Source: a plasmid. Taken from it: a stretch of 64,000 nucleotides of DNA. The translations under genes were made by a program, and so were the position numbers. Where the stretch lies: sequence record AP029160.1; one strand, given 5' to 3'. Within the stretch, counting starts at the first letter, position 1; each line of letters opens with the position of its first letter. The notes under the pieces were generated by a model that saw only the letters and a list, made by a program, of their open reading frames with translations, ran no database searches and was not told where the DNA came from. This document shows, piece by piece, positions 1 to 64,000 of the stretch.

Positions 1-279
1 CTGAGATCTTATCAATAGTCATGAATAAATTCAGTGGAACAAGAAATCTTTCATTAATATCTGCCCCTTGGGCTGAGAATGCAGCTATTTTTAAATTTTC
101 ATTTAGAAACCAGTTTCCCTTAGCCTTATCAGCATCCGCTTGGGAATTAAAACTATTTCCTTTAATTATATTCATAGTAGGCCACGTTAATTCTGAATCC
201 AAAAAAATAGGGCTTATAATTATGAATGGCGCATTTGATACATCACAGCTATGAGAAACCACCATGCTATATGAGTGAT

Positions 280-609
280 TTAAAGTCTGCGTTGTGATTC
301 CAGAACATTGAAACTTAACACATCCCCTTGGAACAAGTTCAAACCATTTTTAGGCGCAACTACCTTTGAAAAAGTTGTTACTGGATTGAGAACAGTACCC
401 CTTTTAAAAATCTCCCCAAATGGAGCTTGAGCTGGGACACCTCTTGTATCAGGATTTTCCGTTTTCCCATACATATCAGCAAGCATTGTCGCTGTATGAT
501 AAGACGAACTCGTTTTTTGTCCCATAATCATTAAAGGAAAAGAAGCTCCAGCTTTATCCAATTCATCTGTATAGTCTTTTAAACTCTTCAATTTATTCAT
601 ATTGAACAA
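280..609 (-). CDS. hypothetical protein (109 aa)
   Basis: ORF track. Abuts the upstream ORF 612..890 with a 2-nt gap, suggesting an operon. No recognisable motif. Confidence 0.35.
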   Translation of the reverse strand: MFNMNKLKSLKDYTDELDKAGASFPLMIMGQKTSSSYHTATMLADMYGKTENPDTRGVPAQAPFGEIFKRGTVLNPVTTFSKVVAPKNGLNLFQGDVLSFNVLESQRRL

Positions 610-611
610 TC

Positions 612-890
612 CTAATTTTCTTTTTTAATTAAAGTTTGATTAGGAAAATAATCGGCTATAGCTGCATCAACGTTAGCTTGCCATCCATGCTCTAAGGGAA
701 ACATGGTGATATAGCCGATAAGTGACATAGAACTAGTATCCTCATCATCTCCTTCCATAGGCACTCTTGCATCATGAAGTAGGCTTTTAACTTGTTTTGG
801 TTGTAATTTACCTTGATATTTCTTAGAGATATATCCTAAAACTTGATCTAACCGACGGAGTCTTTCCCCTTTCGGAGGCATTTCATTCAA
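612..890 (-). CDS. hypothetical protein (92 aa)
   Basis: ORF track. Co-oriented and adjacent to 280..609. No recognisable motif. Confidence 0.35.
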   Translation of the reverse strand: MNEMPPKGERLRRLDQVLGYISKKYQGKLQPKQVKSLLHDARVPMEGDDEDTSSMSLIGYITMFPLEHGWQANVDAAIADYFPNQTLIKKEN

Positions 891-1101
891 AGGTCTTTTT
901 TCCCATTCTAATATTGTCCTTTCAGAAACTAAAAATATTATTTTCCATTATGATTACATATTTTTTAAAAATTAGGAGCGACCCACCTCATACAAGAGAT
1001 ATGCTTATCTTAAGGAACAAACTAAAGTCGCATCGAGATTTTATGACAATAATATTTTTTAAAATCAATATTTTAAACGAGTAAATTTAAGACAAAAATC
1101 A

Positions 1102-1860
1102 TTATTTATGCAAATCCTTTATTTCTTTAAAAATGTCATTCTCTAAATCATCGAAAACAATCGGATGTGCAAAAGCGTTTAACATTAGGTCAAATATTTC
1201 AACAAGATTTTCCTTTAGTTTTTCGGGGTTGACTTCATTTATATAAGTCATTGGACTTGAAGGAGTACCAGTATAGCTAATTTTGGGATAATAACATTCA
1301 TGAATAGCTAAACGCATATCTTTCACAGAATAAATTAATCTATAATTCCAACAGGATTTTAAGTTCGAGTAATAATCTCTTTTTTTATCTAAAGATAATT
1401 CCTCAAAATTACTTAAAAATATTTCTTTTTCATAAGCGATTTGTTTTTTCTTATTAGTATCAAATACAAGAAATCCTTTTGAATCTTCATTTATCAGAAT
1501 TTCTTTTATTAATAAAAATAAATTAAAACTTCCTTTTTTCATATATATTTTTGCATGTTCTAATGTTGTGTAATTAAAAACCCGATTTTTATATTTTTGA
1601 ATTTCAGATATAGGAAGACCTACTGGTGTAAATGAATGTTTGTGCCACTCTACTAACTCATCTTTTGTGGGAAGAGAGCCATCTTCAAAACAAATGACGC
1701 TGTCTATACCACAATAAGGACATAAAGCGGTTTCATTATTATCAACATATTCTTTTATTTCAGAAGTTTCAAATGTCTCCAAGCAATAAAAACAGGAACA
1801 CTTCTTAACTTTTTCAAGTATTTTTCGATTCTTAAAAGAAAGTTGTCCTTGCAATGACAT
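1102..1860 (-). CDS. hypothetical protein with N-terminal zinc-ribbon (CxxC...CxxC)
   Basis: ORF track. N-terminus has CSCFYC...CPYCG, two CxxC pairs. The rest has no recognisable domain. Confidence 0.45.
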   Translation of the reverse strand: MSLQGQLSFKNRKILEKVKKCSCFYCLETFETSEIKEYVDNNETALCPYCGIDSVICFEDGSLPTKDELVEWHKHSFTPVGLPISEIQKYKNRVFNYTTLEHAKIYMKKGSFNLFLLIKEILINEDSKGFLVFDTNKKKQIAYEKEIFLSNFEELSLDKKRDYYSNLKSCWNYRLIYSVKDMRLAIHECYYPKISYTGTPSSPMTYINEVNPEKLKENLVEIFDLMLNAFAHPIVFDDLENDIFKEIKDLHK

Positions 1861-1960
1861 TTTTTTATACTCACTTATTTACTAATTAATCATTATTTAA
1901 TCAAATAATACTTGAATAAGTTCTATTTTTATCAACATATACCGCAAAATAGTAGATCAA

Positions 1961-2137
1961 TTACTCATCTACTTGATTAGAATTAGTAATAACTGCTAAT
2001 TCTTCTTCATGAACCGGAACAACCCTTGCACATGGGACACCATTTTTAGTTATAACAAAACTAAAATTTGCCAGGCATGCTTTTTCAACCATTTCTTCTA
2101 AATTTTCCATAGCATCTTCAAAAGTTACACTGAACAT
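1961..2137 (-). CDS. Phd/YefM-family antitoxin-like small protein (58 aa, possibly C-terminally truncated)
   Basis: Own translation (below the ORF-track size cutoff): MFSVTFEDAMENLEEMVEKACLANFSFVITKNGVPCARVVPVHEEELAVITNSNQVDE. AGGAG RBS 8 nt upstream. The ITKNGxPxAxVVP pattern matches the Phd/YefM fold. Confidence 0.4.
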   Translation of the reverse strand: MFSVTFEDAMENLEEMVEKACLANFSFVITKNGVPCARVVPVHEEELAVITNSNQVDE

Positions 2138-2189
2138 TAATAATACTCCTTATTTTTAGAAGTTAAATCAAATTAACTTCTTGTTCAAT

Positions 2190-2248
2190 GGGGTTCTGGG
2201 CGCTTTGAAGGGTGAGTAGATGGACCCCTTCAAAGCGCTCGGAACCCC
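2190..2248. promoter_or_regulatory. GC-rich near-perfect palindrome (23-bp arms, 12-nt loop)
   Basis: ggggttctgggcgctttgaaggg / ccccttcaaagcgctcggaacccc, with 2 mismatches. Lies between the Phd-like gene start and the first CRISPR repeat. Confidence 0.5.
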
Positions 2249-2254
2249 AGTATG

Positions 2255-4269
2255 GCTGAGACTTGCAGTGAATAAACGCTTTGATATGCTTTCTTCAACA
2301 AGTGATTTTACTAGTTCATTGCTGAGACTTGCAGTGAATAAACGCTTTGATATGCTTTTAGGGTCAAAAGTGGAGGAGCTAGGTCTGCTGAGACTTGCAG
2401 TGAATAAACGCTTTGATATGCTAAAACCTTGCAAAGCAAATGCAAAGGACATGCTGAGACTTGCAGTGAATAAACGCTTTGATATGCTAAAATTCGTTAC
2501 ATCAGCTCCAGCAGGAAAGCTGAGACTTGCAGTGAATAAACGCTTTGATATGCTATTTCAGTTGATTTCCAATATGGTTTTGTTGCTGAGACTTGCAGTG
2601 AATAAACGCTTTGATATGCTAGATACACTACCACCAATTGTATTGAGCGAGCTGAGACTTGCAGTGAATAAACGCTTTGATATGCTTGTTAGGAATTTAA
2701 ATACTTCACCTTTAATGCTGAGACTTGCAGTGAATAAACGCTTTGATATGCTATAATTTCAGGAATTAAATCCCCTTTTATTGCTGAGACTTGCAGTGAA
2801 TAAACGCTTTGATATGCTCAGAAGGCGATTTACCGGAGGGCGTTTCTAGCTGAGACTTGCAGTGAATAAACGCTTTGATATGCTAGATTGTACCGCTTGC
2901 AGGTAGCTTAATTTGCTGAGACTTGCAGTGAATAAACGCTTTGATATGCTATCTGTCGGATTCGTGTCCGACACTTTGTTGCTGAGACTTGCAGTGAATA
3001 AACGCTTTGATATGCTTTAATAGATATAGATAAAGTTACTTTATGGGCTGAGACTTGCAGTGAATAAACGCTTTGATATGCTAATACTTTTGAAATGGAA
3101 CCTCATATTTTAGCTGAGACTTGCAGTGAATAAACGCTTTGATATGCTTGATTATTTAAATTTAGATAATATAAATTAGCTGAGACTTGCAGTGAATAAA
3201 CGCTTTGATATGCTCGCATCGGATGATATAAAATCACCATCTGCGCTGAGACTTGCAGTGAATAAACGCTTTGATATGCTAAATTTTTTGAGTTTTTGTG
3301 GCCTACTATCGCTGAGACTTGCAGTGAATAAACGCTTTGATATGCTATATAGGCACGATTTCGAAAGAGCGGGATTGCTGAGACTTGCAGTGAATAAACG
3401 CTTTGATATGCTTCGTTGGACGCAAACATGGAATAGCAATTGGCTGAGACTTGCAGTGAATAAACGCTTTGATATGCTAATAGGATGTACTTATATATTC
3501 AGACATATGCTGAGACTTGCAGTGAATAAACGCTTTGATATGCTATTATTTATAGGAAATAGGACAACGTGTCCGCTGAGACTTGCAGTGAATAAACGCT
3601 TTGATATGCTTTTTTTCTTTTTTAATAAAGACAATTATGTGCTGAGACTTGCAGTGAATAAACGCTTTGATATGCTAAAGCTTCTTTAAAACATTTCTTA
3701 AAAGTGGCTGAGACTTGCAGTGAATAAACGCTTTGATATGCTTTCTAATTTTGTTGGCAAAAATGATTTGATGCTGAGACTTGCAGTGAATAAACGCTTT
3801 GATATGCTGCCACGTTATGATCGCCTGCACCAAGAGAGCTGAGACTTGCAGTAAATAAACGCTTTGATATGCTTAAAATTTTTAATTCAGTTCATAGTAT
3901 TCTGCTGAGACTTGCAGTGAATAAACGCTTTGATATGCTCAAACGTACCGTTAGAATTTATTGCTATTTGCTGAGACTTGCAGTGAATAAACGCTTTGAT
4001 ATGCTAAAACCAGCTTCTTTCAGACAAGAAAGAACGCTGAGACTTGCAGTGAATAAACGCTTTGATATGCTAGTGAGAGGCTAGGATCATTTTCCGCGAC
4101 AGCTGAGACTTGCAGTGAATAAACGCTTTGATATGCTTTCTTTACTGGATTCTACAAATTCGAATTCGCTGAGACTTGCAGTGAATAAACGCTTTGATAT
4201 GCTTAGAAATCATAAAATATTAAACATGATAATGCTGAGACTTGCAGTGAATAAACGCTTTGATATGCT
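2255..4269 (+). CRISPR. CRISPR array, 31 repeats of 36 nt (GCTGAGACTTGCAGTGAATAAACGCTTTGATATGCT), ~30 spacers of 29-31 nt
   Basis: Exact 66-bp periodicity. One variant repeat (G->A at ~3853). Adjacent to cas2. The repeat 3' part is complementary to the tracrRNA anti-repeat. Confidence 0.97.
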
Positions 4270-4274
4270 AGATC

Positions 4275-4310
4275 CTAATATAATTTCATAATTATATTAG
4301 GGTTTTTTGT
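4275..4310 (+). terminator. rho-independent terminator at the cas2-proximal end of the array
   Basis: Perfect 12-bp stem cctaatataatt/aattatattagg, followed by gttttttgtgatttt on the + strand. Confidence 0.5.
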
Positions 4311-4320
4311 GATTTTAGGC

Positions 4321-4674
4321 TCAAAAAAGTAGAATTTGAGGGAGTGGTTTTTCAATATTACCCTCGTTTTTTCCAAAAAAGACTTTTCGTTTTCCAAATT
4401 GTTTATCAGTAACCAATAATAATCTTACTTGTCCAGAAGGTGGAATTCTTTCTTGAATCATATTTTGTAAGCTTATGCTAGCTTCTTCACTTGAAAAATA
4501 GATAGCATAGACTGAAAATTGAAGCATTGTGAATCCTTTAGAAATCAGAAACTTTCTAAATTTAGTATATTCTTTCCGATCTATTTTTGTCACAACTGGT
4601 AAATCAAATAATGCAAATAGCCACACTGCGCTGTATGCTCCTGGTCCATTTATATTTTTATTATTTATTTTCAA
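4321..4674 (-). CDS. cas2: CRISPR-associated endoribonuclease Cas2
   Basis: 117 aa. Position after cas1. Cas2-like core LQFSVYAIY. Confidence 0.85.
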   Translation of the reverse strand: MKINNKNINGPGAYSAVWLFALFDLPVVTKIDRKEYTKFRKFLISKGFTMLQFSVYAIYFSSEEASISLQNMIQERIPPSGQVRLLLVTDKQFGKRKVFFGKNEGNIEKPLPQILLF

Positions 4675-4706
4675 ATAAACTCTTCTTTATAAAAATTTTC
4701 TAATTT

Positions 4707-5597
4707 CTATTTAAGAAGATTCGGTAAAATAATTTTAGGTTCTTGGGAAAGAAATGCATTAGAGAGACTTTGTGCTGATAGGGTAATTATATCCTGAAGC
4801 GGTCGTTCTTCCTTGTTGAAATTAAATTTTTTATACATAATTTCAATTAAACGTTTTTTGATTGATGTGTCTAAATTGAATGGACTCTGTAATTCTTCTG
4901 AAATTAAAAAAACTTCATTGTCAATAATTGGACGAAAAGGTTCCATAACATCATCCGCTAAGCAAAATGCATTGTACTTGCTTTTATGAAATATTCCTAT
5001 GGAAGGATTTAAGCCTGTAGCGCATAATGATCTTGCAACGACGGCCCTTAAAATAGCATACCCATAATTTAAAAATTTATTTTCGTCTTCAGCAGAAATA
5101 TCCCTTTTGAATTCTTTCATAGGATGTATATTTTTCCAATATATTCTGGCAGCCTGTGCTTCTAAATTTCCTTCGTCTCCACTTTTAACTTCTTTGCACA
5201 TTTTTAAAAGTCCAAAATGAGCACCTTTTTTTCTTAATAAAAGAGAGCCTTGAACTTCAATTTTTCGTGCAATAACCTTTTTCCAAAGTTGTTTTTTAAA
5301 TGGAATTGAAGAGAGAATCTGTTTTGCAAAACGCTGTGTTTGCGAAGAATGAGCATCAAGTGGTAAAAGCATTCCTATGGGCATGTGCCTTTCATCGCTA
5401 CAAACAAATATACTTCCATTTTCAGATAATTTTGAAAGTACTGCATGCGTGTATGTTACTGCTGGTGAAGAAACAATGAGAGCAGCAATATCAGAAAAAG
5501 GTAAGGTAACTCTATTTTCTCCTTCAATGACAAGGAGGTCATTGAAGGAGGAAAGACGCACTTTCTGAGTAGAAATATCAATAATTTTTTTTGTCAT
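4707..5597 (-). CDS. cas1: CRISPR-associated integrase Cas1 (type II)
   Basis: 296 aa. The start overlaps the cas9 stop (ATGA). Type II Cas1-like sequence. Confidence 0.9.
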   Translation of the reverse strand: MTKKIIDISTQKVRLSSFNDLLVIEGENRVTLPFSDIAALIVSSPAVTYTHAVLSKLSENGSIFVCSDERHMPIGMLLPLDAHSSQTQRFAKQILSSIPFKKQLWKKVIARKIEVQGSLLLRKKGAHFGLLKMCKEVKSGDEGNLEAQAARIYWKNIHPMKEFKRDISAEDENKFLNYGYAILRAVVARSLCATGLNPSIGIFHKSKYNAFCLADDVMEPFRPIIDNEVFLISEELQSPFNLDTSIKKRLIEIMYKKFNFNKEERPLQDIITLSAQSLSNAFLSQEPKIILPNLLK

Positions 5598-8500
5598 TCA
5601 TGACTTTCAAAAAGATCACCCAATGGGGAAACAATAATTTTTTTACATTTTAGAGCATATAATGAATTTGGTGAGACATTAGGAAAATCAGATGTCTTAA
5701 TTCTGTCACATTGAGGCCGAGCATCATGGGAAGGTGAATGGTAAATGCGGGAATCACTTGTAATAGATTTTACACTCCTTAATTTTACCTCTCCATTCTT
5801 ATCTGTTATTTCTATTATGTCTCCCTTCATTAGAGAGAATTTAAAATACCCCCCTTTTTCTTTTAGAGCATCTTTATCAATAACAGGACGATTATTCTTT
5901 TTTCTAGTCATCGCTTCTAGGCGTGAAACAACTATAGCTTCCCAGGTAACTTTTTTTCCTTTTGTAATTTCATAGTAAGCTATATGATGATTCTCATCTG
6001 CTTGAACATTTCTTTCTTGCAATCCCTTTCCAATTTGTAAAGGTGATGCTGTTCGTGCTTTTACACGCACCGACTTAATATATATTTTTTCTCCCTTTTG
6101 TTTTGCAAAAGGTCTTTTAAACTGTTCGTTATGTTTTACAATAAGGAAGGGAAGTGTTTTTTCATCGTCCAATTTGAAAGCTTTTTTTGGAATCTTAGTT
6201 CCAATTTCAGCTAATTTTCTCATAACACAATCTTTAATATTGGGATCAATTATATTTCCTAATTCTCTGTCAGTTAGTGAATCCAAAGGTTTTCGAATTG
6301 GGATATAATTTTCACCTAATTTGTCTTTGTTACTTTTACCATAGAATGTTTCCTTATGTAATGAACCATTAATTTTTCTGTCTACTCTAAAGGATATTTG
6401 AATTTTTGATACATGCTCTTGAGCTTGTTCTAATAAATTCTCCCAAATTTTATCTAATTTTCCAAATTTGCTTTTAGATTCCTTTTCCGCATTTTTTGCT
6501 GCTCGATTGAGTAAGTTTATAGATTTTTCAGATGTTAAAGCAATTACAAGTGCATCTACTGCATGATGTCTGTGGTCATTTCTTGATTTTATATTTTCTT
6601 TTGAAAGTATTGAATTTAATTTCCACATATTTCGTAAATAGGCAGTTATTTGACCAGTGCTTGCTCTTACTCGGAGATAATTGTTCCCATCAACTTCTCC
6701 TCCATAAAGAAGTCCTAGATAATTTTTTGCAAGTTTTGTTGCATAACGGGTATCATTTAACATTTGGCTAGCAAAATCTTGTTCACTTGTTGCATCTTTT
6801 TGCTTAAAAAGTTGTATTTTTTTATATTTCCCATTTCCTTTGAATTTTTCAACCCTTTTTAATATTTCTGAGTATTTTTCTGGACTGCCAATCCCATAAG
6901 CTTCATACGGGGTTTGGTTTTTTTTAACATTTCTATTTTCAAAATAATGGCAAAGAGTTTTATTTAAAAAAGAATCATCAAGACTTCTACTCAAAGGTAC
7001 AATATGTTCCACATCAAATTGAGGATTTTTCCCAAAGAGATCTTCCATGCTTATTATCTTTCCTGTATAGGGGCATTGATAATTGCATTCAACATATAAT
7101 AGATATTTTTCAATATCAGACTTACTTATTTTAAGGCTTGGTGAGTATTCTAATATTTTATTTTCTGCTTCTACTCTTTCGCTAGCACGACTTTTATTAG
7201 CCTTTAAAATATTTTCTCTAAACTCTTTTCCTTTTTTGAGTTCACGCGCAAGTTCTATTCGTATCTGTTTAGGTTTTCCGTACTTCTTGATTATGCTGTT
7301 TACAATTTTTCGAAGCTCAGACAAAGTTCTTGAAACTATCGGATTGCGTAAAGAAGGATCGACTTTACCATAAGATGGTAATAAATTAAAAATGTTTTTA
7401 TCGTTTTCATCTTTATAACCTGCATTTATTTTTGCTTCATAAAGATCCTTTCCTTCTCTTAAAAATGGAAGGATTTTTTCAACTGCGGTACTACTATATG
7501 CGAGGTAGCCTTCTTCTAAATTTATTTGAGAAAGTTTAGATGCTGTTTCTGAGTCTAATTTCCATTTTTCTTTAAAATGCTTTTCTAGTGCAATTTGTGA
7601 ATCAAAACTAATTAAAGCATTTACAATTTTTTCTTGATCAATTTTACTATGAGAGAAGAATCCACTGTAAACACTGAAAATTTTGCTAGAAGTGGTATCT
7701 CCTTTCACTTCATTTTCATCATATTTGAATTTTTCATCTTTTTCCAAGTTTAATATTTTTTTTAAGTAAGAAACTTTTATTTTATCTTTCTTTAAAAATT
7801 CATTGAAAATAATCTCTCTCTCATAAGGGGTCAATGATCTTTCTGTAGTAGTTGAAAAGCTATTTATAATCCGAAAATTATTTATCGTTTGTTTTGCTCT
7901 AAATTCTTGTGCATTTAAAAATGCAATTTTCATTCTTCTTTTGTCTTTTTCAAGTTTACAAAATCCAATAAATTTTTTAACAGATTTAAGAGGCCTTTGG
8001 TGAAAAATAGATTTATATATATTTTTTTTAACTTCGTTGTTTTCAAAAAAATGATTATTGCCTAATGAAATTTGTGAGCTTATAATTTTTTCATATTCTT
8101 CTTCATACATTTTTCGAGAAGTATATTTTTTTCTAATTCTAATTTTATCAGGTTCAAAAGTTGAAAAAAGTTCTCCTAAAGTTCTAAATTCACTTTCTTC
8201 CATGTTCTCATATAACTTTTTAATCCCTCCTAAAACATTGCCAGTTTCAGCACTTTTACCAGATTTCCTATTACTTAAAAATCCTCTTCTTTGGCCTAAA
8301 TGAAACAATGCCCTACCTATTTCAAAAGGCTCTAATTTTTCATCTAATGCAATTTTACGCAAAAAATAAGGAAACACATTTGGAAGAGTTTTTTTATAAA
8401 TTTTATATAAATGTGGTTTGTGAGGGAGTACGAGACTCCATTTTTTTAATAAATCTATATCTAAATCTCTAATTATTTCTTGTCGAACTTCAAGCATTCT

Positions 8501-8857
8501 GCGTCTTATTTCTTTTTTTTTGGCTTGATTTGATATATTTTCTTCAAATGGGGAATTTATTTTTCCTAGTTGTGATTTAGAGAAGTTTGGGAGCAGAGAT
8601 GATTCTTGTAAAATTTTAAATAATTTGTTCATGCGCATCATACGACGATCTCGTGCTCTACGTGTTAAACGTGCTTCTCTTCTTTGAGCATTTTTAGAAC
8701 TTTCTGTGCCGAATTGATCTCTATTTACACCCTCATCAAAAATACGTACCCCCATTTTTTCAATATTTTGTTTTTCTTCATTGATTAGGCTCCAACCAAT
8801 ACTAGATGTTCCAAGATCTAAGCCCAAGATTAATTCATTAGTAGTTAAAGAACTCAT
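5594..8857 (-). CDS. cas9: Cas9 (type II-C size class, 1087 aa)
   Basis: RuvC-I motif LGLDLGTSSIGWSL at the N-terminus, HNH motif DVEHIVPLSRSLDDSFLNKTL, RuvC-III HHAVDALVIALT. No csn2 or cas4 in the locus. Confidence 0.93.
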   Translation of the reverse strand: MSSLTTNELILGLDLGTSSIGWSLINEEKQNIEKMGVRIFDEGVNRDQFGTESSKNAQRREARLTRRARDRRMMRMNKLFKILQESSLLPNFSKSQLGKINSPFEENISNQAKKKEIRRRMLEVRQEIIRDLDIDLLKKWSLVLPHKPHLYKIYKKTLPNVFPYFLRKIALDEKLEPFEIGRALFHLGQRRGFLSNRKSGKSAETGNVLGGIKKLYENMEESEFRTLGELFSTFEPDKIRIRKKYTSRKMYEEEYEKIISSQISLGNNHFFENNEVKKNIYKSIFHQRPLKSVKKFIGFCKLEKDKRRMKIAFLNAQEFRAKQTINNFRIINSFSTTTERSLTPYEREIIFNEFLKKDKIKVSYLKKILNLEKDEKFKYDENEVKGDTTSSKIFSVYSGFFSHSKIDQEKIVNALISFDSQIALEKHFKEKWKLDSETASKLSQINLEEGYLAYSSTAVEKILPFLREGKDLYEAKINAGYKDENDKNIFNLLPSYGKVDPSLRNPIVSRTLSELRKIVNSIIKKYGKPKQIRIELARELKKGKEFRENILKANKSRASERVEAENKILEYSPSLKISKSDIEKYLLYVECNYQCPYTGKIISMEDLFGKNPQFDVEHIVPLSRSLDDSFLNKTLCHYFENRNVKKNQTPYEAYGIGSPEKYSEILKRVEKFKGNGKYKKIQLFKQKDATSEQDFASQMLNDTRYATKLAKNYLGLLYGGEVDGNNYLRVRASTGQITAYLRNMWKLNSILSKENIKSRNDHRHHAVDALVIALTSEKSINLLNRAAKNAEKESKSKFGKLDKIWENLLEQAQEHVSKIQISFRVDRKINGSLHKETFYGKSNKDKLGENYIPIRKPLDSLTDRELGNIIDPNIKDCVMRKLAEIGTKIPKKAFKLDDEKTLPFLIVKHNEQFKRPFAKQKGEKIYIKSVRVKARTASPLQIGKGLQERNVQADENHHIAYYEITKGKKVTWEAIVVSRLEAMTRKKNNRPVIDKDALKEKGGYFKFSLMKGDIIEITDKNGEVKLRSVKSITSDSRIYHSPSHDARPQCDRIKTSDFPNVSPNSLYALKCKKIIVSPLGDLFESHE

Positions 8858-8926
8858 TTTTAGTACTCATAATAAAAGGATAAGAAAAAATTGACTTTTC
8901 TAATAAAACAAATTATTTAAATTTGT

Positions 8927-9024
8927 AAAGCATATCAAAGCGGTTATTCCATTGCTTGCTTTAGCAAGGGTTTATGCCCGCAGCCTTAAAAAGCTAGAGG
9001 GGCTTTCGTGGCTCCTCTTTTTTT
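8927..9024 (+). ncRNA. tracrRNA: predicted tracrRNA
   Basis: The first 14 nt of AGCATATCAAAGCGGTTATTCC (8929..) equal the reverse complement of the repeat 3' end, 20/22 overall, and an imperfect match continues further. Then an AAGG...CCTT nexus-like segment, then a terminator hairpin GAGGGGC-tttcgtg-GCTCCTC plus T7. A TTGACT -35 lies at 8891-8896. Confidence 0.75.
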
Positions 9025-9375
9025 GTTCTGTTGCAAAGATTTCAAAGTAACAAAGAACCTTGGAATTGATTTTCAAAACGACTATTCCAGACGCAATTAT
9101 CCAGCGAGGGAGCTAAATTGCTCCCAAATAGGCAAATGACTTTTAAATTTGAATTGCCCTTTTCTGAGCATATGATGGAGTTCAATACCTGTTAAAGTAG
9201 CTTTCGCCAATTTCAATGAGAAGAAACCAAACATAAGCTTCACTTTCTTTTTTATAAATCGATGGTCTTGTTCTACAAGATTATTTAGAGATTTATTTTG
9301 TCTTATTAAGATCTTATCTTCAGATTTAAGATCTTTGTTGATAACATTTAAAACTGCAAATACAAAAAATAAGTG
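9025..9375 (-). mobile_element. 3' remnant of a divergent IS6-family element
   Basis: GTTCTGTTGCAAA inverted repeat at 9025 and a transposase C-terminal coding remnant (...IWEQF.SLAG). It differs from the main IS6 copies in the subterminal region. Confidence 0.65.
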
Positions 9376-9428
9376 AATTTAAATATTTTTTTATCATTAA
9401 TTTTTCATTTCGATTAAGATTCATAAGC

Positions 9429-10331
9429 TTATTTTACCGCACCACTATCAATCAATGAGTGTTCTTTATGAGCATTTAACATTTGTTCATCATCAATTTT
9501 TCTTTCTCTTGATTCTAAATTTTTATAAATATAATCATCTCCATTTGTCTTTTCAGTAAGATGAAAATGTTTTAGTTTTAGCTCTATGTTTTCACGTTTA
9601 AGGGCTTCTTCTTTTTTAATTGACTCTAATTTCTCTAATAAAACAGCTTTATCAATTTCAAGCTTTTGAATGCTAAGAGCATTTAGTTCTGCTTTTTTAA
9701 GCCTTTCTTCAAGTTCCATAATTTTTTTCTTAGCTTCAAATTCCCTCTCTTCATAAGCACTATTCAATTTATTTTTATCCTCAAGTTGCTTCTTTAAGAT
9801 TGCAAGATCGCTTAAAAGCTGATTCATTTTTGCTTCTTGATTTTCAATAATATCTCTTAAAGATAAAATTTCTTTTTCTTTTGCTTCAAGCTCAAATCTT
9901 TGCTTCTCTTTATTTTGCAATACAAGATCAGTAAATTTTGCTTCTAATTCTTGATTTTTGCGTTCAAATTCCTCTTGTAGTTTTCCTTCTAATCCCTTTT
10001 TATATTCTTCAAATTCCCCCCTCTCTCTATTGAGTTCTTGCAATTCTTTTTTAGCTTGTTCCTGCATTTCAAATGCAATCAAGAGTTGCGAGCGATTAAG
10101 CTGGTTCAATCGGTTTGTGAGAATATCCACTTCTGCCAATGCTTTTTTTTGCTCGCTTTCTTCAGGTAGTGTTTGCATTTTAAAGGCTTCAACAGCGGCT
10201 TTAAAATATTGTTGCGGTTTCATTCCAGAGCGGTTGATTTCATTTTGAAAAAATTCACGCTCCTCAATAGAACTACAACGAAATTGGATTCTTGGATCAA
10301 TTTTTGAGGTGTTTACTTCTTCTATTGTCAT
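9429..10331 (-). CDS. coiled-coil protein with MobC-like RHH N-terminus
   Basis: N-terminus RIQFRCSSIEEREFFQNEINRSGMKPQQYFKAAV resembles the MobC ribbon-helix-helix. The remainder is heptad-rich E/K coiled coil. Confidence 0.35.
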   Translation of the reverse strand: MTIEEVNTSKIDPRIQFRCSSIEEREFFQNEINRSGMKPQQYFKAAVEAFKMQTLPEESEQKKALAEVDILTNRLNQLNRSQLLIAFEMQEQAKKELQELNRERGEFEEYKKGLEGKLQEEFERKNQELEAKFTDLVLQNKEKQRFELEAKEKEILSLRDIIENQEAKMNQLLSDLAILKKQLEDKNKLNSAYEEREFEAKKKIMELEERLKKAELNALSIQKLEIDKAVLLEKLESIKKEEALKRENIELKLKHFHLTEKTNGDDYIYKNLESRERKIDDEQMLNAHKEHSLIDSGAVK

Positions 10332-10522
10332 TTAAATTTCCCTTTTCGATTGAATTATTTTTTTAAAGATAAATTCATTATTCCTATACTTATCAATACC
10401 TTCTATTTTAGCGAATTCAGTGTTTTTATTTATTGTGATTTGATTTTTTGGAATTTGGTCTGGAGCATCTCCCATGATTGTAGCTTCAGGAACATTATTT
10501 TTTTTATGTATAAAAGCACTTC

Positions 10523-10987
10523 TTAATTCATAATTTTTAAAAAAAAATCGACTCTAATACAATTATCAGAAATAATTTCATAAAAATGAAAACCACTTTT
10601 TATTTTAACATTATTAATTTTAATATCTTTTTCAAGAGCAACTATATTTTGATTTTTAAAAAAATTTAATTTTTGAATTTTATCACTTTTTTCAGGATTG
10701 AATATAGTATCCTGAACAGCATCAAAATTCATTATAAAGAGCGATTTTTGATCTTTTCCATGCTCTTTATTTTTTGAATATTCTTTAAAAAATGTATTTA
10801 ATCTTTTATCTAGTTTTTGTTTTATATAATATTTTTTTATTGTTGGACAAGCGAGAAATATAAGAGTACCAACGGTTCCTATTGCAGCAACCCATGTTCC
10901 TATTGCGGTTATAAAATACCATGCGGTATCCCAAGTCCATTTTGAATCAATAATATGTTTAAATTGACAAAAAATATAATCAAACAT
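10523..10987 (-). CDS. membrane protein (start trimmed to internal Met to avoid overlap with the integrase)
   Basis: Predicted TM segment WYFITAIGTWVAAIGTVGTLIFLA. Lies downstream of the integrase. Confidence 0.3.
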   Translation of the reverse strand: MFDYIFCQFKHIIDSKWTWDTAWYFITAIGTWVAAIGTVGTLIFLACPTIKKYYIKQKLDKRLNTFFKEYSKNKEHGKDQKSLFIMNFDAVQDTIFNPEKSDKIQKLNFFKNQNIVALEKDIKINNVKIKSGFHFYEIISDNCIRVDFFLKIMN

Positions 10988-12014
10988 TTTTATCTCCTCT
11001 TTCTTTTTGATATTTAACTTTTCTTGCTGCACTTTCTTTTTCTTCATCGGTTTTCCGGATGTACATCATGGTGGTCATCATACTTTTATGACCAAGGAGA
11101 TCTTGAATTTCAGACAAGGGAACCCCATTCCTGTGAAGATGACTTGCAACAGTGGCACGGCAGGAGTGCGGGCTAATTTCTTTTGTAATTCCATGCTCAC
11201 GCGCAATACTTGTCACCATGCGCGCAAGGTAATCCCGATTGATTGGTTTTTTTGAGAACGGTGTAAGAGCAAAGAGAAAATCCTCTTTTTTAGCAAGAGG
11301 TCTTAAAGTAACAATGTAGCTTTTAAGGAGTGCGGCTAATTCATCACTTATTAAGGGAGCATGAATTTCTCCGCCTTTGATTTTCAAATGCAGCCTAGGG
11401 TATTTTCCTGTCAGGTCCAGATCTTTAATTTTGAGGGAACACAATTCTGTTGCTCTCATCCCTACGTGTGAGAGCGTGCTAAAAACGATGAAGCGAAGCC
11501 ATGCCCGATAATCCTCTTTTACTTTAAGAGGGTTTGTTGCTTTCTTATAGGACTCTTCGAGCGACTCTAAAATGCGAGCAATCTCTGCTTCTGATAATGC
11601 CTCTGTTTTCCCTTTAGATTTCTGTACTTTAGGCAAGCGTATGGCAGCCCCAGCATTTCTATCCACCCATCCTTCTTGAAACGAAAATTTAAGGAAGGAC
11701 AAAAGCGGAGAAAGCTTTGCGCACACCGAAGACGGCGGGTATGTGGCCAAAAGATAGCGTTTGTACGCATCCACATGATCTCGTTGAATTTCAGCGAGGC
11801 TTGCAAACGCAACCCCTTTTTCTAAACAAAATGCAAAAAAATCCCTTAAATGACGGGCATAATTTTGTCGTGTGTTATCACTTACATAACTGCCTAAAAA
11901 TCGAGCTTGTTTTAAGGCGATTTCAGGGGGGGATTTTTCAAAGTTGGTACTAGGAGACCCCCCAATTGAAGTTGAAGGTTGCTCTATGGATTGGCAATAT
12001 TGAGTTTCAGGCAT
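10980..12014 (-). CDS. tyrosine site-specific recombinase/integrase
   Basis: C-terminal catalytic signature HSCRATVASHL...LLGHKSMMTTMMYI (R..HxxR..Y). Confidence 0.85.
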   Translation of the reverse strand: MPETQYCQSIEQPSTSIGGSPSTNFEKSPPEIALKQARFLGSYVSDNTRQNYARHLRDFFAFCLEKGVAFASLAEIQRDHVDAYKRYLLATYPPSSVCAKLSPLLSFLKFSFQEGWVDRNAGAAIRLPKVQKSKGKTEALSEAEIARILESLEESYKKATNPLKVKEDYRAWLRFIVFSTLSHVGMRATELCSLKIKDLDLTGKYPRLHLKIKGGEIHAPLISDELAALLKSYIVTLRPLAKKEDFLFALTPFSKKPINRDYLARMVTSIAREHGITKEISPHSCRATVASHLHRNGVPLSEIQDLLGHKSMMTTMMYIRKTDEEKESAARKVKYQKERGDKNV

Positions 12015-12338
12015 CCGTACCCTCCTCTAAATGTGCTTTTTAAGTCAATTTAAAATTTTTTGTCACACTCATGTATACAAAGTAAATTTAAACTTGTCCA
12101 TGTATCCAAAGCGTCACCTTTTTGTATCCAAGATTTTAAATGTCACCATAAAGGATACAAAATCGCATAATATACATTATGCGACAAGTAAAACCAAATT
12201 TTCGCCAAAAAACCATAGGAAGATTTTATTTCAGACTTTTAAAAATAAGAATAAGATTGAATTATAAAGCTTTAAAGATGGTTTATGATTCATAACCACA
12301 ACGAGTAGCGAAATAAGAAGGTCTCTGTTAGGCTCCCC

Positions 12339-12956
12339 ATGATTTCTTTCAAAGGAGAGAAAATGGAAAACCCAAAATCACCGTTTGCAATTGCTCACTA
12401 TATTTATAGCGAAATAAACAAAGGTAAATCCAGCCATACTCTTGAAAGAGAGCTTAAACTTAGTAAATACTATATAAATAAACATATTTGGCTCTGCACA
12501 TGGCCAAAAGAACTTGTTGATTCCTGTTTATTCTATCCTGATATTTTTACACCTCGCATTTTATTTTCCACATTTGCTTCAAGACAAAAATATTATTCAA
12601 AAAATGAATTTGAATACCTTAGAACAGAAATTGAAAAATTAATTCAAAAAGGTGCTAAACATAAGCCCAGGAAAGCAGTCAATTACCCCAAAATGAGGGC
12701 AGGCGGTTCTCTTATAACACAAAGAGTTAGAAAAGAAAATCTTAAAAAAATTGAAAAAGAATTAGCTATAAAAAAGAAAATAAATGAAGAATTGAAATTG
12801 AATTTAGAAGAACTTTTGTATTATCAACAGCAATTTAAAGAACTTCTTGGATTTCATGTTGTAGTACAATATTCTAAATCAAAACAAGAGGGAGAAATCA
12901 GAATCAACTTTAAAAATGAAAAAGATTTAGATTATTTACTCAGTAAAATGAACTAA
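12339..12956 (+). CDS. hypothetical protein (205 aa), possibly DNA-binding
   Basis: ORF track. Basic and lysine-rich. Located in the integrase islet. Confidence 0.35.
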   Translation: MISFKGEKMENPKSPFAIAHYIYSEINKGKSSHTLERELKLSKYYINKHIWLCTWPKELVDSCLFYPDIFTPRILFSTFASRQKYYSKNEFEYLRTEIEKLIQKGAKHKPRKAVNYPKMRAGGSLITQRVRKENLKKIEKELAIKKKINEELKLNLEELLYYQQQFKELLGFHVVVQYSKSKQEGEIRINFKNEKDLDYLLSKMN

Positions 12957-13014
12957 AAAATCAGGATAAAATTTGATGTATTTAAATACAAATGAAATTT
13001 ATAAGTAGAATCAT

Positions 13015-13650
13015 ATGCAAAATCAAGAAATATATCATTTCACACATAAAGATAATATTGTTTCTATTATTAAAAGTAATGGGATTTTTTCAACAAATAA
13101 TGGTAAAATAAATAAAATTGAATTTAAAGATGCTTCTTATCTTAATATTCAGGATCGAAGAAGTCGCGCTCTAGTCAATACAAAAATAAATGGTGTTTTA
13201 CATGATTATATACCTTTTTATTTTGCTCCTCGCTCTCCAATGTTATACGCCCACTATAAGAACAAAGTAACTTCTAAAATAAAACAGTCGGATTTGGTAT
13301 ACTTGGTATCTTCCATTGGTTCTGTGGTAAACGATAAATTAAATTATGCTTTTACTGACGGCCATGCTGCTCAAAACATATCTAGTTTTTTTGATGATTT
13401 AAAAGATCTCAATCAAATAGATTGGCCCCTGATGAAAGATAAAATGTGGAATAATACTTTGGAAGATACGGACAGGACAAGACGCAGGCAAGCTGAATTC
13501 CTGGTAAAAGATTTTTTTCCATTTCAATTAGTTCATAAAATTGGGGTCTTTGATGAAAGTAATAAAAAATACATTATATCCATTCTAAAAAATAATGATA
13601 AAGAAAATATGGTAAAACATGTTTTTATCGAACGTTATTGGTATTTTTAG
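13015..13650 (+). CDS. darT: DarT ssDNA ADP-ribosyltransferase toxin (DUF4433)
   Basis: YHFTH N-terminus, HDYIPFYFAPRSPMLY motif, RRQAEFLV catalytic-Glu motif. A macrodomain partner gene follows. Confidence 0.8.
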   Translation: MQNQEIYHFTHKDNIVSIIKSNGIFSTNNGKINKIEFKDASYLNIQDRRSRALVNTKINGVLHDYIPFYFAPRSPMLYAHYKNKVTSKIKQSDLVYLVSSIGSVVNDKLNYAFTDGHAAQNISSFFDDLKDLNQIDWPLMKDKMWNNTLEDTDRTRRRQAEFLVKDFFPFQLVHKIGVFDESNKKYIISILKNNDKENMVKHVFIERYWYF

Positions 13651-13659
13651 GGGGCAAAG

Positions 13660-14694
13660 ATGATTGAAAATAAATATGAAGATCTACTTGATAGCCAAAC
13701 TGAAGCTCTTGTAAATACTGTCAATTGCGTTGGGGTTATGGGGAAAGGGATTGCATTGCAATTTAAAAAAGCATGGCCAGATAATTTTAAAGCATACGCA
13801 AGTGCTTGTAAAAAAGGTGAAATACGCCCTGGAAAAATGTTTGTTTTTGAAACTAAAAACAAACTTATTATAAATTTCCCAACTAAAGTTCATTGGAAAG
13901 AAAAGTCAAAAATTGATTTTATTATAGAAGGTCTTGAAGACCTTGTTAAAGTTATTGAAAAATATAAAATTAAATCTATCGCTCTTCCTCCTCTTGGTTG
14001 CGGAAATGGAGGGCTGAATTGGAAAGATGTTCAGCCACTCATTACTAAAGCATTTAAATCATTTCCTGATGTTCAAGTTTTTTTATACCCCCCCGCTGAA
14101 AATCGAGTTGTAAAAAAAGTTTCTCTCCAGAAAGAAAATTTAAAAATGACTCCAGGGAGAGCAGCCTTATTATCATTAATGCATTTTTATCGTGGCGGAG
14201 CTTACCCACTGACTAAAATTGAAATTCAAAAGCTCGCTTATTTTTTACAGAACGCAGGTGAACCCTTGCGTTTAAAATATGAAAAACTCCACTTTGGACC
14301 TTATGCTGAGAATTTAAATCATGCTCTTCAAAATATGGAAGGTCACTTCATTCTTGGATTTGGGGATAGACAACAGCGTTCAGAGATTCGACCAGTAGCT
14401 CATGCTTTAGAAAAAGCTCATGAATTTCTTAGTGAGTATCCTGAAACTCGTGAAAGAATTCAAATTGTATCAAAATTAATTGAAGGATTTGAAGATTCAT
14501 TTGGTCTTGAACTTTTAGCAACAGTGCATTGGGTTCTGCAAAATGAACAAATATCACCTCAAACCATCGAAGAAACAACAAAACATATCCATCGTTGGAA
14601 TGAGCGCAAAAAATTAATTATAAAAGAATCACAAGTAGCTGTTGCTATGAAAAGATTAAGTGAACACAATTGGATCATTATTAATAAGAACTAA
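13660..14694 (+). CDS. darG: DarG antitoxin (N-terminal macrodomain)
   Basis: Macrodomain motifs NTVNCVGVMGKGIALQFK and ALPPLGCGNGGL. Begins 10 bp after darT. Confidence 0.8.
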   Translation: MIENKYEDLLDSQTEALVNTVNCVGVMGKGIALQFKKAWPDNFKAYASACKKGEIRPGKMFVFETKNKLIINFPTKVHWKEKSKIDFIIEGLEDLVKVIEKYKIKSIALPPLGCGNGGLNWKDVQPLITKAFKSFPDVQVFLYPPAENRVVKKVSLQKENLKMTPGRAALLSLMHFYRGGAYPLTKIEIQKLAYFLQNAGEPLRLKYEKLHFGPYAENLNHALQNMEGHFILGFGDRQQRSEIRPVAHALEKAHEFLSEYPETRERIQIVSKLIEGFEDSFGLELLATVHWVLQNEQISPQTIEETTKHIHRWNERKKLIIKESQVAVAMKRLSEHNWIIINKN

Positions 14695-15028
14695 AGTCTT
14701 ACACATATCATTTGACGTCATACGCAACAGCTCTTCAGAAATAGGTAGGCGGTAAGTAACTCTTCCAAATAGGGCGATATTGGTATTTAAATAATTATAA
14801 TTATTATTTAAACTAGAAAGTTTTTTTTTAATTCTGCCATTACTCAATTTAAAATGTATTTATTGGCAGTTTAATTTTGGCATGAGTTATGGCAGAGAAC
14901 TATCCGCTAAAACAGATGCAAAAACACCTCGAAGTTAATTATGCCAAAAACCTTGGTTTACGGCAGAAAATTTAAATAGATAGATGTAACGGCGCGCATT
15001 CCTAGGAGCATGGGCGCGCACTTATCCG

Positions 15029-15140
15029 AAAATTTGGGCGCAAATTAATTGAAATTATCGTTTTGCTTCGGCGCACATTAAATGAAAACGAGAGAATCTC
15101 GGCGCACGCTATTTGAAATCGGGCGCAAGATAATTGAATC
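15029..15140. repeat. GGCGCA-unit repeat element, copy 1 (4 units)
   Basis: Tandem units (G)GGCGCA(A/C)-AT-rich-TTGAA. A second copy at 46563..46648 lacks one unit. Confidence 0.5.
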
Positions 15141-15253
15141 TATAATAATTCTCATTGAAGCCTAAAATAACTCAAAAATGTATCTCAAATAAATCATTTG
15201 AATTATAAAAATTATTAATTTAGAATATAAAAAAATAAAGAAGGATTAAAATT

Positions 15254-15991
15254 ATGTTATTTTTAAAAATATTAATTTTGTTTCTATTTAATATATATTT
15301 TTCATTGAATATTTATTCAAATGATTTTTTAAAGGGTGGATGTGAATCAGATTTTCCACCTTATAATTTTTATGCGAATAATAAGCTAGTAGGTATAGAC
15401 ACAGAAATTATTAGTTTAGTATTAAATAAAATGGGTGTTCATTTTACTGTCGAAACATATCCTTGGTCAAGGGTTATTATATTGCTTCAAAAACAGGAAT
15501 TAGATTTTGCATGGCAATTTATTGATACTCCAGAGAGAAGAATGGATTTTAGTTTAGCAGGACCAATAAGAAGTGGTGAAACTGTTTTTTTTGTACCTAA
15601 AGACTCTAAAATAAAATCTTGGAATCAATTATCTGATTTTAAAAACCTTGTTATAGGAACTACAAGAGGTTATAAATATACTAATGAGTTTGATAATAAT
15701 AAAGATTTAAAAAAAGAGGAATCTAATAACAATCAAACACTGGTTTTAAAAACTATTGGTAAAAGAGTTGATTTATCTATTGGAGATAAAAACACCATCC
15801 TTTATATATTAAAAACAACAAATAATTTAAATAAAATCAGATTTTTAGAAAAACCATTAAAAATCGTACCAAGATTTGTTGGATTTTCTAAAAATCACTT
15901 TAAATTGTCTAAAAAATTCCAATTAACTTTAGAGAAGGTTATTAACAAAAAAGAATATAATGATATAATAAATAAATATATCAATGATTAA
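15254..15991 (+). CDS. family-3 solute-binding protein (SBP_bac_3-like)
   Basis: Signal peptide, then TEIISLVLNKMGVHFTVETYPWSRV, a periplasmic amino-acid-binding fold pattern. Confidence 0.55.
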   Translation: MLFLKILILFLFNIYFSLNIYSNDFLKGGCESDFPPYNFYANNKLVGIDTEIISLVLNKMGVHFTVETYPWSRVIILLQKQELDFAWQFIDTPERRMDFSLAGPIRSGETVFFVPKDSKIKSWNQLSDFKNLVIGTTRGYKYTNEFDNNKDLKKEESNNNQTLVLKTIGKRVDLSIGDKNTILYILKTTNNLNKIRFLEKPLKIVPRFVGFSKNHFKLSKKFQLTLEKVINKKEYNDIINKYIND

Positions 15992-16755
15992 TTACAATAT
16001 TTAATTAATTTATTTCCTATTATTTTATTGTAAACACCATTTTTTCTTATTTTTTGCAATGAATTATTGAATTTTTTAAGAATTATTTTTGAATTTTTAA
16101 ACTGTTTAGAAAATATAAGTCCATTATTATTTTTCTCTTCAAAGTCATTTATTAAGGATTTAAAATTTAAAATCTCTTTATTAAAATTTTCTTTTATGGA
16201 ATTTTCAAATACAAGTTCTTCTGCAATAGCTATATCAATTCGACCGGATTTTAATTTCCATAATAAACTATTATTATCATTTGATTCTTCAAAATTTATA
16301 TTATTTCTTTCAAGTGCATTTTTATAAGAAGCGCCTCTTAAAAAGCCAATAGTATATTTATTTAAATCAGAAATTTTATCAAATTTAAAATCTTTTCCAT
16401 TATTACTTTTTTTATAATAGAATAATTTACTTCTTCCACAAAAAATAGCTTCTGATAAAAAATATTTCTTTCGTCTTCCTGTGTTAAATCGATATGGAAA
16501 GGCAGCAAAAACAGTTCCAGACTCAACTAATTTTTCCGCTCTTACCCAAGGGTAAAAGTCAATTTTACAATCTATATCAGCCTCTTTACAAACTGCCATA
16601 ATTATCTCTGAATAAAATCCAAAATTATTTAACTTTTCTGAGACATAAGGAGGATATTCTCCAGTTACAAATGTAATAATCTCTTTAGAATAGACATTAA
16701 AATTAAATAATAAGACATTTGAAAATATTGCGATATAAATTATATGATTCTTCAT
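15988..16755 (-). CDS. family-3 solute-binding protein (SBP_bac_3-like)
   Basis: Signal peptide. ITFVTGEYPPY...YPWVRAEKL. Confidence 0.55.
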   Translation of the reverse strand: MKNHIIYIAIFSNVLLFNFNVYSKEIITFVTGEYPPYVSEKLNNFGFYSEIIMAVCKEADIDCKIDFYPWVRAEKLVESGTVFAAFPYRFNTGRRKKYFLSEAIFCGRSKLFYYKKSNNGKDFKFDKISDLNKYTIGFLRGASYKNALERNNINFEESNDNNSLLWKLKSGRIDIAIAEELVFENSIKENFNKEILNFKSLINDFEEKNNNGLIFSKQFKNSKIILKKFNNSLQKIRKNGVYNKIIGNKLIKYCN

Positions 16756-16789
16756 TTATATATCCTATATTTGAATTTAATATTGATTT

Positions 16790-17749
16790 CTAACTTATTC
16801 CTAATTTAAGAATTTCTTGATTGAATTCTTGAGCCTTAGAACCGACTAATTGACCTTTTAAAAACAATCTTAGCTCATTATTTTTTGAATTTAACAAATC
16901 GCATAAATATCTATTTGTGTATCCATTTCTAGCTAATTTTGCATCAAGGCCATTTATTTCAGGAACAAGAACAGACTGAACAATTTCTTTCGTAACAGGT
17001 TTAACACCTATCATGTATGCTTTTTGTAAAGAACTGCTCAAATACTTTATCACTTGTAATGGAGTTAAAAGACTTTCACCAGGTAATTCTATTGCATCTT
17101 GATTTAATATATCTTTTGGTTTGATATTTTCTGATACGGCTTGTTTTATTATCCATTCGCAATATTTCGCCTTGTTTTCAAGAACACTAAACATATGACT
17201 TCTTGCACCAATTTCTTCATTTTTGGGATGATTTAGTTCGTTGCTAAGCTTTGGTTGGCCTACAAGAATAAATGTAATTTTCCCTTCAGTATCTTTATCT
17301 AACTCTCGAATCTTTTTAAGTCCAATGAAGGTTTGTGTATTTAATTCATGTGCATCATCAATGAGTAAAACAAGATTTTTTTTGTGTTTGTTTAACAGCT
17401 CAATAAGCTTTCTTTCTTTTTTTTCAGCTTTCATGTAACTACCTATATTTTTTTCTTTTACAAGATCTGAAAAAAATGCGCTAAAAATAAGAGGAATTGA
17501 AACTGCTTGTTTTTCTGTGGAAAGAGAGCGACAAACAATTATATTCTTTTCTTCTTGTAATTTTTTTAAGGTTTTATCAAGCAAAGTCGTTTTACCAGAA
17601 CATGATAAGCCTGTAACAACAACAATTCCTCCTAATCTTATACTAAAATGTAAGTCATCCATTAGTTTTTTAGATTTTTCATTTTCAAAATAAGGGACAT
17701 CTGAAAATCTTTTTAATATTCCAAAGTGATTCATCACATCAACTTCCAT
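16790..17749 (-). CDS. TniB-like AAA+ ATPase (transposition helper), paralog
   Basis: Walker A GLSCSGKTT, Walker B LLIDDAHEL. Homologous to 36703..37686. Confidence 0.7.
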   Translation of the reverse strand: MEVDVMNHFGILKRFSDVPYFENEKSKKLMDDLHFSIRLGGIVVVTGLSCSGKTTLLDKTLKKLQEEKNIIVCRSLSTEKQAVSIPLIFSAFFSDLVKEKNIGSYMKAEKKERKLIELLNKHKKNLVLLIDDAHELNTQTFIGLKKIRELDKDTEGKITFILVGQPKLSNELNHPKNEEIGARSHMFSVLENKAKYCEWIIKQAVSENIKPKDILNQDAIELPGESLLTPLQVIKYLSSSLQKAYMIGVKPVTKEIVQSVLVPEINGLDAKLARNGYTNRYLCDLLNSKNNELRLFLKGQLVGSKAQEFNQEILKLGIS

Positions 17750-17766
17750 ATTGACCTCATTTATAT

Positions 17767-18470
17767 TTAATCATTCACACATGTTCTGATTGTAAAAAAC
17801 ATTTTAATCTTTTCCATAAGGATCTTTTTACATAAAGATTCTGAAATAAATTGCTCTATTTGGTTTATTTGATTATCCAATAAAATTGAGAGAGGCTTTC
17901 CTAAATACATAGATATTGCTATTTTTGCATCTATTGGGTCTTTAAAAAATAATTCACTTTCATCATATTCTTTAAATGGAATAAATTTATCTACATTTTC
18001 TTCAATAAAACCTGTCTTCTTTATTACATCTATTATTTCTTTATCTTCACAATTCATTGTCATTATTGCTCTAGGAATTTTAATACTTTTTACTAAAGAA
18101 CTTATTTCTTCATCTTGTTTTTCATTTTTTGTTTTTTTAAATGAGCGATAAGTTCCTAATGGAATAGGATCTTCTGACTTATAAAAAGGACCAAATTTTT
18201 CACCATTAAATTCAGCATAAACTTCATAATCAAAAACTCCTACTAAAATTGTTACTATTTCTCCAGCCATTTCTGGTAATAATTGATATTGAATTCCATC
18301 TAATTTAATTCTTGCATCTGAGCTGACTTTTCTCTCAACTGGTTCACGCGCCATTTGACAAAATTTCTCCCAAGAACACATTTTGCTGTAACCTTTTTCA
18401 GGTAAGTTTAATTTGGGGTTATTTGCAAGAATCCCCGAGATTGTATACCAAAGCTGACTTATTATTGAAA
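17767..18470 (-). pseudogene. TniA-like transposase, C-terminal fragment only
   Basis: Aligns to the C-terminal ~235 aa of 37697..38893 (MCSWEKF...REPVER...LDGIQY). The N-terminal DDE core is missing. The ORF 5' end beyond 18470 is unrelated. Confidence 0.6.
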
Positions 18471-18542
18471 ATAGAGGATATCTTTGTTTTTGACGAGTAT
18501 AAAATCCAAGTACCTGCGTGAGAATCATAACGATGATGATTC

Positions 18543-21500
18543 TCACAGTTTATTTTTTACATGCTTTGATATTTTGTCCAAGTTTAATTTTCCTTCTTTT
18601 TTAGTGAACTCGAAGCGACCAAATAAATTGATGTGCTGCCAAGCTACAGGAGACATGGATTTTATTATATCTTCATTCCATTTTCCGTGTGCCATTAAAT
18701 TTGAAAATATAGATTCATTATAATAAATAATACAAAGCGTAATAAAACGAGCACAAGCATCCCAGACTTGCTGTTCTTCTTCTGTTTTAAATTTTAATTT
18801 ACCAAAATTTGCATACCCAACCGCTCGCTTTAATTGATGATAGCTTTCAACTCTGTTTAAAGCTTTTTGTACACCTTGTCTGAGTTCTGACGAATCTAAA
18901 TAGTCAAGCAAATAGATGCTTTTTAGAATACGATTATATTCCCATAAAGCATTTTTTGTTTTACTTTTATGAGTATGCGAGCTTATCTTTGCTGTTATTA
19001 TGCTCTGTGTAGTTTTTTTTATGCCAAGAGAATCATAATTTTTTGAATATTTTCCCATTCTTCAATTATAATTCTTGTATTAAATCTCTTTTTTGGTCTT
19101 AAATTTAAATGACTATAATCGCTTATATTTTTAAAAGACCCTATGGAATCAGTAAAAACATCATAAAAATCTTTATATCGGGGAGCGAATTGGTACCCAA
19201 ATGTATACAAAATTGCAAAATTTACATCATTAGTTCCATGTGTATCTGTTGAAAAAACTTCAGGATGAACGTCGCTTTTATTGCTAGATATTATATCATA
19301 AACATGATGGCTTTCATGATCATTTGCGCTAATTATTTTTGAATTAGTAGGAAGGATATTACCAACCATTGAATATGAAACAATACCTTTTTTTCGACCA
19401 AAATATTTAGGTGAATGTCTTGCATTAATAGTTGATACTTTTACCTCAAACTTTTGACCATCTCCAGCAAAATGAGCTAGCGAATTAATATGATACTTAG
19501 AAAAAATTGGTGATTTATAAATTTCGTTTGTGATTTTATCACAAGCATCTTTCACTGTTTCTAAGCGAATAAAGTTTTTTAAAGATGAGTATAAATTATT
19601 GTAAGAAAGATCTGAAACATCAGAAATTTTTTTAATACCCATATTAGTAGCTATAGCAATAATACAAGCAGTTATTGATTTTATATCTGCTTCTTCCTTT
19701 GTAAATCGACATAAAATATGCTCGAAACAGTCCATAATATTTGCGTTTTTTATGGCAAAATATATAACATCAATAAGATCTATTTGCTCCAATGACTCAA
19801 ATAAGTATTGGTTTACATCCTCAGATGATGAAGGAGTTTTTACATTCCATCTTGATTTTTTTAATGTTTTATTTTGTTCAAAATATATATTTTCACCTTT
19901 TTCAATTTTATTGTTTACCGTTATTAATTTTTTTTCGTATATTTCTTTTAGTTCATTTAGATGCTTTTCTGGTTTTTTATTGAAATTCTTTAGACCTAAT
20001 TCATGTATAAAATTATCTTTATTTTCCCATTCTTTATTTGTAACTAATTCACTTGCTAGGCTTTTATATTTTACACTATCCGAACAGTAAATAGAACCTG
20101 ATTCTAAATTTTCACAAATAAGCATATAGATCAAATATTCACATCGATCATAGCTGACTTTATTGTCATTAATTATATATTTTAAAAATTTTTTCGGTAT
20201 AAAATTTTCCTTAAATTCAAATATATTATTTTTATCTAAGTTCTTTTTTGATATGTGATTTTTTAATATATTCAACGCTTCTATCAATTTTGAGTTTTTA
20301 GATAAAAATTCAAAATCTATATTCATAATAATTGGTCTTAAATTTTTTTTAATTTTTTGATTTATTATTTCTATATATTCCCATTCAAATTCACTTTTAT
20401 CAAAACTTGCTTTATTTTCAATATAATCAGCAACAACTGCTAAAAGATTTTCCCTCAATAACGTAAAGGCTCTACCTTTTGTTTTTAAAAAAGTTTCGCT
20501 TTCAGGTATTTTTTTATCTAAAAATATTTTTAATATTTTACCTGCTTTAGGTACGTATTCATTCCCTTCTATCTTGTATTCTAGTATCTTTTCATCTGCA
20601 TAAAGCTTATATTCCGCTTCAAATAAATTTAAATTATACTTTAAAGCATTAATCATGTTATCATTATATTTATGAAATCTATGAAATAAAAAACAAATTA
20701 TATATAATCTTACAATTTTTATATCTCGAATATTTAATCTATATACAGAGTAAAATTCAACTAAAGAAGCATAATATTTTATACTTTCATTTGAAATCAT
20801 AAGTCTTGGAATTAAATTTTTTATTTTTATATAAAATTTTCTTATTTTACTACCTCTTATTATTTCTTCTTTTATTTCACCATATTTGAAATCTTTTGGG
20901 CTATGTTTTAGTGATGTAATTTCATATGTTTTATCTTGTTTTAGTTGTATTAATTTATTTAACTCATTTGAAAATCCAATATCTATATTTTCTTCAATAA
21001 TATTTATCAATCTTGATTCTTCTGAAAGCAATATTTTGCTTATAAAATCTTGCATGTATGAATATCTTGGAATAATAATTTTATTTTCATCCAAGAAATT
21101 AAAAAGTTCTCGAAAAATGTATTTTTGTTTTGCACTTATTTTAACTAGATTTAGTGCCTTTTCCTCTAATATTTCTAAATCTTTTTTATCAAAGTATTTA
21201 TACTTGAAAATATCTAATATTGTTTTTTTATTTTCAGTTGATGTTATTTTACTTACATCTTGTATTTTTTTTATACTTAAAATACTATTCTTAAAATGTT
21301 TCTCAACAATAAATTTAATATCTTCTTCAACTTCATTTAATTTAAAAGAAAAAAATCTATATTTAAATTTGAAATATCCCAATTGTAAAATAAAATTAAT
21401 TTTTGAATTTAAAATTCTGAGTTTATTTAAAGCAATATTTTCCTTGTGTGATAAATCAAAATAGATTTCTCTTTCTTCATCTGAAAATAGTGGTCTTTCA

Positions 21501-21595
21501 TAAATTAATTTAATTTCATCAGGTTTAAGAATAGTGAGTCGATTTGAATGGTGCTCACTTTCTTCTTTGTATTCATCATCAATTTCCAAAAGCAA
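18543..21595 (-). pseudogene. tnpA: Tn3-family transposase TnpA, split by a frameshift (858 aa + 171 aa ORFs overlapping at 19019-19058)
   Basis: The C-terminal ORF carries the Tn3 DDE C-terminal signature (RVESYHQLKRAV...INLFGRFEF). The two ORFs are contiguous, total ~1030 aa. Confidence 0.7.
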
Positions 21596-21609
21596 ATTCC
21601 TTATTTATT

Positions 21610-21715
21610 TTCTTAAAAAGTGTACTTTATGAGACATGCCCATTGACGTGTCTCAATAAATGTCTCAAAATACAGTTCTCATAAAGTCAAAGACATTTCG
21701 AGACATATTGGGGGC
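21610..21715. promoter_or_regulatory. res site between divergent tnpA and tnpR
   Basis: Multiple TGAGACA / TGTCTCA inverted half-sites (tgagacatgcccattgacgtgtctca ...). Confidence 0.5.
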
Positions 21716-21719
21716 AAAA

Positions 21720-22274
21720 ATGAGCATGATTGGTTATGCAAGGGTAAGCTCCACAGGACAAAGTTTAGATATACAAATGGAAAAGCTAAAAAGTTGTCAT
21801 AAAATTTTTAAGGAAAAAATAAGTGCTTCTTCTACAAAACGGGAAAAACTTGAAGCCTGCCTTGAATATCTTAGAGAAGGAGACACTCTCGTTGTTACTA
21901 AGATTGATAGACTTGCTCGTTCGACATGGCATTTATGCCAAATTACGAATGAGTTAGTGCGAAAAAAGGTTAATCTCCAAGTTCTTGATCAAAATATTAA
22001 TACAAATGACTCTTCTGGACGCTTGCTTTTTAATATGCTTGGTGCAATTGCTCAGTTTGAAACTGAGATTCGTTTGGAAAGGCAGATCGATGGAATCAAT
22101 AGGGCAAAAAAAAATGGCGTGCATTTTGGCAGACAAAAAAAATTAAATCCAAAAATAATTTTAGAACTTCAAAGTAAAAGAATTCAGATGATAAAAATTA
22201 AAGACTTAATGAAAGAATATGGATTGTCAAAAGCTAGTATTTATCGATATCTTTCTATTGACTTAAATAATTAA
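21720..22274 (+). CDS. tnpR: serine recombinase/resolvase TnpR
   Basis: MSMIGYARVSSTGQ N-terminus (catalytic Ser motif). GGGGG RBS. Confidence 0.8.
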   Translation: MSMIGYARVSSTGQSLDIQMEKLKSCHKIFKEKISASSTKREKLEACLEYLREGDTLVVTKIDRLARSTWHLCQITNELVRKKVNLQVLDQNINTNDSSGRLLFNMLGAIAQFETEIRLERQIDGINRAKKNGVHFGRQKKLNPKIILELQSKRIQMIKIKDLMKEYGLSKASIYRYLSIDLNN

Positions 22275-22366
22275 AGATTTAGGTTTTTCAATTTATTTAT
22301 TAAAGATACTTTAGTTTTTTAATTAAATTAAAGAAACATTAAAATTAACCTAAAGAGGAATAGCTT

Positions 22367-22658
22367 ATGCCTGAAATTAAATATAGAGAGACTACGCTGG
22401 AAGATTCCGATCAAACGGCATTAATAATGAAAGAAAACTGGGGTGGTGAACCTCTAATAGTCAGGACTAGAAGTTATTTCCCTAGTAAATTAAACGGTAT
22501 TATTGCTCAATCAGGTGAAAAATGGATCGGATTTTTATTTTACGATATTCGAGGGGATGATTGTGAAATTATTGTCTTTGAAGTTTTCGAAAAGTTTAAG
22601 GGAATAGGAACAAAAATCTTAGAACAACTTATAACAATTGCTCAAAATAAACTCTGCA
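22367..22658 (+). pseudogene. GNAT N-acetyltransferase, N-terminal half (interrupted by IS6 copy A)
   Basis: GNAT beta-strand pattern ...CEIIVFEVFEKFKGIGTKILEQLI. The ORF runs into the IS. The C-terminal half lies at 49503..49698 on the other strand. Confidence 0.7.
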
Positions 22659-23478
22659 GGTTCTGTTGCAAAAAATATATAAGTGAGAGTGGAGTAACTT
22701 TTTTTTGGAGTTGTTTGAGGGGAGTGGCGATGGATTTCAAGTGGAAGCATACTGATCGTATGATTATCATAATGGCAATCCGTTGGTATGTAGGCTACTC
22801 CCTAAGTTATAGGCAAGTAGAAGAACTTTTAGCAGAGCGTGGTATTTTTGTAGATCACACGACCATTCATCGTTGGATTGTGGAATACAGTCCAAAATTA
22901 CTTAAGAAGTTTTATAAGCTTAGAAAGCGTATCTGTGGAAGTTGGCGAATGGATGAGACTTACATCAAAGTAAAAGGTGAATGGTGTTATCTCTATAGAG
23001 CCGTGGATAAGCATGGTCAAACGATTGATATTTACCTTTCAAAACGAAGAGATACAACAAGTGCCAAACGTTTTTTCCAAAAATGCTTTCGTTCTTCTGG
23101 AATCCCAGAAAAGGTAAATATTGATAAAAGTGGCTCTAATACGGCAGCATTAAAGGCTATCAACAAAGATCTTAAATCTGAAGATAAAGTTCTAATAAGA
23201 CAAAATAAATATTTAAATAACCTTGTAGAGCAAGACCATCGATTTATAAAAAAGAAAGTAAAGCCTATGCTTGGTTTCTTCTCATTGAAATCGGCGAGAG
23301 CTACTTTAGCAGGTATTGAACTCCATCATATGCTCAGAAAAGGGCAATTCAAATTTAAAAGTCATTTGCCTATTTGGGAGCAATTTTGCTCCCTCGCTGG
23401 ATAATTGCACCTACAGAGGACATTCTTGAAAAGTAACAACCCAATGTTTCGTGGCTTCTAATTATTTGCAACAGAACC
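22659..23478 (+). mobile_element. IS6-family (IS26-like) insertion sequence, copy A, 820 bp
   Basis: 14-bp inverted repeat GGTTCTGTTGCAAA at both ends. 8-bp left flank ACTCTGCA. Confidence 0.9.
22730..23404 (+). CDS. IS6-family DDE transposase
   Basis: MDFKWKHTDRMIIIMAIRWY...DETYIKVKGEW.YLYRAVD. Resembles the IS26 Tnp. Confidence 0.85.
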   Translation: MDFKWKHTDRMIIIMAIRWYVGYSLSYRQVEELLAERGIFVDHTTIHRWIVEYSPKLLKKFYKLRKRICGSWRMDETYIKVKGEWCYLYRAVDKHGQTIDIYLSKRRDTTSAKRFFQKCFRSSGIPEKVNIDKSGSNTAALKAINKDLKSEDKVLIRQNKYLNNLVEQDHRFIKKKVKPMLGFFSLKSARATLAGIELHHMLRKGQFKFKSHLPIWEQFCSLAG

Positions 23479-23660
23479 CTAGGGACACCCCTAATAGGGA
23501 TGCCCTTTTTTTTGAGATCGGAATATTACACAAAAACACACGATATATCATATTAATATTATTAAATAATTAAATTTATTTATACTTATTTTAAATTTTT
23601 ATATTTAAATAAAATTTTATTCCGATAGGAAAATGTTCTTATAAAAAAGGAGACTCTCAT

Positions 23661-24428
23661 ATGTCTAAAAGGATAATCTTATTTACTTTTCTTTCTTTTA
23701 TCGTTTTTAGCTGCTCAAAAGGTGAAGGTGGAAGCATTGATAAAAATTCGTCAGATGCAACGGCTAATAACGATCTTTGTAAAATTCATTCAACAGCAAT
23801 AAATTCTAACGAAAAAATATCATATCAATACAATGCAATTAATTCACAATGGGAACTACTTCCAAGCTATCAAATTACACCTGATACAACACAAGTAAGT
23901 GGCACACCAATTCAATTAAGTCCAAACTCTCCAGAAATGATTATTAGTGGAAATGTTGGGCAAATTCCAAATGTCAACAATTTTATATCTTATACTTTAA
24001 GTAATAGTAATTTTGTTTATTTAACTAAATTACCTTCAATACCAACTGATAAAAGTATCGTTCAAGTAAATACAAACTCTAATTACATAGCAACAATAGA
24101 TTCAACATTATTTGGTGGTAATTTAGCTGACCTTAAAGGAAATGCTGGTAATTTATTTATCCATCATAGTGTAATAACTTCTCCACTCTATTTCATATAT
24201 GATCAAGCTTCACAGTCTTGGAGCCTTGTAAATAGTGTTTTAAATTTAATGGCAGGAAGTATTGCTCAATTGAATGGGCAATTACCAAGTGGAAACTTTA
24301 GTGCAATTAATTTTAGTTTATCTGCATATAGCTTTGTAACACCAGTGTATTTACCTAAAAATCCAATTGATAAAATGAAAATTAATATAATTAATAATAC
24401 GAATCAAAATGCGAATATTTGTTACTAA
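23661..24428 (+). CDS. lipoprotein (255 aa)
   Basis: Lipobox FSC after the signal peptide. Ser/Asn/Thr-rich. Confidence 0.55.
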   Translation: MSKRIILFTFLSFIVFSCSKGEGGSIDKNSSDATANNDLCKIHSTAINSNEKISYQYNAINSQWELLPSYQITPDTTQVSGTPIQLSPNSPEMIISGNVGQIPNVNNFISYTLSNSNFVYLTKLPSIPTDKSIVQVNTNSNYIATIDSTLFGGNLADLKGNAGNLFIHHSVITSPLYFIYDQASQSWSLVNSVLNLMAGSIAQLNGQLPSGNFSAINFSLSAYSFVTPVYLPKNPIDKMKINIINNTNQNANICY

Positions 24429-24504
24429 ATTACAAATAAATTTTTGCAAATAATTAAGAGTTACGAATCAGAGGTGTGTTACTTTTCAATTAGGTTCCAT
24501 TTAG

Positions 24505-25324
24505 GGTTCTGTTGCAAAAAATATATAAGTGAGAGTGGAGTAACTTTTTTTTGGAGTTGTTTGAGGGGAGTGGCGATGGATTTCAAGTGGAAGCATACTG
24601 ATCGTATGATTATCATAATGGCAATCCGTTGGTATGTAGGCTACTCCCTAAGTTATAGGCAAGTAGAAGAACTTTTAGCAGAGCGTGGTATTTTTGTAGA
24701 TCACACGACCATTCATCGTTGGATTGTGGAATACAGTCCAAAATTACTTAAGAAGTTTTATAAGCTTAGAAAGCGTATTTGTGGAAGTTGGCGAATGGAT
24801 GAGACTTACATCAAAGTAAAAGGTGAATGGTGTTATCTCTATAGAGCCGTGGATAAGCATGGTCAAACGATTGATATTTATCTATCAAAACGAAGAGATA
24901 CAACGAATGCCAAACGTTTTTTCCAAAAATGCTTTCGTACTTCTGGAATCCCAGAAAAGGTAAATATTGATAAAAGTGGCTCTAATACGGCAGCATTAAA
25001 GGCTATCAACAAAGATCTTAAATCTGAAGATAAGATCTTAATAAGACAAAATAAATATTTAAATAACCTTGTGGAACAAGACCATCGATTTATAAAAAAG
25101 AAAGTGAAGCCTATGCTTGGTTTCTTCTCATTGAAATCGGCGAGAGCTACTTTAGCAGGTATTGAACTCCATCATATGCTCAGAAAAGGGCAATTCAAAT
25201 TTAAAAGTCATTTGCCTATTTGGGAGCAATTTTGCTCCCTCGCTGGATAATTGCACCTACAGAGGACATTCTTGAAAAGTAACAACCCAATGTTTCGTGG
25301 CTTCTAATTATTTGCAACAGAACC
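24505..25324 (+). mobile_element. IS6-family IS, copy B, 820 bp
   Basis: Same inverted repeats as copy A. Confidence 0.9.
24576..25250 (+). CDS. IS6-family DDE transposase
   Basis: Identical family to 22730..23404. Confidence 0.85.
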   Translation: MDFKWKHTDRMIIIMAIRWYVGYSLSYRQVEELLAERGIFVDHTTIHRWIVEYSPKLLKKFYKLRKRICGSWRMDETYIKVKGEWCYLYRAVDKHGQTIDIYLSKRRDTTNAKRFFQKCFRTSGIPEKVNIDKSGSNTAALKAINKDLKSEDKILIRQNKYLNNLVEQDHRFIKKKVKPMLGFFSLKSARATLAGIELHHMLRKGQFKFKSHLPIWEQFCSLAG

Positions 25325-26123
25325 CACTTATAAACCTAAAGATAAGGCCAAAGTAGAAGTCGGGGTACAAGTAGCACAACGCTGGATCCTTGCTAAACTC
25401 AGAAAACAATTATTTTACTCAATTCAAGACATTAATGAAGCCATCTCTCCATTACTTGAAGCTTTAAATCATAAAAAGATGAAACACTTAAATGTTTCTA
25501 GATATGAATTGTATGAGCAATATGAAAAAAACCAACTCAAACCCCTACCTAAAGAACACTTCGAATTATATGAGTGGCGAAAAGCAAAAGTAAATATAGA
25601 TTACCATGTCCAATTTGAGTGTAATTATTACAGCGTTCCTTGTCATTATGTACATAAAAATGTTGAAATACGAATAACAACTAATACAATTGAAATATAT
25701 TTATCTAATAAAATGATTGCCGTTCATAAAAGACTTTTTTTAGTTGGCAAATATTCAACATACAAAGAGCACATGCCTCAGTCTCATCAGAAACATGTTG
25801 AGTGGACTCCAGAAAGAATGTTGAAATGGGCCTCCAATATAGGAGTTTCAACAAAAACATGTTTTGAAATTATGATTTCCAGAACTCAACACCCAGAACA
25901 AGGATTTCGTTCTTGTCTAGGTATACTTCGCCTTGGCCAACAATATTCTAATCTAAGATTAGAAAACGCTTGTTTAAGAGCCCTAAATACCGACCAAGTG
26001 AGTTTCAAATCAGTGAAAAATATCTTAAAAAACAACTTAGATAAAATAATAATAACTGAAACAAAAAAGAATGTCATAAATATTGAACACGAAAATATAC
26101 GTGGTTCTGATTATTATAATTAA
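25325..26123 (+). pseudogene. istA: IS21-family IstA transposase, C-terminal fragment (5' end removed by IS6 copy B)
   Basis: The frame is open from the IS boundary (KPKDKAKVEVGVQVAQRWILAKLR...). The C-terminal region is IstA-like. Confidence 0.65.
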
Positions 26124-26149
26124 TGTAATTAAAAAAAAGGATAAATAGC

Positions 26150-26907
26150 ATGTTGAATGCACAGATTATAGAGCAATTAAAAAAATTAAATTTAAATATG
26201 TTTATGCAAGAATTAGAAGAGCAAGAAAAAAATAATGGCTATAAAGTTCTTTTTCTGATAGATTATCACTTCTGCTACAAAGAGAAATCCTTGAAAGAGA
26301 AAATAAAAATATTAAGCGAAAAATAACAAATGCAAAATTAAAGCAAAAAGCAAGTCTAGAAAATATTAAAACCAGCCTGGAACGTGGATTAGATAAAACA
26401 GCTTTACAATCACTAAGTACCTGTGAATGGTTAAAAAGAAAACAGAATATCATAATTACAGGAGCAACAGGTGTAGGAAAAAGTTTTTTAGCTTCAGCAT
26501 TAGCAGAAAAAGCATGCAGATCTGGATTTCAAGCTAGATATTTTCGCTATCAAAGTCTTTTATCTGAGCTTACGTTTTCAGTTGCTGATGGTTCATTTAA
26601 AAACTACTTACTAAAACTAGAAAAATTAAATTTAATCGTAATTGATGATTGGGCTTTGCATTCTATAACAGAAATAGAACAAAAATATTTATTCGAACTG
26701 ATTGAAGCTAGAAGTGAAAATTCTTCTACAATTTTTGTCAGCCAAACACCAATAGCAAGTTGGCATTCTCTCATGCCTAATTCTACCATTGCAGACGCTA
26801 TTCTGGATAGAATTGTTCACACTGCGATAAGAATTGAACTCAAGGGGGAATCCATGCGGAAAAAATCAGATCATAAAATTGACGAGGAGACTGCGATTAT
26901 GAAATAG
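26150..26907 (+). pseudogene. istB: IS21-family IstB ATPase, frameshifted
   Basis: The N-terminus MLNAQIIEQLKKLNL and the Walker A ITGATGVGKSFLASALA plus VIDDW are in different frames. Confidence 0.6.
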
Positions 26908-27445
26908 AATCTTTGAGCAGAATCATAGCCTCTACGGATGCCGCTTTCAATCGGAAACCCGTACCGAATTCGATTGGAATTCACCACCGCTTTCAGCGGA
27001 ATATGCAATAATAACTAAAAATAATAAACTATACCTAGGAGAAAGTAAATATCATCATGATAGATACTATTATCAGGATGATGTTTTAAATAAAAGCTAT
27101 TACATAAATGATCATTCATATTTTAAATCAGAGAATTTTTTTATTGATAAAGAAAATGAAAAAATAACACTAAAATATAAATATACCTCACCTGTTTGGA
27201 TTGAAGAAAATAAAGTAAATGATGTAATAATTCATAATATAGAAAGAAATAAAAAAATGGCTTTTTTTATAAATAACTTATTTAATTAATTTTTAGTTTA
27301 ATCTTATTTAAATACGCATTCTCAACTCTTAAATGGCATATATAGTTCATTGAAATTTCGAAATAAATAATTTAAATTTAAAAATATCTAGAAAAAGAAT
27401 GCACATTACTAATATTTTAAATATTCAAGTTTTACAATTAAGAAT

Positions 27446-28252
27446 TCATTTTAAAGTTTCAAGTATATGATTTCTAGCTTGCTTTTGTATTGTAAATGCA
27501 TCAAGAATTAAATTTGATGCCATATAACTTTCATATTTATTACTTTCAAAAAATAAATTAAATAGATTTAGAGAAGTATAATACTCCGTATTTACTTTAT
27601 TAAGTGATTTTGCTCTATACAATATATCTCTTCCTGTTTTTAGCGCCCTTTTGCAAAACCTATCCCATTTTAAGTTTGCATTATGAATTGCATATTCAAC
27701 TTCCTTAGATTCTAAATAGTTTTTTCCTATTTTATGATAAGGATACATTGGGGCCCAAGATGCTGAAGATCCCAAATGCATTGATGAAGGAGGATATCCG
27801 TTTGCATGCATAAATAAACTACAGCCCAAACATGATGCAAGTTTTGTAGTTTTCTTACCTACAGCAATTTCATATGGCTTTGATTCATTTCCTTGTGCTA
27901 AGCTAATATAAATTCCCTGAACCATGCCATGAGTATAACCAACTATATCAGTTTCTATATTACCATCTGAATAAACTACGGAAGCCATACCTTCGATGAG
28001 ATAATCTTTATCATTTAAATTTTTTATTGACAGGATTCCCCAAGGAAGATTGTCAGGATAATTTTTTCTTTTTTTTGGATTCCATCTTTCTCCTCTAGAA
28101 ATTTTATATTCTCTATACATATCACTTATGAAATAATAGTTATCCCTAGGAATAGTAGTCCTTATAGTCGATGAATAAGAAGTTCGACCATTTTTGTGCA
28201 GCACACAGCCAGTATAAGCACCAATACCTTGATATCCAAAACTTTCATCCAT
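27446..28252 (-). CDS. hypothetical protein (269 aa from internal Met MDESFGYQG)
   Basis: The ORF-track N-terminus comes from IS-derived sequence. The native start is probably 29 bp from the IS end. Confidence 0.4.
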   Translation of the reverse strand: MDESFGYQGIGAYTGCVLHKNGRTSYSSTIRTTIPRDNYYFISDMYREYKISRGERWNPKKRKNYPDNLPWGILSIKNLNDKDYLIEGMASVVYSDGNIETDIVGYTHGMVQGIYISLAQGNESKPYEIAVGKKTTKLASCLGCSLFMHANGYPPSSMHLGSSASWAPMYPYHKIGKNYLESKEVEYAIHNANLKWDRFCKRALKTGRDILYRAKSLNKVNTEYYTSLNLFNLFFESNKYESYMASNLILDAFTIQKQARNHILETLK

Positions 28253-28281
28253 AGCAATTTCAATTAAATCTCTAGAAGGTG

Positions 28282-29101
28282 GGTTCTGTTGCAAAAAATA
28301 TATAAGTGAGAGTAGAGTAACTTTTTTTTGGAGTTGTTTGAGGGGAGTGGCGATGGATTTCAAGTGGAAGCATACCGATCGTATGATTATCATAATGGCA
28401 ATCCGTTGGTATGTAAGCTACTCCCTAAGTTACAGGCAAGTAGAAGAACTCCTAGCAGAGCGTGGTATTTTTGTAGATCACACGACAATTCATCGTTGGA
28501 TTGTGGAATACGTTCCAAAATTACTTAAGAAGTTTTATAAGCTTAGAAAGCGTATCTGTGGAAGTTGGCGAATGGATGAGACTTACATCAAAGTAAAAGG
28601 TGAATGGTGTTATCTCTATAGAGCCGTGGATAAGCATGGTCAAACGATTGATATTTACCTTTCAAAACGAAGAGATACAACAAGTGCCAAACGTTTTTTC
28701 CAAAAATGCTTTCGTTCTTCTGGAATCCCAGAAAAGGTAAATATTGATAAAAGTGGCTCTAATACGGCAGCATTAAAGGCTATCAACAAAGATCTTAAAT
28801 CTGAAGATAAAGTTCTAATAAGACAAAATAAATATTTAAATAACCTTGTAGAGCAAGACCATCGATTTATAAAAAAGAAAGTAAAGCCTATGCTTGGTTT
28901 CTTCTCATTGAAATCGGCGAGAGCTACTTTAGCAGGTATTGAACTCCATCATATGCTCAGAAAAGGGCAATTCAAATTTAAAAGTCATTTGCCTATTTGG
29001 GAGCAATTTTGCTCCCTCGCTGGATAATTGCACCTACAGAGGACATTCTTGAAAAGTAACAACCCAATGTTTCGTGGCTTCTAATTATTTGCAACAGAAC
29101 C
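28282..29101 (+). mobile_element. IS6-family IS, copy C, 820 bp
   Basis: Inverted repeats GGTTCTGTTGCAAA. Confidence 0.9.
28353..29027 (+). CDS. IS6-family DDE transposase
   Basis: As above. Confidence 0.85.
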   Translation: MDFKWKHTDRMIIIMAIRWYVSYSLSYRQVEELLAERGIFVDHTTIHRWIVEYVPKLLKKFYKLRKRICGSWRMDETYIKVKGEWCYLYRAVDKHGQTIDIYLSKRRDTTSAKRFFQKCFRSSGIPEKVNIDKSGSNTAALKAINKDLKSEDKVLIRQNKYLNNLVEQDHRFIKKKVKPMLGFFSLKSARATLAGIELHHMLRKGQFKFKSHLPIWEQFCSLAG

Positions 29102-29167
29102 GTTATACTTAGTCCATTTATTTCAGGAACTATAGAACCATGGGAAAATATACAAATTTGTATAACA

Positions 29168-29794
29168 TTGCTGTGTTTAATGGAACAAAGCAGAATATTT
29201 GAGCCATGCTTTATAAGATATATTTCAAGTTTAGATAAGCCATATAGTTGTAGCGAAATAAGTCCAGAAAAGGCAATTCCTACATTACCAGTTTTATACA
29301 AGGATATAAATAGTCTTTTAAAAGAAATCCAAGCATTTCAAACAAAAAAAATTATGGATGATATGTCTGTACGATCCGCTTTTAGTTGGTTTCATCGATC
29401 ACTTAATGTCAATGATGACAACTTTAAATTTCTTTCAGCTTGGATTGCTTGCGAAACTATAACAAAATCTAAAGAAACTAATGTAAAAAAAATTGTAAGA
29501 TCTCTTCATGAACATTTAATAAATGATTCTAGTTTTTATCAATATAACAATGAAAAAGAAGCAAAAGAGTACCTTTTACTTGGTCGATTGCATGGCATTC
29601 GGGGCGCAATTACTCATACTGGAAATGAAAATATTATTAATAATCTCTTTATAACATATGTACAATTATTATTTGCTGAAATGGTCTTTGCTTATTATAA
29701 ATTACCACCAACGAAATTAATTTATTATTTTTTAAAGGATAATCGTTCAAATTTATGTTCACTTCTTCAGCAACATAAAGCGATTAAATGCTAA
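29168..29794 (+). CDS. hypothetical protein (208 aa)
   Basis: ORF track only. Confidence 0.35.
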   Translation: MLCLMEQSRIFEPCFIRYISSLDKPYSCSEISPEKAIPTLPVLYKDINSLLKEIQAFQTKKIMDDMSVRSAFSWFHRSLNVNDDNFKFLSAWIACETITKSKETNVKKIVRSLHEHLINDSSFYQYNNEKEAKEYLLLGRLHGIRGAITHTGNENIINNLFITYVQLLFAEMVFAYYKLPPTKLIYYFLKDNRSNLCSLLQQHKAIKC

Positions 29795-29843
29795 TGAAAA
29801 CTCTTAAATTGTATTATTCAATACTATAGCAGCATTCTCATAT

Positions 29844-30209
29844 TTAATCATTTCGAGAGAAAAAGGCAAAGAAGATCGGTACCTCACTTAGTCTAACCGA
29901 TTCTAGTCTCAAGGGCTTTGGGAATAGTCCAATTGTCTTTGGGAACTGACATACTGGTAATATAATTATTGCTAAAATAGCAATTAAAAGTGGGCATAGA
30001 TAAAAAGATGAATTATGAAGTTTCTCAATTTGACAAATTTTTTTATCAATATCTAAGCCAGAAAATATTATTAGAAAAAATTTCCAGTTAACAACTATAA
30101 AAAAAATAGAATAGTTAATAACTAATTTATTAGTAAGTCTTTCATCAATGATTTTTTTTGCAATATCTGTTAATTCAACTTTAGAATTTAACTCCATAGC
30201 TATCCTCAT
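29844..30209 (-). CDS. small membrane protein
   Basis: Two hydrophobic segments. Confidence 0.3.
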   Translation of the reverse strand: MRIAMELNSKVELTDIAKKIIDERLTNKLVINYSIFFIVVNWKFFLIIFSGLDIDKKICQIEKLHNSSFYLCPLLIAILAIIILPVCQFPKTIGLFPKPLRLESVRLSEVPIFFAFFSRND

Positions 30210-30763
30210 AATTTAATATTATTTATTAAATTATGATTATATTAAAAAAATATTGATTTTATCGTCAAAATATTTCTGAGTACTTGTTTAAAAAATCTTA
30301 AGTTGCAAATTAAATTTTTAGTATGAGTTAGCAGTCAATTGACTGCTAAGAAATTTGATTTTTTAGCTCTTCTGAAATATTTTAAAGACTTACTGAACTA
30401 GGCTTGTGGTCTAAAAATAAAATTTAGATTGTGAACAAGTTAAAGCTTCTTGAAACGCTCGTCTCTAGCATTAGGGGTAATCTGCAACAAGGGTACTTCT
30501 ATGTAAGTATTTTTTTTGATAGCTCATCTGCCAAGTGCGGGGGTTCCTGAATATTCAGGCCAAAAGTCTAACAAAGAAAAAGTTATCATTGCATTTCAAT
30601 GGTAACTCTTAAAAACCGAAAAAACATTATCCTACTTTTTCCCTTTTTCGTTCCAACCACTTTTTAGCCCTCCTTGTGCAAAAAATTTTTCTAACATAGA
30701 ATGCATACCATTGTAATTGTTACAAAATAGAAAATTTTTTTTGCACACAAAAGGAGGAATTTT

Positions 30764-31171
30764 GTGAGATCAATTGTGAAGTTAATCGCAGTTTGCTCAA
30801 CATTAGCTTTGAGTCATCCAATATTTGCAAATACCAATATTGGTATTAATGTTGGTAATCATTACTTTGGTATAAGTCATTATCATAGTAATGGTGATCA
30901 TTATTATGGTGGTGGTGTCTACTTTGGAGGAAAATACTATGATGCGGTAGGTGGATATTACTTTAATGGTATTTATTATGATGCCTACGGCGGATATTAC
31001 TATAATGGTGGTTACTATACTTCTTCAGGAGTTTTCTTTGGAGGTATTGGTGGATATTATAAAGGAGGTCTCTTCTTCGATATTTATGGTGGATATTATA
31101 GTGTAGAAGGCTACTATTATGTCCCATATGGTGGTTATTACGATCAATATGGTATTTACCATGCTAGTTAA
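30764..31171 (+). CDS. secreted Gly/Tyr-repeat protein (135 aa)
   Basis: Signal peptide, then repeated GGYY / YYDAxGGYY units. GGAGG RBS. Confidence 0.5.
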   Translation: MRSIVKLIAVCSTLALSHPIFANTNIGINVGNHYFGISHYHSNGDHYYGGGVYFGGKYYDAVGGYYFNGIYYDAYGGYYYNGGYYTSSGVFFGGIGGYYKGGLFFDIYGGYYSVEGYYYVPYGGYYDQYGIYHAS

Positions 31172-31285
31172 TTCTGTTCTATTGCAAATAATTAAGAGTT
31201 ATTTTTAATTACAATGAAAACTCTTCTTTTGCTAGAATTTTGATCAGTATATCTGAAAAGCCCCAAATGTAGAAAGAGAAAAGCC

Positions 31286-31312
31286 CCACTCTAAGAATGG
31301 GGCTTTTTTATT
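31286..31312. terminator. bidirectional rho-independent terminator
   Basis: aaaagcccca-ctctaagaa-tggggctttttt. Confidence 0.6.
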
Positions 31313-31427
31313 TGTCTTGTAAATTTTGGAAAGTTTGACAGTCAATTGACTGTCATGAGGTTTGAGTTTTCCCTTTAAAGTTAAAAAAAAGCCCCAACAA
31401 AGCTGAGACTTTGTGAACTGCTCGACC

Positions 31428-32792
31428 CTAAAGGGAGCGAGCTTCTGAAGTCATAGGAATCAGCGGATTAGATTGCTCTAATCTCGTCTTACATATTCCT
31501 CGTCCAGCTTTACTTCGGCTAATTCCTAGCCTAGTTCTCGTCTTAGCTTTCGGCTTTGACAAAAGAAATTGAACACCTCTTTTTGCTATTATTTTTGCTG
31601 CATTGATATCAGCATTGTCATGATTTCCGCATAATAGACATAAGAAATTATCTTGTGTTTTTCTATTATCGGCGTGAGTGTGGCCACAATTGGCACATTC
31701 TTGACTAGAATAATGAGGTGAAACTTTTATAACTAATTTCCCATATTTTTTAGCTTTATATTCTAAAAATTCTATTGTTTTTGCTAATCCTTTAGAGAGT
31801 AATTCTCTATTTAACCCCGCCTTGGCCTTTCTCATATTTGGCAAATAATTTCCATTTTCATCTTGCTTTGGCTTAGGAGATTTTGTCATATTTTTTAGTT
31901 TTAAATCTTCTACTGCAAATATTTTTGCCTCAGAATTTGCAATAGAATGTGAGACTTTATGACAAAAATCATGTCTTATATTACTTATTTTAGAATGAAT
32001 TTTGGCAATTCTATTTTTTGTTTTATTTCTACTTGTAGATCCTTTTTTCTGACGTGCTAATTTTCTTTGGTATTTTTTTAACTTTTTTTGCTTAAGTTTA
32101 ATTTGATTTTTTAACTTATCATCGAAATCATAACAAGATTGATTGCTAGTTTGAAATGGAATTACGATACCTCGATCAATTCCAACGGTTAGAGTATTTA
32201 GTGATGTTTCATCTAAATTGGAATACTCATCCAATAATTCTTGCTCTGATTTTCCTGTATCTTCTACTTCATAACAGAAAGATACATACCATTTTTTATT
32301 TTTCTTACCAATTACAATTTGTTGAGGATTTCCAAATTCTCTATGCGCTTTAAATTTTAAAACACCCAAACTATTTTTCTTAGTACCAATTATAAGATTT
32401 TTTAAAACAACTCCATCATCGCTTATTTCATCTTTAAATTTAAATAATTCACTTGTAAGCAATACAGTATCTTTTATTCCTTTTTTCTTTTTGCGTGGAT
32501 TATTAGCTATTCCTTTAAAGAAACGTTGTTTTGCTGTATACCAAATAGAAGATGCATTACGCAAAACTTGAGAAGGACATTGATTTAACCACTCTCTTTC
32601 ATCATTTTTAAAATGAGAATAGGCTTGATTAATAGATATTTTATCGCCAGTACTTTTAAAAATGTTATAATTTTGATTATCTTCTGACACTTTGCAATTA
32701 TAAATTACTCTAGCACAACCTATCCATTGAGAAAGTATGTGAACTTGCTCAGCGGTTGGATATGCTCTAAATTTTACACCACAATTTGCCAT
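31428..32792 (-). CDS. tnpB: TnpB (RuvC-like RNA-guided nuclease, IS605 OrfB family)
   Basis: N-terminus MANCGVKFRAYPT, C-terminal zinc finger CANCGH...CLLCG. The 3' end overlaps the RE hairpin. Confidence 0.85.
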   Translation of the reverse strand: MANCGVKFRAYPTAEQVHILSQWIGCARVIYNCKVSEDNQNYNIFKSTGDKISINQAYSHFKNDEREWLNQCPSQVLRNASSIWYTAKQRFFKGIANNPRKKKKGIKDTVLLTSELFKFKDEISDDGVVLKNLIIGTKKNSLGVLKFKAHREFGNPQQIVIGKKNKKWYVSFCYEVEDTGKSEQELLDEYSNLDETSLNTLTVGIDRGIVIPFQTSNQSCYDFDDKLKNQIKLKQKKLKKYQRKLARQKKGSTSRNKTKNRIAKIHSKISNIRHDFCHKVSHSIANSEAKIFAVEDLKLKNMTKSPKPKQDENGNYLPNMRKAKAGLNRELLSKGLAKTIEFLEYKAKKYGKLVIKVSPHYSSQECANCGHTHADNRKTQDNFLCLLCGNHDNADINAAKIIAKRGVQFLLSKPKAKTRTRLGISRSKAGRGICKTRLEQSNPLIPMTSEARSL

Positions 32793-32839
32793 AAGTTCTC
32801 CTTAATGCTAATCTAGCATTCGTTTATTTTGGAGTCAAT

Positions 32840-33316
32840 ATGGATCATAAAAATTACGAGTGGAGAACAGGAAGAAGCCAAATATATAAGCATTATTATC
32901 ATTTAGTATTTGTTACAAAATACAGACGTAATGTTTTCACAAATGAAATACTTGAAAGAGTTAAAGTCATTTTTAAAGAAACATGTGAGCAAATTGATTG
33001 TGAGCTAATTGAATTTAATGGTGAAGATGATCATATACATATTCTTATCAGCATTCCTCCAAAACACTCTGTTGCAGTTGTTGTTAGTAAATTAAAAGGA
33101 AAATCATCATACTTTATTAGAAAAGAATTCTGGGATCATATTAAGAAAAAACTATGGGGAGAGCACTTCTGGAGCCCTAGTTATTGCTCTGTTACTTGTG
33201 GAGGAGCTCCTCTAGACGTCATAAAAAAATACATTGATGACCAAAGAAAGCCATCTTCTGAAAAAGGGGTCGCTCAATCAATTCGTGAAAGAAAAGTACG
33301 TTTGCGAGCGGACTAA
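32840..33316 (+). CDS. tnpA: IS200-type HUH transposase TnpA
   Basis: HxH motif DHIHILISIPP. Catalytic Tyr region WSPSYCSVTCGG. Confidence 0.85.
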   Translation: MDHKNYEWRTGRSQIYKHYYHLVFVTKYRRNVFTNEILERVKVIFKETCEQIDCELIEFNGEDDHIHILISIPPKHSVAVVVSKLKGKSSYFIRKEFWDHIKKKLWGEHFWSPSYCSVTCGGAPLDVIKKYIDDQRKPSSEKGVAQSIRERKVRLRAD

Positions 33317-33430
33317 TAGGTTTAAAAAAAAGCACTGATGTGTTTTTTTAAACCTCCGTTCACTACGCCGACAACAGTTCAAACGGCCTTGACTCGCCCC
33401 TAAAGGAGCGAGAATGCGGCCTTGTTTTAT

Positions 33431-33742
33431 TCAATCCGTAAAAACAATATGTGCTTTTTTCCCATTACAATAAGCAATATGTGCAATGGTTTCTAACGTA
33501 AGATTACCTGAGCCTTTGAGGATTTTTGAGGCCATGGATAAACTCAAATCGTGCTCTTTGGCAAAACTTCTAAACCCAAGATTATTTTCAGCCATCACTT
33601 TTGAAACGAATTTAGAGATATCTTCTTGAAGAAGCCTTAACGTTTCCAATTCTTGCTCTGCTTCTTTGTCTGCTGCGGCCATTTCTTCTTCTGAAAGAAA
33701 CTCTTTAAAGACATCATCCACATTTTTAAGTCGTATAGTCAT
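33431..33742 (-). CDS. HigA-like HTH (XRE) antitoxin
   Basis: Downstream of, and overlapping, the HigB-like gene. The HTH region is LSLSMASKILKGSGNLTLETIAHIA. Confidence 0.55.
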   Translation of the reverse strand: MTIRLKNVDDVFKEFLSEEEMAAADKEAEQELETLRLLQEDISKFVSKVMAENNLGFRSFAKEHDLSLSMASKILKGSGNLTLETIAHIAYCNGKKAHIVFTD

Positions 33743-34130
33743 GAATGCCCTCCTTTAATAATTTATTCCTTCGAGCTTTTGCTCGCTCGATATCTGCTTT
33801 TTGCGTGGATTTATCACCTACAATTAAGATCACCGTTAAGGTGTTATCGATAAATGTGTAATAAATCCGAAACCCACTGCTTAAGTCCCTGAGTTCGTAA
33901 ACCCCTTCCCCTAAAAATTTAGAGGCAGGAGAACCGAGTTCTCTTCCTTGTAGCTGCAACATTCTGATAAGTTTTCTGATTTTTTTAGCATCGTTTTTAT
34001 CTTTCAAGCTTTTTAAAAACTCAGATAAAACATCTTGTTTGCCGTCCTCGCAATATGCTTTCACTTCAATTTCCACAGCAACCACTCCTTGTTGTTCGGC
34101 ATAAGAGAATGATACTTTATAAAGAATCAC
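33726..34130 (-). CDS. HigB-like (Gp49/RelE-ParE superfamily) toxin
   Basis: LGEGVYELRDLSSGFRIYYTF...ILIVGDKSTQKADIERA. Confidence 0.6.
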   Translation of the reverse strand: MILYKVSFSYAEQQGVVAVEIEVKAYCEDGKQDVLSEFLKSLKDKNDAKKIRKLIRMLQLQGRELGSPASKFLGEGVYELRDLSSGFRIYYTFIDNTLTVILIVGDKSTQKADIERAKARRNKLLKEGIHDYTT

Positions 34131-34499
34131 TTGTCAAAGGGTTTTCGCTGAAAGTGTTGCTATTATATCAACAATTCCCCTAATTTAAATGTACAAAAAA
34201 CACTTAAAACTTCCACGCTCCCCACACAACATAATGGGAGTTATCATAACTGACTTGGTAAATGCTCTATTTTTAGGCGGTTACTCTGCCAGTATAGTAG
34301 CAAGATTGAAATTTTTTTAGGCCAGAACTTGATGGTTTGATAGCAAACAAAACGGATTGACTGATACAATATATTATACTACTATAAAGTATATCAGGAG
34401 GATGTCGATGTGATAGAGGAATAGGAACTCACGTTTTGGTCAGAAGGAGAAAGTTCTCCGCCCGTACAAGAATGGCTCGATGATTTAACTCAGGAACAG

Positions 34500-34745
34500 T
34501 TGAAAGCAATTTCAAAAGAGCTGATGCTTTTAAAAAAAGCTGGGAATAAATTACGTATTCCTCATAGTAAACCTATAGATACTAGTTTGTTTGAATTGAG
34601 AGAGCGGCGTTTTGGCTACAGAGTTTATTATACCTTCGACAAAGGGAAGATTATCATACTCATTGCTGCTGGGGATAAGAGTTCTCAAAAAAGAGACATC
34701 AAAATAGCTCGTGAACGTCTCGCAAAATTAAAAGGCGGTAAGTAA
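34500..34745 (+). CDS. HigB-like toxin paralog, N-terminally degraded (TTG start; an upstream ATG is out of frame)
   Basis: FELRERRFGYRVYYTF...ILIAAGDKSSQKRDIKIA. Homologous to 33726..34130. RBS+ATG at 34402 hits a stop after 3 codons. Confidence 0.45.
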   Translation: MKAISKELMLLKKAGNKLRIPHSKPIDTSLFELRERRFGYRVYYTFDKGKIIILIAAGDKSSQKRDIKIARERLAKLKGGK

Positions 34746-34747
34746 AC

Positions 34748-35110
34748 ATGAAAGTAAAAAATTTTAATGACTATCTCAAAACAAGACTTAACGAATCTGA
34801 AATTGCTGAAATTGAAGCTCAAGCAGAAAGAGAGTTTCAAGCATTAAAAGCACTACAACAAGGTGTTGCACAGGCTATCAATGCTTACATGAAAAAAGAA
34901 AACATCGGATTTAATGACATGGTTAGAAAACTTGATATTAGTCCTTCAAAACTCTCTAAAATTCAAAAAGGAGAAGCGAATCTGACTCTTGCGAGTATTG
35001 CTCACATTGCAGCATTGCTAAAACAAAAACCTATTGTTAATTTTAAAGATGATGAAAAAGAAAATGATTTTCAAATCTACGAATCAAAATTTCACGGTAA
35101 AACATTTTAG
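34748..35110 (+). CDS. HigA-like HTH antitoxin paralog
   Basis: LSKIQKGEANLTLASIAHIA. Starts 3 bp after the toxin paralog. Confidence 0.55.
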   Translation: MKVKNFNDYLKTRLNESEIAEIEAQAEREFQALKALQQGVAQAINAYMKKENIGFNDMVRKLDISPSKLSKIQKGEANLTLASIAHIAALLKQKPIVNFKDDEKENDFQIYESKFHGKTF

Positions 35111-35166
35111 AGAGGTGAGCTAAGTAAGGCTGGAATTCAGTGACAAGGGCTCCATCTACTTGCCCT

Positions 35167-35664
35167 TTAAAATCCCCAATCCCCTATTGAATTAATGTAA
35201 ATAAAAGAATCAGATTGATTATCTACTTTAATAAGTTTATCAGCTTCAATTCTTTTGTCTTCAATTAATTTATCAACATGAATTTGATTTAATTTAAATG
35301 CACTAAACATATTTTGTTTTTGATCTACATAACAAGAATGTCCTCCAGTGGCAGGTCCATTACGTTTAATGGAAATGCTTTCGTATCTAGGAGTTCCTCC
35401 ACAAATTTCAATACAAATTTTATCTAAGGATTCAAATATTTTATGCCTAGCCTCCCTATCTTTAAAACTTCCTCTACAAATCATTTGGTGTTCTTGTTCA
35501 TCATAATTAACTCCTGAAGCTTCCGAACCTATTAAACTATCTGATGTATTTAAACAAGAATTTATCCATTCTGCGGAGCATTTTGAAAGTTCTGCATTTG
35601 CTATAATTGGAGTAAAAAAAGAAGATAAAAGAGCTGTTGCATTGAATAATAATTTAACTTTCAT
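35167..35664 (-). CDS. secreted Cys-containing hypothetical protein
   Basis: Signal peptide ...IANA. Seven Cys. Confidence 0.35.
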   Translation of the reverse strand: MKVKLLFNATALLSSFFTPIIANAELSKCSAEWINSCLNTSDSLIGSEASGVNYDEQEHQMICRGSFKDREARHKIFESLDKICIEICGGTPRYESISIKRNGPATGGHSCYVDQKQNMFSAFKLNQIHVDKLIEDKRIEADKLIKVDNQSDSFIYINSIGDWGF

Positions 35665-35943
35665 TGATTCCTCTTTATAAGAAAAAATACATATAATTTC
35701 TAAATTTTACTTTTTCAGTAAAGATCGTAAGTATTTTTTTATTATGGCAATAAATTAAATAGGTTCAATCCAAAAAAATAAATTGCTTTTACTTTTAAAA
35801 GAATACTTTCTTAACCTAAAAAGCTTTCGATCGATATCATATAAAAATATAATTTTCAAATTAATCACAGTTATTTAATTATAAAAATTATATTTTAAAA
35901 TAAAATTAAAAATATTAATTAAAATAGAAGTTGTCCAACATAA

Positions 35944-36459
35944 TTATGCTACCAAGTAATCATTATGAATATTGAATTTCTTGATAAATATTAAGCAATG
36001 TGCCATCCAAATAAAATCCTCAAATAGTTTAGGATTTCTTTCATATCGAACATTGACCTTTCGATAATTTTTTAAATGTGCATTTGTTCTTTCCACTATA
36101 TATCGTTTTTTTAACCTTCGTGCTTCTCGACCATCTTGGGTTATGTTTTTACGATTTAGTTTATGATAAGCAACAAGGGTTACTCCCATCTTTTTACACT
36201 TCATATCTAACTTATCTGAGTCATATGCTCGATCACCCAAAATATATTTAGGCATTGTGTGTGAAATAGAATTTTTTAAAGTTTTTATTAGCAATTGAGA
36301 TTCATGAGGATTAGCAGAGTCAATGTGAAGAGAAATCAATAAACCCTCTTTATCTACCATTTGCATGACTTTTGTGCCTTTTCCTACTTTAGTATTTCCA
36401 ATCTTACTGCCACTCATTGCAGCTTTTACAAAAGTTCCATCTACTACAAAAGTATTCAA
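35944..36459 (-). pseudogene. IS5-family (IS427/IS1031 group) transposase, C-terminal half; 5' half lost at the Tn insertion
   Basis: GDRAYDSDKL...YIVERTNAHLKNYRKVNVRYERNPKLFEDFIWMAHCLIFIKK. The frame stays open into the transposon TIR. Confidence 0.65.
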
Positions 36460-36702
36460 ATTTTCATTGAAATTCTTGGTATATATTTCAAAAAGTATCT
36501 GATAGGTATCTGTTACGGCTCACGAACATCGGAGGGTCTGGATCGCAATCAAAGACAAATTGGGCTCAAATTAAATGCGAATACAAAACTCTTCAAACTC
36601 ACTTTAAATGCGAATGAGCTCATTCGCAAAGCACTCGGGATCGCAATCATCAACTTTGACTCACTTTAAATGCGAATGAAAAATTGCTTTAAAAGCAAAT
36701 TA

Positions 36703-37686
36703 TTATCTTGTTGCTCCAATTGTAATACCAAGATGCGTTAGCTCTTCATCAATTTCATGAGCTCTTCCAGCTGGTAATCTTCCTTTTTGATAATCTTTTA
36801 TTTCTGAAACAGATACTCCAATACTTTCTGATAGTCGACCTATTGGATAACCTTGTCGTGTTAATCGTGATTCTAAAGAATCAAAGTTTTTTCCAATTAC
36901 ATCACAAACCGTATTTTCTGAAATAGGTTTTTCAGCAGTTAAATATCCTTCTGATAAAACCCTCCATGTGTAACATTCCATTTCTAAAGGTGTTTTAAGC
37001 TTTGAAATAAGAGCTTTTCTAGCTCCAGCAGTGAAGATATCTGAGATTTTAACATTTGGTTCAAGACAAGAAGAAAGCATCCAATCAAAAAACTTTTCCT
37101 CACATCCATCAATTCCCTTCATAATAACATGCTGGGTTCGCATTCCTATTTCTTGCATAGATGCTCTGTGGAGTTCAAATTTTAATCTAGGATGCCCTAC
37201 AAGGACAATGGCAAGCCTTCCTCCAGCTTTGGAAATAAGTTCCATTAATCTTTTGAGTTCTATAAGTGTCTGCATTGGAAGATCATGTTCTTCGTCTATA
37301 AATATTGCTACGGGCACGTTACGTCTTGTAATCAACTTTTGTATTTGCCTCATTCTGAGCTCAGTACGCTTATGAAGAGTAATAGTGTCTTCATCTGCCA
37401 GATCTGCAACCATGGCATCGATTAAGGTATTTAAATTAACTTTATTTTTATCAATTGAAAGACTAGATACAACAAGGATGTTCCCCTCTTTCTCTAAATC
37501 GATCATTATTCTGTGTAGTGAGCTTGTTTTTCCCACCCCAATCGGACCTGTTAAAGCAATGAGATCTCCTGATGGCATATATTTTTTAAGATCTTCAAAC
37601 ATTGGACCATAGCTTTCATCCACAAAATATCCTGCATTTTTAAGTTCTTTTGTTAAGCCGTAGTATTGCATCATTTCAATTATCAT
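36703..37686 (-). CDS. tniB: TniB-like AAA+ ATPase
   Basis: Walker A GPIGVGKTS, Walker B IFIDEEHDL. Confidence 0.75.
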   Translation of the reverse strand: MIIEMMQYYGLTKELKNAGYFVDESYGPMFEDLKKYMPSGDLIALTGPIGVGKTSSLHRIMIDLEKEGNILVVSSLSIDKNKVNLNTLIDAMVADLADEDTITLHKRTELRMRQIQKLITRRNVPVAIFIDEEHDLPMQTLIELKRLMELISKAGGRLAIVLVGHPRLKFELHRASMQEIGMRTQHVIMKGIDGCEEKFFDWMLSSCLEPNVKISDIFTAGARKALISKLKTPLEMECYTWRVLSEGYLTAEKPISENTVCDVIGKNFDSLESRLTRQGYPIGRLSESIGVSVSEIKDYQKGRLPAGRAHEIDEELTHLGITIGATR

Positions 37687-37696
37687 TTTTACATCC

Positions 37697-38893
37697 TTAT
37701 GAACTTTCTTGCCTAAGATTTAGTTCCTGTTGAATCCATTCGAGGATTTTGTCTTTTTCTAAGGTCTTTGACAAGAAGCTATGAAGATCATTTAATTTTT
37801 CTAGAGATAGTTTTCCTAGTGGTATACCTATAGTGTGAGCAATGAACTTTCTTGCGGCATATTCTGAAGGGAATCGAATTTCGTTAAATGGGTCAGGATC
37901 AACAAAAGGACGCATACGGATGGTTTCTGAAGGTAAACTTTTATTTTCATTGTTTGCAGGAAGATGAATTGTATCCATAGTTTCTCTTGGTATAGATAGT
38001 TCGTTCGCTATTTTTTCTATTTTATCAATTCTTCTTTCAGCTTCTGTTTTTTTATAAGATCTGTATTTATTTAATTGCAACGGGTAGCCTGTTTGCTGGA
38101 AAGGGCCGTATTTTGCTCCTTCAAATTCTATAAAAATGTCCGTTTCTAATAAACCATTCCAAACAATTACTGTTTTTCCCATTAACTCATGATCAACGGA
38201 ATAAATAATACCATCAAGAGAAATAGTACAATCAGAATTCACTGTTCTTTCAACTGGTTCTCTAACAAGAGAAGAAAAGCGCTCCCATGAGCACATTTGT
38301 CGAATTCCTTCTTCAGGGATATTTTTAATCCAATCCTCAATTCGAGAGCATTCTTGGCTACGATGAGGCATCTGTGAATAGCGAATTAAAAACGGGAAAA
38401 GCCATTTATTAGCTTCTTTTTCATCTTTTGGTTTATGGAAATGGTATAAAGTTTCATGAAGCTCTTTGACAGTACGAAATGGTCTTTCAACTTTTCCCTT
38501 TGATCTTGCGGTAATTCTTCTACCATCCGAATTTCTAGGCATATGGCATCTCAATTCGATTCCTAAATTTTGCATCGCTCGTTGAAAAATCGCACTTTTT
38601 GCGATGGGTCCATTATCCATATAAATAACCTTTGGGATGCCTTGAAAAGGAAAATTCTCATTCTCTTTTTTTGACATAGCATTAAATAAAAACATTAATG
38701 CTGCAATAACATCTTCTCCATAAACAACATGATATTCTTGATAAGAAACTCCACTCCTGTCATCAACAACACTGTAAAGCATTAGTATTGCTTTACCATG
38801 CTTAGGATCCACCCATTCTGGCATTATTTCTATATATTTAAGTAGTTTTCGTAGATTAATTAAGGCTTCTTGTGGAATTAGTTTCCGATTCAT
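37697..38893 (-). CDS. tniA: TniA/MuA-like DDE transposase
   Basis: rve core VIYMDNGPI ... GKVERPFRTVK. Confidence 0.8.
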   Translation of the reverse strand: MNRKLIPQEALINLRKLLKYIEIMPEWVDPKHGKAILMLYSVVDDRSGVSYQEYHVVYGEDVIAALMFLFNAMSKKENENFPFQGIPKVIYMDNGPIAKSAIFQRAMQNLGIELRCHMPRNSDGRRITARSKGKVERPFRTVKELHETLYHFHKPKDEKEANKWLFPFLIRYSQMPHRSQECSRIEDWIKNIPEEGIRQMCSWERFSSLVREPVERTVNSDCTISLDGIIYSVDHELMGKTVIVWNGLLETDIFIEFEGAKYGPFQQTGYPLQLNKYRSYKKTEAERRIDKIEKIANELSIPRETMDTIHLPANNENKSLPSETIRMRPFVDPDPFNEIRFPSEYAARKFIAHTIGIPLGKLSLEKLNDLHSFLSKTLEKDKILEWIQQELNLRQESS

Positions 38894-39501
38894 GAAAACC
38901 CCACTAAATTTTTATTTAAAGCTTTAAAAGAAGAATAATTTTTCATTATATCATAATAAGTGCTTCTGGATATCCGAAATTTCTTGCAAAGATCGCTAAC
39001 TGTTCTTTCCCCTTTACAGGACTCAACTATCAAAGAGCTAATATCTAGTTCTCCCAATGCTTTAGGACGCCCCCTTCCTTTCATTTTTCCTTGTGCTTTT
39101 GCAATTGCAACACCTTCTCTTACCCTTTCGCAAATGATATCTCTTTCTAACTGAGCAAATACAGCCATGATTCCTACCATTGCTTGGCTAAAATGATCGT
39201 CTTTTGTGGAATCAATGGCTGGTTCAGAGAGCGATTTATAAGCTATTTTTCTTTGTGAAAGATCTTCTAGAGTCTTCATAATCCCAGAAAGCGTTCTTCC
39301 TAATCTATCAAGCCGATAGACAAAAAGAGTATCTCCTTTTTGTAACTTTGCTAAAAGGGACTTAAGTTGGGGCCTTTCCATGCTTTTTCCCGTAGCGACT
39401 TCTGATATGATTTCTTGGGCCCCAGCTGCTTTTAAGGCTTTAATTTGTAAAGATAAATTTTGATCTGAAGTTGAAATCCGAGCATAACCATAAATTCCCA
39501 T
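38890..39501 (-). CDS. serine recombinase/resolvase (start placed at MGIYGYARIS)
   Basis: GYARISTSDQ catalytic motif. C-terminal HTH. Confidence 0.75.
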   Translation of the reverse strand: MGIYGYARISTSDQNLSLQIKALKAAGAQEIISEVATGKSMERPQLKSLLAKLQKGDTLFVYRLDRLGRTLSGIMKTLEDLSQRKIAYKSLSEPAIDSTKDDHFSQAMVGIMAVFAQLERDIICERVREGVAIAKAQGKMKGRGRPKALGELDISSLIVESCKGERTVSDLCKKFRISRSTYYDIMKNYSSFKALNKNLVGFS

Positions 39502-39687
39502 TTTGGCCTCATTTTTTGGACAGGGTTTTTCGGACATAAAAAATCTAGTAAATTCAATACATGAAAACAAGTACTCTTGGTTGTAGTCAAAGATACCTCA
39601 TATTTTTTGAAATTGTTTCGAATATTTCTAATATTGCATTTATTTCGTTTATGTGGTAGAATATGCTGTGAGTTAAGAAAGGATATT

Positions 39688-40164
39688 ATGAAAATAAGCA
39701 CTCTAACATTGATAGAAGAATATACACCAACAGTTGAGGATACTAAAAAAGCTGAAATTGTAATTAAAGATATTTCTAATTTCAGTGAAAAGAAAAAGAT
39801 TAAAAATCTTGAGCTTGCGTTAAACTTCCAAGGTAATATAAAGAATTTACAACTTCCATTAAGTATTATGCCATTTTTAATGGATATATTAAATGAAGTT
39901 GCTCATGGAAATTCAGTTACTATTGTGCCATTTAATAAGGAATTTACAACGCAAGAAGCAGCGGATATTTTAAACGTATCACGCCCATTTATTATTAAAA
40001 TTCTTGAGTCAGGACAAATACCATTTCATAAAGTTGGTGCACACAGAAGAATCAAAGCAAAAGATATTATGGCATTCAAGAAAAAAATGAATAAAAAAAG
40101 TAAAGATGCACTTGAAAAATTGGCAAAAATTTCTCAAGAAGATAAACTTGGTTATGAAGACTAA
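39688..40164 (+). CDS. HTH (excisionase/MerR-like) DNA-binding protein, putative antitoxin
   Basis: FTTQEAADILNVSRPFIIKILESGQIPFHKVGAHRRI. Start at MKISTL with RBS. Begins 3 bp before the PIN gene. Confidence 0.5.
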   Translation: MKISTLTLIEEYTPTVEDTKKAEIVIKDISNFSEKKKIKNLELALNFQGNIKNLQLPLSIMPFLMDILNEVAHGNSVTIVPFNKEFTTQEAADILNVSRPFIIKILESGQIPFHKVGAHRRIKAKDIMAFKKKMNKKSKDALEKLAKISQEDKLGYED

Positions 40165-40166
40165 AA

Positions 40167-40745
40167 ATGAACAGTAATAATTTTGTTGTTATTTATGACG
40201 CCTGTATTTTATATCCAGCAAATTTAAGAGATTTTTTACTCCATTTGGCTTTAACAAATCAATTTAAAGCTAAATGGAGTGATGATATACATGAAGAATG
40301 GATTAATAATTTACTAAAGAATAGACCTGATTTGAAAATAGAAAGGTTAAATAAGACAAGAGAGCTGATGGAATTGGCTGTGCCTGATGCTAATATTCCA
40401 AAATTAAGGTACCAAGAAATATTAACATCAATTTCTTTACCAGATCCTGACGATAAGCATGTATTAGCAGCAGCAATTGTATGTCAAGCTCAATATATTG
40501 TAACTTTTAATTTGAAAGATTTTCCTAAGAAAATATTAAGTAAATATGAAATTGAAGCAATTCACCCTGATGACTTTATTTGTCATTTAATAAATCTTTC
40601 TCCTGAAAATGTACTTGATTCTATTTCTAATCAATTAAATAGCTTGAAAAACCCTCCAATAAAAATGAATGATTTGATAAAAATCCATAAAAAAAGCGGT
40701 CTTCACAAGAGTATGCAACAAATAGAAACCATGCTTGATATTTAA
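40167..40745 (+). CDS. PIN-domain protein, putative toxin
   Basis: N-terminus VVIYDACILYPANLRDFLL (PIN acidic motif 1), later HPDDF. Confidence 0.6.
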   Translation: MNSNNFVVIYDACILYPANLRDFLLHLALTNQFKAKWSDDIHEEWINNLLKNRPDLKIERLNKTRELMELAVPDANIPKLRYQEILTSISLPDPDDKHVLAAAIVCQAQYIVTFNLKDFPKKILSKYEIEAIHPDDFICHLINLSPENVLDSISNQLNSLKNPPIKMNDLIKIHKKSGLHKSMQQIETMLDI

Positions 40746-41449
40746 ATTTGAAATGATTTACTAAATTTTTTCTTCTGATGATATAAAAATCATTCATCAG
40801 CGATTTTTCATTCGCATTTAATCTGAGCCCATGTTTATGATTGCGATCCCAAGTGCATTGCGAATGAGCCCAATCGCATTTAAAGTGAGTTTGGAGAGTT
40901 TCATATTCGCATTTAATTTGATCCCAATTTGTCTTTGATTGCGATCCAGACCCTCCGATGTTCGTGAGCCGTAACAGTTAACGGTTATTATACAAATATA
41001 TTTTTACCGGATGGGAAAGGAGAGGAAATTAAATTATTAGAAGAGAAATGTAGAAAAGAGGTGAGCAAATATAATAAAAAATATTTATATGCCCAACCAA
41101 TTTTTTATTACTTTGGTTTAATTCCATCTAGTTATTCATTATTTGGAACAAATATCAAGAATACTATTTCATTATCAAATGGATACTTGCCTAAAAAAAT
41201 AGATTATGATTATATGAATAGTTTTATAATAGTACCAAAACGTTCTATTAAATCTCTTAATTAGAATATTTCAAAATCAAATTGGAATAAAGAAAAACTT
41301 AGGCTTTTAAGTTTAATTAACTTAAATAGAGTTTAAAATTAATTTACCACAAAAATCTGAAAAAGATGTATTAGAGGATTTAAAAATAAAGCTCAAAAAT
41401 AAAAAAGAGTTAATAGAAACTGCGAATCTCATAAAGAATAGAAATTATT

Positions 41450-42658
41450 CTATTTTAAGTTCAACGTTACAACAAATTTTGTATTTAAAGAATTTTCATC
41501 ATAAATAATTGTACCTTTATGAGATTCTATAATACCCTTTGCAACACATAATCCAAGCCCTTTTGGAAAATTAAAAGCTTCCTTTGCTGATATAAATGGT
41601 TCCATAATTCTTTTAATAAATTCTTTATCTTCAATTTTTCTACCGCTATCAATAAAATTAATAACTATATGAGTATCTTTTTCTATACATTCTATATCTA
41701 TATATTTATTTCCATCATTAATTTTGCATAAACTTTCATAAGAATTTAAAATTATATTATAAAAAGCGATAGATAAATTAACTAATTTACATTTTATTAA
41801 TAAATTTTCATTAATATTTAATTTAATATGGATATTTTCCCTTTCTATAGACTTTTGAAGAAAAAATAATGATGTTTTAATTACATCTAAAATTTTATTT
41901 TCAGTTATAATTTCATCTTCATCTGAATTAGCAAATTTCCGAAGAGAAGAAACAATTTTATGTATTCTTTTTAAACTTAATTCTAAAGCATTAAAGTCGG
42001 ATTGAAGATTTAGTTGTTTGTAATTTTTTAAATTTTCTTTTATTTTTTTATCTATCAGATATATTTTTCCATTGATTATAGCAAGAGGATTATTTATTTC
42101 GTGAGCAATACCAGATGAAAGATTTAAAATTGAACTAAGTCTTTCTTTTTTTATTAACTCTTTATGAACTTTTTCTAGTTCAATATTTTTTTTGTATATT
42201 TCAAAGTAATTAATAATTTGTTTTGATAAATTTTTTAATATATCAATTTGAAACTTATTAAGTTTTTTTTCTTTCCTATCTATAACGCACAATGTGCCAA
42301 TATTATACCCATTTTTTGATTTTAAGGGCTGTCCTGCATAAAATCTTATATTTGGATTTCCTTGAACTAAAGGATCATCTTTAAATCTACCATCACTTAT
42401 TGCATCTTCTACTATAAATATATCGTCGTGTCCAATTGCGTGTGTACAGAATGAAATATTCCTAGGTGTTTCATCTGCTTCTAAACCTATTTTTGACTTA
42501 AACCACTGTCTGTTCTCGTCTACAAGAGAAATTAAAGCTATCGGTGTTTCACAAACTAAAGAAGCGATTTTAGTTATTTCATCAAGGTCTATATCTTTTG
42601 GTGTATCTAACATTAAATAACTTCTAAGTTCCTCAATCCTTTTAGATTCTAAATCCAT
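41450..42658 (-). CDS. GAF-domain sensor histidine kinase
   Basis: His-box region SGIAHEINNPL. HATPase G-box GLGLCVAKGII. Confidence 0.7.
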   Translation of the reverse strand: MDLESKRIEELRSYLMLDTPKDIDLDEITKIASLVCETPIALISLVDENRQWFKSKIGLEADETPRNISFCTHAIGHDDIFIVEDAISDGRFKDDPLVQGNPNIRFYAGQPLKSKNGYNIGTLCVIDRKEKKLNKFQIDILKNLSKQIINYFEIYKKNIELEKVHKELIKKERLSSILNLSSGIAHEINNPLAIINGKIYLIDKKIKENLKNYKQLNLQSDFNALELSLKRIHKIVSSLRKFANSDEDEIITENKILDVIKTSLFFLQKSIERENIHIKLNINENLLIKCKLVNLSIAFYNIILNSYESLCKINDGNKYIDIECIEKDTHIVINFIDSGRKIEDKEFIKRIMEPFISAKEAFNFPKGLGLCVAKGIIESHKGTIIYDENSLNTKFVVTLNLK

Positions 42659-42917
42659 TTAATAACCTTATAGTAAAAATATTTATTTTGCTCTTAGCCA
42701 AGATATAGTAACAGAGTCTTTTTTAGTAAAGCCTGCATTTTTTGCACATGTTTAATATTTTGTTTTTATAGGTCTTTACTTTTATTCGCTTGCTTTTGAA
42801 ATTTGAATTTCTTTTTTAGGCTACAAGGCTAGCTCAATAGGACTTTTTTTAAAGAGTTTCAATTTGATTTAAAATATGATAAGATAGAATAAAATATTTA
42901 ATTTAAATTTAAAATCT

Positions 42918-43766
42918 ATGAATTTTGATTACTATAGGAGAAATATGGATTTATTAAAAATACAAAAATTATACAAAATTACTTTTGTATTTTTTATATT
43001 TTTTATACTTAAAAAAGTAGCATTTGCCGATGATCTGTGCCCAGCTCCTTGGAAAATTGGAATTTATGATAACCCACCTTTTCAAACATTAATAAATGAA
43101 AAGGAAAGTGGCCTAGATATAGATATTATTACGGAAGTAGTAAAAAGACTGAATTGTAAAGTTTTATTAATTAAAATTCCATGGAGCAGACAATTTTATG
43201 AAGCCAAAACAGGAAAACTCGATATCATAATGGGAGCGGGAAAAAGAAAAGATAGAGAAGAATATTTATATTATTTAACACCTTATAAAAATCTTCCTTC
43301 AGTTATTGCATTCATGAATAGTTCTAAAACTCCTAAATCATTTAATTTAAGTAATTTAAAAAATATGGATATTACTATTGGAGCTTTAATAGGCGCAGTT
43401 TATAGTGACGAATATGAAAATTTAATAAAAGATCCGGAATTTTCCTCAAAAATTGAACTTTCTTCTAAAACTGAATTAATTATTAATAAATTAAGGCTAG
43501 GAAGAATAGAGGGTGCCTTTTTCACTGGGATTTTAGAGGTAAAAAATCTGATGCCTAAAGAGTACAAAAACAATGAATTAATTATTTATCCAATATCTTC
43601 AGTTGACTATGGATATTTTGCATACAGCAAAAAAACTTTTGACCTTATAAAGGCAAAAAAGATAGATAAAGTCATTCAAGACATGAACTCTGATGGAACT
43701 ATAAAAAAACTAATGAAGAAATATTTCAATCAAAATGAAATTAAAAGCATATCTGTATCTTCTTAA
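42918..43766 (+). CDS. family-3 solute-binding protein
   Basis: Signal peptide, then APWKIGIYDNPPFQ. Confidence 0.55.
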   Translation: MNFDYYRRNMDLLKIQKLYKITFVFFIFFILKKVAFADDLCPAPWKIGIYDNPPFQTLINEKESGLDIDIITEVVKRLNCKVLLIKIPWSRQFYEAKTGKLDIIMGAGKRKDREEYLYYLTPYKNLPSVIAFMNSSKTPKSFNLSNLKNMDITIGALIGAVYSDEYENLIKDPEFSSKIELSSKTELIINKLRLGRIEGAFFTGILEVKNLMPKEYKNNELIIYPISSVDYGYFAYSKKTFDLIKAKKIDKVIQDMNSDGTIKKLMKKYFNQNEIKSISVSS

Positions 43767-44378
43767 AAATTGGCACTGAATATCTTTTAAAGGAAATTTA
43801 ACTCTTCTATAGTCAAAAAATAAAACACCAATGAATCAATTAAAATCATTTAATTAACCTGATTTTGAAAAATTCAAAAAATCGCCTAAATAATAATCAA
43901 CTATAAACTAATCTCTTGTTTGCAAATTTAAAACATCATCCAAATTGGAGAAAATTACAAAAGCTATATTTGAAGAACAAATTTACAAAGAAATATATAA
44001 AAAACCCCTCACAAGAGGGGTTGTCTCGAGGAGTGAGACAGGATCTTGGAAATCCCGCTTCCAGTTTAGCAAATTTTTTTTGAAAAAAAAGAGATTTTCA
44101 AATTAAATCGAAATTATATTTAAAATTAAACGAAATTAATTACAACAGATTTGAAATACCTTTTGTTATTAATCAGAAAGACATCAATTCTTTTCTTATC
44201 AGCAGAAAACTGTCTTAATAAAAACTTTGGTACATAATGATGCTTACGTTCTTGAGCCATAGGAATCTCCAGTTAGTATTTCCTTGCTGAATTTTTCTTG
44301 TGATGTTATTTTATTTTTAGTTAATGCCTCGATTTACAATCTGTGTTTTTATAAAAATGTTTTTGTAATAAATATAAA

Positions 44379-44987
44379 TTAATTCAAACAATGCCCATTT
44401 TGTAATTTTTTTATCTTTTGATTAAATTCATCGAAACTTATTTTGTAGGCAATTTCATCTTTTTGTGGCCATACTTTCATTACATATGTAATTATATTTT
44501 GGTGGCGTATAATTTGTTCTTTCCCCACTATCCAACTTTCAACATTCATTTCTTTTATTTTTGGATACATTAACCTATAGTAATCTTCCATTGCAGCTTG
44601 ATTATCTGCGTTTTCAGCAAAAATTAACAGCGCAACAATCTGATTGCATTTTAAACAAGGCAAAATTTTACTTGGAATTTTATGATAATTAGGCATTATA
44701 TTTTGTTGGAAATGATGAGAATCTGTTTCTTTCATTTTTGATTGAGTTGATTTTTCAATTTCAGCAATCATTGATTTTGTTATTGGTTCAAGTATTTCTA
44801 AGCGTCTTTTTGTCGTAGGATCTTGTGGATCTCCGACTACTTCACTTGAGAAATGACACATTCCTTTTTTTTCGCTTACAACAATTCTTCCCAGATCTCC
44901 TAAATTTTCATGTCGAATGATATAGGCAACTGAATTTTGAATGATTTCTTTTCGACAAGAAATTCCTTTTGGTAATGTGTAATTCAT
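44379..44987 (-). CDS. hypothetical protein (202 aa)
   Basis: ORF track. 13-bp gap to the upstream gene. Confidence 0.4.
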   Translation of the reverse strand: MNYTLPKGISCRKEIIQNSVAYIIRHENLGDLGRIVVSEKKGMCHFSSEVVGDPQDPTTKRRLEILEPITKSMIAEIEKSTQSKMKETDSHHFQQNIMPNYHKIPSKILPCLKCNQIVALLIFAENADNQAAMEDYYRLMYPKIKEMNVESWIVGKEQIIRHQNIITYVMKVWPQKDEIAYKISFDEFNQKIKKLQNGHCLN

Positions 44988-45000
44988 TTAATTATCCTTT

Positions 45001-46128
45001 TTAATCTTCATTGACTTCTTGAATATTTGTGGGGAGATTTAACTCCCATTGTTTTCCTTTTTTTATCAGGGTTCCCTGGCATACGATTGGAACTTTTTTG
45101 TCATGAGCTACCACAAATTTAGAATCATCATCATCAGCAGCACGAATAATTATCGAAGAAAGTTTACCGTCAATTTGAGTTTTAACTGTAACTTTACCTT
45201 CAGATTGATTTGCATCTCGTTGTAATTTTACAATCAATCCAAATATTTTTTCGTCTGGACGAGGTTCTTGATTCGTAAAACGTTTGGCAGCTTCTTCAAG
45301 AATACCGCTCCAACGTCCATAAAAATGTTGCCTGTAGATGGGTTTATTTGAGGGCCTAGAGTTGGCCCATGTGATACTTAATTCTACTTTCTCGGATAAT
45401 TTAGTTAAATTAGATAGAGCTTGGCAGATATTCGCATTTACCCCATGTTCTATCCTTGATGAAAATACATCAAAATCCTGACTTGTTTCAGAAATGGTAA
45501 GTGCTTTATGTGTTGCTTCTAGAGCTTCACATAATTTTAATGTTACCTTTCTTTCAAAAGGCTCATCTTCTAAGGAAATCTCATCTCTATTCTTTGAAAA
45601 TGAAGGATTTACGGGTGAAAGGAGTGTAAAAATAAAACTTCCTCTTTCCGTGTGGCCTAGTTTGAGTTTTGAAATATAGTTTGCAACTTGGTCTGGCTTC
45701 TTCCCTAAATAAGCCGCTCGCGGCTCTAAAGCAGAGCATGCAGAGGCGTTTGTAAGCTCGTAAATACTCTTTATGGCATCGACTCCTTGCGTTGCAGGAA
45801 CCCCCTCTGTTGCGCTATTTTCTGTAATGCGCACTCGAATGACATCGACTTCCGATTTTTTTAATGCTGAGATAATCTCAATTTGAGAACGTTTTTCTTG
45901 TTTTTCCAATACACTGACAAGATCTCTTATCCTAAATGCATAATCTCCAAATTCTGTTTTAAGTGGACAGAGGACTTCATATGTTTCATTATCTACTTCT
46001 TTTTCCCAGATATTTGCTTTGCCTGGTATGGATTTAGCTGGTCGCCATCCATTAGAGGAAAGATATGAAGAAATATTGTTAGGAGTGATTTGAGAAAAAG
46101 TTTCAGAATCTTTTATATCAACCTTCAT
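45001..46128 (-). CDS. hypothetical protein (375 aa)
   Basis: ORF track. No recognisable motif. Locally GC-richer by eye. Confidence 0.4.
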   Translation of the reverse strand: MKVDIKDSETFSQITPNNISSYLSSNGWRPAKSIPGKANIWEKEVDNETYEVLCPLKTEFGDYAFRIRDLVSVLEKQEKRSQIEIISALKKSEVDVIRVRITENSATEGVPATQGVDAIKSIYELTNASACSALEPRAAYLGKKPDQVANYISKLKLGHTERGSFIFTLLSPVNPSFSKNRDEISLEDEPFERKVTLKLCEALEATHKALTISETSQDFDVFSSRIEHGVNANICQALSNLTKLSEKVELSITWANSRPSNKPIYRQHFYGRWSGILEEAAKRFTNQEPRPDEKIFGLIVKLQRDANQSEGKVTVKTQIDGKLSSIIIRAADDDDSKFVVAHDKKVPIVCQGTLIKKGKQWELNLPTNIQEVNED

Positions 46129-46220
46129 ATTTTCTCATCCTCATGTAGTTTTTTAAAAAGCAGATCAAGTTGTTCTTTATTAAATATATTTGGTTTTGGA
46201 CCGTCTAATAGGGACACCCC

Positions 46221-46562
46221 ATAGAGATAACACCATTCACCTTTTACTTTGATGTAAGTCTCATCCATTCGCCAACTTCCACAGATACGCTTTCTAAGCT
46301 TATAAAACTTCTTAAGTAATTTTGGACTGTATTCCACACTCCAACGATGAATGGTCGTGTGATCTACAAAAATACCACGCTCTGCTAAAAGTTCTTCTAC
46401 TTGCCTGTAACTTAGGGAGTAGCTTACATACCAACGTATTGCCATTATTATAATCATACGATCAGATCAGAATGCTTCCACTTGAAATCCATCGCCACTC
46501 CCTCAAACAACTCAAAAAGAAAGTTACTATACTCTCACTTCTATATTTTTTGCAACAGAACC
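46221..46562 (-). mobile_element. IS6-family IS, 3'-truncated partial copy (inverted repeat at 46549-46562)
   Basis: IR TTTGCAACAGAACC at 46549-46562. The transposase ORF is intact only to ...GEWCYLY. Confidence 0.8.
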
Positions 46563-46648
46563 AAAATTTGGGCGCAAATTAATTGAAATTATCGTTTTGC
46601 TTTGGCGCACGCTATTTGAAATCGGGCGCACAATAATTGAATTTATAC
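46563..46648. repeat. GGCGCA-unit repeat element, copy 2 (3 units)
   Basis: Matches 15029..15140 minus one unit. Abuts the IS fragment. Confidence 0.5.
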
Positions 46649-46725
46649 AAAAATACAATTTTTTTAATTAATTTATAAATGAATTTTCTTATTTTTATTA
46701 TTTATTTAGAAAGCTTAATTTTTAT

Positions 46726-47595
46726 CTATTTTGAATTTTTTGTACCTGAATCAATATTAGCGGGTTCAATTTTAAAATCCCTTGTTAGAGGAACAAGAGA
46801 ATCGGGACCAAACCATTTATTAAAAATTTCTTTTGCTCTTCCTGATTTCTCCATATCTTCTAAAGTATCATTAATGAGTTTTAATAAATCATCTGAATTT
46901 TTCCTTACACCAATTCCATAAGGCTCCGAAGAAATATCAAAGTTTGTTATTTGAAAATCAGATTTACTTTTCATATTTGAAAGAATCCCAGCTAGAACTG
47001 ATTCATCTGTTGTAATTGCAAAAATTTTCTCAAGGTAAAGTGCGTGCGCTGCTTGGGAATAATCTTCTAATCCTAGAACAGTTGCTTTAGGAAGATATTT
47101 TTTGGTATTTGTTTCAGCTGTTGAACCTTTTGAAGTAATAATTATTTTACCATCTAAATCTTTTAATTCATTGACAGTACCTTTATGAACTAAAAATTTC
47201 TGTTTTGAAACAAAATATTGATGACTAAAGTCAATTTCTTCTTTTCTTTTACTAGTTATTGTCATTGTACATATTAAAATATCTACTTCTTTTTTTATTA
47301 ACAATGGGATTCTTGTAGATGAAGTAACTGCTTTAAAAACAGGCTTGACATTTAGCCTATTTGCAATCTCATTAGCAAAATCTATATCATACCCTTCTAA
47401 TATTCTTGTTTTTTTATCGATTTTCTTTAAATATCCAAATGGAATTACGTTGTCTTTTATACCAAAAATAATCTCATTTTTCTTTTTAATTTCTGGAATA
47501 ATATCTGCATAAGATAATTGATTATAAGATATGAATTGGCATATAAAAGCAAAGAATATAATAAATTTTATAATAAAATAACTTAATTTAGTCAT
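46726..47595 (-). CDS. family-3 solute-binding protein
   Basis: Signal peptide. The MCP gene stop overlaps the start (ATGA). Confidence 0.55.
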   Translation of the reverse strand: MTKLSYFIIKFIIFFAFICQFISYNQLSYADIIPEIKKKNEIIFGIKDNVIPFGYLKKIDKKTRILEGYDIDFANEIANRLNVKPVFKAVTSSTRIPLLIKKEVDILICTMTITSKRKEEIDFSHQYFVSKQKFLVHKGTVNELKDLDGKIIITSKGSTAETNTKKYLPKATVLGLEDYSQAAHALYLEKIFAITTDESVLAGILSNMKSKSDFQITNFDISSEPYGIGVRKNSDDLLKLINDTLEDMEKSGRAKEIFNKWFGPDSLVPLTRDFKIEPANIDSGTKNSK

Positions 47596-49082
47596 AAATC
47601 TCCTTTAATTAATATTTCAATTTCTTTTGCTGTTTTGTCTAATTTAGTGCTTTCATCTACTAATTTAATTGCAGAATTTGAGTTAGTTTCAGCCGCCCCC
47701 TTACAGTATTGAGTAGTTTTATCAATATCTCCCATTGATGAAGCAATTTGTCTTACACCAACCTCTTGCTCTTGCGTAGCCTCAGATATATGTGAAATAG
47801 TATTTGTCATAGTTGAAATATCTTCTGCAATTTTTTGGAAAGCATTTTGAGCTTCTGTCGTTACTAATTTTCCTTCATCAATTCTTTCTTTTGTTATTCC
47901 AAGAATCTTATTTACTTGTTCCTGACTTTTTGTAATTAATTCTTGAATTTCATTTGCTGATTTACCACTTATTTTTGCCAATGCCCCAACTTCTTCTGCA
48001 ACAACAGCAAATCCTTTACCGTGTTCTCCTGCCCTTGCAGATTCTATTGAAGCGTTTAAGGATAATAACTCAGTCTTTGCAACAATCTCATTAATTACAG
48101 TTGTTTTAGAGTTTATTTGTGAAATAATTTCAGCAATTTCTTGTAATTTATTATTTGATTCTTGGATATTTTGCATCGCAAATACAAGTTTCCGCATTAT
48201 TGCCTGGCCTTCATTTGCTTTTGAAGTCGCACTTTCTGCAATTTTTCTAGATTCATTTGAGTTTTCAGACGTTCTATTTACCATACTTGTAATCTGATTG
48301 ACCGCAGCCCCCGTTTTTAAAACAGCTTCTCCTTGTTCAATAACTGTTTGAGACAATGAATTTGCATCTTTTTTTAAAAGCATAGCAATATCATTTGTTG
48401 AAATACTTTGTTTCTTTAAATTTTCGATCCCATGAATAATAGAACTTGTTGAGATATTTACAATTCTAAAGATTATAATTGAAATAATTAAACTTAGTGT
48501 AAATATTATAATCATTCCAATAATGGTTATTTTAGTAAAGTAAGCCCCTTTTCTAGTAGAATTAAGTGCTCCTTTATAATTAATATCAGCAATTTCAAAA
48601 AAACTCGATTCTGCTTTTTTCATAAGAGGTAATGCTTTTGTTTTAATTAAATTAAGAGCTCCTTTTTCATCATTTTTTTCTGTGTTTTTAAAAATTTCAT
48701 TTACCAAAGAGCGAATTTCATCCCATATTGGTAAAAATTTTTGCAATTCAGCACGCTCTTCTTTCTCTGTGATTTCTGTTTCATATATGGTAATTAAGGC
48801 ATTTATTGACTTTATTGTGTCATTTATTACAGCTAATTGATCTTGATATTCATCTTTATCTGAAATGGTTAAAAGTTCAAATTGAAGCGACTTTAATAAT
48901 ATAATTCTTGCAACAATGCGTTGAGCAGTATCAACGCTTGGTAACCAGCTTAGACCTGTTTCATCAGCAAATTTATTTGTTGTGATAATCATTGAAATTG
49001 TATAAATTGAAGTAATAAATATTAAACTAAGTAAGATAAATATTGAAGTATAAAGTTTAAATGGTAAGCTTTTCTTTTTCAT
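47592..49082 (-). CDS. methyl-accepting chemotaxis protein
   Basis: TM, then the highly conserved MCP signalling domain LSLNASIESARAGEHGKGFAVVAEEV. Confidence 0.8.
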   Translation of the reverse strand: MKKKSLPFKLYTSIFILLSLIFITSIYTISMIITTNKFADETGLSWLPSVDTAQRIVARIILLKSLQFELLTISDKDEYQDQLAVINDTIKSINALITIYETEITEKEERAELQKFLPIWDEIRSLVNEIFKNTEKNDEKGALNLIKTKALPLMKKAESSFFEIADINYKGALNSTRKGAYFTKITIIGMIIIFTLSLIISIIIFRIVNISTSSIIHGIENLKKQSISTNDIAMLLKKDANSLSQTVIEQGEAVLKTGAAVNQITSMVNRTSENSNESRKIAESATSKANEGQAIMRKLVFAMQNIQESNNKLQEIAEIISQINSKTTVINEIVAKTELLSLNASIESARAGEHGKGFAVVAEEVGALAKISGKSANEIQELITKSQEQVNKILGITKERIDEGKLVTTEAQNAFQKIAEDISTMTNTISHISEATQEQEVGVRQIASSMGDIDKTTQYCKGAAETNSNSAIKLVDESTKLDKTAKEIEILIKGDL

Positions 49083-49502
49083 TTTATTTCTCTTTATAAA
49101 AATTGTTAGTATTTATATTTTATATTAATTAAGTGTTAAATCATGTCAAATTTTTTCTATTCTCTATTAGTGATAATAAAATTACAAAATAAATGATGGT
49201 AACAGAATATTAAAACATTATTGGAATTTAAAAAACTCTAAAAATGTATGCCTAACTATTTTGCAATTCGAAGAAAACGATGGTTTATTTGATGCTTTTT
49301 TTATTTCAAATACTACGATTAGATAGTATTTGCTAAACCGCCTTTTTTCCGTTCCAGCCGCTCGGTACCCCTACTAGGGGTTATTTGCAAGAATCCCCGA
49401 GATTATATACCAAGATGAACTTATTCTTTAATATGAAGAATATCTTTTCTTTTTGAGTGGATCTAATAACAATCAGATTTAAGAATATCTAATGTAAGCC
49501 CC

Positions 49503-49698
49503 TTAAAGTATCAACTCTAAATCAATTTCATCCCTAATAGGAATGCCATAATCTCCTATTTCTGGGCATGGCTTTATTTTTCTGGCAATTTCCATTGAGT
49601 TAATATGTATACAGCAAATATGAAAACCTCTTCTTTGATAGAATCTTAATGCATCAAGATTATCATTATGCGTCATAAGATAGAGCCTCTTGCAGAGT
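49503..49698 (-). pseudogene. GNAT N-acetyltransferase, C-terminal half
   Basis: Translation LCKRLYLMTHNDNLDALRFYQRRGFHICCIH... It continues the 22367..22658 frame through the duplicated LC codons. Confidence 0.65.
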
Positions 49699-50518
49699 GG
49701 TTCTGTTGCAAATAATTAGAAGCCACGAAACATTGGGTTGTTACTTTTCAAGAATGTCCTCTGTAGGTGCAATTATCCAGCGAGGGAGCAAAATTGCTCC
49801 CAAATAGGCAAATGACTTTTAAATTTGAATTGCCCTTTTCTGAGCATATGATGGAGTTCAATACCTGCTAAAGTAGCTCTCGCCGATTTCAATGAGAAGA
49901 AACCAAGCATAGGCTTTACTTTCTTTTTTATAAATCGATGGTCTTGCTCTACAAGGTTATTTAAATATTTATTTTGTCTTATTAGAACTTTATCTTCAGA
50001 TTTAAGATCTTTGTTGATAGCCTTTAATGCTGCCGTATTAGAGCCACTTTTATCAATATTTACCTTTTCTGGGATTCCAGAAGAACGAAAGCATTTTTGG
50101 AAAAAACGTTTGGCACTTGTTGTATCTCTTCGTTTTGAAAGGTAAATATCAATCGTTTGACCATGCTTATCCACGGCTCTATAGAGATAACACCATTCAC
50201 CTTTTACTTTGATGTAAGTCTCATCCATTCGCCAACTTCCACAGATACGCTTTCTAAGCTTATAAAACTTCTTAAGTAATTTTGGACTGTATTCCACAAT
50301 CCAACGATGAATGGTCGTGTGATCTACAAAAATACCACGCTCTGCTAAAAGTTCTTCTACTTGCCTATAACTTAGGGAGTAGCCTACATACCAACGGATT
50401 GCCATTATGATAATCATACGATCAGTATGCTTCCACTTGAAATCCATCGCCACTCCCCTCAAACAACTCCAAAAAAAAGTTACTCCACTCTCACTTATAT
50501 ATTTTTTGCAACAGAACC
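49699..50518 (-). mobile_element. IS6-family IS, copy E, 820 bp
   Basis: Inverted repeats. Low-coordinate flank TGCAGAGT, the reverse complement of ACTCTGCA. Confidence 0.9.
49773..50447 (-). CDS. IS6-family DDE transposase
   Basis: As above. Confidence 0.85.
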   Translation of the reverse strand: MDFKWKHTDRMIIIMAIRWYVGYSLSYRQVEELLAERGIFVDHTTIHRWIVEYSPKLLKKFYKLRKRICGSWRMDETYIKVKGEWCYLYRAVDKHGQTIDIYLSKRRDTTSAKRFFQKCFRSSGIPEKVNIDKSGSNTAALKAINKDLKSEDKVLIRQNKYLNNLVEQDHRFIKKKVKPMLGFFSLKSARATLAGIELHHMLRKGQFKFKSHLPIWEQFCSLAG

Positions 50519-51061
50519 TGCTAATGAACCTCTTAAAGAAAGATTACTTACAAACAACTGGGAGGAAATGCAAAGATTTGCTGCTTCTGTGAAGTTTGGA
50601 TATATTCCTGCATCATTATTAATGACAAGAGTTCTTGCTTATACAAAAAGAAACATGGTTACAAAAGCACTGTAGAACATGGGAAATGTATAAGAACTTT
50701 ACATTCAATGCGTTGCATGAATGACATAAACCACAGAAGGGATATGCAAAAGCAGCTAAATAAAGGTGAGAATGTAAACAATTTAAGAGGATTTTTACGC
50801 TTTGGAAACTCTGGTAAAATGAGAAAATCTCAGGAAGAAAGTCAGGATTGTCAGGCTGCTTGTATTACGTTGCTCACCAACTTAGTCATCATATGGAATA
50901 CAAAATACATTGAAATTGTTATTAATGAATTAAAAAAATCAGGAAAAGTCATTCGTGACAAGGATATTCAATATATTACTCCATGTAGATTTGGACATAT
51001 TAATAAATATGGAAAATACAATTTAGATTTGGAAAATGGTTTAAGAAAATGGTCAATTTAG
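50519..51061 (+). pseudogene. Tn3-family TnpA C-terminal remnant, frameshifted, truncated by IS copy E
   Basis: NKGENVNNLRGFLRFGN...IIWNTKYIE...GHINKYGKY parallels the Tn3 TnpA C-terminus (compare 18543..19058). Confidence 0.55.
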
Positions 51062-51239
51062 AAGGATAAAGATTGATTAAATTTTTTCTTAATGCTAGTA
51101 TGTAGGCCTTCTGCAGAGAATTTTTAAAATGAATGAATAAATTCTTACATTTTTGAATGTTTTACATTCAAAAAAAATCAAGCTATTTAGAATAAAGAAA
51201 AATATAAATTTATTATATTTTTCTTTTTTTGGAGTATCT

Positions 51240-51641
51240 ATGAAATTTTGTGGAAAAGTACTTTTAATTTTGAATATCATTAATTTTAATCCAATTTTTG
51301 CGGGTGGTTTGTTTAGTAAAGAAAATGAAGAAAGATCTATAATTGAATTTAATGACGAGGTTATTAAAATTAATGAATATATTGAAAGAATTAAATATTT
51401 TGAAAGAGAAGGAGAAAAAGAATTAAATATACCTTATCAACACTCAAAAAAAAACAATGAATTTCATGATTTAGCAGTCAATAATCTTGAAAAAATCAAA
51501 CAATATAAGATACAAGCCGAAAATGCATTTAATTCAAGTAATCAATTATATTTTTATGAAAAAATTTTGGAAGATGTTAAACTAAATTTTTGGGATTTAA
51601 AGCAGAATGTAGAAAAATCTTTAAGAGGTATTTCTTACTAA
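51240..51641 (+). CDS. secreted hypothetical protein (start at MKFCGK)
   Basis: A signal peptide follows the internal Met. Confidence 0.35.
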   Translation: MKFCGKVLLILNIINFNPIFAGGLFSKENEERSIIEFNDEVIKINEYIERIKYFEREGEKELNIPYQHSKKNNEFHDLAVNNLEKIKQYKIQAENAFNSSNQLYFYEKILEDVKLNFWDLKQNVEKSLRGISY

Positions 51642-51692
51642 TCACTAGTTGCAATTAATATAATTTTCTCACAATACAAATACGAGGATTGA

Positions 51693-52940
51693 ATGTTTAA
51701 AAGAATATTTATATTATTAATTATTATCTTTATTTACAATAAAAGCTTTGCTAATAATGTTCCATTTCAAGCTTCTATTTTATATCCTATAATTAAAGAT
51801 ATGGAAAATAAATATGTGTTAGATATTTTTGAAAATTATAATTGTGGAGGTGTTGCAGATTCAGTAGAAGAATTTTATTTTAATTGGAGTGATGAGAGAA
51901 CTGTGAGAGAAAACTTAGACAATCTCAGCGAAGCGGTTTTTAGTATAAAAGAATATCAAGAAAATCCTTTCGAACTAAATAAGGTTCAATCTAATAGCAG
52001 GCTTAAGAGGTTTGCTTTTCCGAAATTACATATTCCAACAAGCAAAAGTATTAGAAATTTTCATAAATTAAGCCATACTGGAAAAGGTATTATTTGCAAG
52101 ATAATTAGGAAAAAATCCCTAATTATCTACAATGAAATAAATATTAAAAAAAATAATATTCCTGATAATTTACAAGAATACATTAAAGAATTCCATCCAA
52201 TACCAGAAAGTTATCATGATGGATTTATACAAACTTTAAATAATACTGGCGATGAAGTTTCTATAATAACTTCTATTATAAATAAATTTTTATTTGCTGT
52301 TCCTGGAAAAATTGTATATGATGTTGGATCAGGATTTGGAATAAATACTAAACGAGCATTAGAGAAAGGCGCTAAGCAAGTTGTTGCTATAGACTTTTCA
52401 ACAGAACAACTACAAACAGTTATAACTAGATCTCCTAGAGATAAAGTTGACAATTTATTTATTTTAAAAGGGAAAATTCCTGAAATTTTTGAAAATAATA
52501 TTGAAAATCAAGCTGATATAATTTTATTATCACATGTATTGCATTACTTGAATCCTACGGAAGCAGAGTATGCGTTAATTGGAATAAACAAAATACTTAA
52601 AAAAGGAGGAACGCTTTATATTCAGGCTCTAACATATAAAGCAGCTCCATATACTGAAAATTATAACAAAAATAAAATGCTTCTTTACTTAGAATTGTTT
52701 AAAAGACAAGACGAATATGAAAAATCGGTAGCAAGTGGTAACAAGTATAATACTTGGCCTACATATATAGATTCAGCTAATGATTCACTCACTATGATCC
52801 ATCCACAATATCTTCCAGCGCTCATTGAAGCTTGTAAAAGAAATGGTTTTAAAATATTGGAAACTGAAACCTATAATTTAATAAATGGTCAGAAAAATGA
52901 ATCTGGCGACGCTATTGGTATCATAGCTATAAAAGAATAA
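51693..52940 (+). CDS. secreted protein with C-terminal class-I SAM-dependent methyltransferase domain
   Basis: Motif I VYDVGSGFGINT. Acidic AIDFS. Motif post-II ILLSHVLHYL. Confidence 0.55.
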   Translation: MFKRIFILLIIIFIYNKSFANNVPFQASILYPIIKDMENKYVLDIFENYNCGGVADSVEEFYFNWSDERTVRENLDNLSEAVFSIKEYQENPFELNKVQSNSRLKRFAFPKLHIPTSKSIRNFHKLSHTGKGIICKIIRKKSLIIYNEINIKKNNIPDNLQEYIKEFHPIPESYHDGFIQTLNNTGDEVSIITSIINKFLFAVPGKIVYDVGSGFGINTKRALEKGAKQVVAIDFSTEQLQTVITRSPRDKVDNLFILKGKIPEIFENNIENQADIILLSHVLHYLNPTEAEYALIGINKILKKGGTLYIQALTYKAAPYTENYNKNKMLLYLELFKRQDEYEKSVASGNKYNTWPTYIDSANDSLTMIHPQYLPALIEACKRNGFKILETETYNLINGQKNESGDAIGIIAIKE

Positions 52941-52988
52941 AAAATTTTCTAAATTTATTAAGATATTGAGCGTTCTGTTGGGGAAGTT

Positions 52989-53192
52989 GTGACAACTATC
53001 GACTGCATTATTGCATCAGGGGTTCAATTTATAGCGATAAAGGAAAGCATCAAAATCAAAGATAGACAGGATTTACATACAAAAGTCATGATTACCATGT
53101 TTAGCTTATTCGCAGAAGTTGAACGGGAGCTTAACTCTCTACGCACAAAAGAGGCTTTGGCATCCCTCAAAGCAGAGGGAATAAAGTTAGGA
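52989..53192 (+). pseudogene. serine recombinase C-terminal fragment, truncated by IS
   Basis: FAEVERELNSLRTKEALASLKAEGIKLGG. Confidence 0.4.
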
Positions 53193-54012
53193 GGTTCTGT
53201 TGCAAAAAATATATAAGTGAGAGTGGAGTAACTTTTTTTTGGAGTTGTTTGAGGGGAGTGGCGATGGATTTCAAGTGGAAGCATACTGATCGTATGATTA
53301 TCATAATGGCAATCCGTTGGTATGTAGGCTACTCCCTAAGTTATAGGCAAGTAGAAGAACTTTTAGCAGAGCGTGGTATTTTTGTAGATCACACGACCAT
53401 TCATCGTTGGATTGTGGAATACAGTCCAAAATTACTTAAGAAGTTTTATAAGCTTAGAAAGCGTATCTGTGGAAGTTGGCGAATGGATGAGACTTACATC
53501 AAAGTAAAAGGTGAATGGTGTTATCTCTATAGAGCCGTGGATAAGCATGGTCAAACGATTGATATTTACCTTTCAAAACGAAGAGATACAACAAGTGCCA
53601 AACGTTTTTTCCAAAAATGCTTTCGTTCTTCTGGAATCCCAGAAAAGGTAAATATTGATAAAAGTGGCTCTAATACGGCAGCATTAAAGGCTATCAACAA
53701 AGATCTTAAATCTGAAGATAAAGTTCTAATAAGACAAAATAAATATTTAAATAACCTTGTAGAGCAAGACCATCGATTTATAAAAAAGAAAGTAAAGCCT
53801 ATGCTTGGTTTCTTCTCATTGAAATCGGCGAGAGCTACTTTAGCAGGTATTGAACTCCATCATATGCTCAGAAAAGGGCAATTCAAATTTAAAAGTCATT
53901 TGCCTATTTGGGAGCAATTTTGCTCCCTCGCTGGATAATTGCACCTACAGAGGACATTCTTGAAAAGTAACAACCCAATGTTTCGTGGCTTCTAATTATT
54001 TGCAACAGAACC
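53193..54012 (+). mobile_element. IS6-family IS, 820 bp
   Basis: Inverted repeats. Confidence 0.9.
53264..53938 (+). CDS. IS6-family DDE transposase
   Basis: As above. Confidence 0.85.
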   Translation: MDFKWKHTDRMIIIMAIRWYVGYSLSYRQVEELLAERGIFVDHTTIHRWIVEYSPKLLKKFYKLRKRICGSWRMDETYIKVKGEWCYLYRAVDKHGQTIDIYLSKRRDTTSAKRFFQKCFRSSGIPEKVNIDKSGSNTAALKAINKDLKSEDKVLIRQNKYLNNLVEQDHRFIKKKVKPMLGFFSLKSARATLAGIELHHMLRKGQFKFKSHLPIWEQFCSLAG

Positions 54013-54194
54013 CTAGGGACACCCCTAATAGGGATGCCCTTTTTTTTGAGATCGGAATATTACACAAAAACACACGATATATCATATTAATATTATTAAA
54101 TAATTAAATTTATTTATACTTATTTTAAATTTTTATATTTAAATAAAATTTTATTCCGATAGGAAAATGTTCTTATAAAAAAGGAGACTCTCAT

Positions 54195-54962
54195 ATGTCT
54201 AAAAGGATAATCTTATTTACTTTTCTTTCTTTTATCGTTTTTAGCTGCTCAAAAGGTGAAGGTGGAAGCATTGATAAAAATTCGTCAGATGCAACGGCTA
54301 ATAACGATCTTTGTAAAATTCATTCAACAGCAATAAATTCTAACGAAAAAATATCATATCAATACAATGCAATTAATTCACAATGGGAACTACTTCCAAG
54401 CTATCAAATTACACCTGATACAACACAAGTAAGTGGCACACCAATTCAATTAAGTCCAAACTCTCCAGAAATGATTATTAGTGGAAATGTTGGGCAAATT
54501 CCAAATGTCAACAATTTTATATCTTATACTTTAAGTAATAGTAATTTTGTTTATTTAACTAAATTACCTTCAATACCAACTGATAAAAGTATCGTTCAAG
54601 TAAATACAAACTCTAATTACATAGCAACAATAGATTCAACATTATTTGGTGGTAATTTAGCTGACCTTAAAGGAAATGCTGGTAATTTATTTATCCATCA
54701 TAGTGTAATAACTTCTCCACTCTATTTCATATATGATCAAGCTTCACAGTCTTGGAGCCTTGTAAATAGTGTTTTAAATTTAATGGCAGGAAGTATTGCT
54801 CAATTGAATGGGCAATTACCAAGTGGAAACTTTAGTGCAATTAATTTTAGTTTATCTGCATATAGCTTTGTAACACCAGTGTATTTACCTAAAAATCCAA
54901 TTGATAAAATGAAAATTAATATAATTAATAATACGAATCAAAATGCGAATATTTGTTACTAA
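54195..54962 (+). CDS. lipoprotein, identical duplicate of 23661..24428
   Basis: Identical protein in the ORF track. Confidence 0.55.
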   Translation: MSKRIILFTFLSFIVFSCSKGEGGSIDKNSSDATANNDLCKIHSTAINSNEKISYQYNAINSQWELLPSYQITPDTTQVSGTPIQLSPNSPEMIISGNVGQIPNVNNFISYTLSNSNFVYLTKLPSIPTDKSIVQVNTNSNYIATIDSTLFGGNLADLKGNAGNLFIHHSVITSPLYFIYDQASQSWSLVNSVLNLMAGSIAQLNGQLPSGNFSAINFSLSAYSFVTPVYLPKNPIDKMKINIINNTNQNANICY

Positions 54963-55038
54963 ATTACAAATAAATTTTTGCAAATAATTAAGAGTTACGA
55001 ATCAGAGGTGTGTTACTTTTCAATTAGGTTCCATTTAG

Positions 55039-55858
55039 GGTTCTGTTGCAAAAAATATATAAGTGAGAGTGGAGTAACTTTTTTTTGGAGTTGTTTGAGG
55101 GGAGTGGCGATGGATTTCAAGTGGAAGCATACTGATCGTATGATTATCATAATGGCAATCCGTTGGTATGTAGGCTACTCCCTAAGTTATAGGCAAGTAG
55201 AAGAACTTTTAGCAGAGCGTGGTATTTTTGTAGATCACACGACCATTCATCGTTGGATTGTGGAATACAGTCCAAAATTACTTAAGAAGTTTTATAAGCT
55301 TAGAAAGCGTATTTGTGGAAGTTGGCGAATGGATGAGACTTACATCAAAGTAAAAGGTGAATGGTGTTATCTCTATAGAGCCGTGGATAAGCATGGTCAA
55401 ACGATTGATATTTATCTATCAAAACGAAGAGATACAACGAATGCCAAACGTTTTTTCCAAAAATGCTTTCGTACTTCTGGAATCCCAGAAAAGGTAAATA
55501 TTGATAAAAGTGGCTCTAATACGGCAGCATTAAAGGCTATCAACAAAGATCTTAAATCTGAAGATAAGATCTTAATAAGACAAAATAAATATTTAAATAA
55601 CCTTGTGGAACAAGACCATCGATTTATAAAAAAGAAAGTGAAGCCTATGCTTGGTTTCTTCTCATTGAAATCGGCGAGAGCTACTTTAGCAGGTATTGAA
55701 CTCCATCATATGCTCAGAAAAGGGCAATTCAAATTTAAAAGTCATTTGCCTATTTGGGAGCAATTTTGCTCCCTCGCTGGATAATTGCACCTACAGAGGA
55801 CATTCTTGAAAAGTAACAACCCAATGTTTCGTGGCTTCTAATTATTTGCAACAGAACC
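55039..55858 (+). mobile_element. IS6-family IS, 820 bp
   Basis: Inverted repeats. Confidence 0.9.
55110..55784 (+). CDS. IS6-family DDE transposase
   Basis: As above. Confidence 0.85.
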   Translation: MDFKWKHTDRMIIIMAIRWYVGYSLSYRQVEELLAERGIFVDHTTIHRWIVEYSPKLLKKFYKLRKRICGSWRMDETYIKVKGEWCYLYRAVDKHGQTIDIYLSKRRDTTNAKRFFQKCFRTSGIPEKVNIDKSGSNTAALKAINKDLKSEDKILIRQNKYLNNLVEQDHRFIKKKVKPMLGFFSLKSARATLAGIELHHMLRKGQFKFKSHLPIWEQFCSLAG

Positions 55859-56587
55859 CACTGATCGTATGATTATCATAATGGCAATCCGTTGGTATGT
55901 AGGCTACTCCCTAAGTTATAGGCAAGTAGAAGAACTTTTAGCAGAGCGTGGTATTTTTGTAGATCACACGACCATTCATCGTTGGATTGTGGAATACAGT
56001 CCAAAATTACTTAAGAAGTTTTATAAGCTTAGAAAGCGTATTTGTGGAAGTTGGCGAATGGATGAGACTTACATCAAAGTAAAAGGTGAATGGTGTTATC
56101 TCTATAGAGCCGTGGATAAGCATGGTCAAACGATTGATATTTATCTATCAAAACGAAGAGATACAACGAATGCCAAACGTTTTTTCCAAAAATGCTTTCG
56201 TTCTTCTGGAATCCCAGAAAAGGTAAATATGGATAAAAGTGGCTCTAATACGGCAGCATTAAAGGCTATCAATAAAGATCTTAAATCTGAAGATAAGATC
56301 TTAAAAAGACAAAATAAATATCTAAATAACCTTGTAGAGCAAGACCATCGATTTATAAAAAAGAAAGTGAAGCCTATGCTTGGTTTCTTCTCCTTGAAAT
56401 CAGCGAGAGCTACTTTAGCAGGTATTGAACTCCATCATATGCTCAGAAAAGGGCAGTTCAAATTTAAAAGTCATTTACCTATTTGGGAGCAATTTGGCTC
56501 CCTCGCTGGATAATTGCGCCTAGAGGGAACCTACTTGAAAAGCAACAACCCAATGTTTCGTGGCTCCTAATTATTTGCAACAGAACC
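55859..56587 (+). mobile_element. IS6-family IS, 5'-truncated diverged partial copy directly abutting the previous copy
   Basis: Starts at IS-internal position ~110. Several substitutions relative to the other copies. Right IR at 56574-56587. Confidence 0.8.
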
Positions 56588-56709
56588 CTTTAGATAGTAT
56601 TTGTCAAACCCCCGTTTTTCTCTCAAAACAGGTCGATACCCCAACTTGTCAAGTAACTGCATAGATATTTCAATTTTTCAGGGACGACTAATTTAAAATT
56701 GAAGTGTTC

Positions 56710-58053
56710 TTAATAAATAGCAATTCCAGAAGGAAGGTGAATTGCTGATGCAGCTATTTTGCAATCTGTGAAAGTACCACTATTCCCAATAGAACAGGAA
56801 TATATTCCTTTGTTATTAGGACTTGTCACATAAGCATGGTTATCATGGATAACAATTCTATGGGGTGAATGAAATCCTGATGCGACTATTTTACAATCCT
56901 TTAATAAACCATCTGTTTGGTGGAGGCAGGAACTGACGCTATTGTTGTTGATATTAGCAATATAAACATAATCTTTATGAGTAGTAATACCATATGGCCC
57001 ATTAAACTGAGAGTCGTTTGTGGCTTTTTTACAATCTTTTAAGGAGCCGTCAGGTTGAAGAAGGCATGAACTTACGCTGTCGCTATTTCTATTAGTCACA
57101 TAAATATGACTATTATTTATAGTGATTCCTTGGGGATAACCAAATTGATACTCAACTTGTTTGCAATCCGCTAAGCCACCATCCAATTGAATATTGCAGT
57201 AGCTGACACTGTTTTTATTTCTATTTATCACATAGGCATGTTTTTTGTGGATGGCAATTGCTTGAGGAAAATTAAATTCAGAAGTGTTTTTTTTGCAATC
57301 CTTTATGTCACCATTTGGTTCAAGAAAACAGGAATTGATATTGTTGTCGTAAGGATCAGTAATATAAACATGATTTCCATTGATAATGATTTCAAAAGGA
57401 GAGCGAATTTCTGATGTGGCTAGTTTGCAATCTGTCAACGTTCCATTTGGTTTAACAATACATAAACTAATCATATTGTTGTTAATATTAGTTAAAAAAG
57501 CATAAGTAAACTTTTTATAAGGTCCATCTATTTCTGTAATAACGGCATTATCCATAAGATAAAGCTCCAATAATCCTTGCGAAGTACTAAAACCTATTCC
57601 TTTTTTATTAAAAGTATTCATAGGGTAATCAGAGTATTGCCCAATAATCATGCTTTTATCAATAAACTTCTTATACTTTTCATAGAATAAAACTAGTTTT
57701 TTGTTTTCTACTGATTTTAATTCAACCTTTGAGTTGTTCTCATCAGTTATGGAGAAACTTTCAAAAATAATTCTACAATCTTTTTCATTTTCTATTGGAA
57801 TTCTAGGGTCTTTTTCCGTTAAAGTATATTCAGCATCTGAACCGCAATTTACAGTTACTTTAATAGAATAATTTTTGACAGTATTTATAGACTTATCATT
57901 AACTCTCGTGTTATTTGAATTGAAATATACTGTAATAAAATGCTCTGATTCATTTGTATTAAATAAAATATTATTTCCATAATTACAACTTGTAAAAAGT
58001 AAAGTAGTAATATATAGAATTATAATGAAATAAAATTTTTTATGATATGACAT
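56710..58053 (-). CDS. lipoprotein with YVTN-type beta-propeller repeats
   Basis: Lipobox FTSC. ~45-aa repeats ...SVSSCxLQxDGxLKDCK...GI.I....YV.N.N. Confidence 0.5.
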   Translation of the reverse strand: MSYHKKFYFIIILYITTLLFTSCNYGNNILFNTNESEHFITVYFNSNNTRVNDKSINTVKNYSIKVTVNCGSDAEYTLTEKDPRIPIENEKDCRIIFESFSITDENNSKVELKSVENKKLVLFYEKYKKFIDKSMIIGQYSDYPMNTFNKKGIGFSTSQGLLELYLMDNAVITEIDGPYKKFTYAFLTNINNNMISLCIVKPNGTLTDCKLATSEIRSPFEIIINGNHVYITDPYDNNINSCFLEPNGDIKDCKKNTSEFNFPQAIAIHKKHAYVINRNKNSVSYCNIQLDGGLADCKQVEYQFGYPQGITINNSHIYVTNRNSDSVSSCLLQPDGSLKDCKKATNDSQFNGPYGITTHKDYVYIANINNNSVSSCLHQTDGLLKDCKIVASGFHSPHRIVIHDNHAYVTSPNNKGIYSCSIGNSGTFTDCKIAASAIHLPSGIAIY

Positions 58054-58185
58054 GTGCTAACCTTAAAAATTTTCAACCATTCTTTTTACATTTCTTTTCT
58101 TAATTTTCGAGATCTATAATTAAGAAAAGATTATTTTTTTAAAATTATTTAAGCTTAAAAATTGTTGTTAAGTGTTTAAATATCT

Positions 58186-59193
58186 TTAATGTCCTTCGTT
58201 TACCATTCCAACACTGTAGGTAGCTGCTTCTCCTTTGGGTGCTGAATTTTTGAGAATGATAAATTGTTTGCTTTTGCTAAATCCGTTCCAATTGCCAGTT
58301 TGTCCTAAAGTTACAACTGAGCAGTTTTTAGCGTGAGTCGAGTTGAATGCTTTTTCTAGTTCTAGATCTGTTAAATTTGGCATTAAAATTTTATTTCCAT
58401 TTTTAAAATATTCAATTACTTTTGTGAAAATATTCTCAGAATTTTCTTCAGAAATAATTTTGCAAGAGGAGTTATCTGACCAAACCATATTGAAAATTTT
58501 TATCTTGTCCTCATGAATTTTTAGAGGATTGTTATTAATTGAAATTGTGAAATTTTTAGCATATTCATCATTAATAAGCACAAGTTCATCCTTAACAATT
58601 AAAGGAAGAAACTCATGTCTTGACAAATTAAAAAGTAGAGCATTCATATTGGAGATAACATCAACTTTTACACTTTGATTTGCAATAATATTATCGTCTG
58701 TTATATATATTTCAAGTTTGTTTACTTTAGTAAGACCATTCACTTTTTTACTTAAAGAATTGTCAGGGTTTGAATATTTTCCATCTTCTATGCTTTTATT
58801 AATACTTTTACTAGAATTATTGTATTGCAAATTTAATTTTTTTATTGGATTTAATTCTAATTTATTATCTTGTCGAGTTAACGTAAATTTTTCAAAAATA
58901 AAACTACAGTCTTTGCCATTTTCTATTGGTATTCTTGGATCTTTTTCAGTTACATAATGTTTTACATTATGTAGACCACAATTCACATTTACTTCAATTC
59001 TATATTCTTCTATCTCATTTAAAGTCTTATTATTTAGCCAATTAGAATCTGAATTTAAACCAACCTTAATATATGATAGTTGCTTATCTGAATCACCCCT
59101 ATTTGATGATGGTGTTTTACTGGGACCGCAACTATAAAAGGTTGACATGGATAGTCCAAATAAACTTATAAACAACGTCTTATTACAAAACAT
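58186..59193 (-). CDS. lipoprotein, N-terminal domain paralogous to 56710..58053
   Basis: Shared VTEKDPRIPIENGKDC block. Confidence 0.45.
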   Translation of the reverse strand: MFCNKTLFISLFGLSMSTFYSCGPSKTPSSNRGDSDKQLSYIKVGLNSDSNWLNNKTLNEIEEYRIEVNVNCGLHNVKHYVTEKDPRIPIENGKDCSFIFEKFTLTRQDNKLELNPIKKLNLQYNNSSKSINKSIEDGKYSNPDNSLSKKVNGLTKVNKLEIYITDDNIIANQSVKVDVISNMNALLFNLSRHEFLPLIVKDELVLINDEYAKNFTISINNNPLKIHEDKIKIFNMVWSDNSSCKIISEENSENIFTKVIEYFKNGNKILMPNLTDLELEKAFNSTHAKNCSVVTLGQTGNWNGFSKSKQFIILKNSAPKGEAATYSVGMVNEGH

Positions 59194-59373
59194 ACCTACT
59201 CCATAAATTTAAGTATTTCTAAATATATAATTTAAATTTTTCTAAAAAAATTCTTATATTTATCTTTTATTAAAAAGATAAATATATATGCTAGTTTAAC
59301 AATTATTCATTCGGTTAAGATATTAGAGCCAGTTAAATATAATGAGGAGGTACAAATGTAAGAAATGTTACTT

Positions 59374-59661
59374 TTAAAGAAGGTTCCCTAGATAACACCA
59401 AACACCTTTTACTTTGATGTAAGTCTCATTCATTCTCCAACATCTCCAGATAGACCTCCTAAGCTTATAAAACTTCTTAAGTAATTTAGGGCGGTACTCT
59501 ACAATCCATCGATGAATGGTCGCGCGATCTACTTCTTCTAAAAGCTCTCCTACTTGTCTGTAACTCAGATAGTAACTTACATACCAGCTATTATTATATT
59601 TTTTTGCAATAAAACCATCATAATCTCTTCCAATAAAAATTGTTTTTAAATATAAAAACAA
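59374..59661 (-). pseudogene. degenerate IS6 transposase fragment
   Basis: YLSYRQVGELLEE...IHRWIVEY.PKLLKKFYKLR with substitutions and deletions. Confidence 0.6.
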
Positions 59662-60231
59662 TTTTTATTTAATTTTTAAATTAAAAAAAAGCAACATTCT
59701 TTTAAATTTAAAAAGTATTATTAATAACTTAGTGCGAATATAAAAAGTATATAAATTTTTTAGTGAATATTTCCAATGTATAGTTATTTGGCTATAACAA
59801 TATTTTTGGAAAATATCTAAATATAATTTATCTAATATGAATATTTAATCTTTTCAAATGTCTTTAATTTATTAACCCAAAAAATTTTTTTACTGTGATT
59901 GAAGTGAACTGCATTATTTGCTTTTGCTTGAGTAAGTAGCTGAGTGTCATTTTCAGGAGTGTTCTTCACTGTCAACTACAGCCTGTGCACTCAACCCTTG
60001 TAGATGACATTTCCTTTCCTCTTCAAATACAATTTTTTTAGATAATATAATTGATAATATTCATTTTATTTAATACTATGCGATTAATTAAAAGCCCAAA
60101 TAGTGGGTACTAAAGTAGATAATTTAAAAATATCACCTTCCATGTTGCAGTAAAATGCTTCAATTATTTACTACAGCGCCACTATTCATAGCAAAAAATA
60201 TTTGTCTGCAATTATCAAATGAGAACTGTCT

Positions 60232-61436
60232 ATGAAAATATCGATTCTTAAATTTTGCATTCTATTTGCTTTCTATTTTCTTCTAGTTCTAAATTTTCCA
60301 CTAATCACTGGATACTTAGAAATAGAAAAATTAATACACTTCAAAGACTACTTAGAATTCATATTGGTTTTATTTAATATTTTTTTTATACTATTCATAG
60401 CATTATTTTTAATAAGTTTTATTTATTTAACAAAAATATTCTTAACTATTTTACTTTTTCTTTCATCATTAAGTTTTTATGCAATCACTAATTACAATGT
60501 TGATTTAAATAACGCAGATTTAGTCCGAAGTTTTTTTCAACAACATTTGTAGAGGCCTATTCATTTCTAACATTTAAATTTTTTGGTACAATTTTCCTAA
60601 CTTTCATTATACCTGCAATATTTATTATTAACTCAAAAATTATTTATCCTAAAATGCATAAATTTCTGCTGCAAAAAATTATTCTTGTTATTTTAATATC
60701 TTGTTTTACACTAAGCACATTCTTGAATCATCAAATTTATGCATCTTTTGCTGCGCAAACAAAAACTTCAGATATAATTGTAAAAAATTTTATACCTCTG
60801 AATTATTTGCACTGATTAAAAAGATTCATTAAAATTTCACTTAAGAAAAATAATAAAGAAGAATTTATAACATTTAATTCAAGCAGAATCGATTTCCCAA
60901 AAAAAGAAAATAAGAAAACTATTTTTATCTTTATTTTGGGAGAATCAGCTCGAGCAAAAAATTTTTCATTAAATAGCTATGAAAGAGAGACTAATCCACT
61001 CTTAAAAACACAAAATATTTTTAACTTCGATAATTTTTATTCTTGTGGAACAATTACAAATATTTCAATACCTTGCATGTTTTCTAGCTATGAGAGAAAA
61101 AACTATTCTTTAAATAAATATGATCATACAGAAAACTTGCTAGAAACTATTGCAAAAAATAACTTTAAAGTTGAATGGTATGACAATGGAATGGGTAGTC
61201 AAGGCGTGACCAGAAATGTAAAAGAAATAGTTTTAGGAGATTTTTATTCCTCAAATTATGATGAAGTTCTACTTAAATCTATACCAACAAGACAGCAATT
61301 AGAAAATGATAAAAACGATTTATTTCTTGTTTTACATCAAAGAGGAAGTCATGGGCCGGACTATAACAATCGCTATCCTAAAGAGTTTCAAAAATTTTTA
61401 CCCGTATGCAACAATTTGACTTTAAAGGCCATTTGA
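60232..61436 (+). pseudogene. phosphoethanolamine-lipid A transferase (EptA/MCR family), frameshifted and 3'-truncated
   Basis: The TM N-terminal ORF, then frame breaks. The sulfatase-domain fragment GESARAKNFSLNSYERETNP...CGTITNISIPCMFS...HQRGSHGPDYNNRYP matches EptA. Confidence 0.6.
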
Positions 61437-61778
61437 GCACGCAACTGTTATCAAAGGACATTCATGGTATAAAGTTCGTTTTTTCAAAGTAGGGAGAGAA
61501 TTTGAGGATTATTTTGACTTATTTTCCTTCAGAAAAGCAAATTTAAGAATCAGAAAACTATAAAAAGTTCGCACTCTGACTATTCTGCGAACTTTTTTTT
61601 TAATCGACAGTCATTAAAGTTATCCTTTATTTTCATAAATATCTTGAGAAATGACGTCTAGTAACAGTTGCGGGCTCAAATAGCCTTATAAAGCTGCTAT
61701 TAAGGAGCATTTTAAGGATTTATTATCCTAAAAACCTTTAAGAAGAAAAAATGTTAAAAAACATAGCAAATCCATCAT

Positions 61779-64000: not shown

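Follow-up and report, generated by a model that had tools for sequence, protein, structure and literature searches.

The sequence analysed here, called the window, is a stretch of 64,000 nucleotides from a plasmid record (AP029160.1). A CRISPR array, three cas genes and a tracrRNA all lie between positions 2255 and 9024, so that the span given for the locus by the original prediction proved accurate. The locus and its edges are composed of the following features.

2190-2248, no strand assigned: GC-rich, near-perfect hairpin with a 24-bp stem, abutting the cas-distal end of the array
2255-4269, + strand (crRNA sense): CRISPR array, 31 repeats of 36 nt and 30 spacers
4270-4311, + strand: hairpin and U-tract (AGAUCCUAAUAUAAUU-UCAU-AAUUAUAUUAGGGUUUUUUG), directly past the last repeat
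4321-4674, - strand: cas2, 117 aa from a TTG start
4707-5597, - strand: cas1, 296 aa, type II (NMENI) subfamily
5594-8857, - strand: cas9, 1087 aa, assigned by TIGR01865, Pfam, motifs and PDB alignment
8891-8919, + strand: putative sigma-70 promoter of the tracrRNA (TTGACT, 17 nt, TATTTA), read from the sequence
about 8927-9024, + strand: tracrRNA, ~98 nt, divergent, upstream of cas9
8929-8965, + strand: anti-repeat (AGCATATCAAAGCGGTTATTCC...), pairing with the CRISPR repeat
8996-9024, + strand: intrinsic terminator (AGAGGGGCTTTCGTGGCTCCTCT and a T-run), the 3′ end of the tracrRNA
9092-9357, no strand assigned: IS6-type fragment (DDE_Tnp_IS240), 266 bp of the ~820-bp element repeated in the window

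The effector is a single large protein with RuvC-I, RuvC-II, RuvC-III and HNH motifs, as is typical of type II. Cas9 scores 636.7 bits against NCBIfam TIGR01865 (cut-off 100), Cas1 scores 266.8 bits against cas1_NMENI TIGR03639 (cut-off 120) and 324.9 bits against PADLOC Cas1_II, and Cas2 scores 55 bits against NCBIfam TIGR01573 (cut-off 24.5) and 121 bits against PADLOC Cas2_II. The HMM check suggested with the original prediction thus places all three proteins far over the curated cut-offs, and PADLOC calls Cas9, Cas1_II and Cas2_II at the locus. In addition, Cas9 contains the Pfam domains HNH_4, RuvC_III and Cas9_a. Its catalytic residues, placed by motif positions and PDB alignment, are D14 of RuvC-I (GLDLGTSS), E535 of RuvC-II (IRIELAREL), H618 (DVEHIVP) and N632 (FLNKTL) of HNH, and H765/D768 of RuvC-III (HHAVDAL). 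None of them is substituted; a substitution of the D in DLGTSS or of the HNH histidine had been named as fatal to the assignment. The start of cas1 overlaps the stop of cas9 by 4 nt, and the true start of cas2 may lie a few codons further in.

Which Cas9 proteins does this one resemble? The best solved-structure matches are Cas9 chains of ~1055-1154 aa (E 1e-69 to 1e-53). Among them are 9ar4 and 8uza (E 1e-69 to 1e-67), which we take to be GeoCas9-type chains, and 6jdq and 6kc8 (E about 3e-67), presumably Nme1Cas9. The structures of SaCas9 and St1Cas9, both II-A, score far lower (E about 1e-35 to 1e-31). By these structure-match scores, as distinct from a formal phylogeny, the protein appears to group with the II-C orthologs and not with the II-A/II-B clades. 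The compact II-C editors GeoCas9 and CjCas9, which are among the best-scoring solved structures, share its size class and domain order and differ in PAM and guide RNAs, the present Cas9 being known from sequence.

By exact scan, the array contains the repeat GCTGAGACTTGCAGTGAATAAACGCTTTGATATGCT 31 times. The original prediction of a uniform array with a single degenerate repeat fits closely, as 30 copies are identical and the remaining one (3838-3873) carries a single G-to-A change. The spacers are 30 nt long in 29 cases of 30, and one (3809-3837) is 29 nt. Repeats of ~36 nt with spacers of ~30 nt are those of a type II array, and the gap between the array and cas2 is 51 nt. Elsewhere in the window, neither strand contains a further copy of the repeat. 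The hairpin at 2190-2248 (z = -8.8), which has no other copy in the window, was considered as a degenerate repeat and rejected, because it is out of register and has only an 8-mer in common with the repeat.

The divergent tracrRNA predicted upstream of cas9 is real: four related loci keep it, with compensatory changes that match their own repeats. It consists of the anti-repeat, a small GGGU/GCCC hairpin, the terminator hairpin (8996-9018) and a T-run, and thereby has the complementary anti-repeat, 3′ hairpins and terminator of a type II tracrRNA. The predicted repeat:anti-repeat cofold has an energy of -63 kcal/mol here and of -60 to -67 kcal/mol across four loci. Moreover, two base pairs of the consensus structure over five loci show compensatory changes: UA<->CG in the repeat:anti-repeat duplex, and AU<->GC in the stem of the terminator. 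The homology with the relatives on this side stops at 9022-9029. A search of Rfam matched no tracrRNA family, even at E <= 10. From the putative promoter, transcription would start at about 8926-8929. The consensus scanner missed this promoter because the last base of its -10 hexamer is A; the TTGAC(T/A)-17-TAnTnA arrangement also occurs in two uncultured relatives (L001 and L003).

Where else is this module found? The closest Cas9 match in the protein collection searched, at 89% identity, is encoded on an activated-sludge contig (L001), and L003 encodes a Cas9 with 81% identity; both proteins are equal in length to the present one. Three contigs of the metagenome Ga0164295 (L024, L026 and L019) have an identical repeat and 94-96% nucleotide identity of the cas DNA. 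These five uncultured relatives share the bounds of the module, from terminator to tracrRNA (window 4274-9022), and the same or nearly the same tracrRNA, and differ in having entirely different spacers and unrelated flanking genes. The metagenome strains with the identical repeat have 0 spacers in common with the window. The spacer sets of close strains are thus completely different, and therefore turnover in this lineage is recent. The closest named relative is Pigmentibacter sp. JX0631 (CP123622.1, protein P0003), with identities of 61% for Cas9, 68% for Cas1 and 72% for Cas2. It has the same operon, repeat family, divergent tracrRNA upstream of cas9 and terminator past the array, as well as a homologous neighbouring gene of 251 aa, relative to which its module is inverted. 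The dN/dS values against relatives are 0.11-0.12 for cas9, 0.06-0.13 for cas1 and 0.11 for cas2; for the three genes, they span 0.06-0.13 against L001, L003 and L024, which are closer, and 0.11-0.21 against JX0631, which is more distant.

What do the spacers target? With up to 5 mismatches, 23 matches are found, as compared to 0 in each of five shuffles, and the matches are genuine. The targets are Pigmentibacter phage-plasmids, related IMG/VR contigs and the contig L004. Spacers 15, 9, 3, 4 and 18 match pGTC16762-3 and pGTC16762-2 of Pigmentibacter ruber, two elements with phage-like genes, among them those for terminase and baseplate. We infer that the natural targets probably include phages kept as plasmids in Pigmentibacter. 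This genus comprises freshwater and clinical bacteria. None of the protospacers found is perfect, the best match of a window spacer being 28/30; all of the matches carry 2-6 mismatches and belong to the half of the array that is older and distal to the cas genes. Searches of the array against phage records gave only chance-level matches (best E = 1e-2, running into the repeat), and those against plasmid records gave only noise, P. ruber excepted. In IMG/VR, neither relatives of the pGTC16762-2 head gene nor exact 22-nt 3′ segments of spacers 28, 17, 10 and 6 were found. Within the rest of the 64-kb window, no spacer has a match with fewer than 8 mismatches. Spacer 26 matches exactly over 17 nt at 23795-23811 and 54329-54345, in a duplicated IS-containing block, and this was treated as chance because it has 9 mismatches overall.

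The 3′ flanks of nine window-lineage protospacers have T at position 3 in 9/9, T at position 4 in 7/9, G at position 5 in 5/9 and C at position 6 in 6/9 (p 9e-5 to 1e-2), which suggests, provisionally, a 3′ PAM near 5′-NNTTGC. As no perfect protospacer was found, this PAM rests on 7-9 diverged targets. A PAM on the 5′ side was rejected, since no position is conserved there and the apparent CACAAC motif near two protospacers lies at differing offsets. The origin of the spacers and the 3′ NNTTGC flank point to functional immunity; given that every match is imperfect, interference at present is putative. In contrast to the NNTTGC flanks here, the protospacers of the JX0631 ortholog have C5 in 5/6 and C6 in 6/6, corresponding to N4CC (NNCNCC), and the WED/PI regions of the two proteins are only 53% identical. 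It is conceivable, although we hold it to be rather doubtful, that the present Cas9 is a mesophilic 1087-aa II-C nuclease that recognises a short, T-rich PAM with no more than N2TT as its core, while its Pigmentibacter cousin (61%) reads N4CC. If N2TT and N4CC are both true, then the pair would represent a natural swap of the PAM-interacting domain, which could be mined for editors with a new targeting range.

The surroundings are rich in IS elements, as the original prediction had stated: the ~820-bp IS6-type element occurs in the window at least eight times, in full or in part, and a Tn3 transposase, a TnpB and a group II intron are also present. Only a 490-bp and a 50-bp stretch of the window match plasmid records. 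The IS6 fragment lies 70 bp past the tracrRNA, at the site of a second CRISPR array in close relatives. JX0631 has this second array and L024 has it together with a cas2 remnant, while both are missing from the window. In addition, the relatives have degenerate repeats at the cas-distal end of the array, and these are lacking here. Since the distal degenerate repeat and the second array are both missing, the locus was rearranged within its IS-rich region. Is it then a decaying or silenced remnant, structurally complete and stranded among IS elements, with neither acquisition nor interference? The IS6 fragment in place of the second array, the bare distal end, and the confinement of the spacer matches, each with 2-6 mismatches, to the older half would all suit such a remnant. 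However, the ORFs are full length and sized as their homologues, dN/dS is about 0.1, 30 of the 31 repeats are identical, the tracrRNA with its promoter is intact, as are the terminators, and close strains carry completely different spacer sets. We therefore consider a remnant improbable. With high probability, the locus is intact and serves adaptive immunity as a type II-C CRISPR-Cas9 system in a relative of Pigmentibacter from the family Silvanigrellaceae (Bdellovibrionota). It is of the ordinary compact kind, complete and apparently working. Scans of 185,579 species genomes with a Cas9 peptide pattern and with the 30-nt core of the tracrRNA gave no match, and the assignment of the organism stops at the family.

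In which direction is the array read? We infer that transcription proceeds on the + strand, towards cas2, because the tracrRNA complementarity, the + strand terminator past the last repeat and the PAM signal, present only on the 3′ side in that sense, all assign the crRNA sense to this strand. The hairpin and U-run past the last repeat are found at the same place in five loci, with differing stem sequences, and are read as the probable intrinsic terminator of the array transcripts. By analogy with Neisseria, 4270-4311 may also lie within a short leader adjoining cas2, where spacers would be added. Transcription from the minus strand with the cas operon, with a leader by cas2 as in II-A and the PAM on the other side, would agree with the II-A-like order of cas2 and array and with a short cas2-proximal region that could serve as leader. 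A minus-strand transcript, however, would be identical, not complementary, to the anti-repeat of the tracrRNA, the strand of which is fixed by a promoter, a 5′ anti-repeat and a terminator present on the + strand only. Moreover, the hairpin and U-run exist only in the + sense, and the flanks are conserved only 3′ of the protospacers in that sense, for both the window lineage and JX0631. Minus-strand reading is thus very improbable, and we retain the + strand for the crRNAs.

Each repeat ends in an extended -10-like motif, TGATATGCT, with TGATAYGCT at this position in L001-L003 and L024, and TGATATGAT in the distant L004. As the same bases form the repeat:anti-repeat duplex, their conservation cannot count separately in favour of a promoter. 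The -10 hexamer TATGCT matches at 4/6 positions, and the consensus scanner made no call. In the crRNA biogenesis of Neisseria and Campylobacter, a promoter resides in each repeat, the 5′ ends of the crRNAs lie inside the spacers, and RNase III is dispensable. The repeat-internal promoter here, a putative one read from the motif, is most likely of this kind.

The adaptation module consists of cas1 (cas1_NMENI) and cas2 only, which is the gene content of II-C. Pfam and PADLOC searches of the flanking ORFs (280-609, 612-890, 1102-1860, 1961-2137, 9429-10331 and 10980-12014) found neither csn2 nor cas4. Because the array begins 51 nt past cas2 and the flanking ORFs have no defence-family match, both genes are absent and the locus belongs to II-C, in agreement with the original prediction. 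Subtype II-A or II-B, with csn2 or cas4 overlooked or placed elsewhere, has in its favour only the general chance of a gene displaced in a rearranged region and deserves almost no credence against the 51-nt gap, the lack of Csn2 or Cas4 matches on either side, the same three-gene operon in four related loci, and best PDB matches that are presumably GeoCas9 and Nme1Cas9-type II-C proteins. CRISPRCasTyper has reported a II-C system in Spirobacillus cienkowskii (PMC12321486), of the same family and subtype and likened here by description only; therefore, II-C was already on record for the Silvanigrellaceae.

The system of Neisseria meningitidis shares the cas9-cas1-cas2 operon and the lengths of repeats (36 nt) and spacers (30 nt), and in both systems Cas9 is compact, at about 1080 aa (Nme1Cas9, 1082 aa). 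Its repeat ends in the extended -10-like box TGCTACAAT, the counterpart of TGATATGCT. Over the aligned core, the two Cas9 proteins are only about 30-35% identical. The systems also differ in the tracrRNA, which here is divergent and upstream of cas9, and in the host, which belongs to Bdellovibrionota here and is a betaproteobacterium for Nme. The PAM of Nme1Cas9 is N4GATT, whereas that of the present ortholog appears NNTTGC-like. The Neisseria array is read towards the cas genes, as that of the window most likely is, with the leader transcriptionally downstream and cas2-proximal; for Neisseria II-C systems, promoters inside the repeats and a leader that lies downstream with respect to transcription are on record (PMC5965381; PMC12477760).

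We propose the following mechanism. Transcription would start at the motif ending each repeat, a few bases into each spacer, and the transcripts would end at the hairpin and U-run between the array and cas2. The duplex formed by the crRNA repeat and the anti-repeat of the tracrRNA would then be loaded into Cas9. RuvC and HNH would cut DNA bearing a ~23-30-nt match beside the 3′ PAM, provisionally 5′-NNTTGC. Finally, Cas1-Cas2 would insert new spacers at the cas2-proximal end.

The system is a standard II-C one, its Cas9 is a new ortholog of a well-known kind, and the understanding of II-C systems is left as before. What is new is that a clearly delimited Cas9 ortholog is now available from the Silvanigrellaceae, in the little-studied phylum Bdellovibrionota. 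Outside its small clade, no Cas9 is more than 44% identical to it, and its probable guide RNAs and transcription polarity are now defined. Its provisional T-rich PAM could serve compact genome editors. In addition, IS6 activity is seen to have trimmed a CRISPR locus, and the so-called plasmids of the clinical Pigmentibacter ruber are linked to phages met by the CRISPR systems of the Silvanigrellaceae.

The locus consists of the following elements.

2255-4269, crRNA sense on the plus strand: CRISPR array, in which the 36-nt repeat GCTGAGACTTGCAGTGAATAAACGCTTTGATATGCT occurs 31 times (exact scan)
4270-4311, plus strand (crRNA sense): hairpin and U-run directly after the last repeat, seen in all five loci compared
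4321-4674, minus strand: cas2, 117 aa (NCBIfam cas2, 55 bits; cut-off 24.5)
4707-5597, minus strand: cas1, 296 aa (NCBIfam cas1_NMENI, 266.8 bits; cut-off 120)
5594-8857, minus strand: cas9, 1087 aa (NCBIfam Cas9 TIGR01865, 636.7 bits; cut-off 100)
8891-8919, plus strand: putative tracrRNA promoter TTGACT-17-TATTTA, predicted RNA start at about 8927
8996-9024, plus strand: tracrRNA terminator, GC-rich hairpin with T-run

The three cas ORFs are closely spaced, with a 4-nt overlap between cas1 and cas9, and both Pfam (HNH_4, RuvC_III, Cas9_a, Cas_Cas1 and CRISPR_Cas2) and PADLOC (Cas9, Cas1_II and Cas2_II) concur on them. Alignment to the solved Cas9 structures, together with the motif positions, revealed that Asp14, Glu535, His618, Asn632, His765 and Asp768 are all kept. 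Since the profile scores lie above their cut-offs and the catalytic residues are unsubstituted, the complete cas9-cas1-cas2 set of the original prediction stands. Within its small clade, Cas9 is 89% identical to that of an activated-sludge contig (L001), 81% to that of locus L003 and 61% to that of Pigmentibacter sp. JX0631 (CP123622.1), while a search of 5.8 billion clusters found no protein outside the clade with more than 44% identity. The locus belongs to subtype II-C, as originally proposed, according to its set of genes, the subfamily of Cas1, the lengths of the repeats and spacers, the tracrRNA, and the size and structural relatives of Cas9; the best solved-structure matches include chains that we take to be of the GeoCas9 and Nme1Cas9 types.

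How are the array and the tracrRNA transcribed? On the plus strand, AGCATATCAAAGCGGTTATTCCATTGCTTGCTTTAGC begins at 8929 and pairs with the plus-strand repeat over its full length, except for two internal loops. This anti-repeat is followed by a small GGGU/GCCC hairpin, and then by the GC-rich hairpin and T-run. The same element lies divergently upstream of cas9 in L001, L003, JX0631 and the metagenomic contig L024, and thus the anti-repeat, the terminator and this recurrence bear out the predicted divergent tracrRNA. The repeat and tracrRNA cofold at -60 to -67 kcal/mol in four loci, and the consensus fold of five loci retains 46 base pairs, including two that are compensatory (UA to CG in the repeat:anti-repeat duplex, and AU to GC in the terminator stem). 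No Rfam family matched the window tracrRNA. Because the tracrRNA carries the anti-repeat at its 5′ end and is, like its terminator, encoded on the plus strand, the crRNAs must be plus-strand transcripts as well and run towards the cas operon. Consistently, the degenerate repeats of L001, JX0631, L024 and L019 (a contig from the same metagenome as L024) occupy the cas-distal, transcriptionally upstream end.

The array is as uniform as predicted: 30 of the 31 repeats are identical, and the copy at 3838-3873 carries a single G-to-A change. Of the 30 spacers, one has 29 nt (3809-3837) and the others have 30 nt. The exact scan of the whole window detected no further copy of GCTGAGACTTGCAGTGAATAAACGCTTTGATATGCT, and 51 bases separate the array from cas2. 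The stem sequences of the post-array hairpin differ between the five loci. The repeat ends at its 3′ side with TGATATGCT, an extended -10-like box, and the relatives have TGATAYGCT or TGATATGAT. In the II-C systems of Neisseria and Campylobacter, each repeat uses such a box to express a short crRNA of its own, whose first base is roughly the sixth of the spacer, and the acquisition leader adjoins the last transcribed repeat (PMC5965381, PMC12477760). By analogy, the TGATATGCT box may act as a promoter; a consensus promoter scan did not call it.

Next, we searched for the targets of the spacers. The array had no convincing match among 50,697 phage records. Against the plasmid collection, the full 30 nt of spacer 15, and nothing beyond them, matched Pigmentibacter ruber pGTC16762-3 at 28/30 positions, and a local search of pGTC16762-3 and pGTC16762-2 added spacer 9 (27/30), spacers 3 and 4 (26/30 each) and spacer 18 (25/30). 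Spacers of related arrays match these two replicons, two IMG/VR contigs and the distant activated-sludge contig L004. With up to five mismatches, 23 matches were obtained, as compared to none in five spacer shuffles. Both pGTC16762-3 (44.8 kb) and pGTC16762-2 (68 kb) carry a gene for the large terminase subunit and tightly packed runs of small genes, with a YqaJ recombinase in the former and a baseplate J protein in the latter; therefore, these two of the three “plasmids” of the clinical P. ruber GTC16762 look like extrachromosomal phages. Several Silvanigrellaceae-like arrays have spacers matching these two elements (L007, AP029162.1; L029 and L030, AP029161.1). Within the window, the spacers have no self-target, the best candidate having eight mismatches.

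Contig L004 (1-8062) encodes a 1110-aa Cas9, 44% identical to that of the window, together with a divergent tracrRNA of its own, and has arrays to either side; cas1 and cas2 are absent from this 8-kb contig. A block of small genes beside its Cas9 shows a faint AcrVA2-like match, and a spacer of L024, which has a window-type array, matches this block at 29/30. One L004 spacer matches pGTC16762-3 at 28/30.

The protospacer flanks also bear on the PAM. Nine window-lineage protospacers have the 3′ flanks (crRNA sense) TGTTGC, GATTGC, TTTTAA, AATTGT, CGTCGC, TGTTTC, AATTGC, TATATC and GTTTCA, in which T3 occurs in 9/9, T4 in 7/9, G5 in 5/9 and C6 in 6/9 (p = 9e-5, 1e-2, 5e-3 and 5e-4, respectively). 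The inference of a PAM, envisaged in the original prediction, thereby provisionally yields 5′-NNTTGC on the 3′ side. Six JX0631 protospacers give NNCNCC, with C6 in 6/6. This difference fits the WED/PI region, in which the window Cas9 is 91% identical to that of L001 and only 53% to that of JX0631. The 5′ flanks of the protospacers carry no signal, and thus the 3′-only signal independently confirms the array polarity.

Is the system functional? In comparisons with L001, L003 and L024, the dN/dS values of cas9, cas1 and cas2 are 0.06-0.13; JX0631, which is more distant, gives 0.11-0.21. The Cas proteins are equal in length to their homologues. Moreover, three contigs of one metagenome (Ga0164295) match the window in their repeat (identical) and cas DNA (94-96% identity) yet have no spacer in common with it, which indicates spacer turnover in the lineage. 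Judged from these sequence comparisons, the CRISPR-Cas9 system is most probably functional.

The surroundings of the locus have been rearranged, and contain the following elements.

2190-2248: GC-rich hairpin with a 24-bp stem, immediately beside the first repeat; the relatives have degenerate repeats at this end
9092-9357: 266-bp fragment of an IS6 (IS240-type) element of about 820 bp, where the relatives have a second array
22659-23479, 24505-25325, 28282-29101 and 49699-50520: IS6 (DDE_Tnp_IS240) copies of about 820 bp
53193-54013, 55039-55859, 55860-56589 and 46221-46562: further IS6 copies, full or partial
10980-12014, minus strand: tyrosine recombinase/integrase, 344 aa
19019-21595, minus strand: Tn3-family transposase, 858 aa
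31428-32792, minus strand: TnpB, 454 aa (OrfB_IS605 and Cas12f1-like TNB)
62972-63048, minus strand: group II intron domain (Rfam RF00029, 43.4 bits)

The homology with the relatives covers exactly 4274-9022, from the terminator to the tracrRNA. Past the tracrRNA, L024 has a second array (3401-4965), then a terminator and a remnant of the 3′ part of cas2; JX0631 also has a second array there (L002 5312-7040). In the window, the homology ends at 9029 and the IS6 fragment starts at 9092, which suggests that the second array was lost by an IS-associated deletion. The setting is indeed IS-rich: at least eight full or partial IS6 copies (93-100% identity) accompany the other mobile elements. IS6 copies also lie in a segment of 2.7 kb that is duplicated within the window (22646-25328 and 53180-55862).

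At the cas-distal end, the window array lacks a degenerate terminal repeat, and the hairpin at 2190-2248 (z = -8.8) is unique in this window of 30% GC. Nearby (1096-2137) are a 58-aa Phd/YefM-like ORF and a Cys-rich ORF of 252 aa, for which neither Pfam nor PADLOC gave a match. This region is 72% identical in DNA to the JX0631 chromosome (L002 4259-5187), where it also adjoins a CRISPR array; the 252-aa ORF homologue, however, lies there at the opposite array end, in the opposite relative orientation. Together with the missing degenerate repeat, this arrangement argues that the window module was inverted or trimmed.

An unannotated 490-bp stretch (30451-30940), about 0.5-1 kb downstream of the TnpB gene, shares 97% identity with the end of pGTC16762-2. 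A 127-nt stretch (26882-27008) recurs with 100% identity at the very end of L001 (14500-14626); this is probably where a repeat or IS present in both terminates and where the L001 assembly broke. The assignment of the host to the Silvanigrellaceae rests on the closest named Cas proteins, the flanking gene (72%), the 490-bp stretch (97%) and the spacer targets.

The window Cas9 is a new ortholog. A II-C system of the Silvanigrellaceae, that of Spirobacillus cienkowskii, has already been reported (PMC12321486). The locus therefore adds to a known type. The main practical point is the compact Cas9, possibly with a short T-rich PAM.

Follow-up and report, generated by a model that had tools for sequence, protein, structure and literature searches.

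A type II-C CRISPR-Cas9 locus with promoter-like repeats and a candidate terminator beside its last repeat

Organization of the locus

In this study, a stretch of 64,000 nucleotides of plasmid DNA (AP029160.1, hereafter the window) was investigated, and we observed that it harbors a CRISPR array, three cas genes and a tracrRNA, which are disposed as follows.

2189..2249, + strand: 24-bp GC-rich hairpin, 5-6 nt before the first repeat; candidate guide-sequestering structure
2255..4269, + strand: CRISPR array with 31 repeats (36 nt each) and 30 intervening spacers; the crRNA sense is the + strand
2255-2290, + strand: first repeat, the extra (presumably oldest) one, starting at 2255
4234-4269, + strand: last repeat, presumably the newest and acquisition-proximal one
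4271..4308, + strand: candidate intrinsic terminator of the array transcripts (15-pair hairpin 4271-4304 and T-run 4303-4308)
4321..4674, - strand: cas2 (Pfam PF09827, E 9e-14; stop codon 4321-4323)
4707..5597, - strand: cas1 (Pfam PF01867, E 1.5e-24)
5594..8857, - strand: cas9, 1087 aa, of type II-C size and domain set (Pfam RuvC_III, HNH_4, Cas9_a)
8929..9025, + strand: tracrRNA, divergent from cas9 (anti-repeat about 8929-8964, AAGG-containing tail, terminator)

Judging from the open reading frames and their Pfam domains, cas9, cas1 and cas2 are present without csn2 or cas4, and the locus is a type II-C CRISPR-Cas9 system of the Neisseria/Campylobacter style, arranged in the order tracrRNA, cas9-cas1-cas2 on the opposite strand, terminator and array. 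The two open reading frames flanking it, at 1102-1860 and 9429-10331, gave no Pfam match. At E <= 1e-20 this Cas9 has 2828 homologues, the best 120 of which are annotated as Cas9 or Csn1, measure about 980-1130 aa and include the protein of Pigmentibacter sp. JX0631, with 61% identity. Among solved structures, the top matches are likewise Cas9 chains, about 1082-1095 aa long, with E 1e-67 to 1e-69 for the best ones of about 1082 aa; some of them we take to be N. meningitidis Cas9. By its length and the sizes of its homologues, the protein belongs to the compact type II-C Cas9 lineage.

The host DNA is AT-rich, with 30.5% GC, and its nearest named relative, as judged by the Cas9 sequence, is Pigmentibacter (Silvanigrellaceae); the Cas2 also shares 72% identity with the Pigmentibacter Cas2. 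No close Cas9 relative was detected in a single-protein scan of genome contigs, and a metagenome scan disclosed one relative with 95% identity, on a contig that stops within cas9 and thus carries no array. An Rfam E-value search of positions 1-12000 gave no match to a tracrRNA or CRISPR family. Sub-threshold matches to miRNA families on the GC-rich hairpin were taken as chance, of the kind that any long hairpin may give.

The CRISPR array

The repeat, read on the + strand, is GCTGAGACTTGCAGTGAATAAACGCTTTGATATGCT, and 30 of the 31 copies are identical, the single variant (G16A) being located at 3838-3873. All spacers are 30 nt long except for one of 29 nt. An AT bias was noticed at spacer positions 1 (26/30) and 4 (28/30), which is not significant when all 30 positions are allowed for. 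With a view to an independent, PAM-based call of the strand, protospacers were sought: the whole array against a phage collection yielded one marginal match (33 nt, E 0.01), and one spacer searched against IMG/VR gave no match.

Published type II-C systems acquire their spacers at the last repeat, flanked by a leader that carries elements essential for acquisition (PMC12080349, PMC12477760). By analogy, new spacers would enter here at 4234-4269, and the 51 nt that separate this repeat from the cas2 stop codon, within which the candidate terminator lies, are presumed to be the acquisition leader too. As the spacers have only chance 14-mers in common with those of related loci, array polarity cannot be read from shared spacers.

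tracrRNA and the strand of the crRNAs

The sequence between cas9 and the open reading frame at 9429-10331 displays the features expected of a tracrRNA, namely an anti-repeat, a structured tail and a terminator. The elements in and around it are listed below.

8891-8896, + strand: TTGACT, upstream of the tracrRNA
8914-8919 and 8918-8923, + strand: candidate -10 elements TATTTA and TAAATT
8996-9018, + strand: terminator hairpin, followed by a T-run at 9019-9025

The anti-repeat can pair with the + strand repeat along its entire 36 nt (duplex energy -41.5 kcal/mol), and the 5' end of the RNA probably lies near 8929; that the two are complementary had been noticed in the initial annotation. The tracrRNA is conserved in the related loci L001 and L002, and 11 of 12 distant relatives checked have it in the same position, on the same strand and in the same layout. 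Upstream of it, three loci share TTGACW-17-TAnnnA with unchanged spacing; hexamers of the form TAnnnT are found 6 nt ahead of the anti-repeat G, at a varying distance from the -35. Because the pairing and the tracrRNA's own terminator fix the strand, the sequence makes it secure that the crRNAs are read from the + strand, opposite to cas9-cas1-cas2, which also bears out the orientation proposed initially. With the cas genes on the - strand, array and cas operon are therefore convergent.

The promoter-like motif of the repeats

Every repeat harbors a promoter-like element in its positions 9-36, given here with the coordinates of the first copy.

2263..2290, + strand: repeat-embedded promoter-like element (repeat positions 9-36, all 31 repeats)
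2263-2268, + strand: -35-like TTGCAG (repeat 9-14), followed by a 16-nt gap (repeat 15-30)
2282-2283, + strand: TG of an extended -10 (repeat 28-29)
2285-2290, + strand: -10 hexamer TATGCT (repeat 31-36)

The motif is present exactly as the initial annotation had described it, with TTGCAG at positions 9-14 and, after 16 nt, TGaTATGCT at 28-36, and the -10 box at the repeat 3' end (TGATATGCT, positions 28-36) occurs in 31/31 repeats. With 3/6 consensus matches in the -35 and 4/6 in the -10, it is a weak match (7/12 plus TG), and it falls below the 9/12 threshold of our promoter scan, which did not list it. Generic promoter-like matches in this AT-rich window are no commoner than in shuffled sequences. 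The composite TTG-N16-TGnTAnnnT was found 31 times in the array, while the rest of the window, with both strands counted, contains it 4 times where chance alone predicts 4.8; for a given 36-mer on a given strand its chance is roughly 3e-4, and in evolutionary terms the 31 copies are to be weighed as a single observation.

Conservation was assessed in 52 distinct related repeats. The -10 positions are nearly invariant (T31 52/52, A32 51/52, T36 52/52), and in the upstream part T9 (50/52) and G11 (47/52) are frequent, TTG at 9-11 being complete in 36/52. Three of the 52 repeats read TTGACA-16-TACA[CT]T. The -9 position of the -10 is G here and A in 47/52. Among the five closest loci the hexamer changes only at positions 33 and 35, its two least critical positions, while the TG is invariant; the repeats of Pigmentibacter sp. 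JX0631 and P. ruber, which are the closest relatives in culture, end in TGATACGCT. The TGnTAnnnT at repeat positions 28-36 matches in position the TGCTACAAT of N. meningitidis and the TGGTAAAAT of C. jejuni, two species in which repeat promoters have been demonstrated (available text of PMC5965381 and PMC12477760 for the former, of PMC3656092 for the latter). In the mutated extra repeats of relatives, positions 1-8 are lost and 9-36 are kept. Such decay on the outer side of a terminal repeat may also take place without selection. Repeat positions 1, 3 and 26 are as conserved as the promoter positions, so that some of the conservation could stem from other constraints, such as Cas9/tracrRNA binding or recognition by the integrase where leader and repeat meet. 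Positions 9-11 (TTG) fall in the part of the crRNA retained by tracrRNA and Cas9.

Taken together, these positions and their family-wide conservation suggest that each repeat carries a promoter with an extended -10. Of the sigma70-like promoter proposed initially, the -10 is the better supported part; the -35 reading is the weaker one, as TTGCAG matches in 3/6 and only its TTG is conserved. N. meningitidis transcripts begin at the sixth spacer nucleotide (as summarised in the available text of PMC5965381 and PMC12477760), and the start predicted here lies at about spacer nucleotide 6-7, which would leave a guide of about 24-25 nt.

The terminator-like hairpin at the cas2 end

The hairpin beside the last repeat contains a perfect 12-bp core, formed by CCTAATATAATT (4274-4285) and AATTATATTAGG (4290-4301) around a loop at 4286-4289, and the T-run that follows it is succeeded by further Ts up to 4317; the terminator ends 13 nt from the cas2 stop. 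The 12-bp hairpin and T-run had been recognized initially as a dedicated + strand terminator with bounds of 4275-4310, which differ from the present ones by no more than one to four bases. Its energy is -15 kcal/mol (z = -4.5 versus shuffles). The stem is A/U-rich with only 3 G-C pairs, and our terminator scan, in which a short stem needed at least 3 G-C pairs, did not list it.

Comparison of the window with L001, L002 and L003, a small sample, revealed that 9 of the 15 pairs are doubly changed yet still paired, and a T-run follows the hairpin in 4/4. A similar terminator was detected on the crRNA strand in 14/56 related loci, on the cas strand in 4/56 and in 0/280 shuffles; the hairpins begin 0-19 nt after the last repeat, and two related loci display T-runs on both hairpin sides. 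With its stem-loop, U-run and compensatory changes, the element looks, as far as its sequence tells, like an intrinsic terminator conserved on the + strand, and the initial proposal of such a terminator at the cas2 end is upheld by the folding energy, the compensatory changes and the recurrence in relatives.

If every repeat fires, the promoter of the last one would be an orphan, as no spacer follows it, and a terminator within the acquisition leader would stay beside the newest repeat with each spacer added. This orphan promoter mirrors the extraneous-crRNA problem at the other array end. We tentatively raise the possibility, somewhat short of an even chance, that type II-C arrays whose repeats bear promoters recurrently possess, as a module not yet described, a terminator abutting the newest repeat. 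Should this be true, it would stop orphan transcripts and antisense transcription of cas2, and give the precursor of the newest crRNA a defined 3' end. A transcript from the last repeat's own promoter would hold only about 10 of the 15 pairs and may therefore terminate poorly. No description of a terminator after the last repeat was found in the accessible literature, including PMC12080349, which analysed the upstream side of arrays.

The hairpin upstream of the extra repeat

The GC-rich hairpin before the array (z -6.9, arms 92% complementary) has no counterpart elsewhere in the 64 kb. In the work of Feussner et al. 2025 (PMC12080349), a helix of at least 8 bp is considered when it involves the 25 nt that precede the extra repeat, and the 3' arm here (2226-2249) does overlap the guide region 2230-2254. 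The first repeat (2255-2290) equals the consensus, with no degenerate copy upstream; a degenerate cas-distal repeat, found in 60% of systems (PMC12080349), is common and not universal. Three relatives (L001, L003 and L004) have a mutated extra repeat. By analogy with published cases, the hairpin may silence the extraneous crRNA. An 8-nt match, CGCTTTGA at 2201-2208, was rejected as a repeat remnant, as it is 10 nt out of register and lies in a hairpin arm.

Proposed mechanism and alternative explanations

On the anatomy, strand, pairing, conservation and covariation read from the DNA, we consider it probable that this type II-C locus has repeat promoters on the + strand, one terminator and a silencing hairpin upstream; promoter activity, start site, termination and the role of that hairpin would then be as follows. 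RNA polymerase would start about 6-7 nt into each spacer, setting the crRNA 5' end without processing, and the transcripts would pass through the remaining units and end at the single terminator next to the newest repeat, which would also catch the orphan transcripts of the last repeat and spare cas2 antisense transcription. The tracrRNA would pair with the whole repeat, and the 3' ends of unit crRNAs would arise by cleavage of the duplex, presumably by RNase III, while the GC-rich hairpin before the intact extra repeat would occlude the extraneous guide. The unit-length primary transcripts proposed in the initial annotation do not fit this arrangement: scanning the repeat-spacer units for terminators gave none, only chance hairpins in two spacers, and a single terminator at the array end implies a nested set of primary transcripts reaching to 4304-4308 and needing 3' processing. 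Unit length would thus require cleavage in the repeat:tracrRNA duplex, as in C. jejuni (PMC3656092).

The array could instead be driven by a main promoter upstream of the first repeat, giving a long pre-crRNA that is processed as in type II-A, with the repeat motif being incidental or minor. A 9/12 site on the + strand at 2117-2144 does lie upstream of the array, and the repeat motif is below the scan threshold; however, equally good sites turn up just as often when the sequence is shuffled, and two hairpins, including the 24-bp GC-rich one, stand between the site and the array. Since the repeat -10 is near-invariant among the 52 related repeats and coincides with validated repeat promoters, we regard an upstream main promoter as unlikely. 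About equally improbable is the explanation that the repeat 3' end and the adjoining hairpin serve spacer integration by Cas1-Cas2 at the leader-repeat junction, with the likeness to a promoter and a terminator as a by-product. It draws on the entry of new spacers at the last repeat, beside a leader holding acquisition elements, on the bases right after that repeat (AGA or ATA), which are alike in the five closest loci, and on the other repeat terminus (G1, T3), which is as conserved. Nevertheless, the hairpin keeps its structure and not its sequence, as the compensatory pairs indicate, and its T-run is always on the crRNA strand, which together argue for a terminator acting at the RNA level and against a DNA site recognized by its sequence. 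Moreover, extra repeats far from the integration site keep positions 9-36, and promoter activity at the homologous position was shown experimentally in two species. Both roles can coexist.

A third possibility, which we hold to be very improbable, is that the hairpin 4271-4304 terminates the cas9-cas1-cas2 operon on the - strand rather than the array. Lying 16 nt past the cas2 stop, the hairpin is well placed for this, and RNA of either strand would fold it, but on the - strand it is followed by AUCUAGCAUAUC, without a U-run, the run being on the + side, and the terminators in this gap favor the crRNA strand by the counts given above. We thus prefer the reading with repeat promoters and an array terminator.

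This kind of layout was already described in 2013; the one detail that is mildly new is the conserved terminator after the newest repeat. As published type II-C rules predict the anatomy of the locus, no new question on crRNA biogenesis is posed; the locus adds a Cas9, a tracrRNA and a repeat set from a Silvanigrellales-like lineage. Of interest for array regulation are the terminator, which shows covariation among the closest relatives and is met again in roughly one quarter of a broad environmental type II-C clade, and the intact extra repeat. The latter, with its exceptionally strong hairpin and set against the mutated repeat of the nearest relatives, offers a natural comparison of silencing strategies.

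Comparison with known systems

The locus resembles that of N. meningitidis (Zhang et al. 2013, as summarised in the available text of PMC5965381 and PMC12477760) in possessing cas9-cas1-cas2 only, a 36-nt repeat ending in TGnTAnnnT, an array antisense to the cas operon and an acquisition end that is downstream in the sense of transcription; repeat promoters that start a few nucleotides into the spacer are likewise described there and are predicted here. The Cas9 proteins are of about equal length. Differently, the -10 here (TATGCT) is weaker than the TACAAT of N. meningitidis, whose repeat has no TTG at -35 distance as the present one does, and an intact first repeat here follows a GC-rich hairpin. 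The terminator next to the last repeat finds no mention for N. meningitidis in the available text of PMC5965381 and PMC12477760.

Comparatively, C. jejuni (Dugar et al. 2013, PMC3656092) has a -10 box in the 3' portion of the repeat, starts in each spacer and a convergent array, and the same promoters and starts are predicted for this locus; its single RNase III cut in the repeat:tracrRNA duplex, which makes the 3' end, is also proposed here. Its Cas9 is shorter (984 versus 1087 aa), its tracrRNA lies beside the array instead of upstream of cas9, and the structure upstream of its extra repeat is an intrinsic terminator (PMC12080349), whereas the hairpin here has no T-run. Among type II-C systems, 58 species have been reported to carry gnTAnaaT at the 3' end of their repeats, and the convergence of array and cas genes has been published as well (Pearson et al. 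2015, PMC4607530).

A strong helix over the 25 nt upstream is one of three published strategies for silencing the extraneous crRNA (Feussner et al. 2025, PMC12080349), and that of the window is longer and GC-richer than usual, with 24 bp in a 30% GC genome, while L001, L003 and L004 would rely on the mutated extra repeat instead. The environmental type II-C clade of loci L006-L085 (Planctomycetota, Acidobacteriota, Lentisphaerota and others), with Cas9 31-40% identical, shares with the window the locus order, the divergent tracrRNA upstream of cas9 and repeats of 36 nt that start with G[CT]TG, end in TAnnnT and carry TTG at 9-11, and a quarter of its members have a terminator after the last repeat. 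Its repeats mostly end in TACACT without the TG extension, whereas all five members (5/5) of the small clade of the window have the TG and a G, not A, at -9.

Anatomy of the CRISPR-Cas locus

The CRISPR-Cas locus of the window (GC content 30.5%) was resolved into the following features, each of the three cas genes giving a clear Pfam match:

2189-2249, upstream of the array: GC-rich hairpin of 24 bp, arms 92% complementary, 13-nt loop, z -6.9
2255-4269, + strand: CRISPR array, 31 repeats of 36 nt (GCTGAGACTTGCAGTGAATAAACGCTTTGATATGCT), 30 unique spacers
4321-4674, - strand: cas2
4707-5597, - strand: cas1
5594-8857, - strand: cas9, 1087 aa

The spacers are 30 nt long with a single exception of 29 nt, and the only variant repeat (G16A) lies at 3838. 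The genes cas9, cas1 and cas2 constitute the type II-C set, and neither csn2 nor cas4 was found among the genes and Pfam matches examined at this locus. The host's Cas9 shares 61% identity with the Cas9 of Pigmentibacter, a member of the Silvanigrellaceae, and four related loci form a small clade with the window, with Cas9 identities of 89% (L001), 81% (L002), 61% (L003, Pigmentibacter sp. JX0631, CP123622.1) and 44% (L004). L003 has two identically oriented arrays, one on either side of the cas operon: the first (5299-6978) precedes tracrRNA and cas9, and the second (12546-13400) follows cas2. Two repeat-spacer units of the first array are tandemly duplicated, 6619-6737 being repeated at 6751-6869. 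L004 also has arrays on both flanks (100-297, 4168-4994), cas1 and cas2 are absent from its contig, and a neighbouring gene shows a faint AcrVA2-like Pfam match.

Long ORFs inside the window's array (2168-2452, 2220-2756, 3103-3439, 3192-3689, 3869-4084) are artefacts of repeat periodicity, such as the reiterated LRLAVNKRFDML, and warrant no gene annotation. A 58-aa ORF adjoining the array (1961-2137, - strand; MFSVTFEDAMENLEEMVEK...ITKNGVPCARVVPV...) resembles a Phd/YefM-type antitoxin. A 33-nt probe from just past the tracrRNA matched eight window sites with at most one mismatch (9166-9198, 23303, 25149, 28926, 49842, 53837, 55683, 56412), pointing to an insertion-sequence-like element in multiple copies, of which one, or a fragment of one, adjoins the locus. 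Spacer 26 (3940-3969) has an exact 17-nt identity, and about 21/30 overall, with a sequence that the window carries twice (23796-23811 and 54330-54345); it is not a full self-target, and the spacer may stem from an element related to this resident repeated one.

Strand of the crRNAs

Outside the array, the reverse complement of the repeat finds its best match on the + strand at 8929, close to the 5' side of cas9, where a candidate tracrRNA is oriented divergently to that gene. A TTGACT precedes the anti-repeat, and a structured tail with a GC-rich hairpin (8996-9018) and a T-run follows it. This candidate pairs with the + strand repeat over all 36 nt (duplex energy -41.5 kcal/mol), which places the crRNAs on the + strand, opposite to cas9/cas1/cas2, as the initial annotation had proposed. 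The two closest loci retain the tracrRNA, and 11 of the 12 distant relatives that were inspected have one in the corresponding position and on the corresponding strand, each with a clear terminator and most of the 11 with a TTGACA-type -35. Published work finds arrays to be convergent with the cas genes as a rule in N. meningitidis, C. jejuni and type II-C generally (PMC4607530).

A probable promoter within each repeat

The promoter-like motif lies where previously claimed: TTGCAG occupies repeat positions 9-14 and TATGCT 31-36, separated by 16 nt that include TG at 28-29. Its consensus match is weak (-35 3/6, -10 4/6, plus TG), and a generic promoter scan of the window did not list it; promoter-like sites found by such a scan are no commoner than in shuffles. 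The composite TTG-N16-TGnTAnnnT is rare in the window: outside the array, the two strands together hold four copies, where 4.8 would be expected.

The comparative evidence for a repeat promoter is stronger than the consensus match. Arrays extracted from the collected Cas9 relatives gave 52 distinct 36-nt repeats, which aligned without gaps in the crRNA sense. Strong conservation was observed at T31 (52/52), A32 (51/52), A34 (47/52), T36 (52/52), T9 (50/52) and G11 (47/52), with TTG at positions 9-11 in 36 repeats; TG at 28-29 was found in 16, among them all five of the small clade, and a TTGACA-16-TACA[CT]T reading in three. Within this clade, only the two least critical positions of the -10 hexamer, 33 and 35, vary. 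The nine 3'-terminal bases of the N. meningitidis (TGCTACAAT) and C. jejuni (TGGTAAAAT) repeats share the register of the window's TGATATGCT, and repeat promoters with starts within spacers have been demonstrated experimentally in both species (PMC3656092, PMC5965381, PMC12477760), the N. meningitidis start being the sixth spacer nucleotide (PMC5965381, PMC12477760). Decayed terminal "extra" repeats, the first at the transcription-upstream end, have lost positions 1-8 and kept 9-36 in related loci, L004 retaining only the 3' 14 nt. Such decay is in line with a published proposal in which the extra repeat has to keep serving as promoter for the first spacer (PMC12080349).

It is important to note that positions 1, 3 and 26 are as conserved as the promoter positions, that the TTG falls within the crRNA portion retained in the Cas9 complex, that the repeat 3' end doubles as the leader-repeat junction for integration, and that decay at the outer edge can be neutral. 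With these caveats, the sequence comparison makes promoter activity of the window's repeats likely. What the initial annotation observed is confirmed, and its core reading stands. The T at position 26 (50/52 related type II-C repeats, on par with -10 positions) is unaccounted for by the promoter model or the other explanations tried. Among the window's 30 spacers, A/T occupies positions 1 and 4 in 26/30 and 28/30 against about 68% expected, a bias which is non-significant after multiple testing; its possible sources are an acquisition motif and a base preference in the discriminator region of the promoter.

Predicted terminator at the cas2 end and crRNA biogenesis

As reported, a hairpin separates the last repeat from cas2: a perfect 12-bp stem (4274-4285 with 4290-4301) extends to 15 pairs over 4271-4304 (-15 kcal/mol, z = -4.5), with a T-run at 4303-4308. 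The hairpin and T-run nearly fill the 51-nt gap and end 13 nt before the cas2 stop. The stem varies in sequence among the window, L001, L002 and L003 but keeps its pairing (both-side changes in 9/15 pairs), and all four have the T-run on the crRNA strand. A simple detector, which required a hairpin of <= -10 kcal/mol with a T-rich tail directly after it and no more than 70 nt from the last repeat, picked out a crRNA-strand terminator in 14/56 related loci, its hairpin starting 0-19 nt past that repeat, a cas-strand one in 4/56, and 0/280 in shuffles. Since the window's hairpin has no U-run on the - strand, it does not qualify as a canonical terminator of the cas operon. The terminator after the L004 array is of the bidirectional type, with a run on either side.

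The repeat-spacer units carry no terminator, so the transcript from each repeat promoter is expected to run to 4304-4308. These transcripts would be nested, their 5' ends staggered and their 3' end shared, and by analogy with C. jejuni, in which one RNase III step remains in crRNA maturation (PMC3656092), unit-length crRNAs would require cleavage within the repeat:tracrRNA duplex. The earlier proposal of unit-length transcripts is thus unsupported, and its details of biogenesis are over-stated.

Comparison with known systems

Feussner et al. 2025 distinguish three strategies by which the extraneous crRNA, whose guide would come from sequence upstream of the extra repeat, is silenced in type II-C systems: mutation of the extra repeat, a terminator upstream of it or a guide-occluding helix (PMC12080349). 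L001, L003 and L004 fit the first strategy, unlike the window, in which the first repeat is intact and unmutated. The hairpin at 2189-2249 stops 5-6 nt before that repeat, has no T-run, is unique in the 64 kb of about 30% GC host DNA, and its arms hold 8 nt common to the repeat (CGCTTTGA) and to the anti-repeat (TCAAAGCG); an Rfam search with it gave nothing beyond sub-threshold miRNA matches. By analogy, the window fits the third strategy, with this hairpin as candidate occluder of the guide.

A 2015 study reported the -10 box at the repeat 3' end, array convergence with the cas genes and degeneration of the proximal repeat for type II-C across 58 species (PMC4607530), and later work treats them as textbook features (PMC12080349, PMC5965381, PMC12477760). 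No description of a terminator after the last repeat was found in the accessible literature, which does not include the original N. meningitidis study. The locus is an uncharacterised addition to the known type II-C repeat-promoter kind, of which the terminator adjoining the newest repeat may be the sole new part.

Follow-up and report, generated by a model that had tools for sequence, protein, structure and literature searches.

Organization of the CRISPR-Cas locus

The DNA analyzed here, a stretch of 64 kb hereafter called the window, is AT-rich (30.5% GC) and carries three contiguous cas genes on its minus strand. The first of them, cas9 (5594-8857), encodes a protein of 1087 amino acids with the Pfam domains RuvC_III, HNH_4 and Cas9_a, and is followed by cas1 (4707-5597; Pfam Cas_Cas1, E 1.5e-24) and cas2 (4321-4674; Pfam CRISPR_Cas2, E 9.4e-14). 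Among solved structures, the best matches to the Cas9 of the window were Cas9 chains of 1082-1095 amino acids (E about 1e-69), of which those of 1082-1092 amino acids are presumably NmeCas9. Directly after cas2 lies a CRISPR array (2255-4269) composed of 31 repeats of 36 nt (GCTGAGACTTGCAGTGAATAAACGCTTTGATATGCT, in plus-strand reading, the probable sense of the crRNAs) and 30 spacers, all of which are 30 nt in length except for one of 29 nt. No spacer was fully matched within the 64-kb window, the best case being spacer 26 with 17 nt exact and 21 of 30 nt overall. Neither csn2, cas4 nor any further cas gene was detected at the locus, and an open reading frame of 300 amino acids beside it (9429-10331) gave no Pfam match. 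Since the operon consists of cas9-cas1-cas2 without any further cas gene, the locus belongs to type II-C by gene composition.

Upstream of cas9 lies the element examined in this study, which had been predicted to be a tracrRNA gene transcribed divergently from cas9. The element is indeed located on the plus strand, 70 nt upstream of cas9, and this divergent arrangement is kept in nine related loci. On its far side, a terminal inverted repeat of the IS6 family (GTTCTGTTGCAAA...) begins at 9025, abutting the U-tract at the end of the element, and next to it is a decayed transposase remnant. The insertion left the terminator of the element intact; effects of the IS6 end on termination, through its context, may exist. 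The window as a whole is rich in full IS6 copies and other mobile elements.

Pairing of the anti-repeat with the CRISPR repeat

The 5' part of the element is an anti-repeat of 37 nt at 8929-8965 on the plus strand (AGCATATCAAAGCGGTTATTCCATTGCTTGCTTTAGC), the sequence of which was found on re-reading to be exactly as first quoted. The first 14 nt are identical to the reverse complement of the repeat 3' end, and the first 22 nt differ from it at two positions, both in accordance with the original prediction. Cofolding of crRNA and tracrRNA in silico, suggested there as a check, yielded an imperfect hybrid of -39.8 kcal/mol, in which the anti-repeat pairs over the whole 36-nt repeat with bulges and G-U pairs. 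This value is at the level of type II-C hybrids, for which a median of -39.4 kcal/mol has been reported (PMC6546382). The hybrid is made up of a perfect upper stem of 14 bp, a 2x2 internal loop and two segments of 5 bp each flanking a one-base bulge, and ends on the spacer-proximal side in a bulged region followed by a lower stem of 6 bp, GCUGAG:UUUAGC, with three G-U pairs.

The complementarity is confined to this site. The 14-mer at the start of the anti-repeat is present in 31 copies within the array and in a single copy elsewhere, at 8929, while shuffled sequence gave 0.47 matches even with two mismatches permitted. When the repeat was compared by blastn-short with the window after masking of the array, a single significant match was obtained (8929-8949, E 8.5e-5); the remaining matches were 10 nt or shorter, apart from one of 13 nt with one mismatch (E 5). 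In a scan of both strands for hybrid formation using windows of 45 nt, the best energy, -41.8 kcal/mol, was found at 8923-8970 on the plus strand, against a background mean of -10.6 kcal/mol (sd 3.6) and a next-best place elsewhere of -30.0 kcal/mol. The match between repeat and anti-repeat is thus far beyond chance. Within the 64-kb window no better anti-repeat exists, 8929-8965 being the sole repeat-complementary stretch outside the array. Inspection by eye of the 70-nt gap separating the anti-repeat from cas9 revealed no repeat-like segment, and a long-form tracrRNA of the S. pyogenes style, or natural sgRNA, was set aside on this basis.

Conservation of the element among related loci

The comparison set was small and included ten loci, the window together with L001-L004, L006 and L007-L010, six of the ten being closely related. 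The nearest Cas9 proteins are of metagenomic origin, with identities of 95% (L006), 89% (L001, activated sludge) and 81% (L002) to that of the window. Further Cas9 proteins include that of Pigmentibacter sp. JX0631 (L003), the nearest named relative by Cas9 with 61%, that of L004 with 44% at the protein level, and those of a large clade with 35-42%. A tracrRNA-like gene was found upstream of cas9 and on the opposite strand in all nine loci fetched, over the range of Cas9 identity from 95% to 37%. Its distance from cas9 is 10-190 nt in the relatives, except for L003, where it is 746 nt. The order of parts is common to the ten loci: TTGAC(A/T), 17 nt, TAnnn(A/T), 6-11 nt, the anti-repeat and AA, and then a hairpin of 3-5 bp starting with G, a variable middle hairpin, and a GC-rich hairpin with a U-tract. 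The identity of the tracrRNA to that of the window is 98, 97, 91, 87, 68 and about 57%. The flanks of the gene are not alignable among the relatives and, against the relative with the 95% identical Cas9, similarity ends right after the T-tract, which fixes the 3' end of the gene.

No tracrRNA family of Rfam was detected, either at E up to 1 for positions 1-12000 or at the gathering score for the whole window. This is expected, because tracrRNAs are too diverse for similarity search beyond close relatives (PMC3737331). The Rfam search reported only a group II intron and, for a hairpin at 2184-2254, miRNA matches that are spurious. A collection of genome contigs contained no match to the Cas9 peptides, nor to a 22-nt tracrRNA pattern, and in a plasmid collection the locus was unmatched, with hits limited to IS6 transposase and cas1 fragments.

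Pairing between repeat and anti-repeat was examined in seven rows, each consisting of a repeat and a tracrRNA, with the partners slid by 1-3 columns as a control. Of all hybrid cells, 95.8% were paired, compared with 38-46% after the slide. Five repeat:anti-repeat pairs change on both sides; examples are three positions in L004 and, in L002 and L003, repeat position 33, where C-G replaces U-A. This co-variation is not fully independent evidence, since it can also come about when the anti-repeat is 'reset' from the repeat by recombination (PMC6546382). Outside the anti-repeat, RNAalifold on the ten tracrRNAs predicted two hairpins, the nexus and the terminator, and 13 of the 18 pairs predicted show double-sided change.

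We also constructed a covariance model trained on L007-L010 only, the Cas9 proteins of which are 37-40% identical to that of the window. A five-sequence version was dropped and L004 was left out, because MAFFT had misaligned the nexus of L004. The model gave a single match in the window, which covers the element in full length (8929-9024, plus strand; 18.7 bits, with a rough E-value of about 0.002), and it also detects the tracrRNAs of L001, L002, L003 and L006. With the gene present in nine related loci, with compensatory changes and with this independent match, the original proposal of a plus-strand tracrRNA gene of about 95 nt is well supported.

Predicted structure of the 3' tail

The anti-repeat is followed by an AA junction (8966-8967), which is invariant in all ten loci, and by a short hairpin, GGGU-UUAU-GCCC (GGGTTTATGCCC, 8968-8979), predicted by RNAalifold on the ten loci. 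Double-sided changes affect three of its four pairs, each in one sequence or more; across the ten loci one pair is GC in eight and AU in two, while another is GC in six, AU in two, and CG and GU in one each. In the close set, 96.4% of the nexus cells are paired. Variants are found as GAG/CUC in L004, GGAAC/GUUCC in L008, GAC/GUC in L009 and GGAUC/GAUCC in L010. In type II-C tracrRNAs, the stem of the nexus begins with G and lies within 1-3 nt after an A or AA junction (PMC6546382), and AA with GGGU/GCCC in the window fits this pattern. Because it follows the AA junction and co-varies across the ten loci, the GGGU/GCCC hairpin is taken as the predicted nexus. An alternative helix, AAGG:CCTT, had been put forward as nexus-like, but it did not withstand the comparison: no compensatory change was observed, 3 of 28 sequence-by-pair cells (seven aligned rows) were broken, the helix being disrupted in L002 (CCCT) and in L004, and its G residues are shared with the GGGU/GCCC hairpin.

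Next comes a possible middle hairpin or linker, AGC-CUUAAAAA-GCU (8982-8995), which appears in the minimum-energy fold and not in the centroid; this weak hairpin is put forward with low confidence. Its counterparts in the relatives differ in size, being GCAT-AGA-ATGC in L004 and longer in L007-L010. The element ends with an intrinsic terminator (8996-9024), which was called by the scanner and consists of a stem of nine pairs (8996-9018) and a U7 tract (9018-9024). For eight of the nine pairs, one or more of the ten loci have both bases replaced. The stem-loops and the T7 tract first noted downstream of the anti-repeat, that is, GGGTTTATGCCC at 8968-8979, GAGGGGC at 8997-9003, GCTCCTC at 9011-9017 and T7 at 9018-9024, are all located exactly as described.

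Probable direction of transcription of the element and of the array

Several observations indicate the strand on which the element and the array are read. The strand can be judged by the stability of the hybrid, which should be greater in the polarity that places the anti-repeat 5' and the structured tail 3' of a tracrRNA (PMC6546382). The hybrid of the window is -41.5 kcal/mol in the plus-strand sense, compared with -32.2 kcal/mol for RNAs read from the opposite strands, and it is stronger in the tracrRNA sense by 4-15 kcal/mol in all six loci tested. The hairpin with U7 at 8996-9024 works as a terminator on the plus strand only. In the lower stem, a U stays the same while the repeat base facing it is A in some loci and G in others, and both bases pair with this U only in the plus-strand RNA sense. 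An RNA from the minus strand of the element was rejected on account of its weaker hybrid and because this strand has no terminator.

After the last repeat of the array there is a further hairpin with a U6 tract (4270-4308, plus strand; -15.4 kcal/mol, z -5.0), the U-run of which is on the plus strand only. An equivalent hairpin with a U-rich tail is present at the same post-array place in L001-L004 and L010, with different sequences. This hairpin would be an intrinsic terminator for plus-strand transcripts of the array. Since the bias in hybrid energy, the tracrRNA terminator, the A/G swaps and the post-array hairpin all agree, we infer that the array is read on the plus strand, towards cas2, and opposite to the cas9-cas1-cas2 operon. 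Transcription of the array opposite to the cas operon has been observed by RNA-seq in N. meningitidis and C. jejuni (PMC3737331), but this direction is not universal in type II-C.

Candidate promoters

The original prediction placed a TTGACT -35 at 8891-8896, followed by an AT-rich -10 and a start at about 8927. The position of TTGACT is exact, and each of the ten loci has TTGACT or TTGACA equally far from the anti-repeat. The candidate -10, TATTTA (8914-8919), lies 17 nt after the -35, with a predicted start at about 8926-8928. With the same spacing of 17 nt, the -10 boxes are TATTAA, TATTCA, TAGTTA, TATCTA and TACATA in the close relatives, and TATATT, TATACT, TAGACT and TATAAT in the distant ones. 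Because the arrangement TTGAC(A/T)-17 nt-TAnnn(A/T) is conserved in the ten loci, transcription would start within a few nt of 8927. The consensus promoter scanner made no call at 8891-8919, since position 6 of the -10 candidate is A; in the six closest loci the candidate ends in A and not in the usual T. Judging from these motifs, it is plausible that the tracrRNA has its own promoter at 8891-8919. The original prediction also set the tracrRNA and cas9 promoters back to back; this detail is unsupported, and in some relatives, such as L007, the space between the two genes is too short for it.

Promoter-like sequences are also found in the array. The 3' end of each repeat is TGATATGCT, which fits the extended -10 motif TGnTAnnnT, and the equivalent box at the repeat end is TGATACGCT, TGATATGAT or GGTATACT in relatives. 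Conservation of this box is no proof of promoter function, because the same bases make the upper stem of the hybrid. In N. meningitidis and C. jejuni, promoters embedded in the repeats initiate crRNAs within the following spacer, and processing by RNase III is dispensable (PMC5965381, PMC12477760). By analogy, repeat-embedded promoters for crRNAs may also operate at the locus in the window.

Alternative interpretations

The tracrRNA reading fits the data better than any of the four alternatives considered.

The element might be an inert relic, that is, a degenerate and inverted solitary repeat left by a lost second array upstream of cas9. A second array is indeed situated beyond the tracrRNA gene in L006, L003 and L004 and is missing from the window, and the IS6-family end at 9025 indicates that rearrangement has occurred at this site. 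In these same three loci, however, the element and the second array are both present, and the element has the opposite orientation to the array repeats. The part of the anti-repeat that diverges from the repeat, its 3' half (TTGCTTGCTTTAGC), is invariant in five loci, the repeats of which differ from each other in this part. Even at a Cas9 identity of 37%, the loci keep the promoter motifs, the AA junction, the nexus and the terminator. We thus regard an inert relic as very unlikely. The IS6 insertion may be the reason why the window is without the second array of L006, L003 and L004.

It is still less probable that the block acts on the minus strand, as the promoter or 5' leader of cas9, instead of as a plus-strand RNA gene. 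The hairpin and U-tract form a terminator on the plus strand only, the G-U pairs and the A/G swaps opposite U fit only an RNA of that strand, and in L003 the element is as far as 746 nt from cas9. What favors a role on the minus strand is that the anti-repeat closely copies the 3' end of the repeat in inverted orientation, and its complement therefore keeps the -10-like box of the repeat (TGATATGCT, from 8937 to 8929 on the minus strand), which points into cas9. Moreover, in L007 just 10 nt separate the -35 of the tracrRNA from the start codon of cas9, and this -35 overlaps the cas9 ribosome-binding site. No room is left for a cas9 promoter between them, and in this locus the cas9 promoter must therefore lie within or beyond the tracrRNA gene. 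Such a role could, however, accompany the tracrRNA rather than replace it. The corresponding idea, that cas9 is driven by a repeat-derived promoter embedded in the tracrRNA gene, is conceivable if the box fires like the repeat boxes of N. meningitidis, although we consider it doubtful. If it were true, the start sites of tracrRNA and cas9 would be about 5 nt apart, and RNA polymerase would choose between tracrRNA and cas9 mRNA, so that their levels would be coupled.

Type II loci are known to have CRISPR-linked small RNAs besides tracrRNA (PMC5449619, PMC6199352), and the search for anti-repeats spanned 64 kb of the genome. The element might then be a regulatory small RNA of the scaRNA kind, with the true tracrRNA outside the window. 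This is extremely improbable, since scaRNA is repeat-like and pairs with tracrRNA, whereas the element is antisense to the repeat over its full length and has the order of a tracrRNA, from the 5' anti-repeat through the AA junction and nexus to the terminator; a second anti-repeat was seen in none of the related loci. Finally, the chance that the region encodes a small protein is negligible: mechanical open reading frames of 32-43 amino acids overlap it, but these begin with TTG or GTG and extend into the flank of IS6 origin that is absent from the relatives, and the substitutions are paired as in an RNA structure and are not codon-like.

Identity, proposed mode of action and significance

Taken together, the plus-strand region at about 8927-9024 is, with high confidence, the tracrRNA gene of a type II-C CRISPR-Cas9 system, as judged from comparative sequence analysis. 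The sequence features were observed directly, as were uniqueness, conservation and co-variation; from these we infer transcription, processing and activity. In the proposed mode of action, a promoter of the sigma-70 type (TTGACT, 17 nt, TATTTA) would give rise to an RNA of about 95 nt, with its start a few nt upstream of 8929 and its end at the hairpin with the U7 terminator. The 37 nt at the 5' side of the tracrRNA would pair with the 36-nt repeat in crRNAs that are read from the plus strand, opposite to cas9-cas1-cas2. The predicted hybrid would place the 6-bp lower stem beside the spacer, followed by the bulged region and an upper stem closing in 14 perfect pairs, and the AA junction, the GGGU/GCCC nexus and the 3' hairpin or hairpins would form the scaffold bound by Cas9 together with the duplex. 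By analogy with Neisseria meningitidis, the 5' ends of the crRNAs could arise from the -10-like box of the repeat (TGATATGCT), and RNase III may trim the crRNA:tracrRNA duplex. The complex of Cas9, crRNA and tracrRNA would then cut matching DNA beside a PAM.

The element is an ordinary type II-C tracrRNA gene of an uncharacterised Cas9, with the testable defining features of such genes apart from a match in Rfam. Its description completes the annotation of a type II-C system in a little-studied AT-rich lineage, the nearest named member of which is Pigmentibacter (Silvanigrellaceae); our literature search found no paper tying Pigmentibacter or Silvanigrella to Cas9. It also supplies the parts of an sgRNA for the 1087-aa Cas9, namely the repeat orientation, anti-repeat, AA junction, nexus and terminator, and the predicted layout of such an sgRNA is guide + GCUGAGACUUGCAGUGAAUA-GAAA-UAUUCCAUUGCUUGCUUUAGCAAGGGUUUAUGCCCGCAGCCUUAAAAAGCUAGAGGGGCUUUCGUGGCUCCUCUUUUUUU. 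The probable direction of transcription of the array is fixed by the tracrRNA, while general knowledge of tracrRNA is unchanged.

Comparison with known systems

The most distant loci of the comparison set, L007-L010, are from metagenomic bacteria, the source names of which include Brocadiales and Hydrogenedentes. They agree with the window in gene position, orientation and spacing of the -35 and -10 (TTGACA, 17 nt, TAnAnT in their case), as well as in the start of the anti-repeat (AGYATAYC..AGCG), the AA junction, the nexus starting with G, the sequence CCGC(A/G)G(G/C)C behind the nexus and the terminator. They differ from the window in being GC-rich, in an RNA that is about 57% identical and has a longer middle hairpin, and in a canonical -10, ending in T.

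In type II-A of S. pyogenes, tracrRNA is likewise encoded upstream of cas9 on the opposite strand (PMC5965381), and has the same role and the same order of anti-repeat, nexus and terminator. The S. pyogenes system differs, however, in the presence of csn2, in an array that is co-oriented with the cas operon and has a leader promoter, and in an anti-repeat with complementarity of only about 25 nt. Its tracrRNA is made from two promoters as long and short forms, whereas neither a second promoter nor a repeat-like 5' extension is visible in the window.

The type II-C system of N. meningitidis shares with the window the minimal set of cas9-cas1-cas2, repeats of 36 nt and spacers of 30 nt. The N. 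meningitidis repeat ends in a -10-like box, TGCTACAAT. The box TGATATGCT at the repeat end in the window is its counterpart; repeat-embedded promoters and RNase III-independent crRNAs are proven for N. meningitidis (PMC5965381), whereas in the window the motif no more than hints at them. There is no useful sequence similarity between the RNAs of N. meningitidis and the window, and the nexus, formed by 4 bp and a 4-nt loop in the window, is a longer stem-loop in N. meningitidis. In both systems, nevertheless, the array runs opposite to the cas operon (PMC3737331; in the window, probably so), the anti-repeat pairs with nearly the whole repeat, and the AA junction precedes a nexus stem that begins with GG, after which comes GCA(A/G)C. 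The correspondence can be seen by placing the sgRNA of NmeCas9, ...CUACAAU-AA-GGCC...GCC-GCAACGC (PMC9674691), beside the predicted RNA of the window, ...CUUUAGC-AA-GGGU...GCCC-GCAGCC.

Promoter motifs around the tracrRNA gene and cas9

The candidate −10 box of the tracrRNA promoter takes the form TAnnnA in six AT-rich loci, the window (8914-8919) and five of the related cas9 loci (L001-L004 and L006), reading TATTTA in the window and TATTAA, TATTCA, TAGTTA, TATCTA and TACATA in the others. The final A, consistent in all six, departs from what sigma-70 −10 boxes usually carry. The corresponding candidate in the GC-rich relatives (L007-L010) is TAnAnT. For one of these, L007, only 10 nt separate the tracrRNA −35 from the cas9 start codon, indicating that its cas9 promoter must overlap the tracrRNA gene or lie beyond it. 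In the window, the complement of the anti-repeat (8929-8937, minus strand) retains the −10-like box of the repeat, TGATATGCT, pointing toward cas9.

IS6-family and other mobile elements

An IS6-family terminal inverted repeat (GTTCTGTTGCAAAGATTT) starts at the first base past the U7 tract of the tracrRNA gene (9025-9330), and is followed within this segment by a transposase remnant with a broken reading frame. Since no partner inverted repeat was found close by, this IS6-family copy is a truncated one. Elsewhere in the window, 15 more matches to the IS6 inverted repeat were detected, delimiting seven or more elements, each roughly 818 bp long, for instance those at 22660-23477, 24506-25323, 28283-29100, 49700-50517, 53194-54011 and 55040-55857. 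Mobile elements are abundant in the window, including a tyrosine integrase (10980-12014), a Tn3-family transposase (19019-21595), a TnpB of 454 aa (IS605 OrfB/Cas12f-like TNB; 31428-32792) and a group II intron (62972-63971; Rfam RF00029 together with a reverse transcriptase/maturase ORF), and no housekeeping genes were seen within it. The window may belong to a plasmid or to a genomic island.

Irregularities in and beside the CRISPR array

A single G-to-A change (GCAGTAAAT) was found in one internal repeat (3838-3873), and the spacer just before it (3809-3837) is 29 nt in length instead of the usual 30. Both terminal repeats are perfect, and thus repeat decay gives no cue to the orientation of this array. 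Spacer 26 (3940-3969) matches two sites in the window, 23795-23811 and 54329-54345, with 17 nt exact and 21 of 30 identical overall, the two copies of its target sequence being located within a duplicated 255-aa ORF adjoining IS6 copies. Self-targeting was rejected because the match is too partial; the spacer may have been acquired from a related mobile element.

Adjoining the first repeat is a GC-rich hairpin (2189-2250) of 24 perfect base pairs (−47 kcal/mol, z −7.6), compared with 30.5% GC for the surrounding genome. Both arms carry GCGCTTTGAAGGG, which has CGCTTTGA in common with the CRISPR repeat. No U-tract is associated with this hairpin on either strand, and the miRNA matches that it produced in Rfam are spurious.

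Organization of related cas9 loci

A second CRISPR array, identical in repeat and orientation to the cas2-side array, is present past the tracrRNA gene in three related loci (L006, 661-1795; L003, 5311-6975; L004, 100-269), and the window lacks a second array. The L004 locus (713-4975; Cas9 44% identical to that of the window) includes a tracrRNA and an array immediately after cas9, and lacks both cas1 and cas2. Its neighbours are small minus-strand genes, one with a faint AcrVA2-like Pfam match. L004 may be an adaptation-less Cas9 system carried on a mobile element. In L010, the tracrRNA and cas9 of the type II-C system have a type I-E system immediately upstream (1-4386), with Cas_CT1975, Cas5, Cas1, Cas2 and arrays of 61-nt period.

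In L003 and L006, the degenerate or truncated repeats occupy the 5' end of the array as read in the crRNA sense, a placement also noted for N. meningitidis and C. jejuni.

Follow-up and report, generated by a model that had tools for sequence, protein, structure and literature searches.

Plasmid stability loci such as parCBA-res-parDE of RK2/RP4, ccdAB-resD/rfsF of F and cre-lox of P1 pair multimer resolution with a toxin-antitoxin system. The locus described here, from a 64-kb stretch of Pigmentibacter ruber GTC16762 DNA (hereafter the window), resembles these loci (PMC6312765) in its divergent operons around a putative crossover site that doubles as control region, in placing recombinase and toxin-antitoxin pair on opposite sides of that site, and in its medium-sized host replicon. 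However, the recombinase is Xer-like instead of a serine resolvase (RK2) or Cre (P1), a KorB-like gene comes first on the toxin-antitoxin side, and relatives carry bona fide defence systems (CBASS, PDC-M02) in place of its cargo.

Two other groups of systems bear comparison. As in the single-recombinase Xer systems (XerS/difSL, XerH/difH and XerA/dif; PMC5357621, PMC2731167), a lone Xer-like gene adjoins a dif-like site whose inverted arms enclose a 6-bp spacer, and the near-perfect palindrome suits binding by a homodimer. Those systems serve the chromosomal terminus, whereas the module here is found on plasmid-sized accessory elements, its recombinase gene sharing an operon with those of a membrane protein and an RHH/coiled-coil protein. 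Acinetobacter pdif modules (PMC13141974, PMC6449649, PMC9455709) likewise tie plasmid dif-like sites to accessory or toxin-antitoxin cargo shuffling between plasmids, but they are bounded by XerC/XerD site pairs and depend on host XerCD; here each element has a single symmetric site and a dedicated recombinase, and the cargo boundary is not a site. We propose, with moderate confidence, that DarTG occupies a swappable slot beside a plasmid-type Xer-like recombinase and a dif-like site, as part of a resolution/crossover backbone module.

The proposed backbone module and its edges

Positions 9349-14985 of the window would be a piece of a backbone module characteristic of Silvanigrellaceae plasmids, possibly phage-plasmids, now lying within an IS6-riddled mosaic of the P. 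ruber GTC16762 genome. A putative leftward operon comprises the recombinase, a small membrane protein, a NikA-like RHH/coiled-coil protein and a 126-aa gene, here cut short; the rightward operon would consist of a KorB/ParB-like gene followed by the cargo slot, with the site in the divergent control region between them. All six ORFs of a preliminary description of this DNA were recovered at its coordinates, and its RHH/coiled-coil, membrane and HTH-type basic proteins as neighbours of the recombinase were supported.

The RHH gene (9429-10331, minus strand) encodes an acidic 300-aa protein with an N-terminal NikA/MobC-type RHH and a coiled-coil helix of about 200 residues, as judged from its AF2 model and from Pfam matches of homologues. 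The model comprises an extended segment followed by helices at 22-35, 39-53 and 56-261, the long helix with pLDDT >90. Homologues P0118 (29.3) and P0121 (31.3) pass the gathering score of 27 for PF21983 NikA-like, and 11/14 N-termini match it at E <= 0.1, whilst the window copy, 90% identical to that of locus L014, reaches only a sub-threshold E of 0.05. The gene of the small, predicted single-pass membrane protein (10523-10987, minus strand) probably encodes 154 aa from Met21, within an ORF that runs to 11047 (174 aa), and has one strongly hydrophobic segment (residues 48-67, Kyte-Doolittle 1.9). Its product is only 34% identical to the L014 copy, against 90-93% for both flanking genes, and DNA homology to L014 breaks around it, at 10346 and 11009; by sequence it is a hypervariable middle gene of the recombinase operon.

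On the other side of the site, the KorB/ParB-type basic DNA-binding protein (12363-12956, plus strand; 197 aa, pI 9.6) was listed as a 205-aa ORF beginning at 12339. Its true start is probably Met9 at 12363, which is preceded by a good RBS (AAAGGAG), and the protein is identical to GTC16762_31550, annotated as 197 aa. Sequence support for membership of the KorB/ParB family is sub-threshold (PF23552 ParB_C, E 3e-4, under the gathering score). The AF2 N-domain has a pLDDT of about 90, and the top Foldseek PDB matches are the KorB DNA-binding domain (8qa8, 1r71), Spo0J (1vz0), SopB (3mkw) and the ParB C-terminal domain (5noc), with probabilities of 0.97-1.0 and E of 0.02-0.3. The model thus predicts an HTH domain, a basic linker and a ParB C-terminal dimerisation domain. 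The HTH fold and dimerisation domain are shared with KorB/ParB proteins; unlike these, it has no N-terminal ParB/Srx CTP-binding (CTPase) domain and no adjoining ParA gene in the window.

The left break of the module is an IS6-family remnant of about 270 nt (9086-9357, minus strand), which is 92-95% identical to the 3' part of at least six full copies of the same IS elsewhere in the window, whose transposases match PF13610 DDE_Tnp_IS240. A fifth module gene is truncated here (9326-9424, minus strand): its opening 25 codons, MNLNRNEKLMIKKYLNSLIFCICSF, match the 126-aa gene found next after RHH in L014/L015, and the frame continues into the IS remnant. Nucleotide homology to L014/L015 starts at 9349. 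Downstream of darG, a non-coding stretch (14740-14985, unstranded) matches two distinct intergenic positions of L015, a module-bearing metagenomic contig, at 95.5% identity (over 157 nt and 90 nt), and is the last backbone-like sequence before repeats beside SBP genes.

The four-gene module and its site recur on Silvanigrellaceae extrachromosomal elements of about 40-76 kb from S. aquatica, S. paludirubra, F. sanaruensis and metagenomes, with the KorB-like gene divergent from recombinase-membrane protein-RHH. These include S. aquatica CP017835.1 (42,228 bp, with a TrwC relaxase), F. sanaruensis AP019370.1 (68,835 bp), an S. paludirubra record of 43,952 bp labelled as a plasmid, and contigs of 15-76 kb from metagenomes; ParA-like genes are present on some of the module-bearing elements. 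Among the matches, no recombinase homologue lay on a contig >76 kb. That related genomes have plasmids is stated in PMC12321486. In at least three cultured Silvanigrellaceae species, the four non-DarTG genes are conserved together as a backbone module on plasmid-sized elements, and only DarTG is the variable part of the block.

No replication, partition or transfer genes were found in the 64-kb window. Two stretches of it, at 46.3-49.4 kb and 55.9-63.0 kb, match the chromosome of a different P. ruber strain at 99.4-99.8% identity, so that in P. ruber GTC16762 the module may be a remnant located in the chromosome and possibly decaying. The block is accessory by presence/absence comparison: in the other P. 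ruber assembly sampled, a 3.59-Mb chromosome, no integrase of this family was among the matches, and the 90% clusters of DarT, DarG and the 300-aa protein hold only P. ruber GTC16762 copies.

This absence, the intact tyrosine recombinase and an RHH protein that could be a mobilisation accessory factor of NikA/MobC type would suit a small integrative/mobilisable island of about 5.3 kb, whose integrase inserted DarTG cargo at a chromosomal att beside CRISPR-Cas. The preliminary description had suggested such an integrase-anchored islet, with att direct repeats to be sought near 9400 and 14700-15250, but a search there returned only AT-rich matches at chance level. The block has no flanking direct repeats, the window contains neither a tRNA gene as target nor a relaxase, and the left boundary is the IS6 remnant that truncates a module gene. 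Moreover, the module is plasmid backbone in relatives, and the sole recombination-type site lies inside the block, between two operons. With its own dif-like core among the divergent promoters, the recombinase is arranged as in a resolution/crossover module, and we consider an integrative island very improbable.

The recombinase, a dif-like site and the breakpoint

The gene at 10980-12014 (minus strand), previously described as a tyrosine integrase, was confirmed as such and is Xer-like in kind. Its 344-aa product matches PF00589 (E 1.4e-29) and PF02899, with a SAM-like N-domain, and the R-K-H-R-H-Y catalytic set is intact (R187, K211/K213, H283, R286, H309 and Y318). The best NCBIfam profiles were XerA, XerD and XerC, and the best PDB matches XerA (5hxy/4a8e), XerD (1a0p) and XerH (5jjv). 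However, no NCBIfam Xer equivalog cut-off was cleared (63-133 bits against cut-offs of 220-335), and the recombinase is thus orthologous to none of XerS, XerH and XerA.

The dif-like recombination core (12163-12184, unstranded) lies 149 nt upstream of the recombinase ATG. It is a perfect palindrome, TCGCATAA-TGTATA-TTATGCGA, with 8-bp inverted arms and a 6-bp spacer, which occurs once in the window (0 expected, 100 shuffles) and matches E. coli dif (reference sequence as in PMC3025954) at 20/28 positions, the entire spacer included. Conserved arms and a variable spacer were found at the same intergenic position upstream of the recombinase in 11 related loci (L003, L014-L016, L018, L019, L022, L023, L027, L028 and L001, the last being the window sequence). 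The site is present in every related locus that keeps the intergenic region, with a lineage-specific spacer (TGTATA, GTAACC, CTAACC or GATTAC). Four copies of a bipartite motif, GTCAC-N4-5-TGTATMC (GGATACA...GTGAC on the other strand), were read directly from the sequence at 12062-12159 (unstranded), all on the recombinase side of the core; a strict pattern search gave 2 matches against 0.03 expected. These candidate accessory or operator sites are kept in L003 and L014; in L018 and L019, where the recombinase arm is only about 50% identical, other repeats replace them.

Relatedness to other loci changes at this site. The recombinase arm of the window is 88-93% like one lineage, and the KorB-like arm resembles a second lineage at 73-80% but the first at only about 30%. 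Identity on the KorB and recombinase sides, respectively, was 46% and 88.5% against L014, 76% and 50% against L018, and 69% and 52% against L019. BLAST homology to L014 ends at 12181, and that to L018/L019 begins at 12162-12177. Identity matrices of the recombinase and RHH proteins were concordant, that of the KorB-like protein discordant. Relatedness therefore switches exactly at the palindrome, indicating a crossover at the site, in a case made mainly by one hybrid (the window) set against a handful of loci.

An improbable reading of the same data is that the palindrome is only an operator or bidirectional terminator of the divergent operons, to which the KorB-like or RHH protein binds; homologous recombination in a short conserved stretch would have produced the mosaic, and the recombinase would act elsewhere or be a relic. 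KorB-type proteins do bind palindromic operators (the structural match is to a KorB-operator complex, 1r71), and the core lies within the divergent promoter region and was flagged as a hairpin by a terminator scan. Yet the site is built like the core of a tyrosine recombinase: its arms follow an 8-bp consensus, the 6-bp spacer between them varies freely, and 20/28 positions match dif. The arms stay conserved although the KorB-like proteins of L003/L014 share only about 30% identity with the others, which disfavours a KorB-type-specific operator, and RecA-dependent exchange works poorly on a mere 20 bp or so of conserved sequence. It is, moreover, the norm for resolution sites to act as regulatory regions too (PMC6312765).

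Under the resolution/crossover reading, a homodimer of the recombinase, presumably the cognate enzyme, would bind both palindrome arms and exchange strands across the spacer; against this, host XerCD might be the enzyme acting at the site. The main task would be resolution of replicon multimers, as for Cre/lox, ResD/rfsF and RK2 parCBA-res, and as a by-product co-resident elements sharing a spacer could fuse into cointegrates and exchange arms. The repeats beside the core are probably bound by the RHH and KorB-like proteins, acting as regulators or architectural factors.

The cargo slot and the DarT-DarG pair

The slot after the KorB-like gene holds DarTG in the window, co-oriented with that gene. 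Elsewhere it holds PDC-M02A/B (L003, L014-16, L018 and L022), a CBASS cyclase and 4TM effector (L022), SocA_Panacea with Fic (PanA-Fic; L019), a DUF6932/PDC-M63A-like set (L027) or MazE-PIN with type I-F CRISPR-Cas (L029). Homology between loci stops at the KorB-like stop codon, and even KorB-like genes with 73-80% identity are followed by different cargo.

This boundary bears on whether the dif-like site serves integration or exchange and not resolution, which would make the element IMEX-like or a one-site relative of the Acinetobacter pdif modules. The site would then recombine with chromosomal dif or with sites of other plasmids, via its own recombinase or host XerCD, and move defence-carrying arms between replicons. 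Such a role would fit a site that resembles dif, hybrid arms that break exactly at the core, TGTATA-spacer lineages that include both parents of the hybrid, a module that may be chromosomal in P. ruber GTC16762, and the documented pdif modules with toxin-antitoxin genes (PMC13141974, PMC6449649). However, each locus has a single site and none borders the cargo, whose break falls at the stop codon and not at the site; the 64 kb yielded no second dif-like site and hence no attL/attR pair. Arm exchange is also an expected side effect of an ordinary resolution system, and we judge this role unlikely.

The preliminary description had named a complete darT-darG pair in the window, and both genes were confirmed by Pfam, PADLOC and NCBIfam cut-offs. 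DarT (13015-13650, plus strand), a ssDNA thymidine ADP-ribosyltransferase toxin of DarT2 type by profile and PDB matches, was matched by PF14487 (E 3.4e-56), the PADLOC DarT profile (6.5e-62), NCBIfam toxin_DarT (214 bits, cut-off 150) and PDB 7omv (E 1.3e-35). The motifs FYFAPRSPMLY and RRQAEFLV occupy residues 68-78 and 157-164. Using the active-site residues listed for the Thermus proteins (PMC9967889), R49, H63, Y69, M76, H117 and E161 align with Thermus R51, H65, Y71, M78, H119 and E160, and the catalytic Glu is thus in place. DarG (13660-14694, plus strand), an antitoxin with an N-terminal macrodomain hydrolase and a C-terminal DarT-binding domain by profile and PDB matches, has its predicted Macro domain at the N-terminus (E 5e-23; PDB 5m3i/5m31, E 1e-50/1e-46), is covered over its full length by PADLOC DarG (1.8e-133) and scores 441 bits against NCBIfam antitoxin_DarG (cut-off 250). 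Its residues 184-333 match the C-terminal domain of 7yk3_B (E 5e-21), and K76 and W79 correspond to Taq K80 and W83.

The pair shares with DarTG2 of Thermus aquaticus, M. tuberculosis and E. coli the order darT then darG (gap 9 nt), six of six active-site residues in the DarT domain, a DarG with TARG1-like macrodomain, catalytic Lys and C-terminal DarT-binding domain, and scores above the NCBIfam equivalog cut-offs for both proteins. There is no structural difference, and identity to Thermus DarT is about 45-50% over the aligned region. With all of the catalytic residues present, the pair is canonical. DarT would ADP-ribosylate thymidines in ssDNA and so block replication; the DarG macrodomain would strip the modification and its C-terminal domain sequester DarT. 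The system would thereby protect against phages by abortive infection and/or stabilise the element post-segregationally.

The proposed defence cluster with CRISPR-Cas some 4 kb away was also borne out: from the cas9 start (8857) to the darT start is 4.16 kb, Cas9, Cas1 and Cas2 were confirmed by Pfam, and the CRISPR array has 31 repeats. DarTG as such is ordinary; what is new is its host (Oligoflexia/Silvanigrellaceae) and its genomic setting, a modestly interesting and previously undescribed hotspot of plasmid-type recombination and defence.

Edges of the block and proteins of the recombinase module

The preliminary description interpreted the block as an integrative islet anchored by a tyrosine integrase, with a complete darT-darG pair as cargo. 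All of the ORFs it listed exist in the window and the observation itself was correct. Wherever this copy resides, it is accessory DNA of a plasmid type. The islet, however, did not survive closer inspection. A search for direct and inverted repeats across 8800-15300 returned only AT-rich matches of 70-85% identity, which were rejected as island ends, and no credible att repeats were found between 8.8-9.5 kb and 14.65-15.3 kb. ARAGORN found no tRNA genes in the window, and on the left the block is bounded by a 270-nt remnant of IS6 (9086-9357) that ends the fifth module gene, 126 aa long in relatives, after 25 codons. The comparison of presence and absence gave a divided answer. The 3.59-Mb chromosome of another P. 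ruber strain yielded no copy of the module, but the surroundings are scrambled by IS6 and offer no definable empty site. The integrase is genuine (PF00589 plus the full catalytic set), but with neither att repeats nor a tRNA gene, and with an IS remnant as its left edge, a true integrative islet is very improbable.

The module consists of a leftward operon (recombinase, small membrane protein and RHH/coiled-coil protein) divergent from a rightward KorB-like gene. The product of the latter, described previously as a basic 205-aa protein, is indeed basic (pI 9.6); its start is probably Met9, giving 197 aa with an HTH domain at the very start. Foldseek matched the confidently predicted N-terminal part of the AF2 model to the DNA-binding domains of KorB, Spo0J, SopB and Noc (probability up to 1.0) and the tail to the ParB C-terminal dimerisation domain, with ParB_C reaching E 3e-4, slightly under the gathering score. 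Unlike the ParB/KorB family, the protein has no N-terminal ParB/Srx CTP-binding (CTPase) domain. No ParA gene was found in the window, and in two related loci (L022 and L029) the ParA-like genes are several kb distant.

The 300-aa RHH/coiled-coil protein had been called MobC-like. The evidence for this is divided: in the AF2 model a short beta-alpha-alpha head leads into one helix of ~200 residues, and two homologues (P0118 and P0121) pass the gathering score of the NikA-like family PF21983, but the window copy falls below it (E 0.05). A profile search of the RHH N-terminus against PDB sequences gave no meaningful match. In contrast to MobC/NikA relaxosome proteins, it has no relaxase or oriT partner in the window, where no ORF encodes a relaxase; in S. 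aquatica a TrwC gene is found 7-10 kb off and non-adjacent. The accessory proteins matched nothing in PHROGs. The membrane protein, with its single hydrophobic helix, was described correctly. Its gene (10523-10987, -, within 10347-11008) is 34% identical to the copy in L014, a close relative, in which both neighbours are 90-93% identical; judged from these alignments, it is a gene-sized replacement. A hypervariable gene in the middle of the operon suggests exclusion, immunity or some other conflict-related function.

A dif-like site and the mosaicism around it

The recombinase (10980-12014, -) carries a complete R-K-H-R-H-Y catalytic set (R187, K211/213, H283, R286, H309, Y318). It is nearest to the profiles and structures of XerA, XerD and XerC, yet scores below every NCBIfam equivalog cut-off (XerA 132.9 bits, cut-off 220; XerD 129.2, 329.6; XerC 114.6, 335; XerS 62.5, 267), and its match to XerH in the PDB reaches only E 1.7e-10. 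By these cut-offs and PDB matches it was not assignable as an orthologue of XerC, XerD, XerS, XerA or XerH.

Alignment of the divergent intergenic regions across loci revealed a conserved palindrome, found in the window at 12163-12184, 149 nt from the recombinase ATG, with the sequence TCGCATAA-TGTATA-TTATGCGA. It occurs once in the 64 kb (0 expected by chance), and 20 of 28 positions, the whole central hexamer included, equal those of E. coli dif as printed in PMC3025954. Among 11 related loci the arms are kept and the spacers are variable, the other spacers being GTAACC, CTAACC and GATTAC. Constant arms around a changing spacer are the signature of tyrosine-recombinase core sites, which measure ~28 bp, with inverted arms and a spacer of 6-8 bp. 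The palindrome fits this description. The stretch from the core to the recombinase gene contains four copies of a bipartite GTCAC...TGTATMC motif, and in distant loci these motifs change together with the recombinase arm. A search with full-site and arm-only patterns, allowing up to 3 mismatches, found no second dif-like site beyond chance in the 64-kb window, and likewise in the related loci; each locus has a single site. A weak palindrome was noted at 3991-4006 of L015.

Relatedness switches at this site. Nucleotide homology to the closest relatives (L014-L016) covers the recombinase gene and ends at 12181; that to L018 and L019 begins at 12162-12177 and extends across the KorB-like gene. 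Flanking the core, identity to L014 is 88.5% on the recombinase side and 46% on the KorB side, against 50% and 76%, respectively, for L018 and 52% and 69% for L019. At the protein level, the recombinase shares 92% and the RHH protein 90% identity with the L014 counterpart, the KorB-like protein only 30%. The latter is 73-80% identical to its counterparts in L018, L022 and L027, whose recombinases are just 50-57% identical. The concordant switch in nucleotide, flank and protein identity indicates that the window is a hybrid, its two arms meeting at the palindrome. The module offers a clean example of mosaicism arising at a site-specific recombination core.

We consider it rather probable that the module is a locus for multimer resolution and stability which works independently of the host. 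As in multimer-resolution systems, recombinase gene and site are carried together on plasmids in relatives, and the site sits in the divergent intergenic region, which is the control region of the recombinase. The arrangement resembles RK2 parCBA-res-parDE and F ccd-resD, in which a recombinase and a toxin-antitoxin pair likewise diverge from a site that doubles as control region (PMC6312765). The breakpoint at the core would lend indirect support to dimer resolution by the recombinase, and crossover between elements would be a by-product of it. Swapped arms might also be left by a device for exchange or integration, of IMEX or pdif type. The layout of such modules, with paired sites bounding the cargo, was rejected, each locus having only one site, and we regard this alternative as unlikely. 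Somewhat less likely again is that the palindrome is a mere operator, as its place in the control region would allow, and that the mosaic stems from homologous recombination; the constant arms around a changing spacer argue against it.

Multimer resolution may also be part of a broader picture, which we advance tentatively: on plasmids and phage-plasmids of Silvanigrellaceae, a self-encoded Xer-like recombinase and its symmetric dif-like site could form both a resolution system and a family-wide exchange point. Elements with equal 6-bp spacers would fuse, re-resolve and swap whole arms together with their defence cargo (DarTG, PDC-M02, CBASS, Fic and CRISPR-Cas). Compared with the pdif shuffling of Acinetobacter, this would be a one-site analogue with its own recombinase, dedicated to immune genes.

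The cargo slot and its occupants

Homology among the KorB-like genes stops at their stop codon, where no conserved junction motif was found. The genes that follow are DarTG in the window, the PADLOC candidate system PDC-M02 (DUF4365 plus a ~380-aa partner) in L003, L014-L016, L018 and L022, the last with an additional CBASS cyclase and 4TM effector, a Panacea-domain antitoxin with Fic in L019, a DUF6932 set in L027, and MazE-PIN followed by type I-F CRISPR-Cas in L029. On the other arm, CRISPR-Cas abuts the module in L014 and in the window, where the type II-C locus comprises cas9 (5594-8857), cas1, cas2 and 31 repeats. Taken together, the differing cargo and the CRISPR-Cas at the other arm point to a hotspot of defence and toxin-antitoxin systems around a recombination module, with DarTG as the occupant here.

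Type I-F loci were observed directly beside the recombinase module in L014 (9206-14269, a variant with a Cas7fv-like protein) and L029 (1710-7842, with Cas2-3/Csy4); CRISPR-Cas appears to be a recurrent cargo of these plasmid-like elements. The II-C array of the window (2255-4269; 30 spacers of 29-30 nt) matched no protospacer, either within the window or among the 30 fetched loci. A likely tracrRNA of this locus lies at 8920-9025 (+), with an anti-repeat complementary to the CRISPR repeat (8923-8945) and a terminator of a G+C-rich hairpin followed by a T-run (8996-9018). Its position between the start of cas9 and the IS6 remnant marks the CRISPR locus as a block separate from the module, to which IS activity joined it.

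The assignment of DarTG is correct and ordinary. The pair is complete, both members passing Pfam, PADLOC and NCBIfam equivalog profiles, and the DUF4433 and macro domains expected of it were recovered. DarT (13015-13650, +) scored 190.6 bits against PF14487 (cut-off 22.5) and 214 bits against NF048013 (cut-off 150), with E 6.5e-62 for the PADLOC DarT profile. Aligned to the crystallised Thermus DarT, its R49, H63, Y69, M76, H117 and E161 correspond to R51, H65, Y71, M78, H119 and E160, residues listed as contacting NAD+ or thymidine or as catalytic (PMC9967889). The catalytic Glu, the loss of which would have spoken against DarT, is thus kept as E161; the crystallised chains in the alignment have Ala at this position, as in the E160A mutant. 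DarG (13660-14694, +) is encoded directly 3′ of darT after a gap of 9 nt, is complete in length and scored 441 bits against NF048014 (cut-off 250). It has an N-terminal TARG1-like macrodomain (PF01661, E 5e-23; PDB 5m3i, E 1.7e-50) in which K76 (equivalent to the catalytic Lys, Taq K80) and W79 are kept, and residues 184-333 match the C-terminal, DarT-binding chain of M. tuberculosis DarG (7yk3_B, E 5e-21). The 90% clusters of DarT and DarG had no further members among 15 billion proteins. DarTG2 performs reversible, sequence-specific ADP-ribosylation of thymidine in ssDNA (PMC5179494, PMC9967889); by analogy, the pair in the window would act in the same manner, with DarG countering the toxicity, leading to abortive infection and possibly addiction. 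It adds merely a new host lineage, the toxin being already labelled DarT in GenBank.

Genomic setting and distribution among relatives

The host, Pigmentibacter ruber GTC16762, belongs to the Silvanigrellaceae (Oligoflexia). The 197-aa KorB-like protein is 100% identical to GTC16762_31550, the window proteins are tagged _31460 to _32140, and read set DRR523861 of this strain contains a sequence encoding exactly this DarG (PMC11385108). Locus-tag arithmetic, together with PMC11385108, places tags GTC16762_31460-32140 near the boundary of chromosome and plasmid 1 (pGTC16762-1). Two stretches (46.3-49.4 kb and 55.9-63.0 kb) are >99% identical to the chromosome of the other P. ruber strain, by serS and grpE there, and no replication, partition or transfer genes were found in the window. 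In the Logan short-read graph of GTC16762 (L002), the darTG cassette forms its own unitig, ending at 12977 and 15051; a contig from a different sample (L001) spans 9314 to 14105. The branch points may reflect similar flanks elsewhere in the genome, for example if one of the three plasmids carries a further module.

The window (G+C 30.5%) is a dense mosaic of mobile DNA, with at least 7 IS6-family copies, a split Tn3 transposase, two Tni-type modules, IS200/IS605 and a group II intron. The Tn3-family transposase (18543-21595, -) consists of two overlapping ORFs (858 and 171 aa), probably split by a frameshift, and adjoins its resolvase (21660-22274, +); the resolvase end (21590-22133) is 98% identical to a locus on the chromosome of another P. 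ruber strain. A compact Tni-type transposon at 36507-40980, bounded by 182-nt inverted repeats (91% match), encodes a TniB-like ATPase, a TniA-like transposase, a serine resolvase and an HTH_17 plus PIN toxin-antitoxin pair; the other Tni set, at 16790-18546, is degraded. The intron (62972-64000, -; RF00029 domain 62972-63048, RT/maturase ORF 63066-63971) sits at the point at which synteny with the other P. ruber chromosome breaks off. Iteron-like repeats of ~22 nt (GGCGCA..ATTAAWTGAAA; 5-6 copies spaced ~22-33 nt) were seen 3′ of darG (14990-15144) and again at 46563-46647, each time by an SBP_bac_3 gene. They were rejected as a replication origin: they recur at 46.56 kb by another SBP gene and, because this second copy lies in sequence shared with the chromosome, are probably not a plasmid origin.

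Homologues of the recombinase (45-93% identity) were found almost only in Silvanigrellaceae and Bdellovibrionota, and none on contigs >76 kb. The layout is kept: recombinase, small variable protein and RHH/coiled-coil protein on one side, and the KorB-like gene pointing away from them on the other. Carriers include S. aquatica CP017835.1 (42 kb, with TrwC/TraI), F. sanaruensis AP019370.1 (69 kb), an S. paludirubra record labelled "(plasmid)" and several metagenomic contigs; the relatives are known to possess plasmids (PMC12321486). PLSDB contained no match to the region by megablast or to the integrase by tblastn, and scans of IMG/VR and JGI metagenomes with the integrase alignment gave one close partial locus and otherwise distant integrases. 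Some carriers have ParA-like genes and one has terminase genes: L029, a 62.9-kb Spirobacillus cienkowskii MAG contig, encodes ParA and the large and small terminase subunits at 16874-19684. Some carriers may therefore be phage-plasmids, on which the module would have a Cre/lox-like function.

The recombinase, dif-like site, KorB-like protein and RHH/coiled-coil protein constitute an undescribed conserved backbone of extrachromosomal elements in Silvanigrellaceae, a family that includes the emerging human pathogen P. ruber. The slot beside it forms a natural catalogue of such systems, defence and toxin-antitoxin alike, in which to seek new ones, candidates being the unannotated 155-aa and 300-aa genes of L027 and the hypervariable membrane protein.
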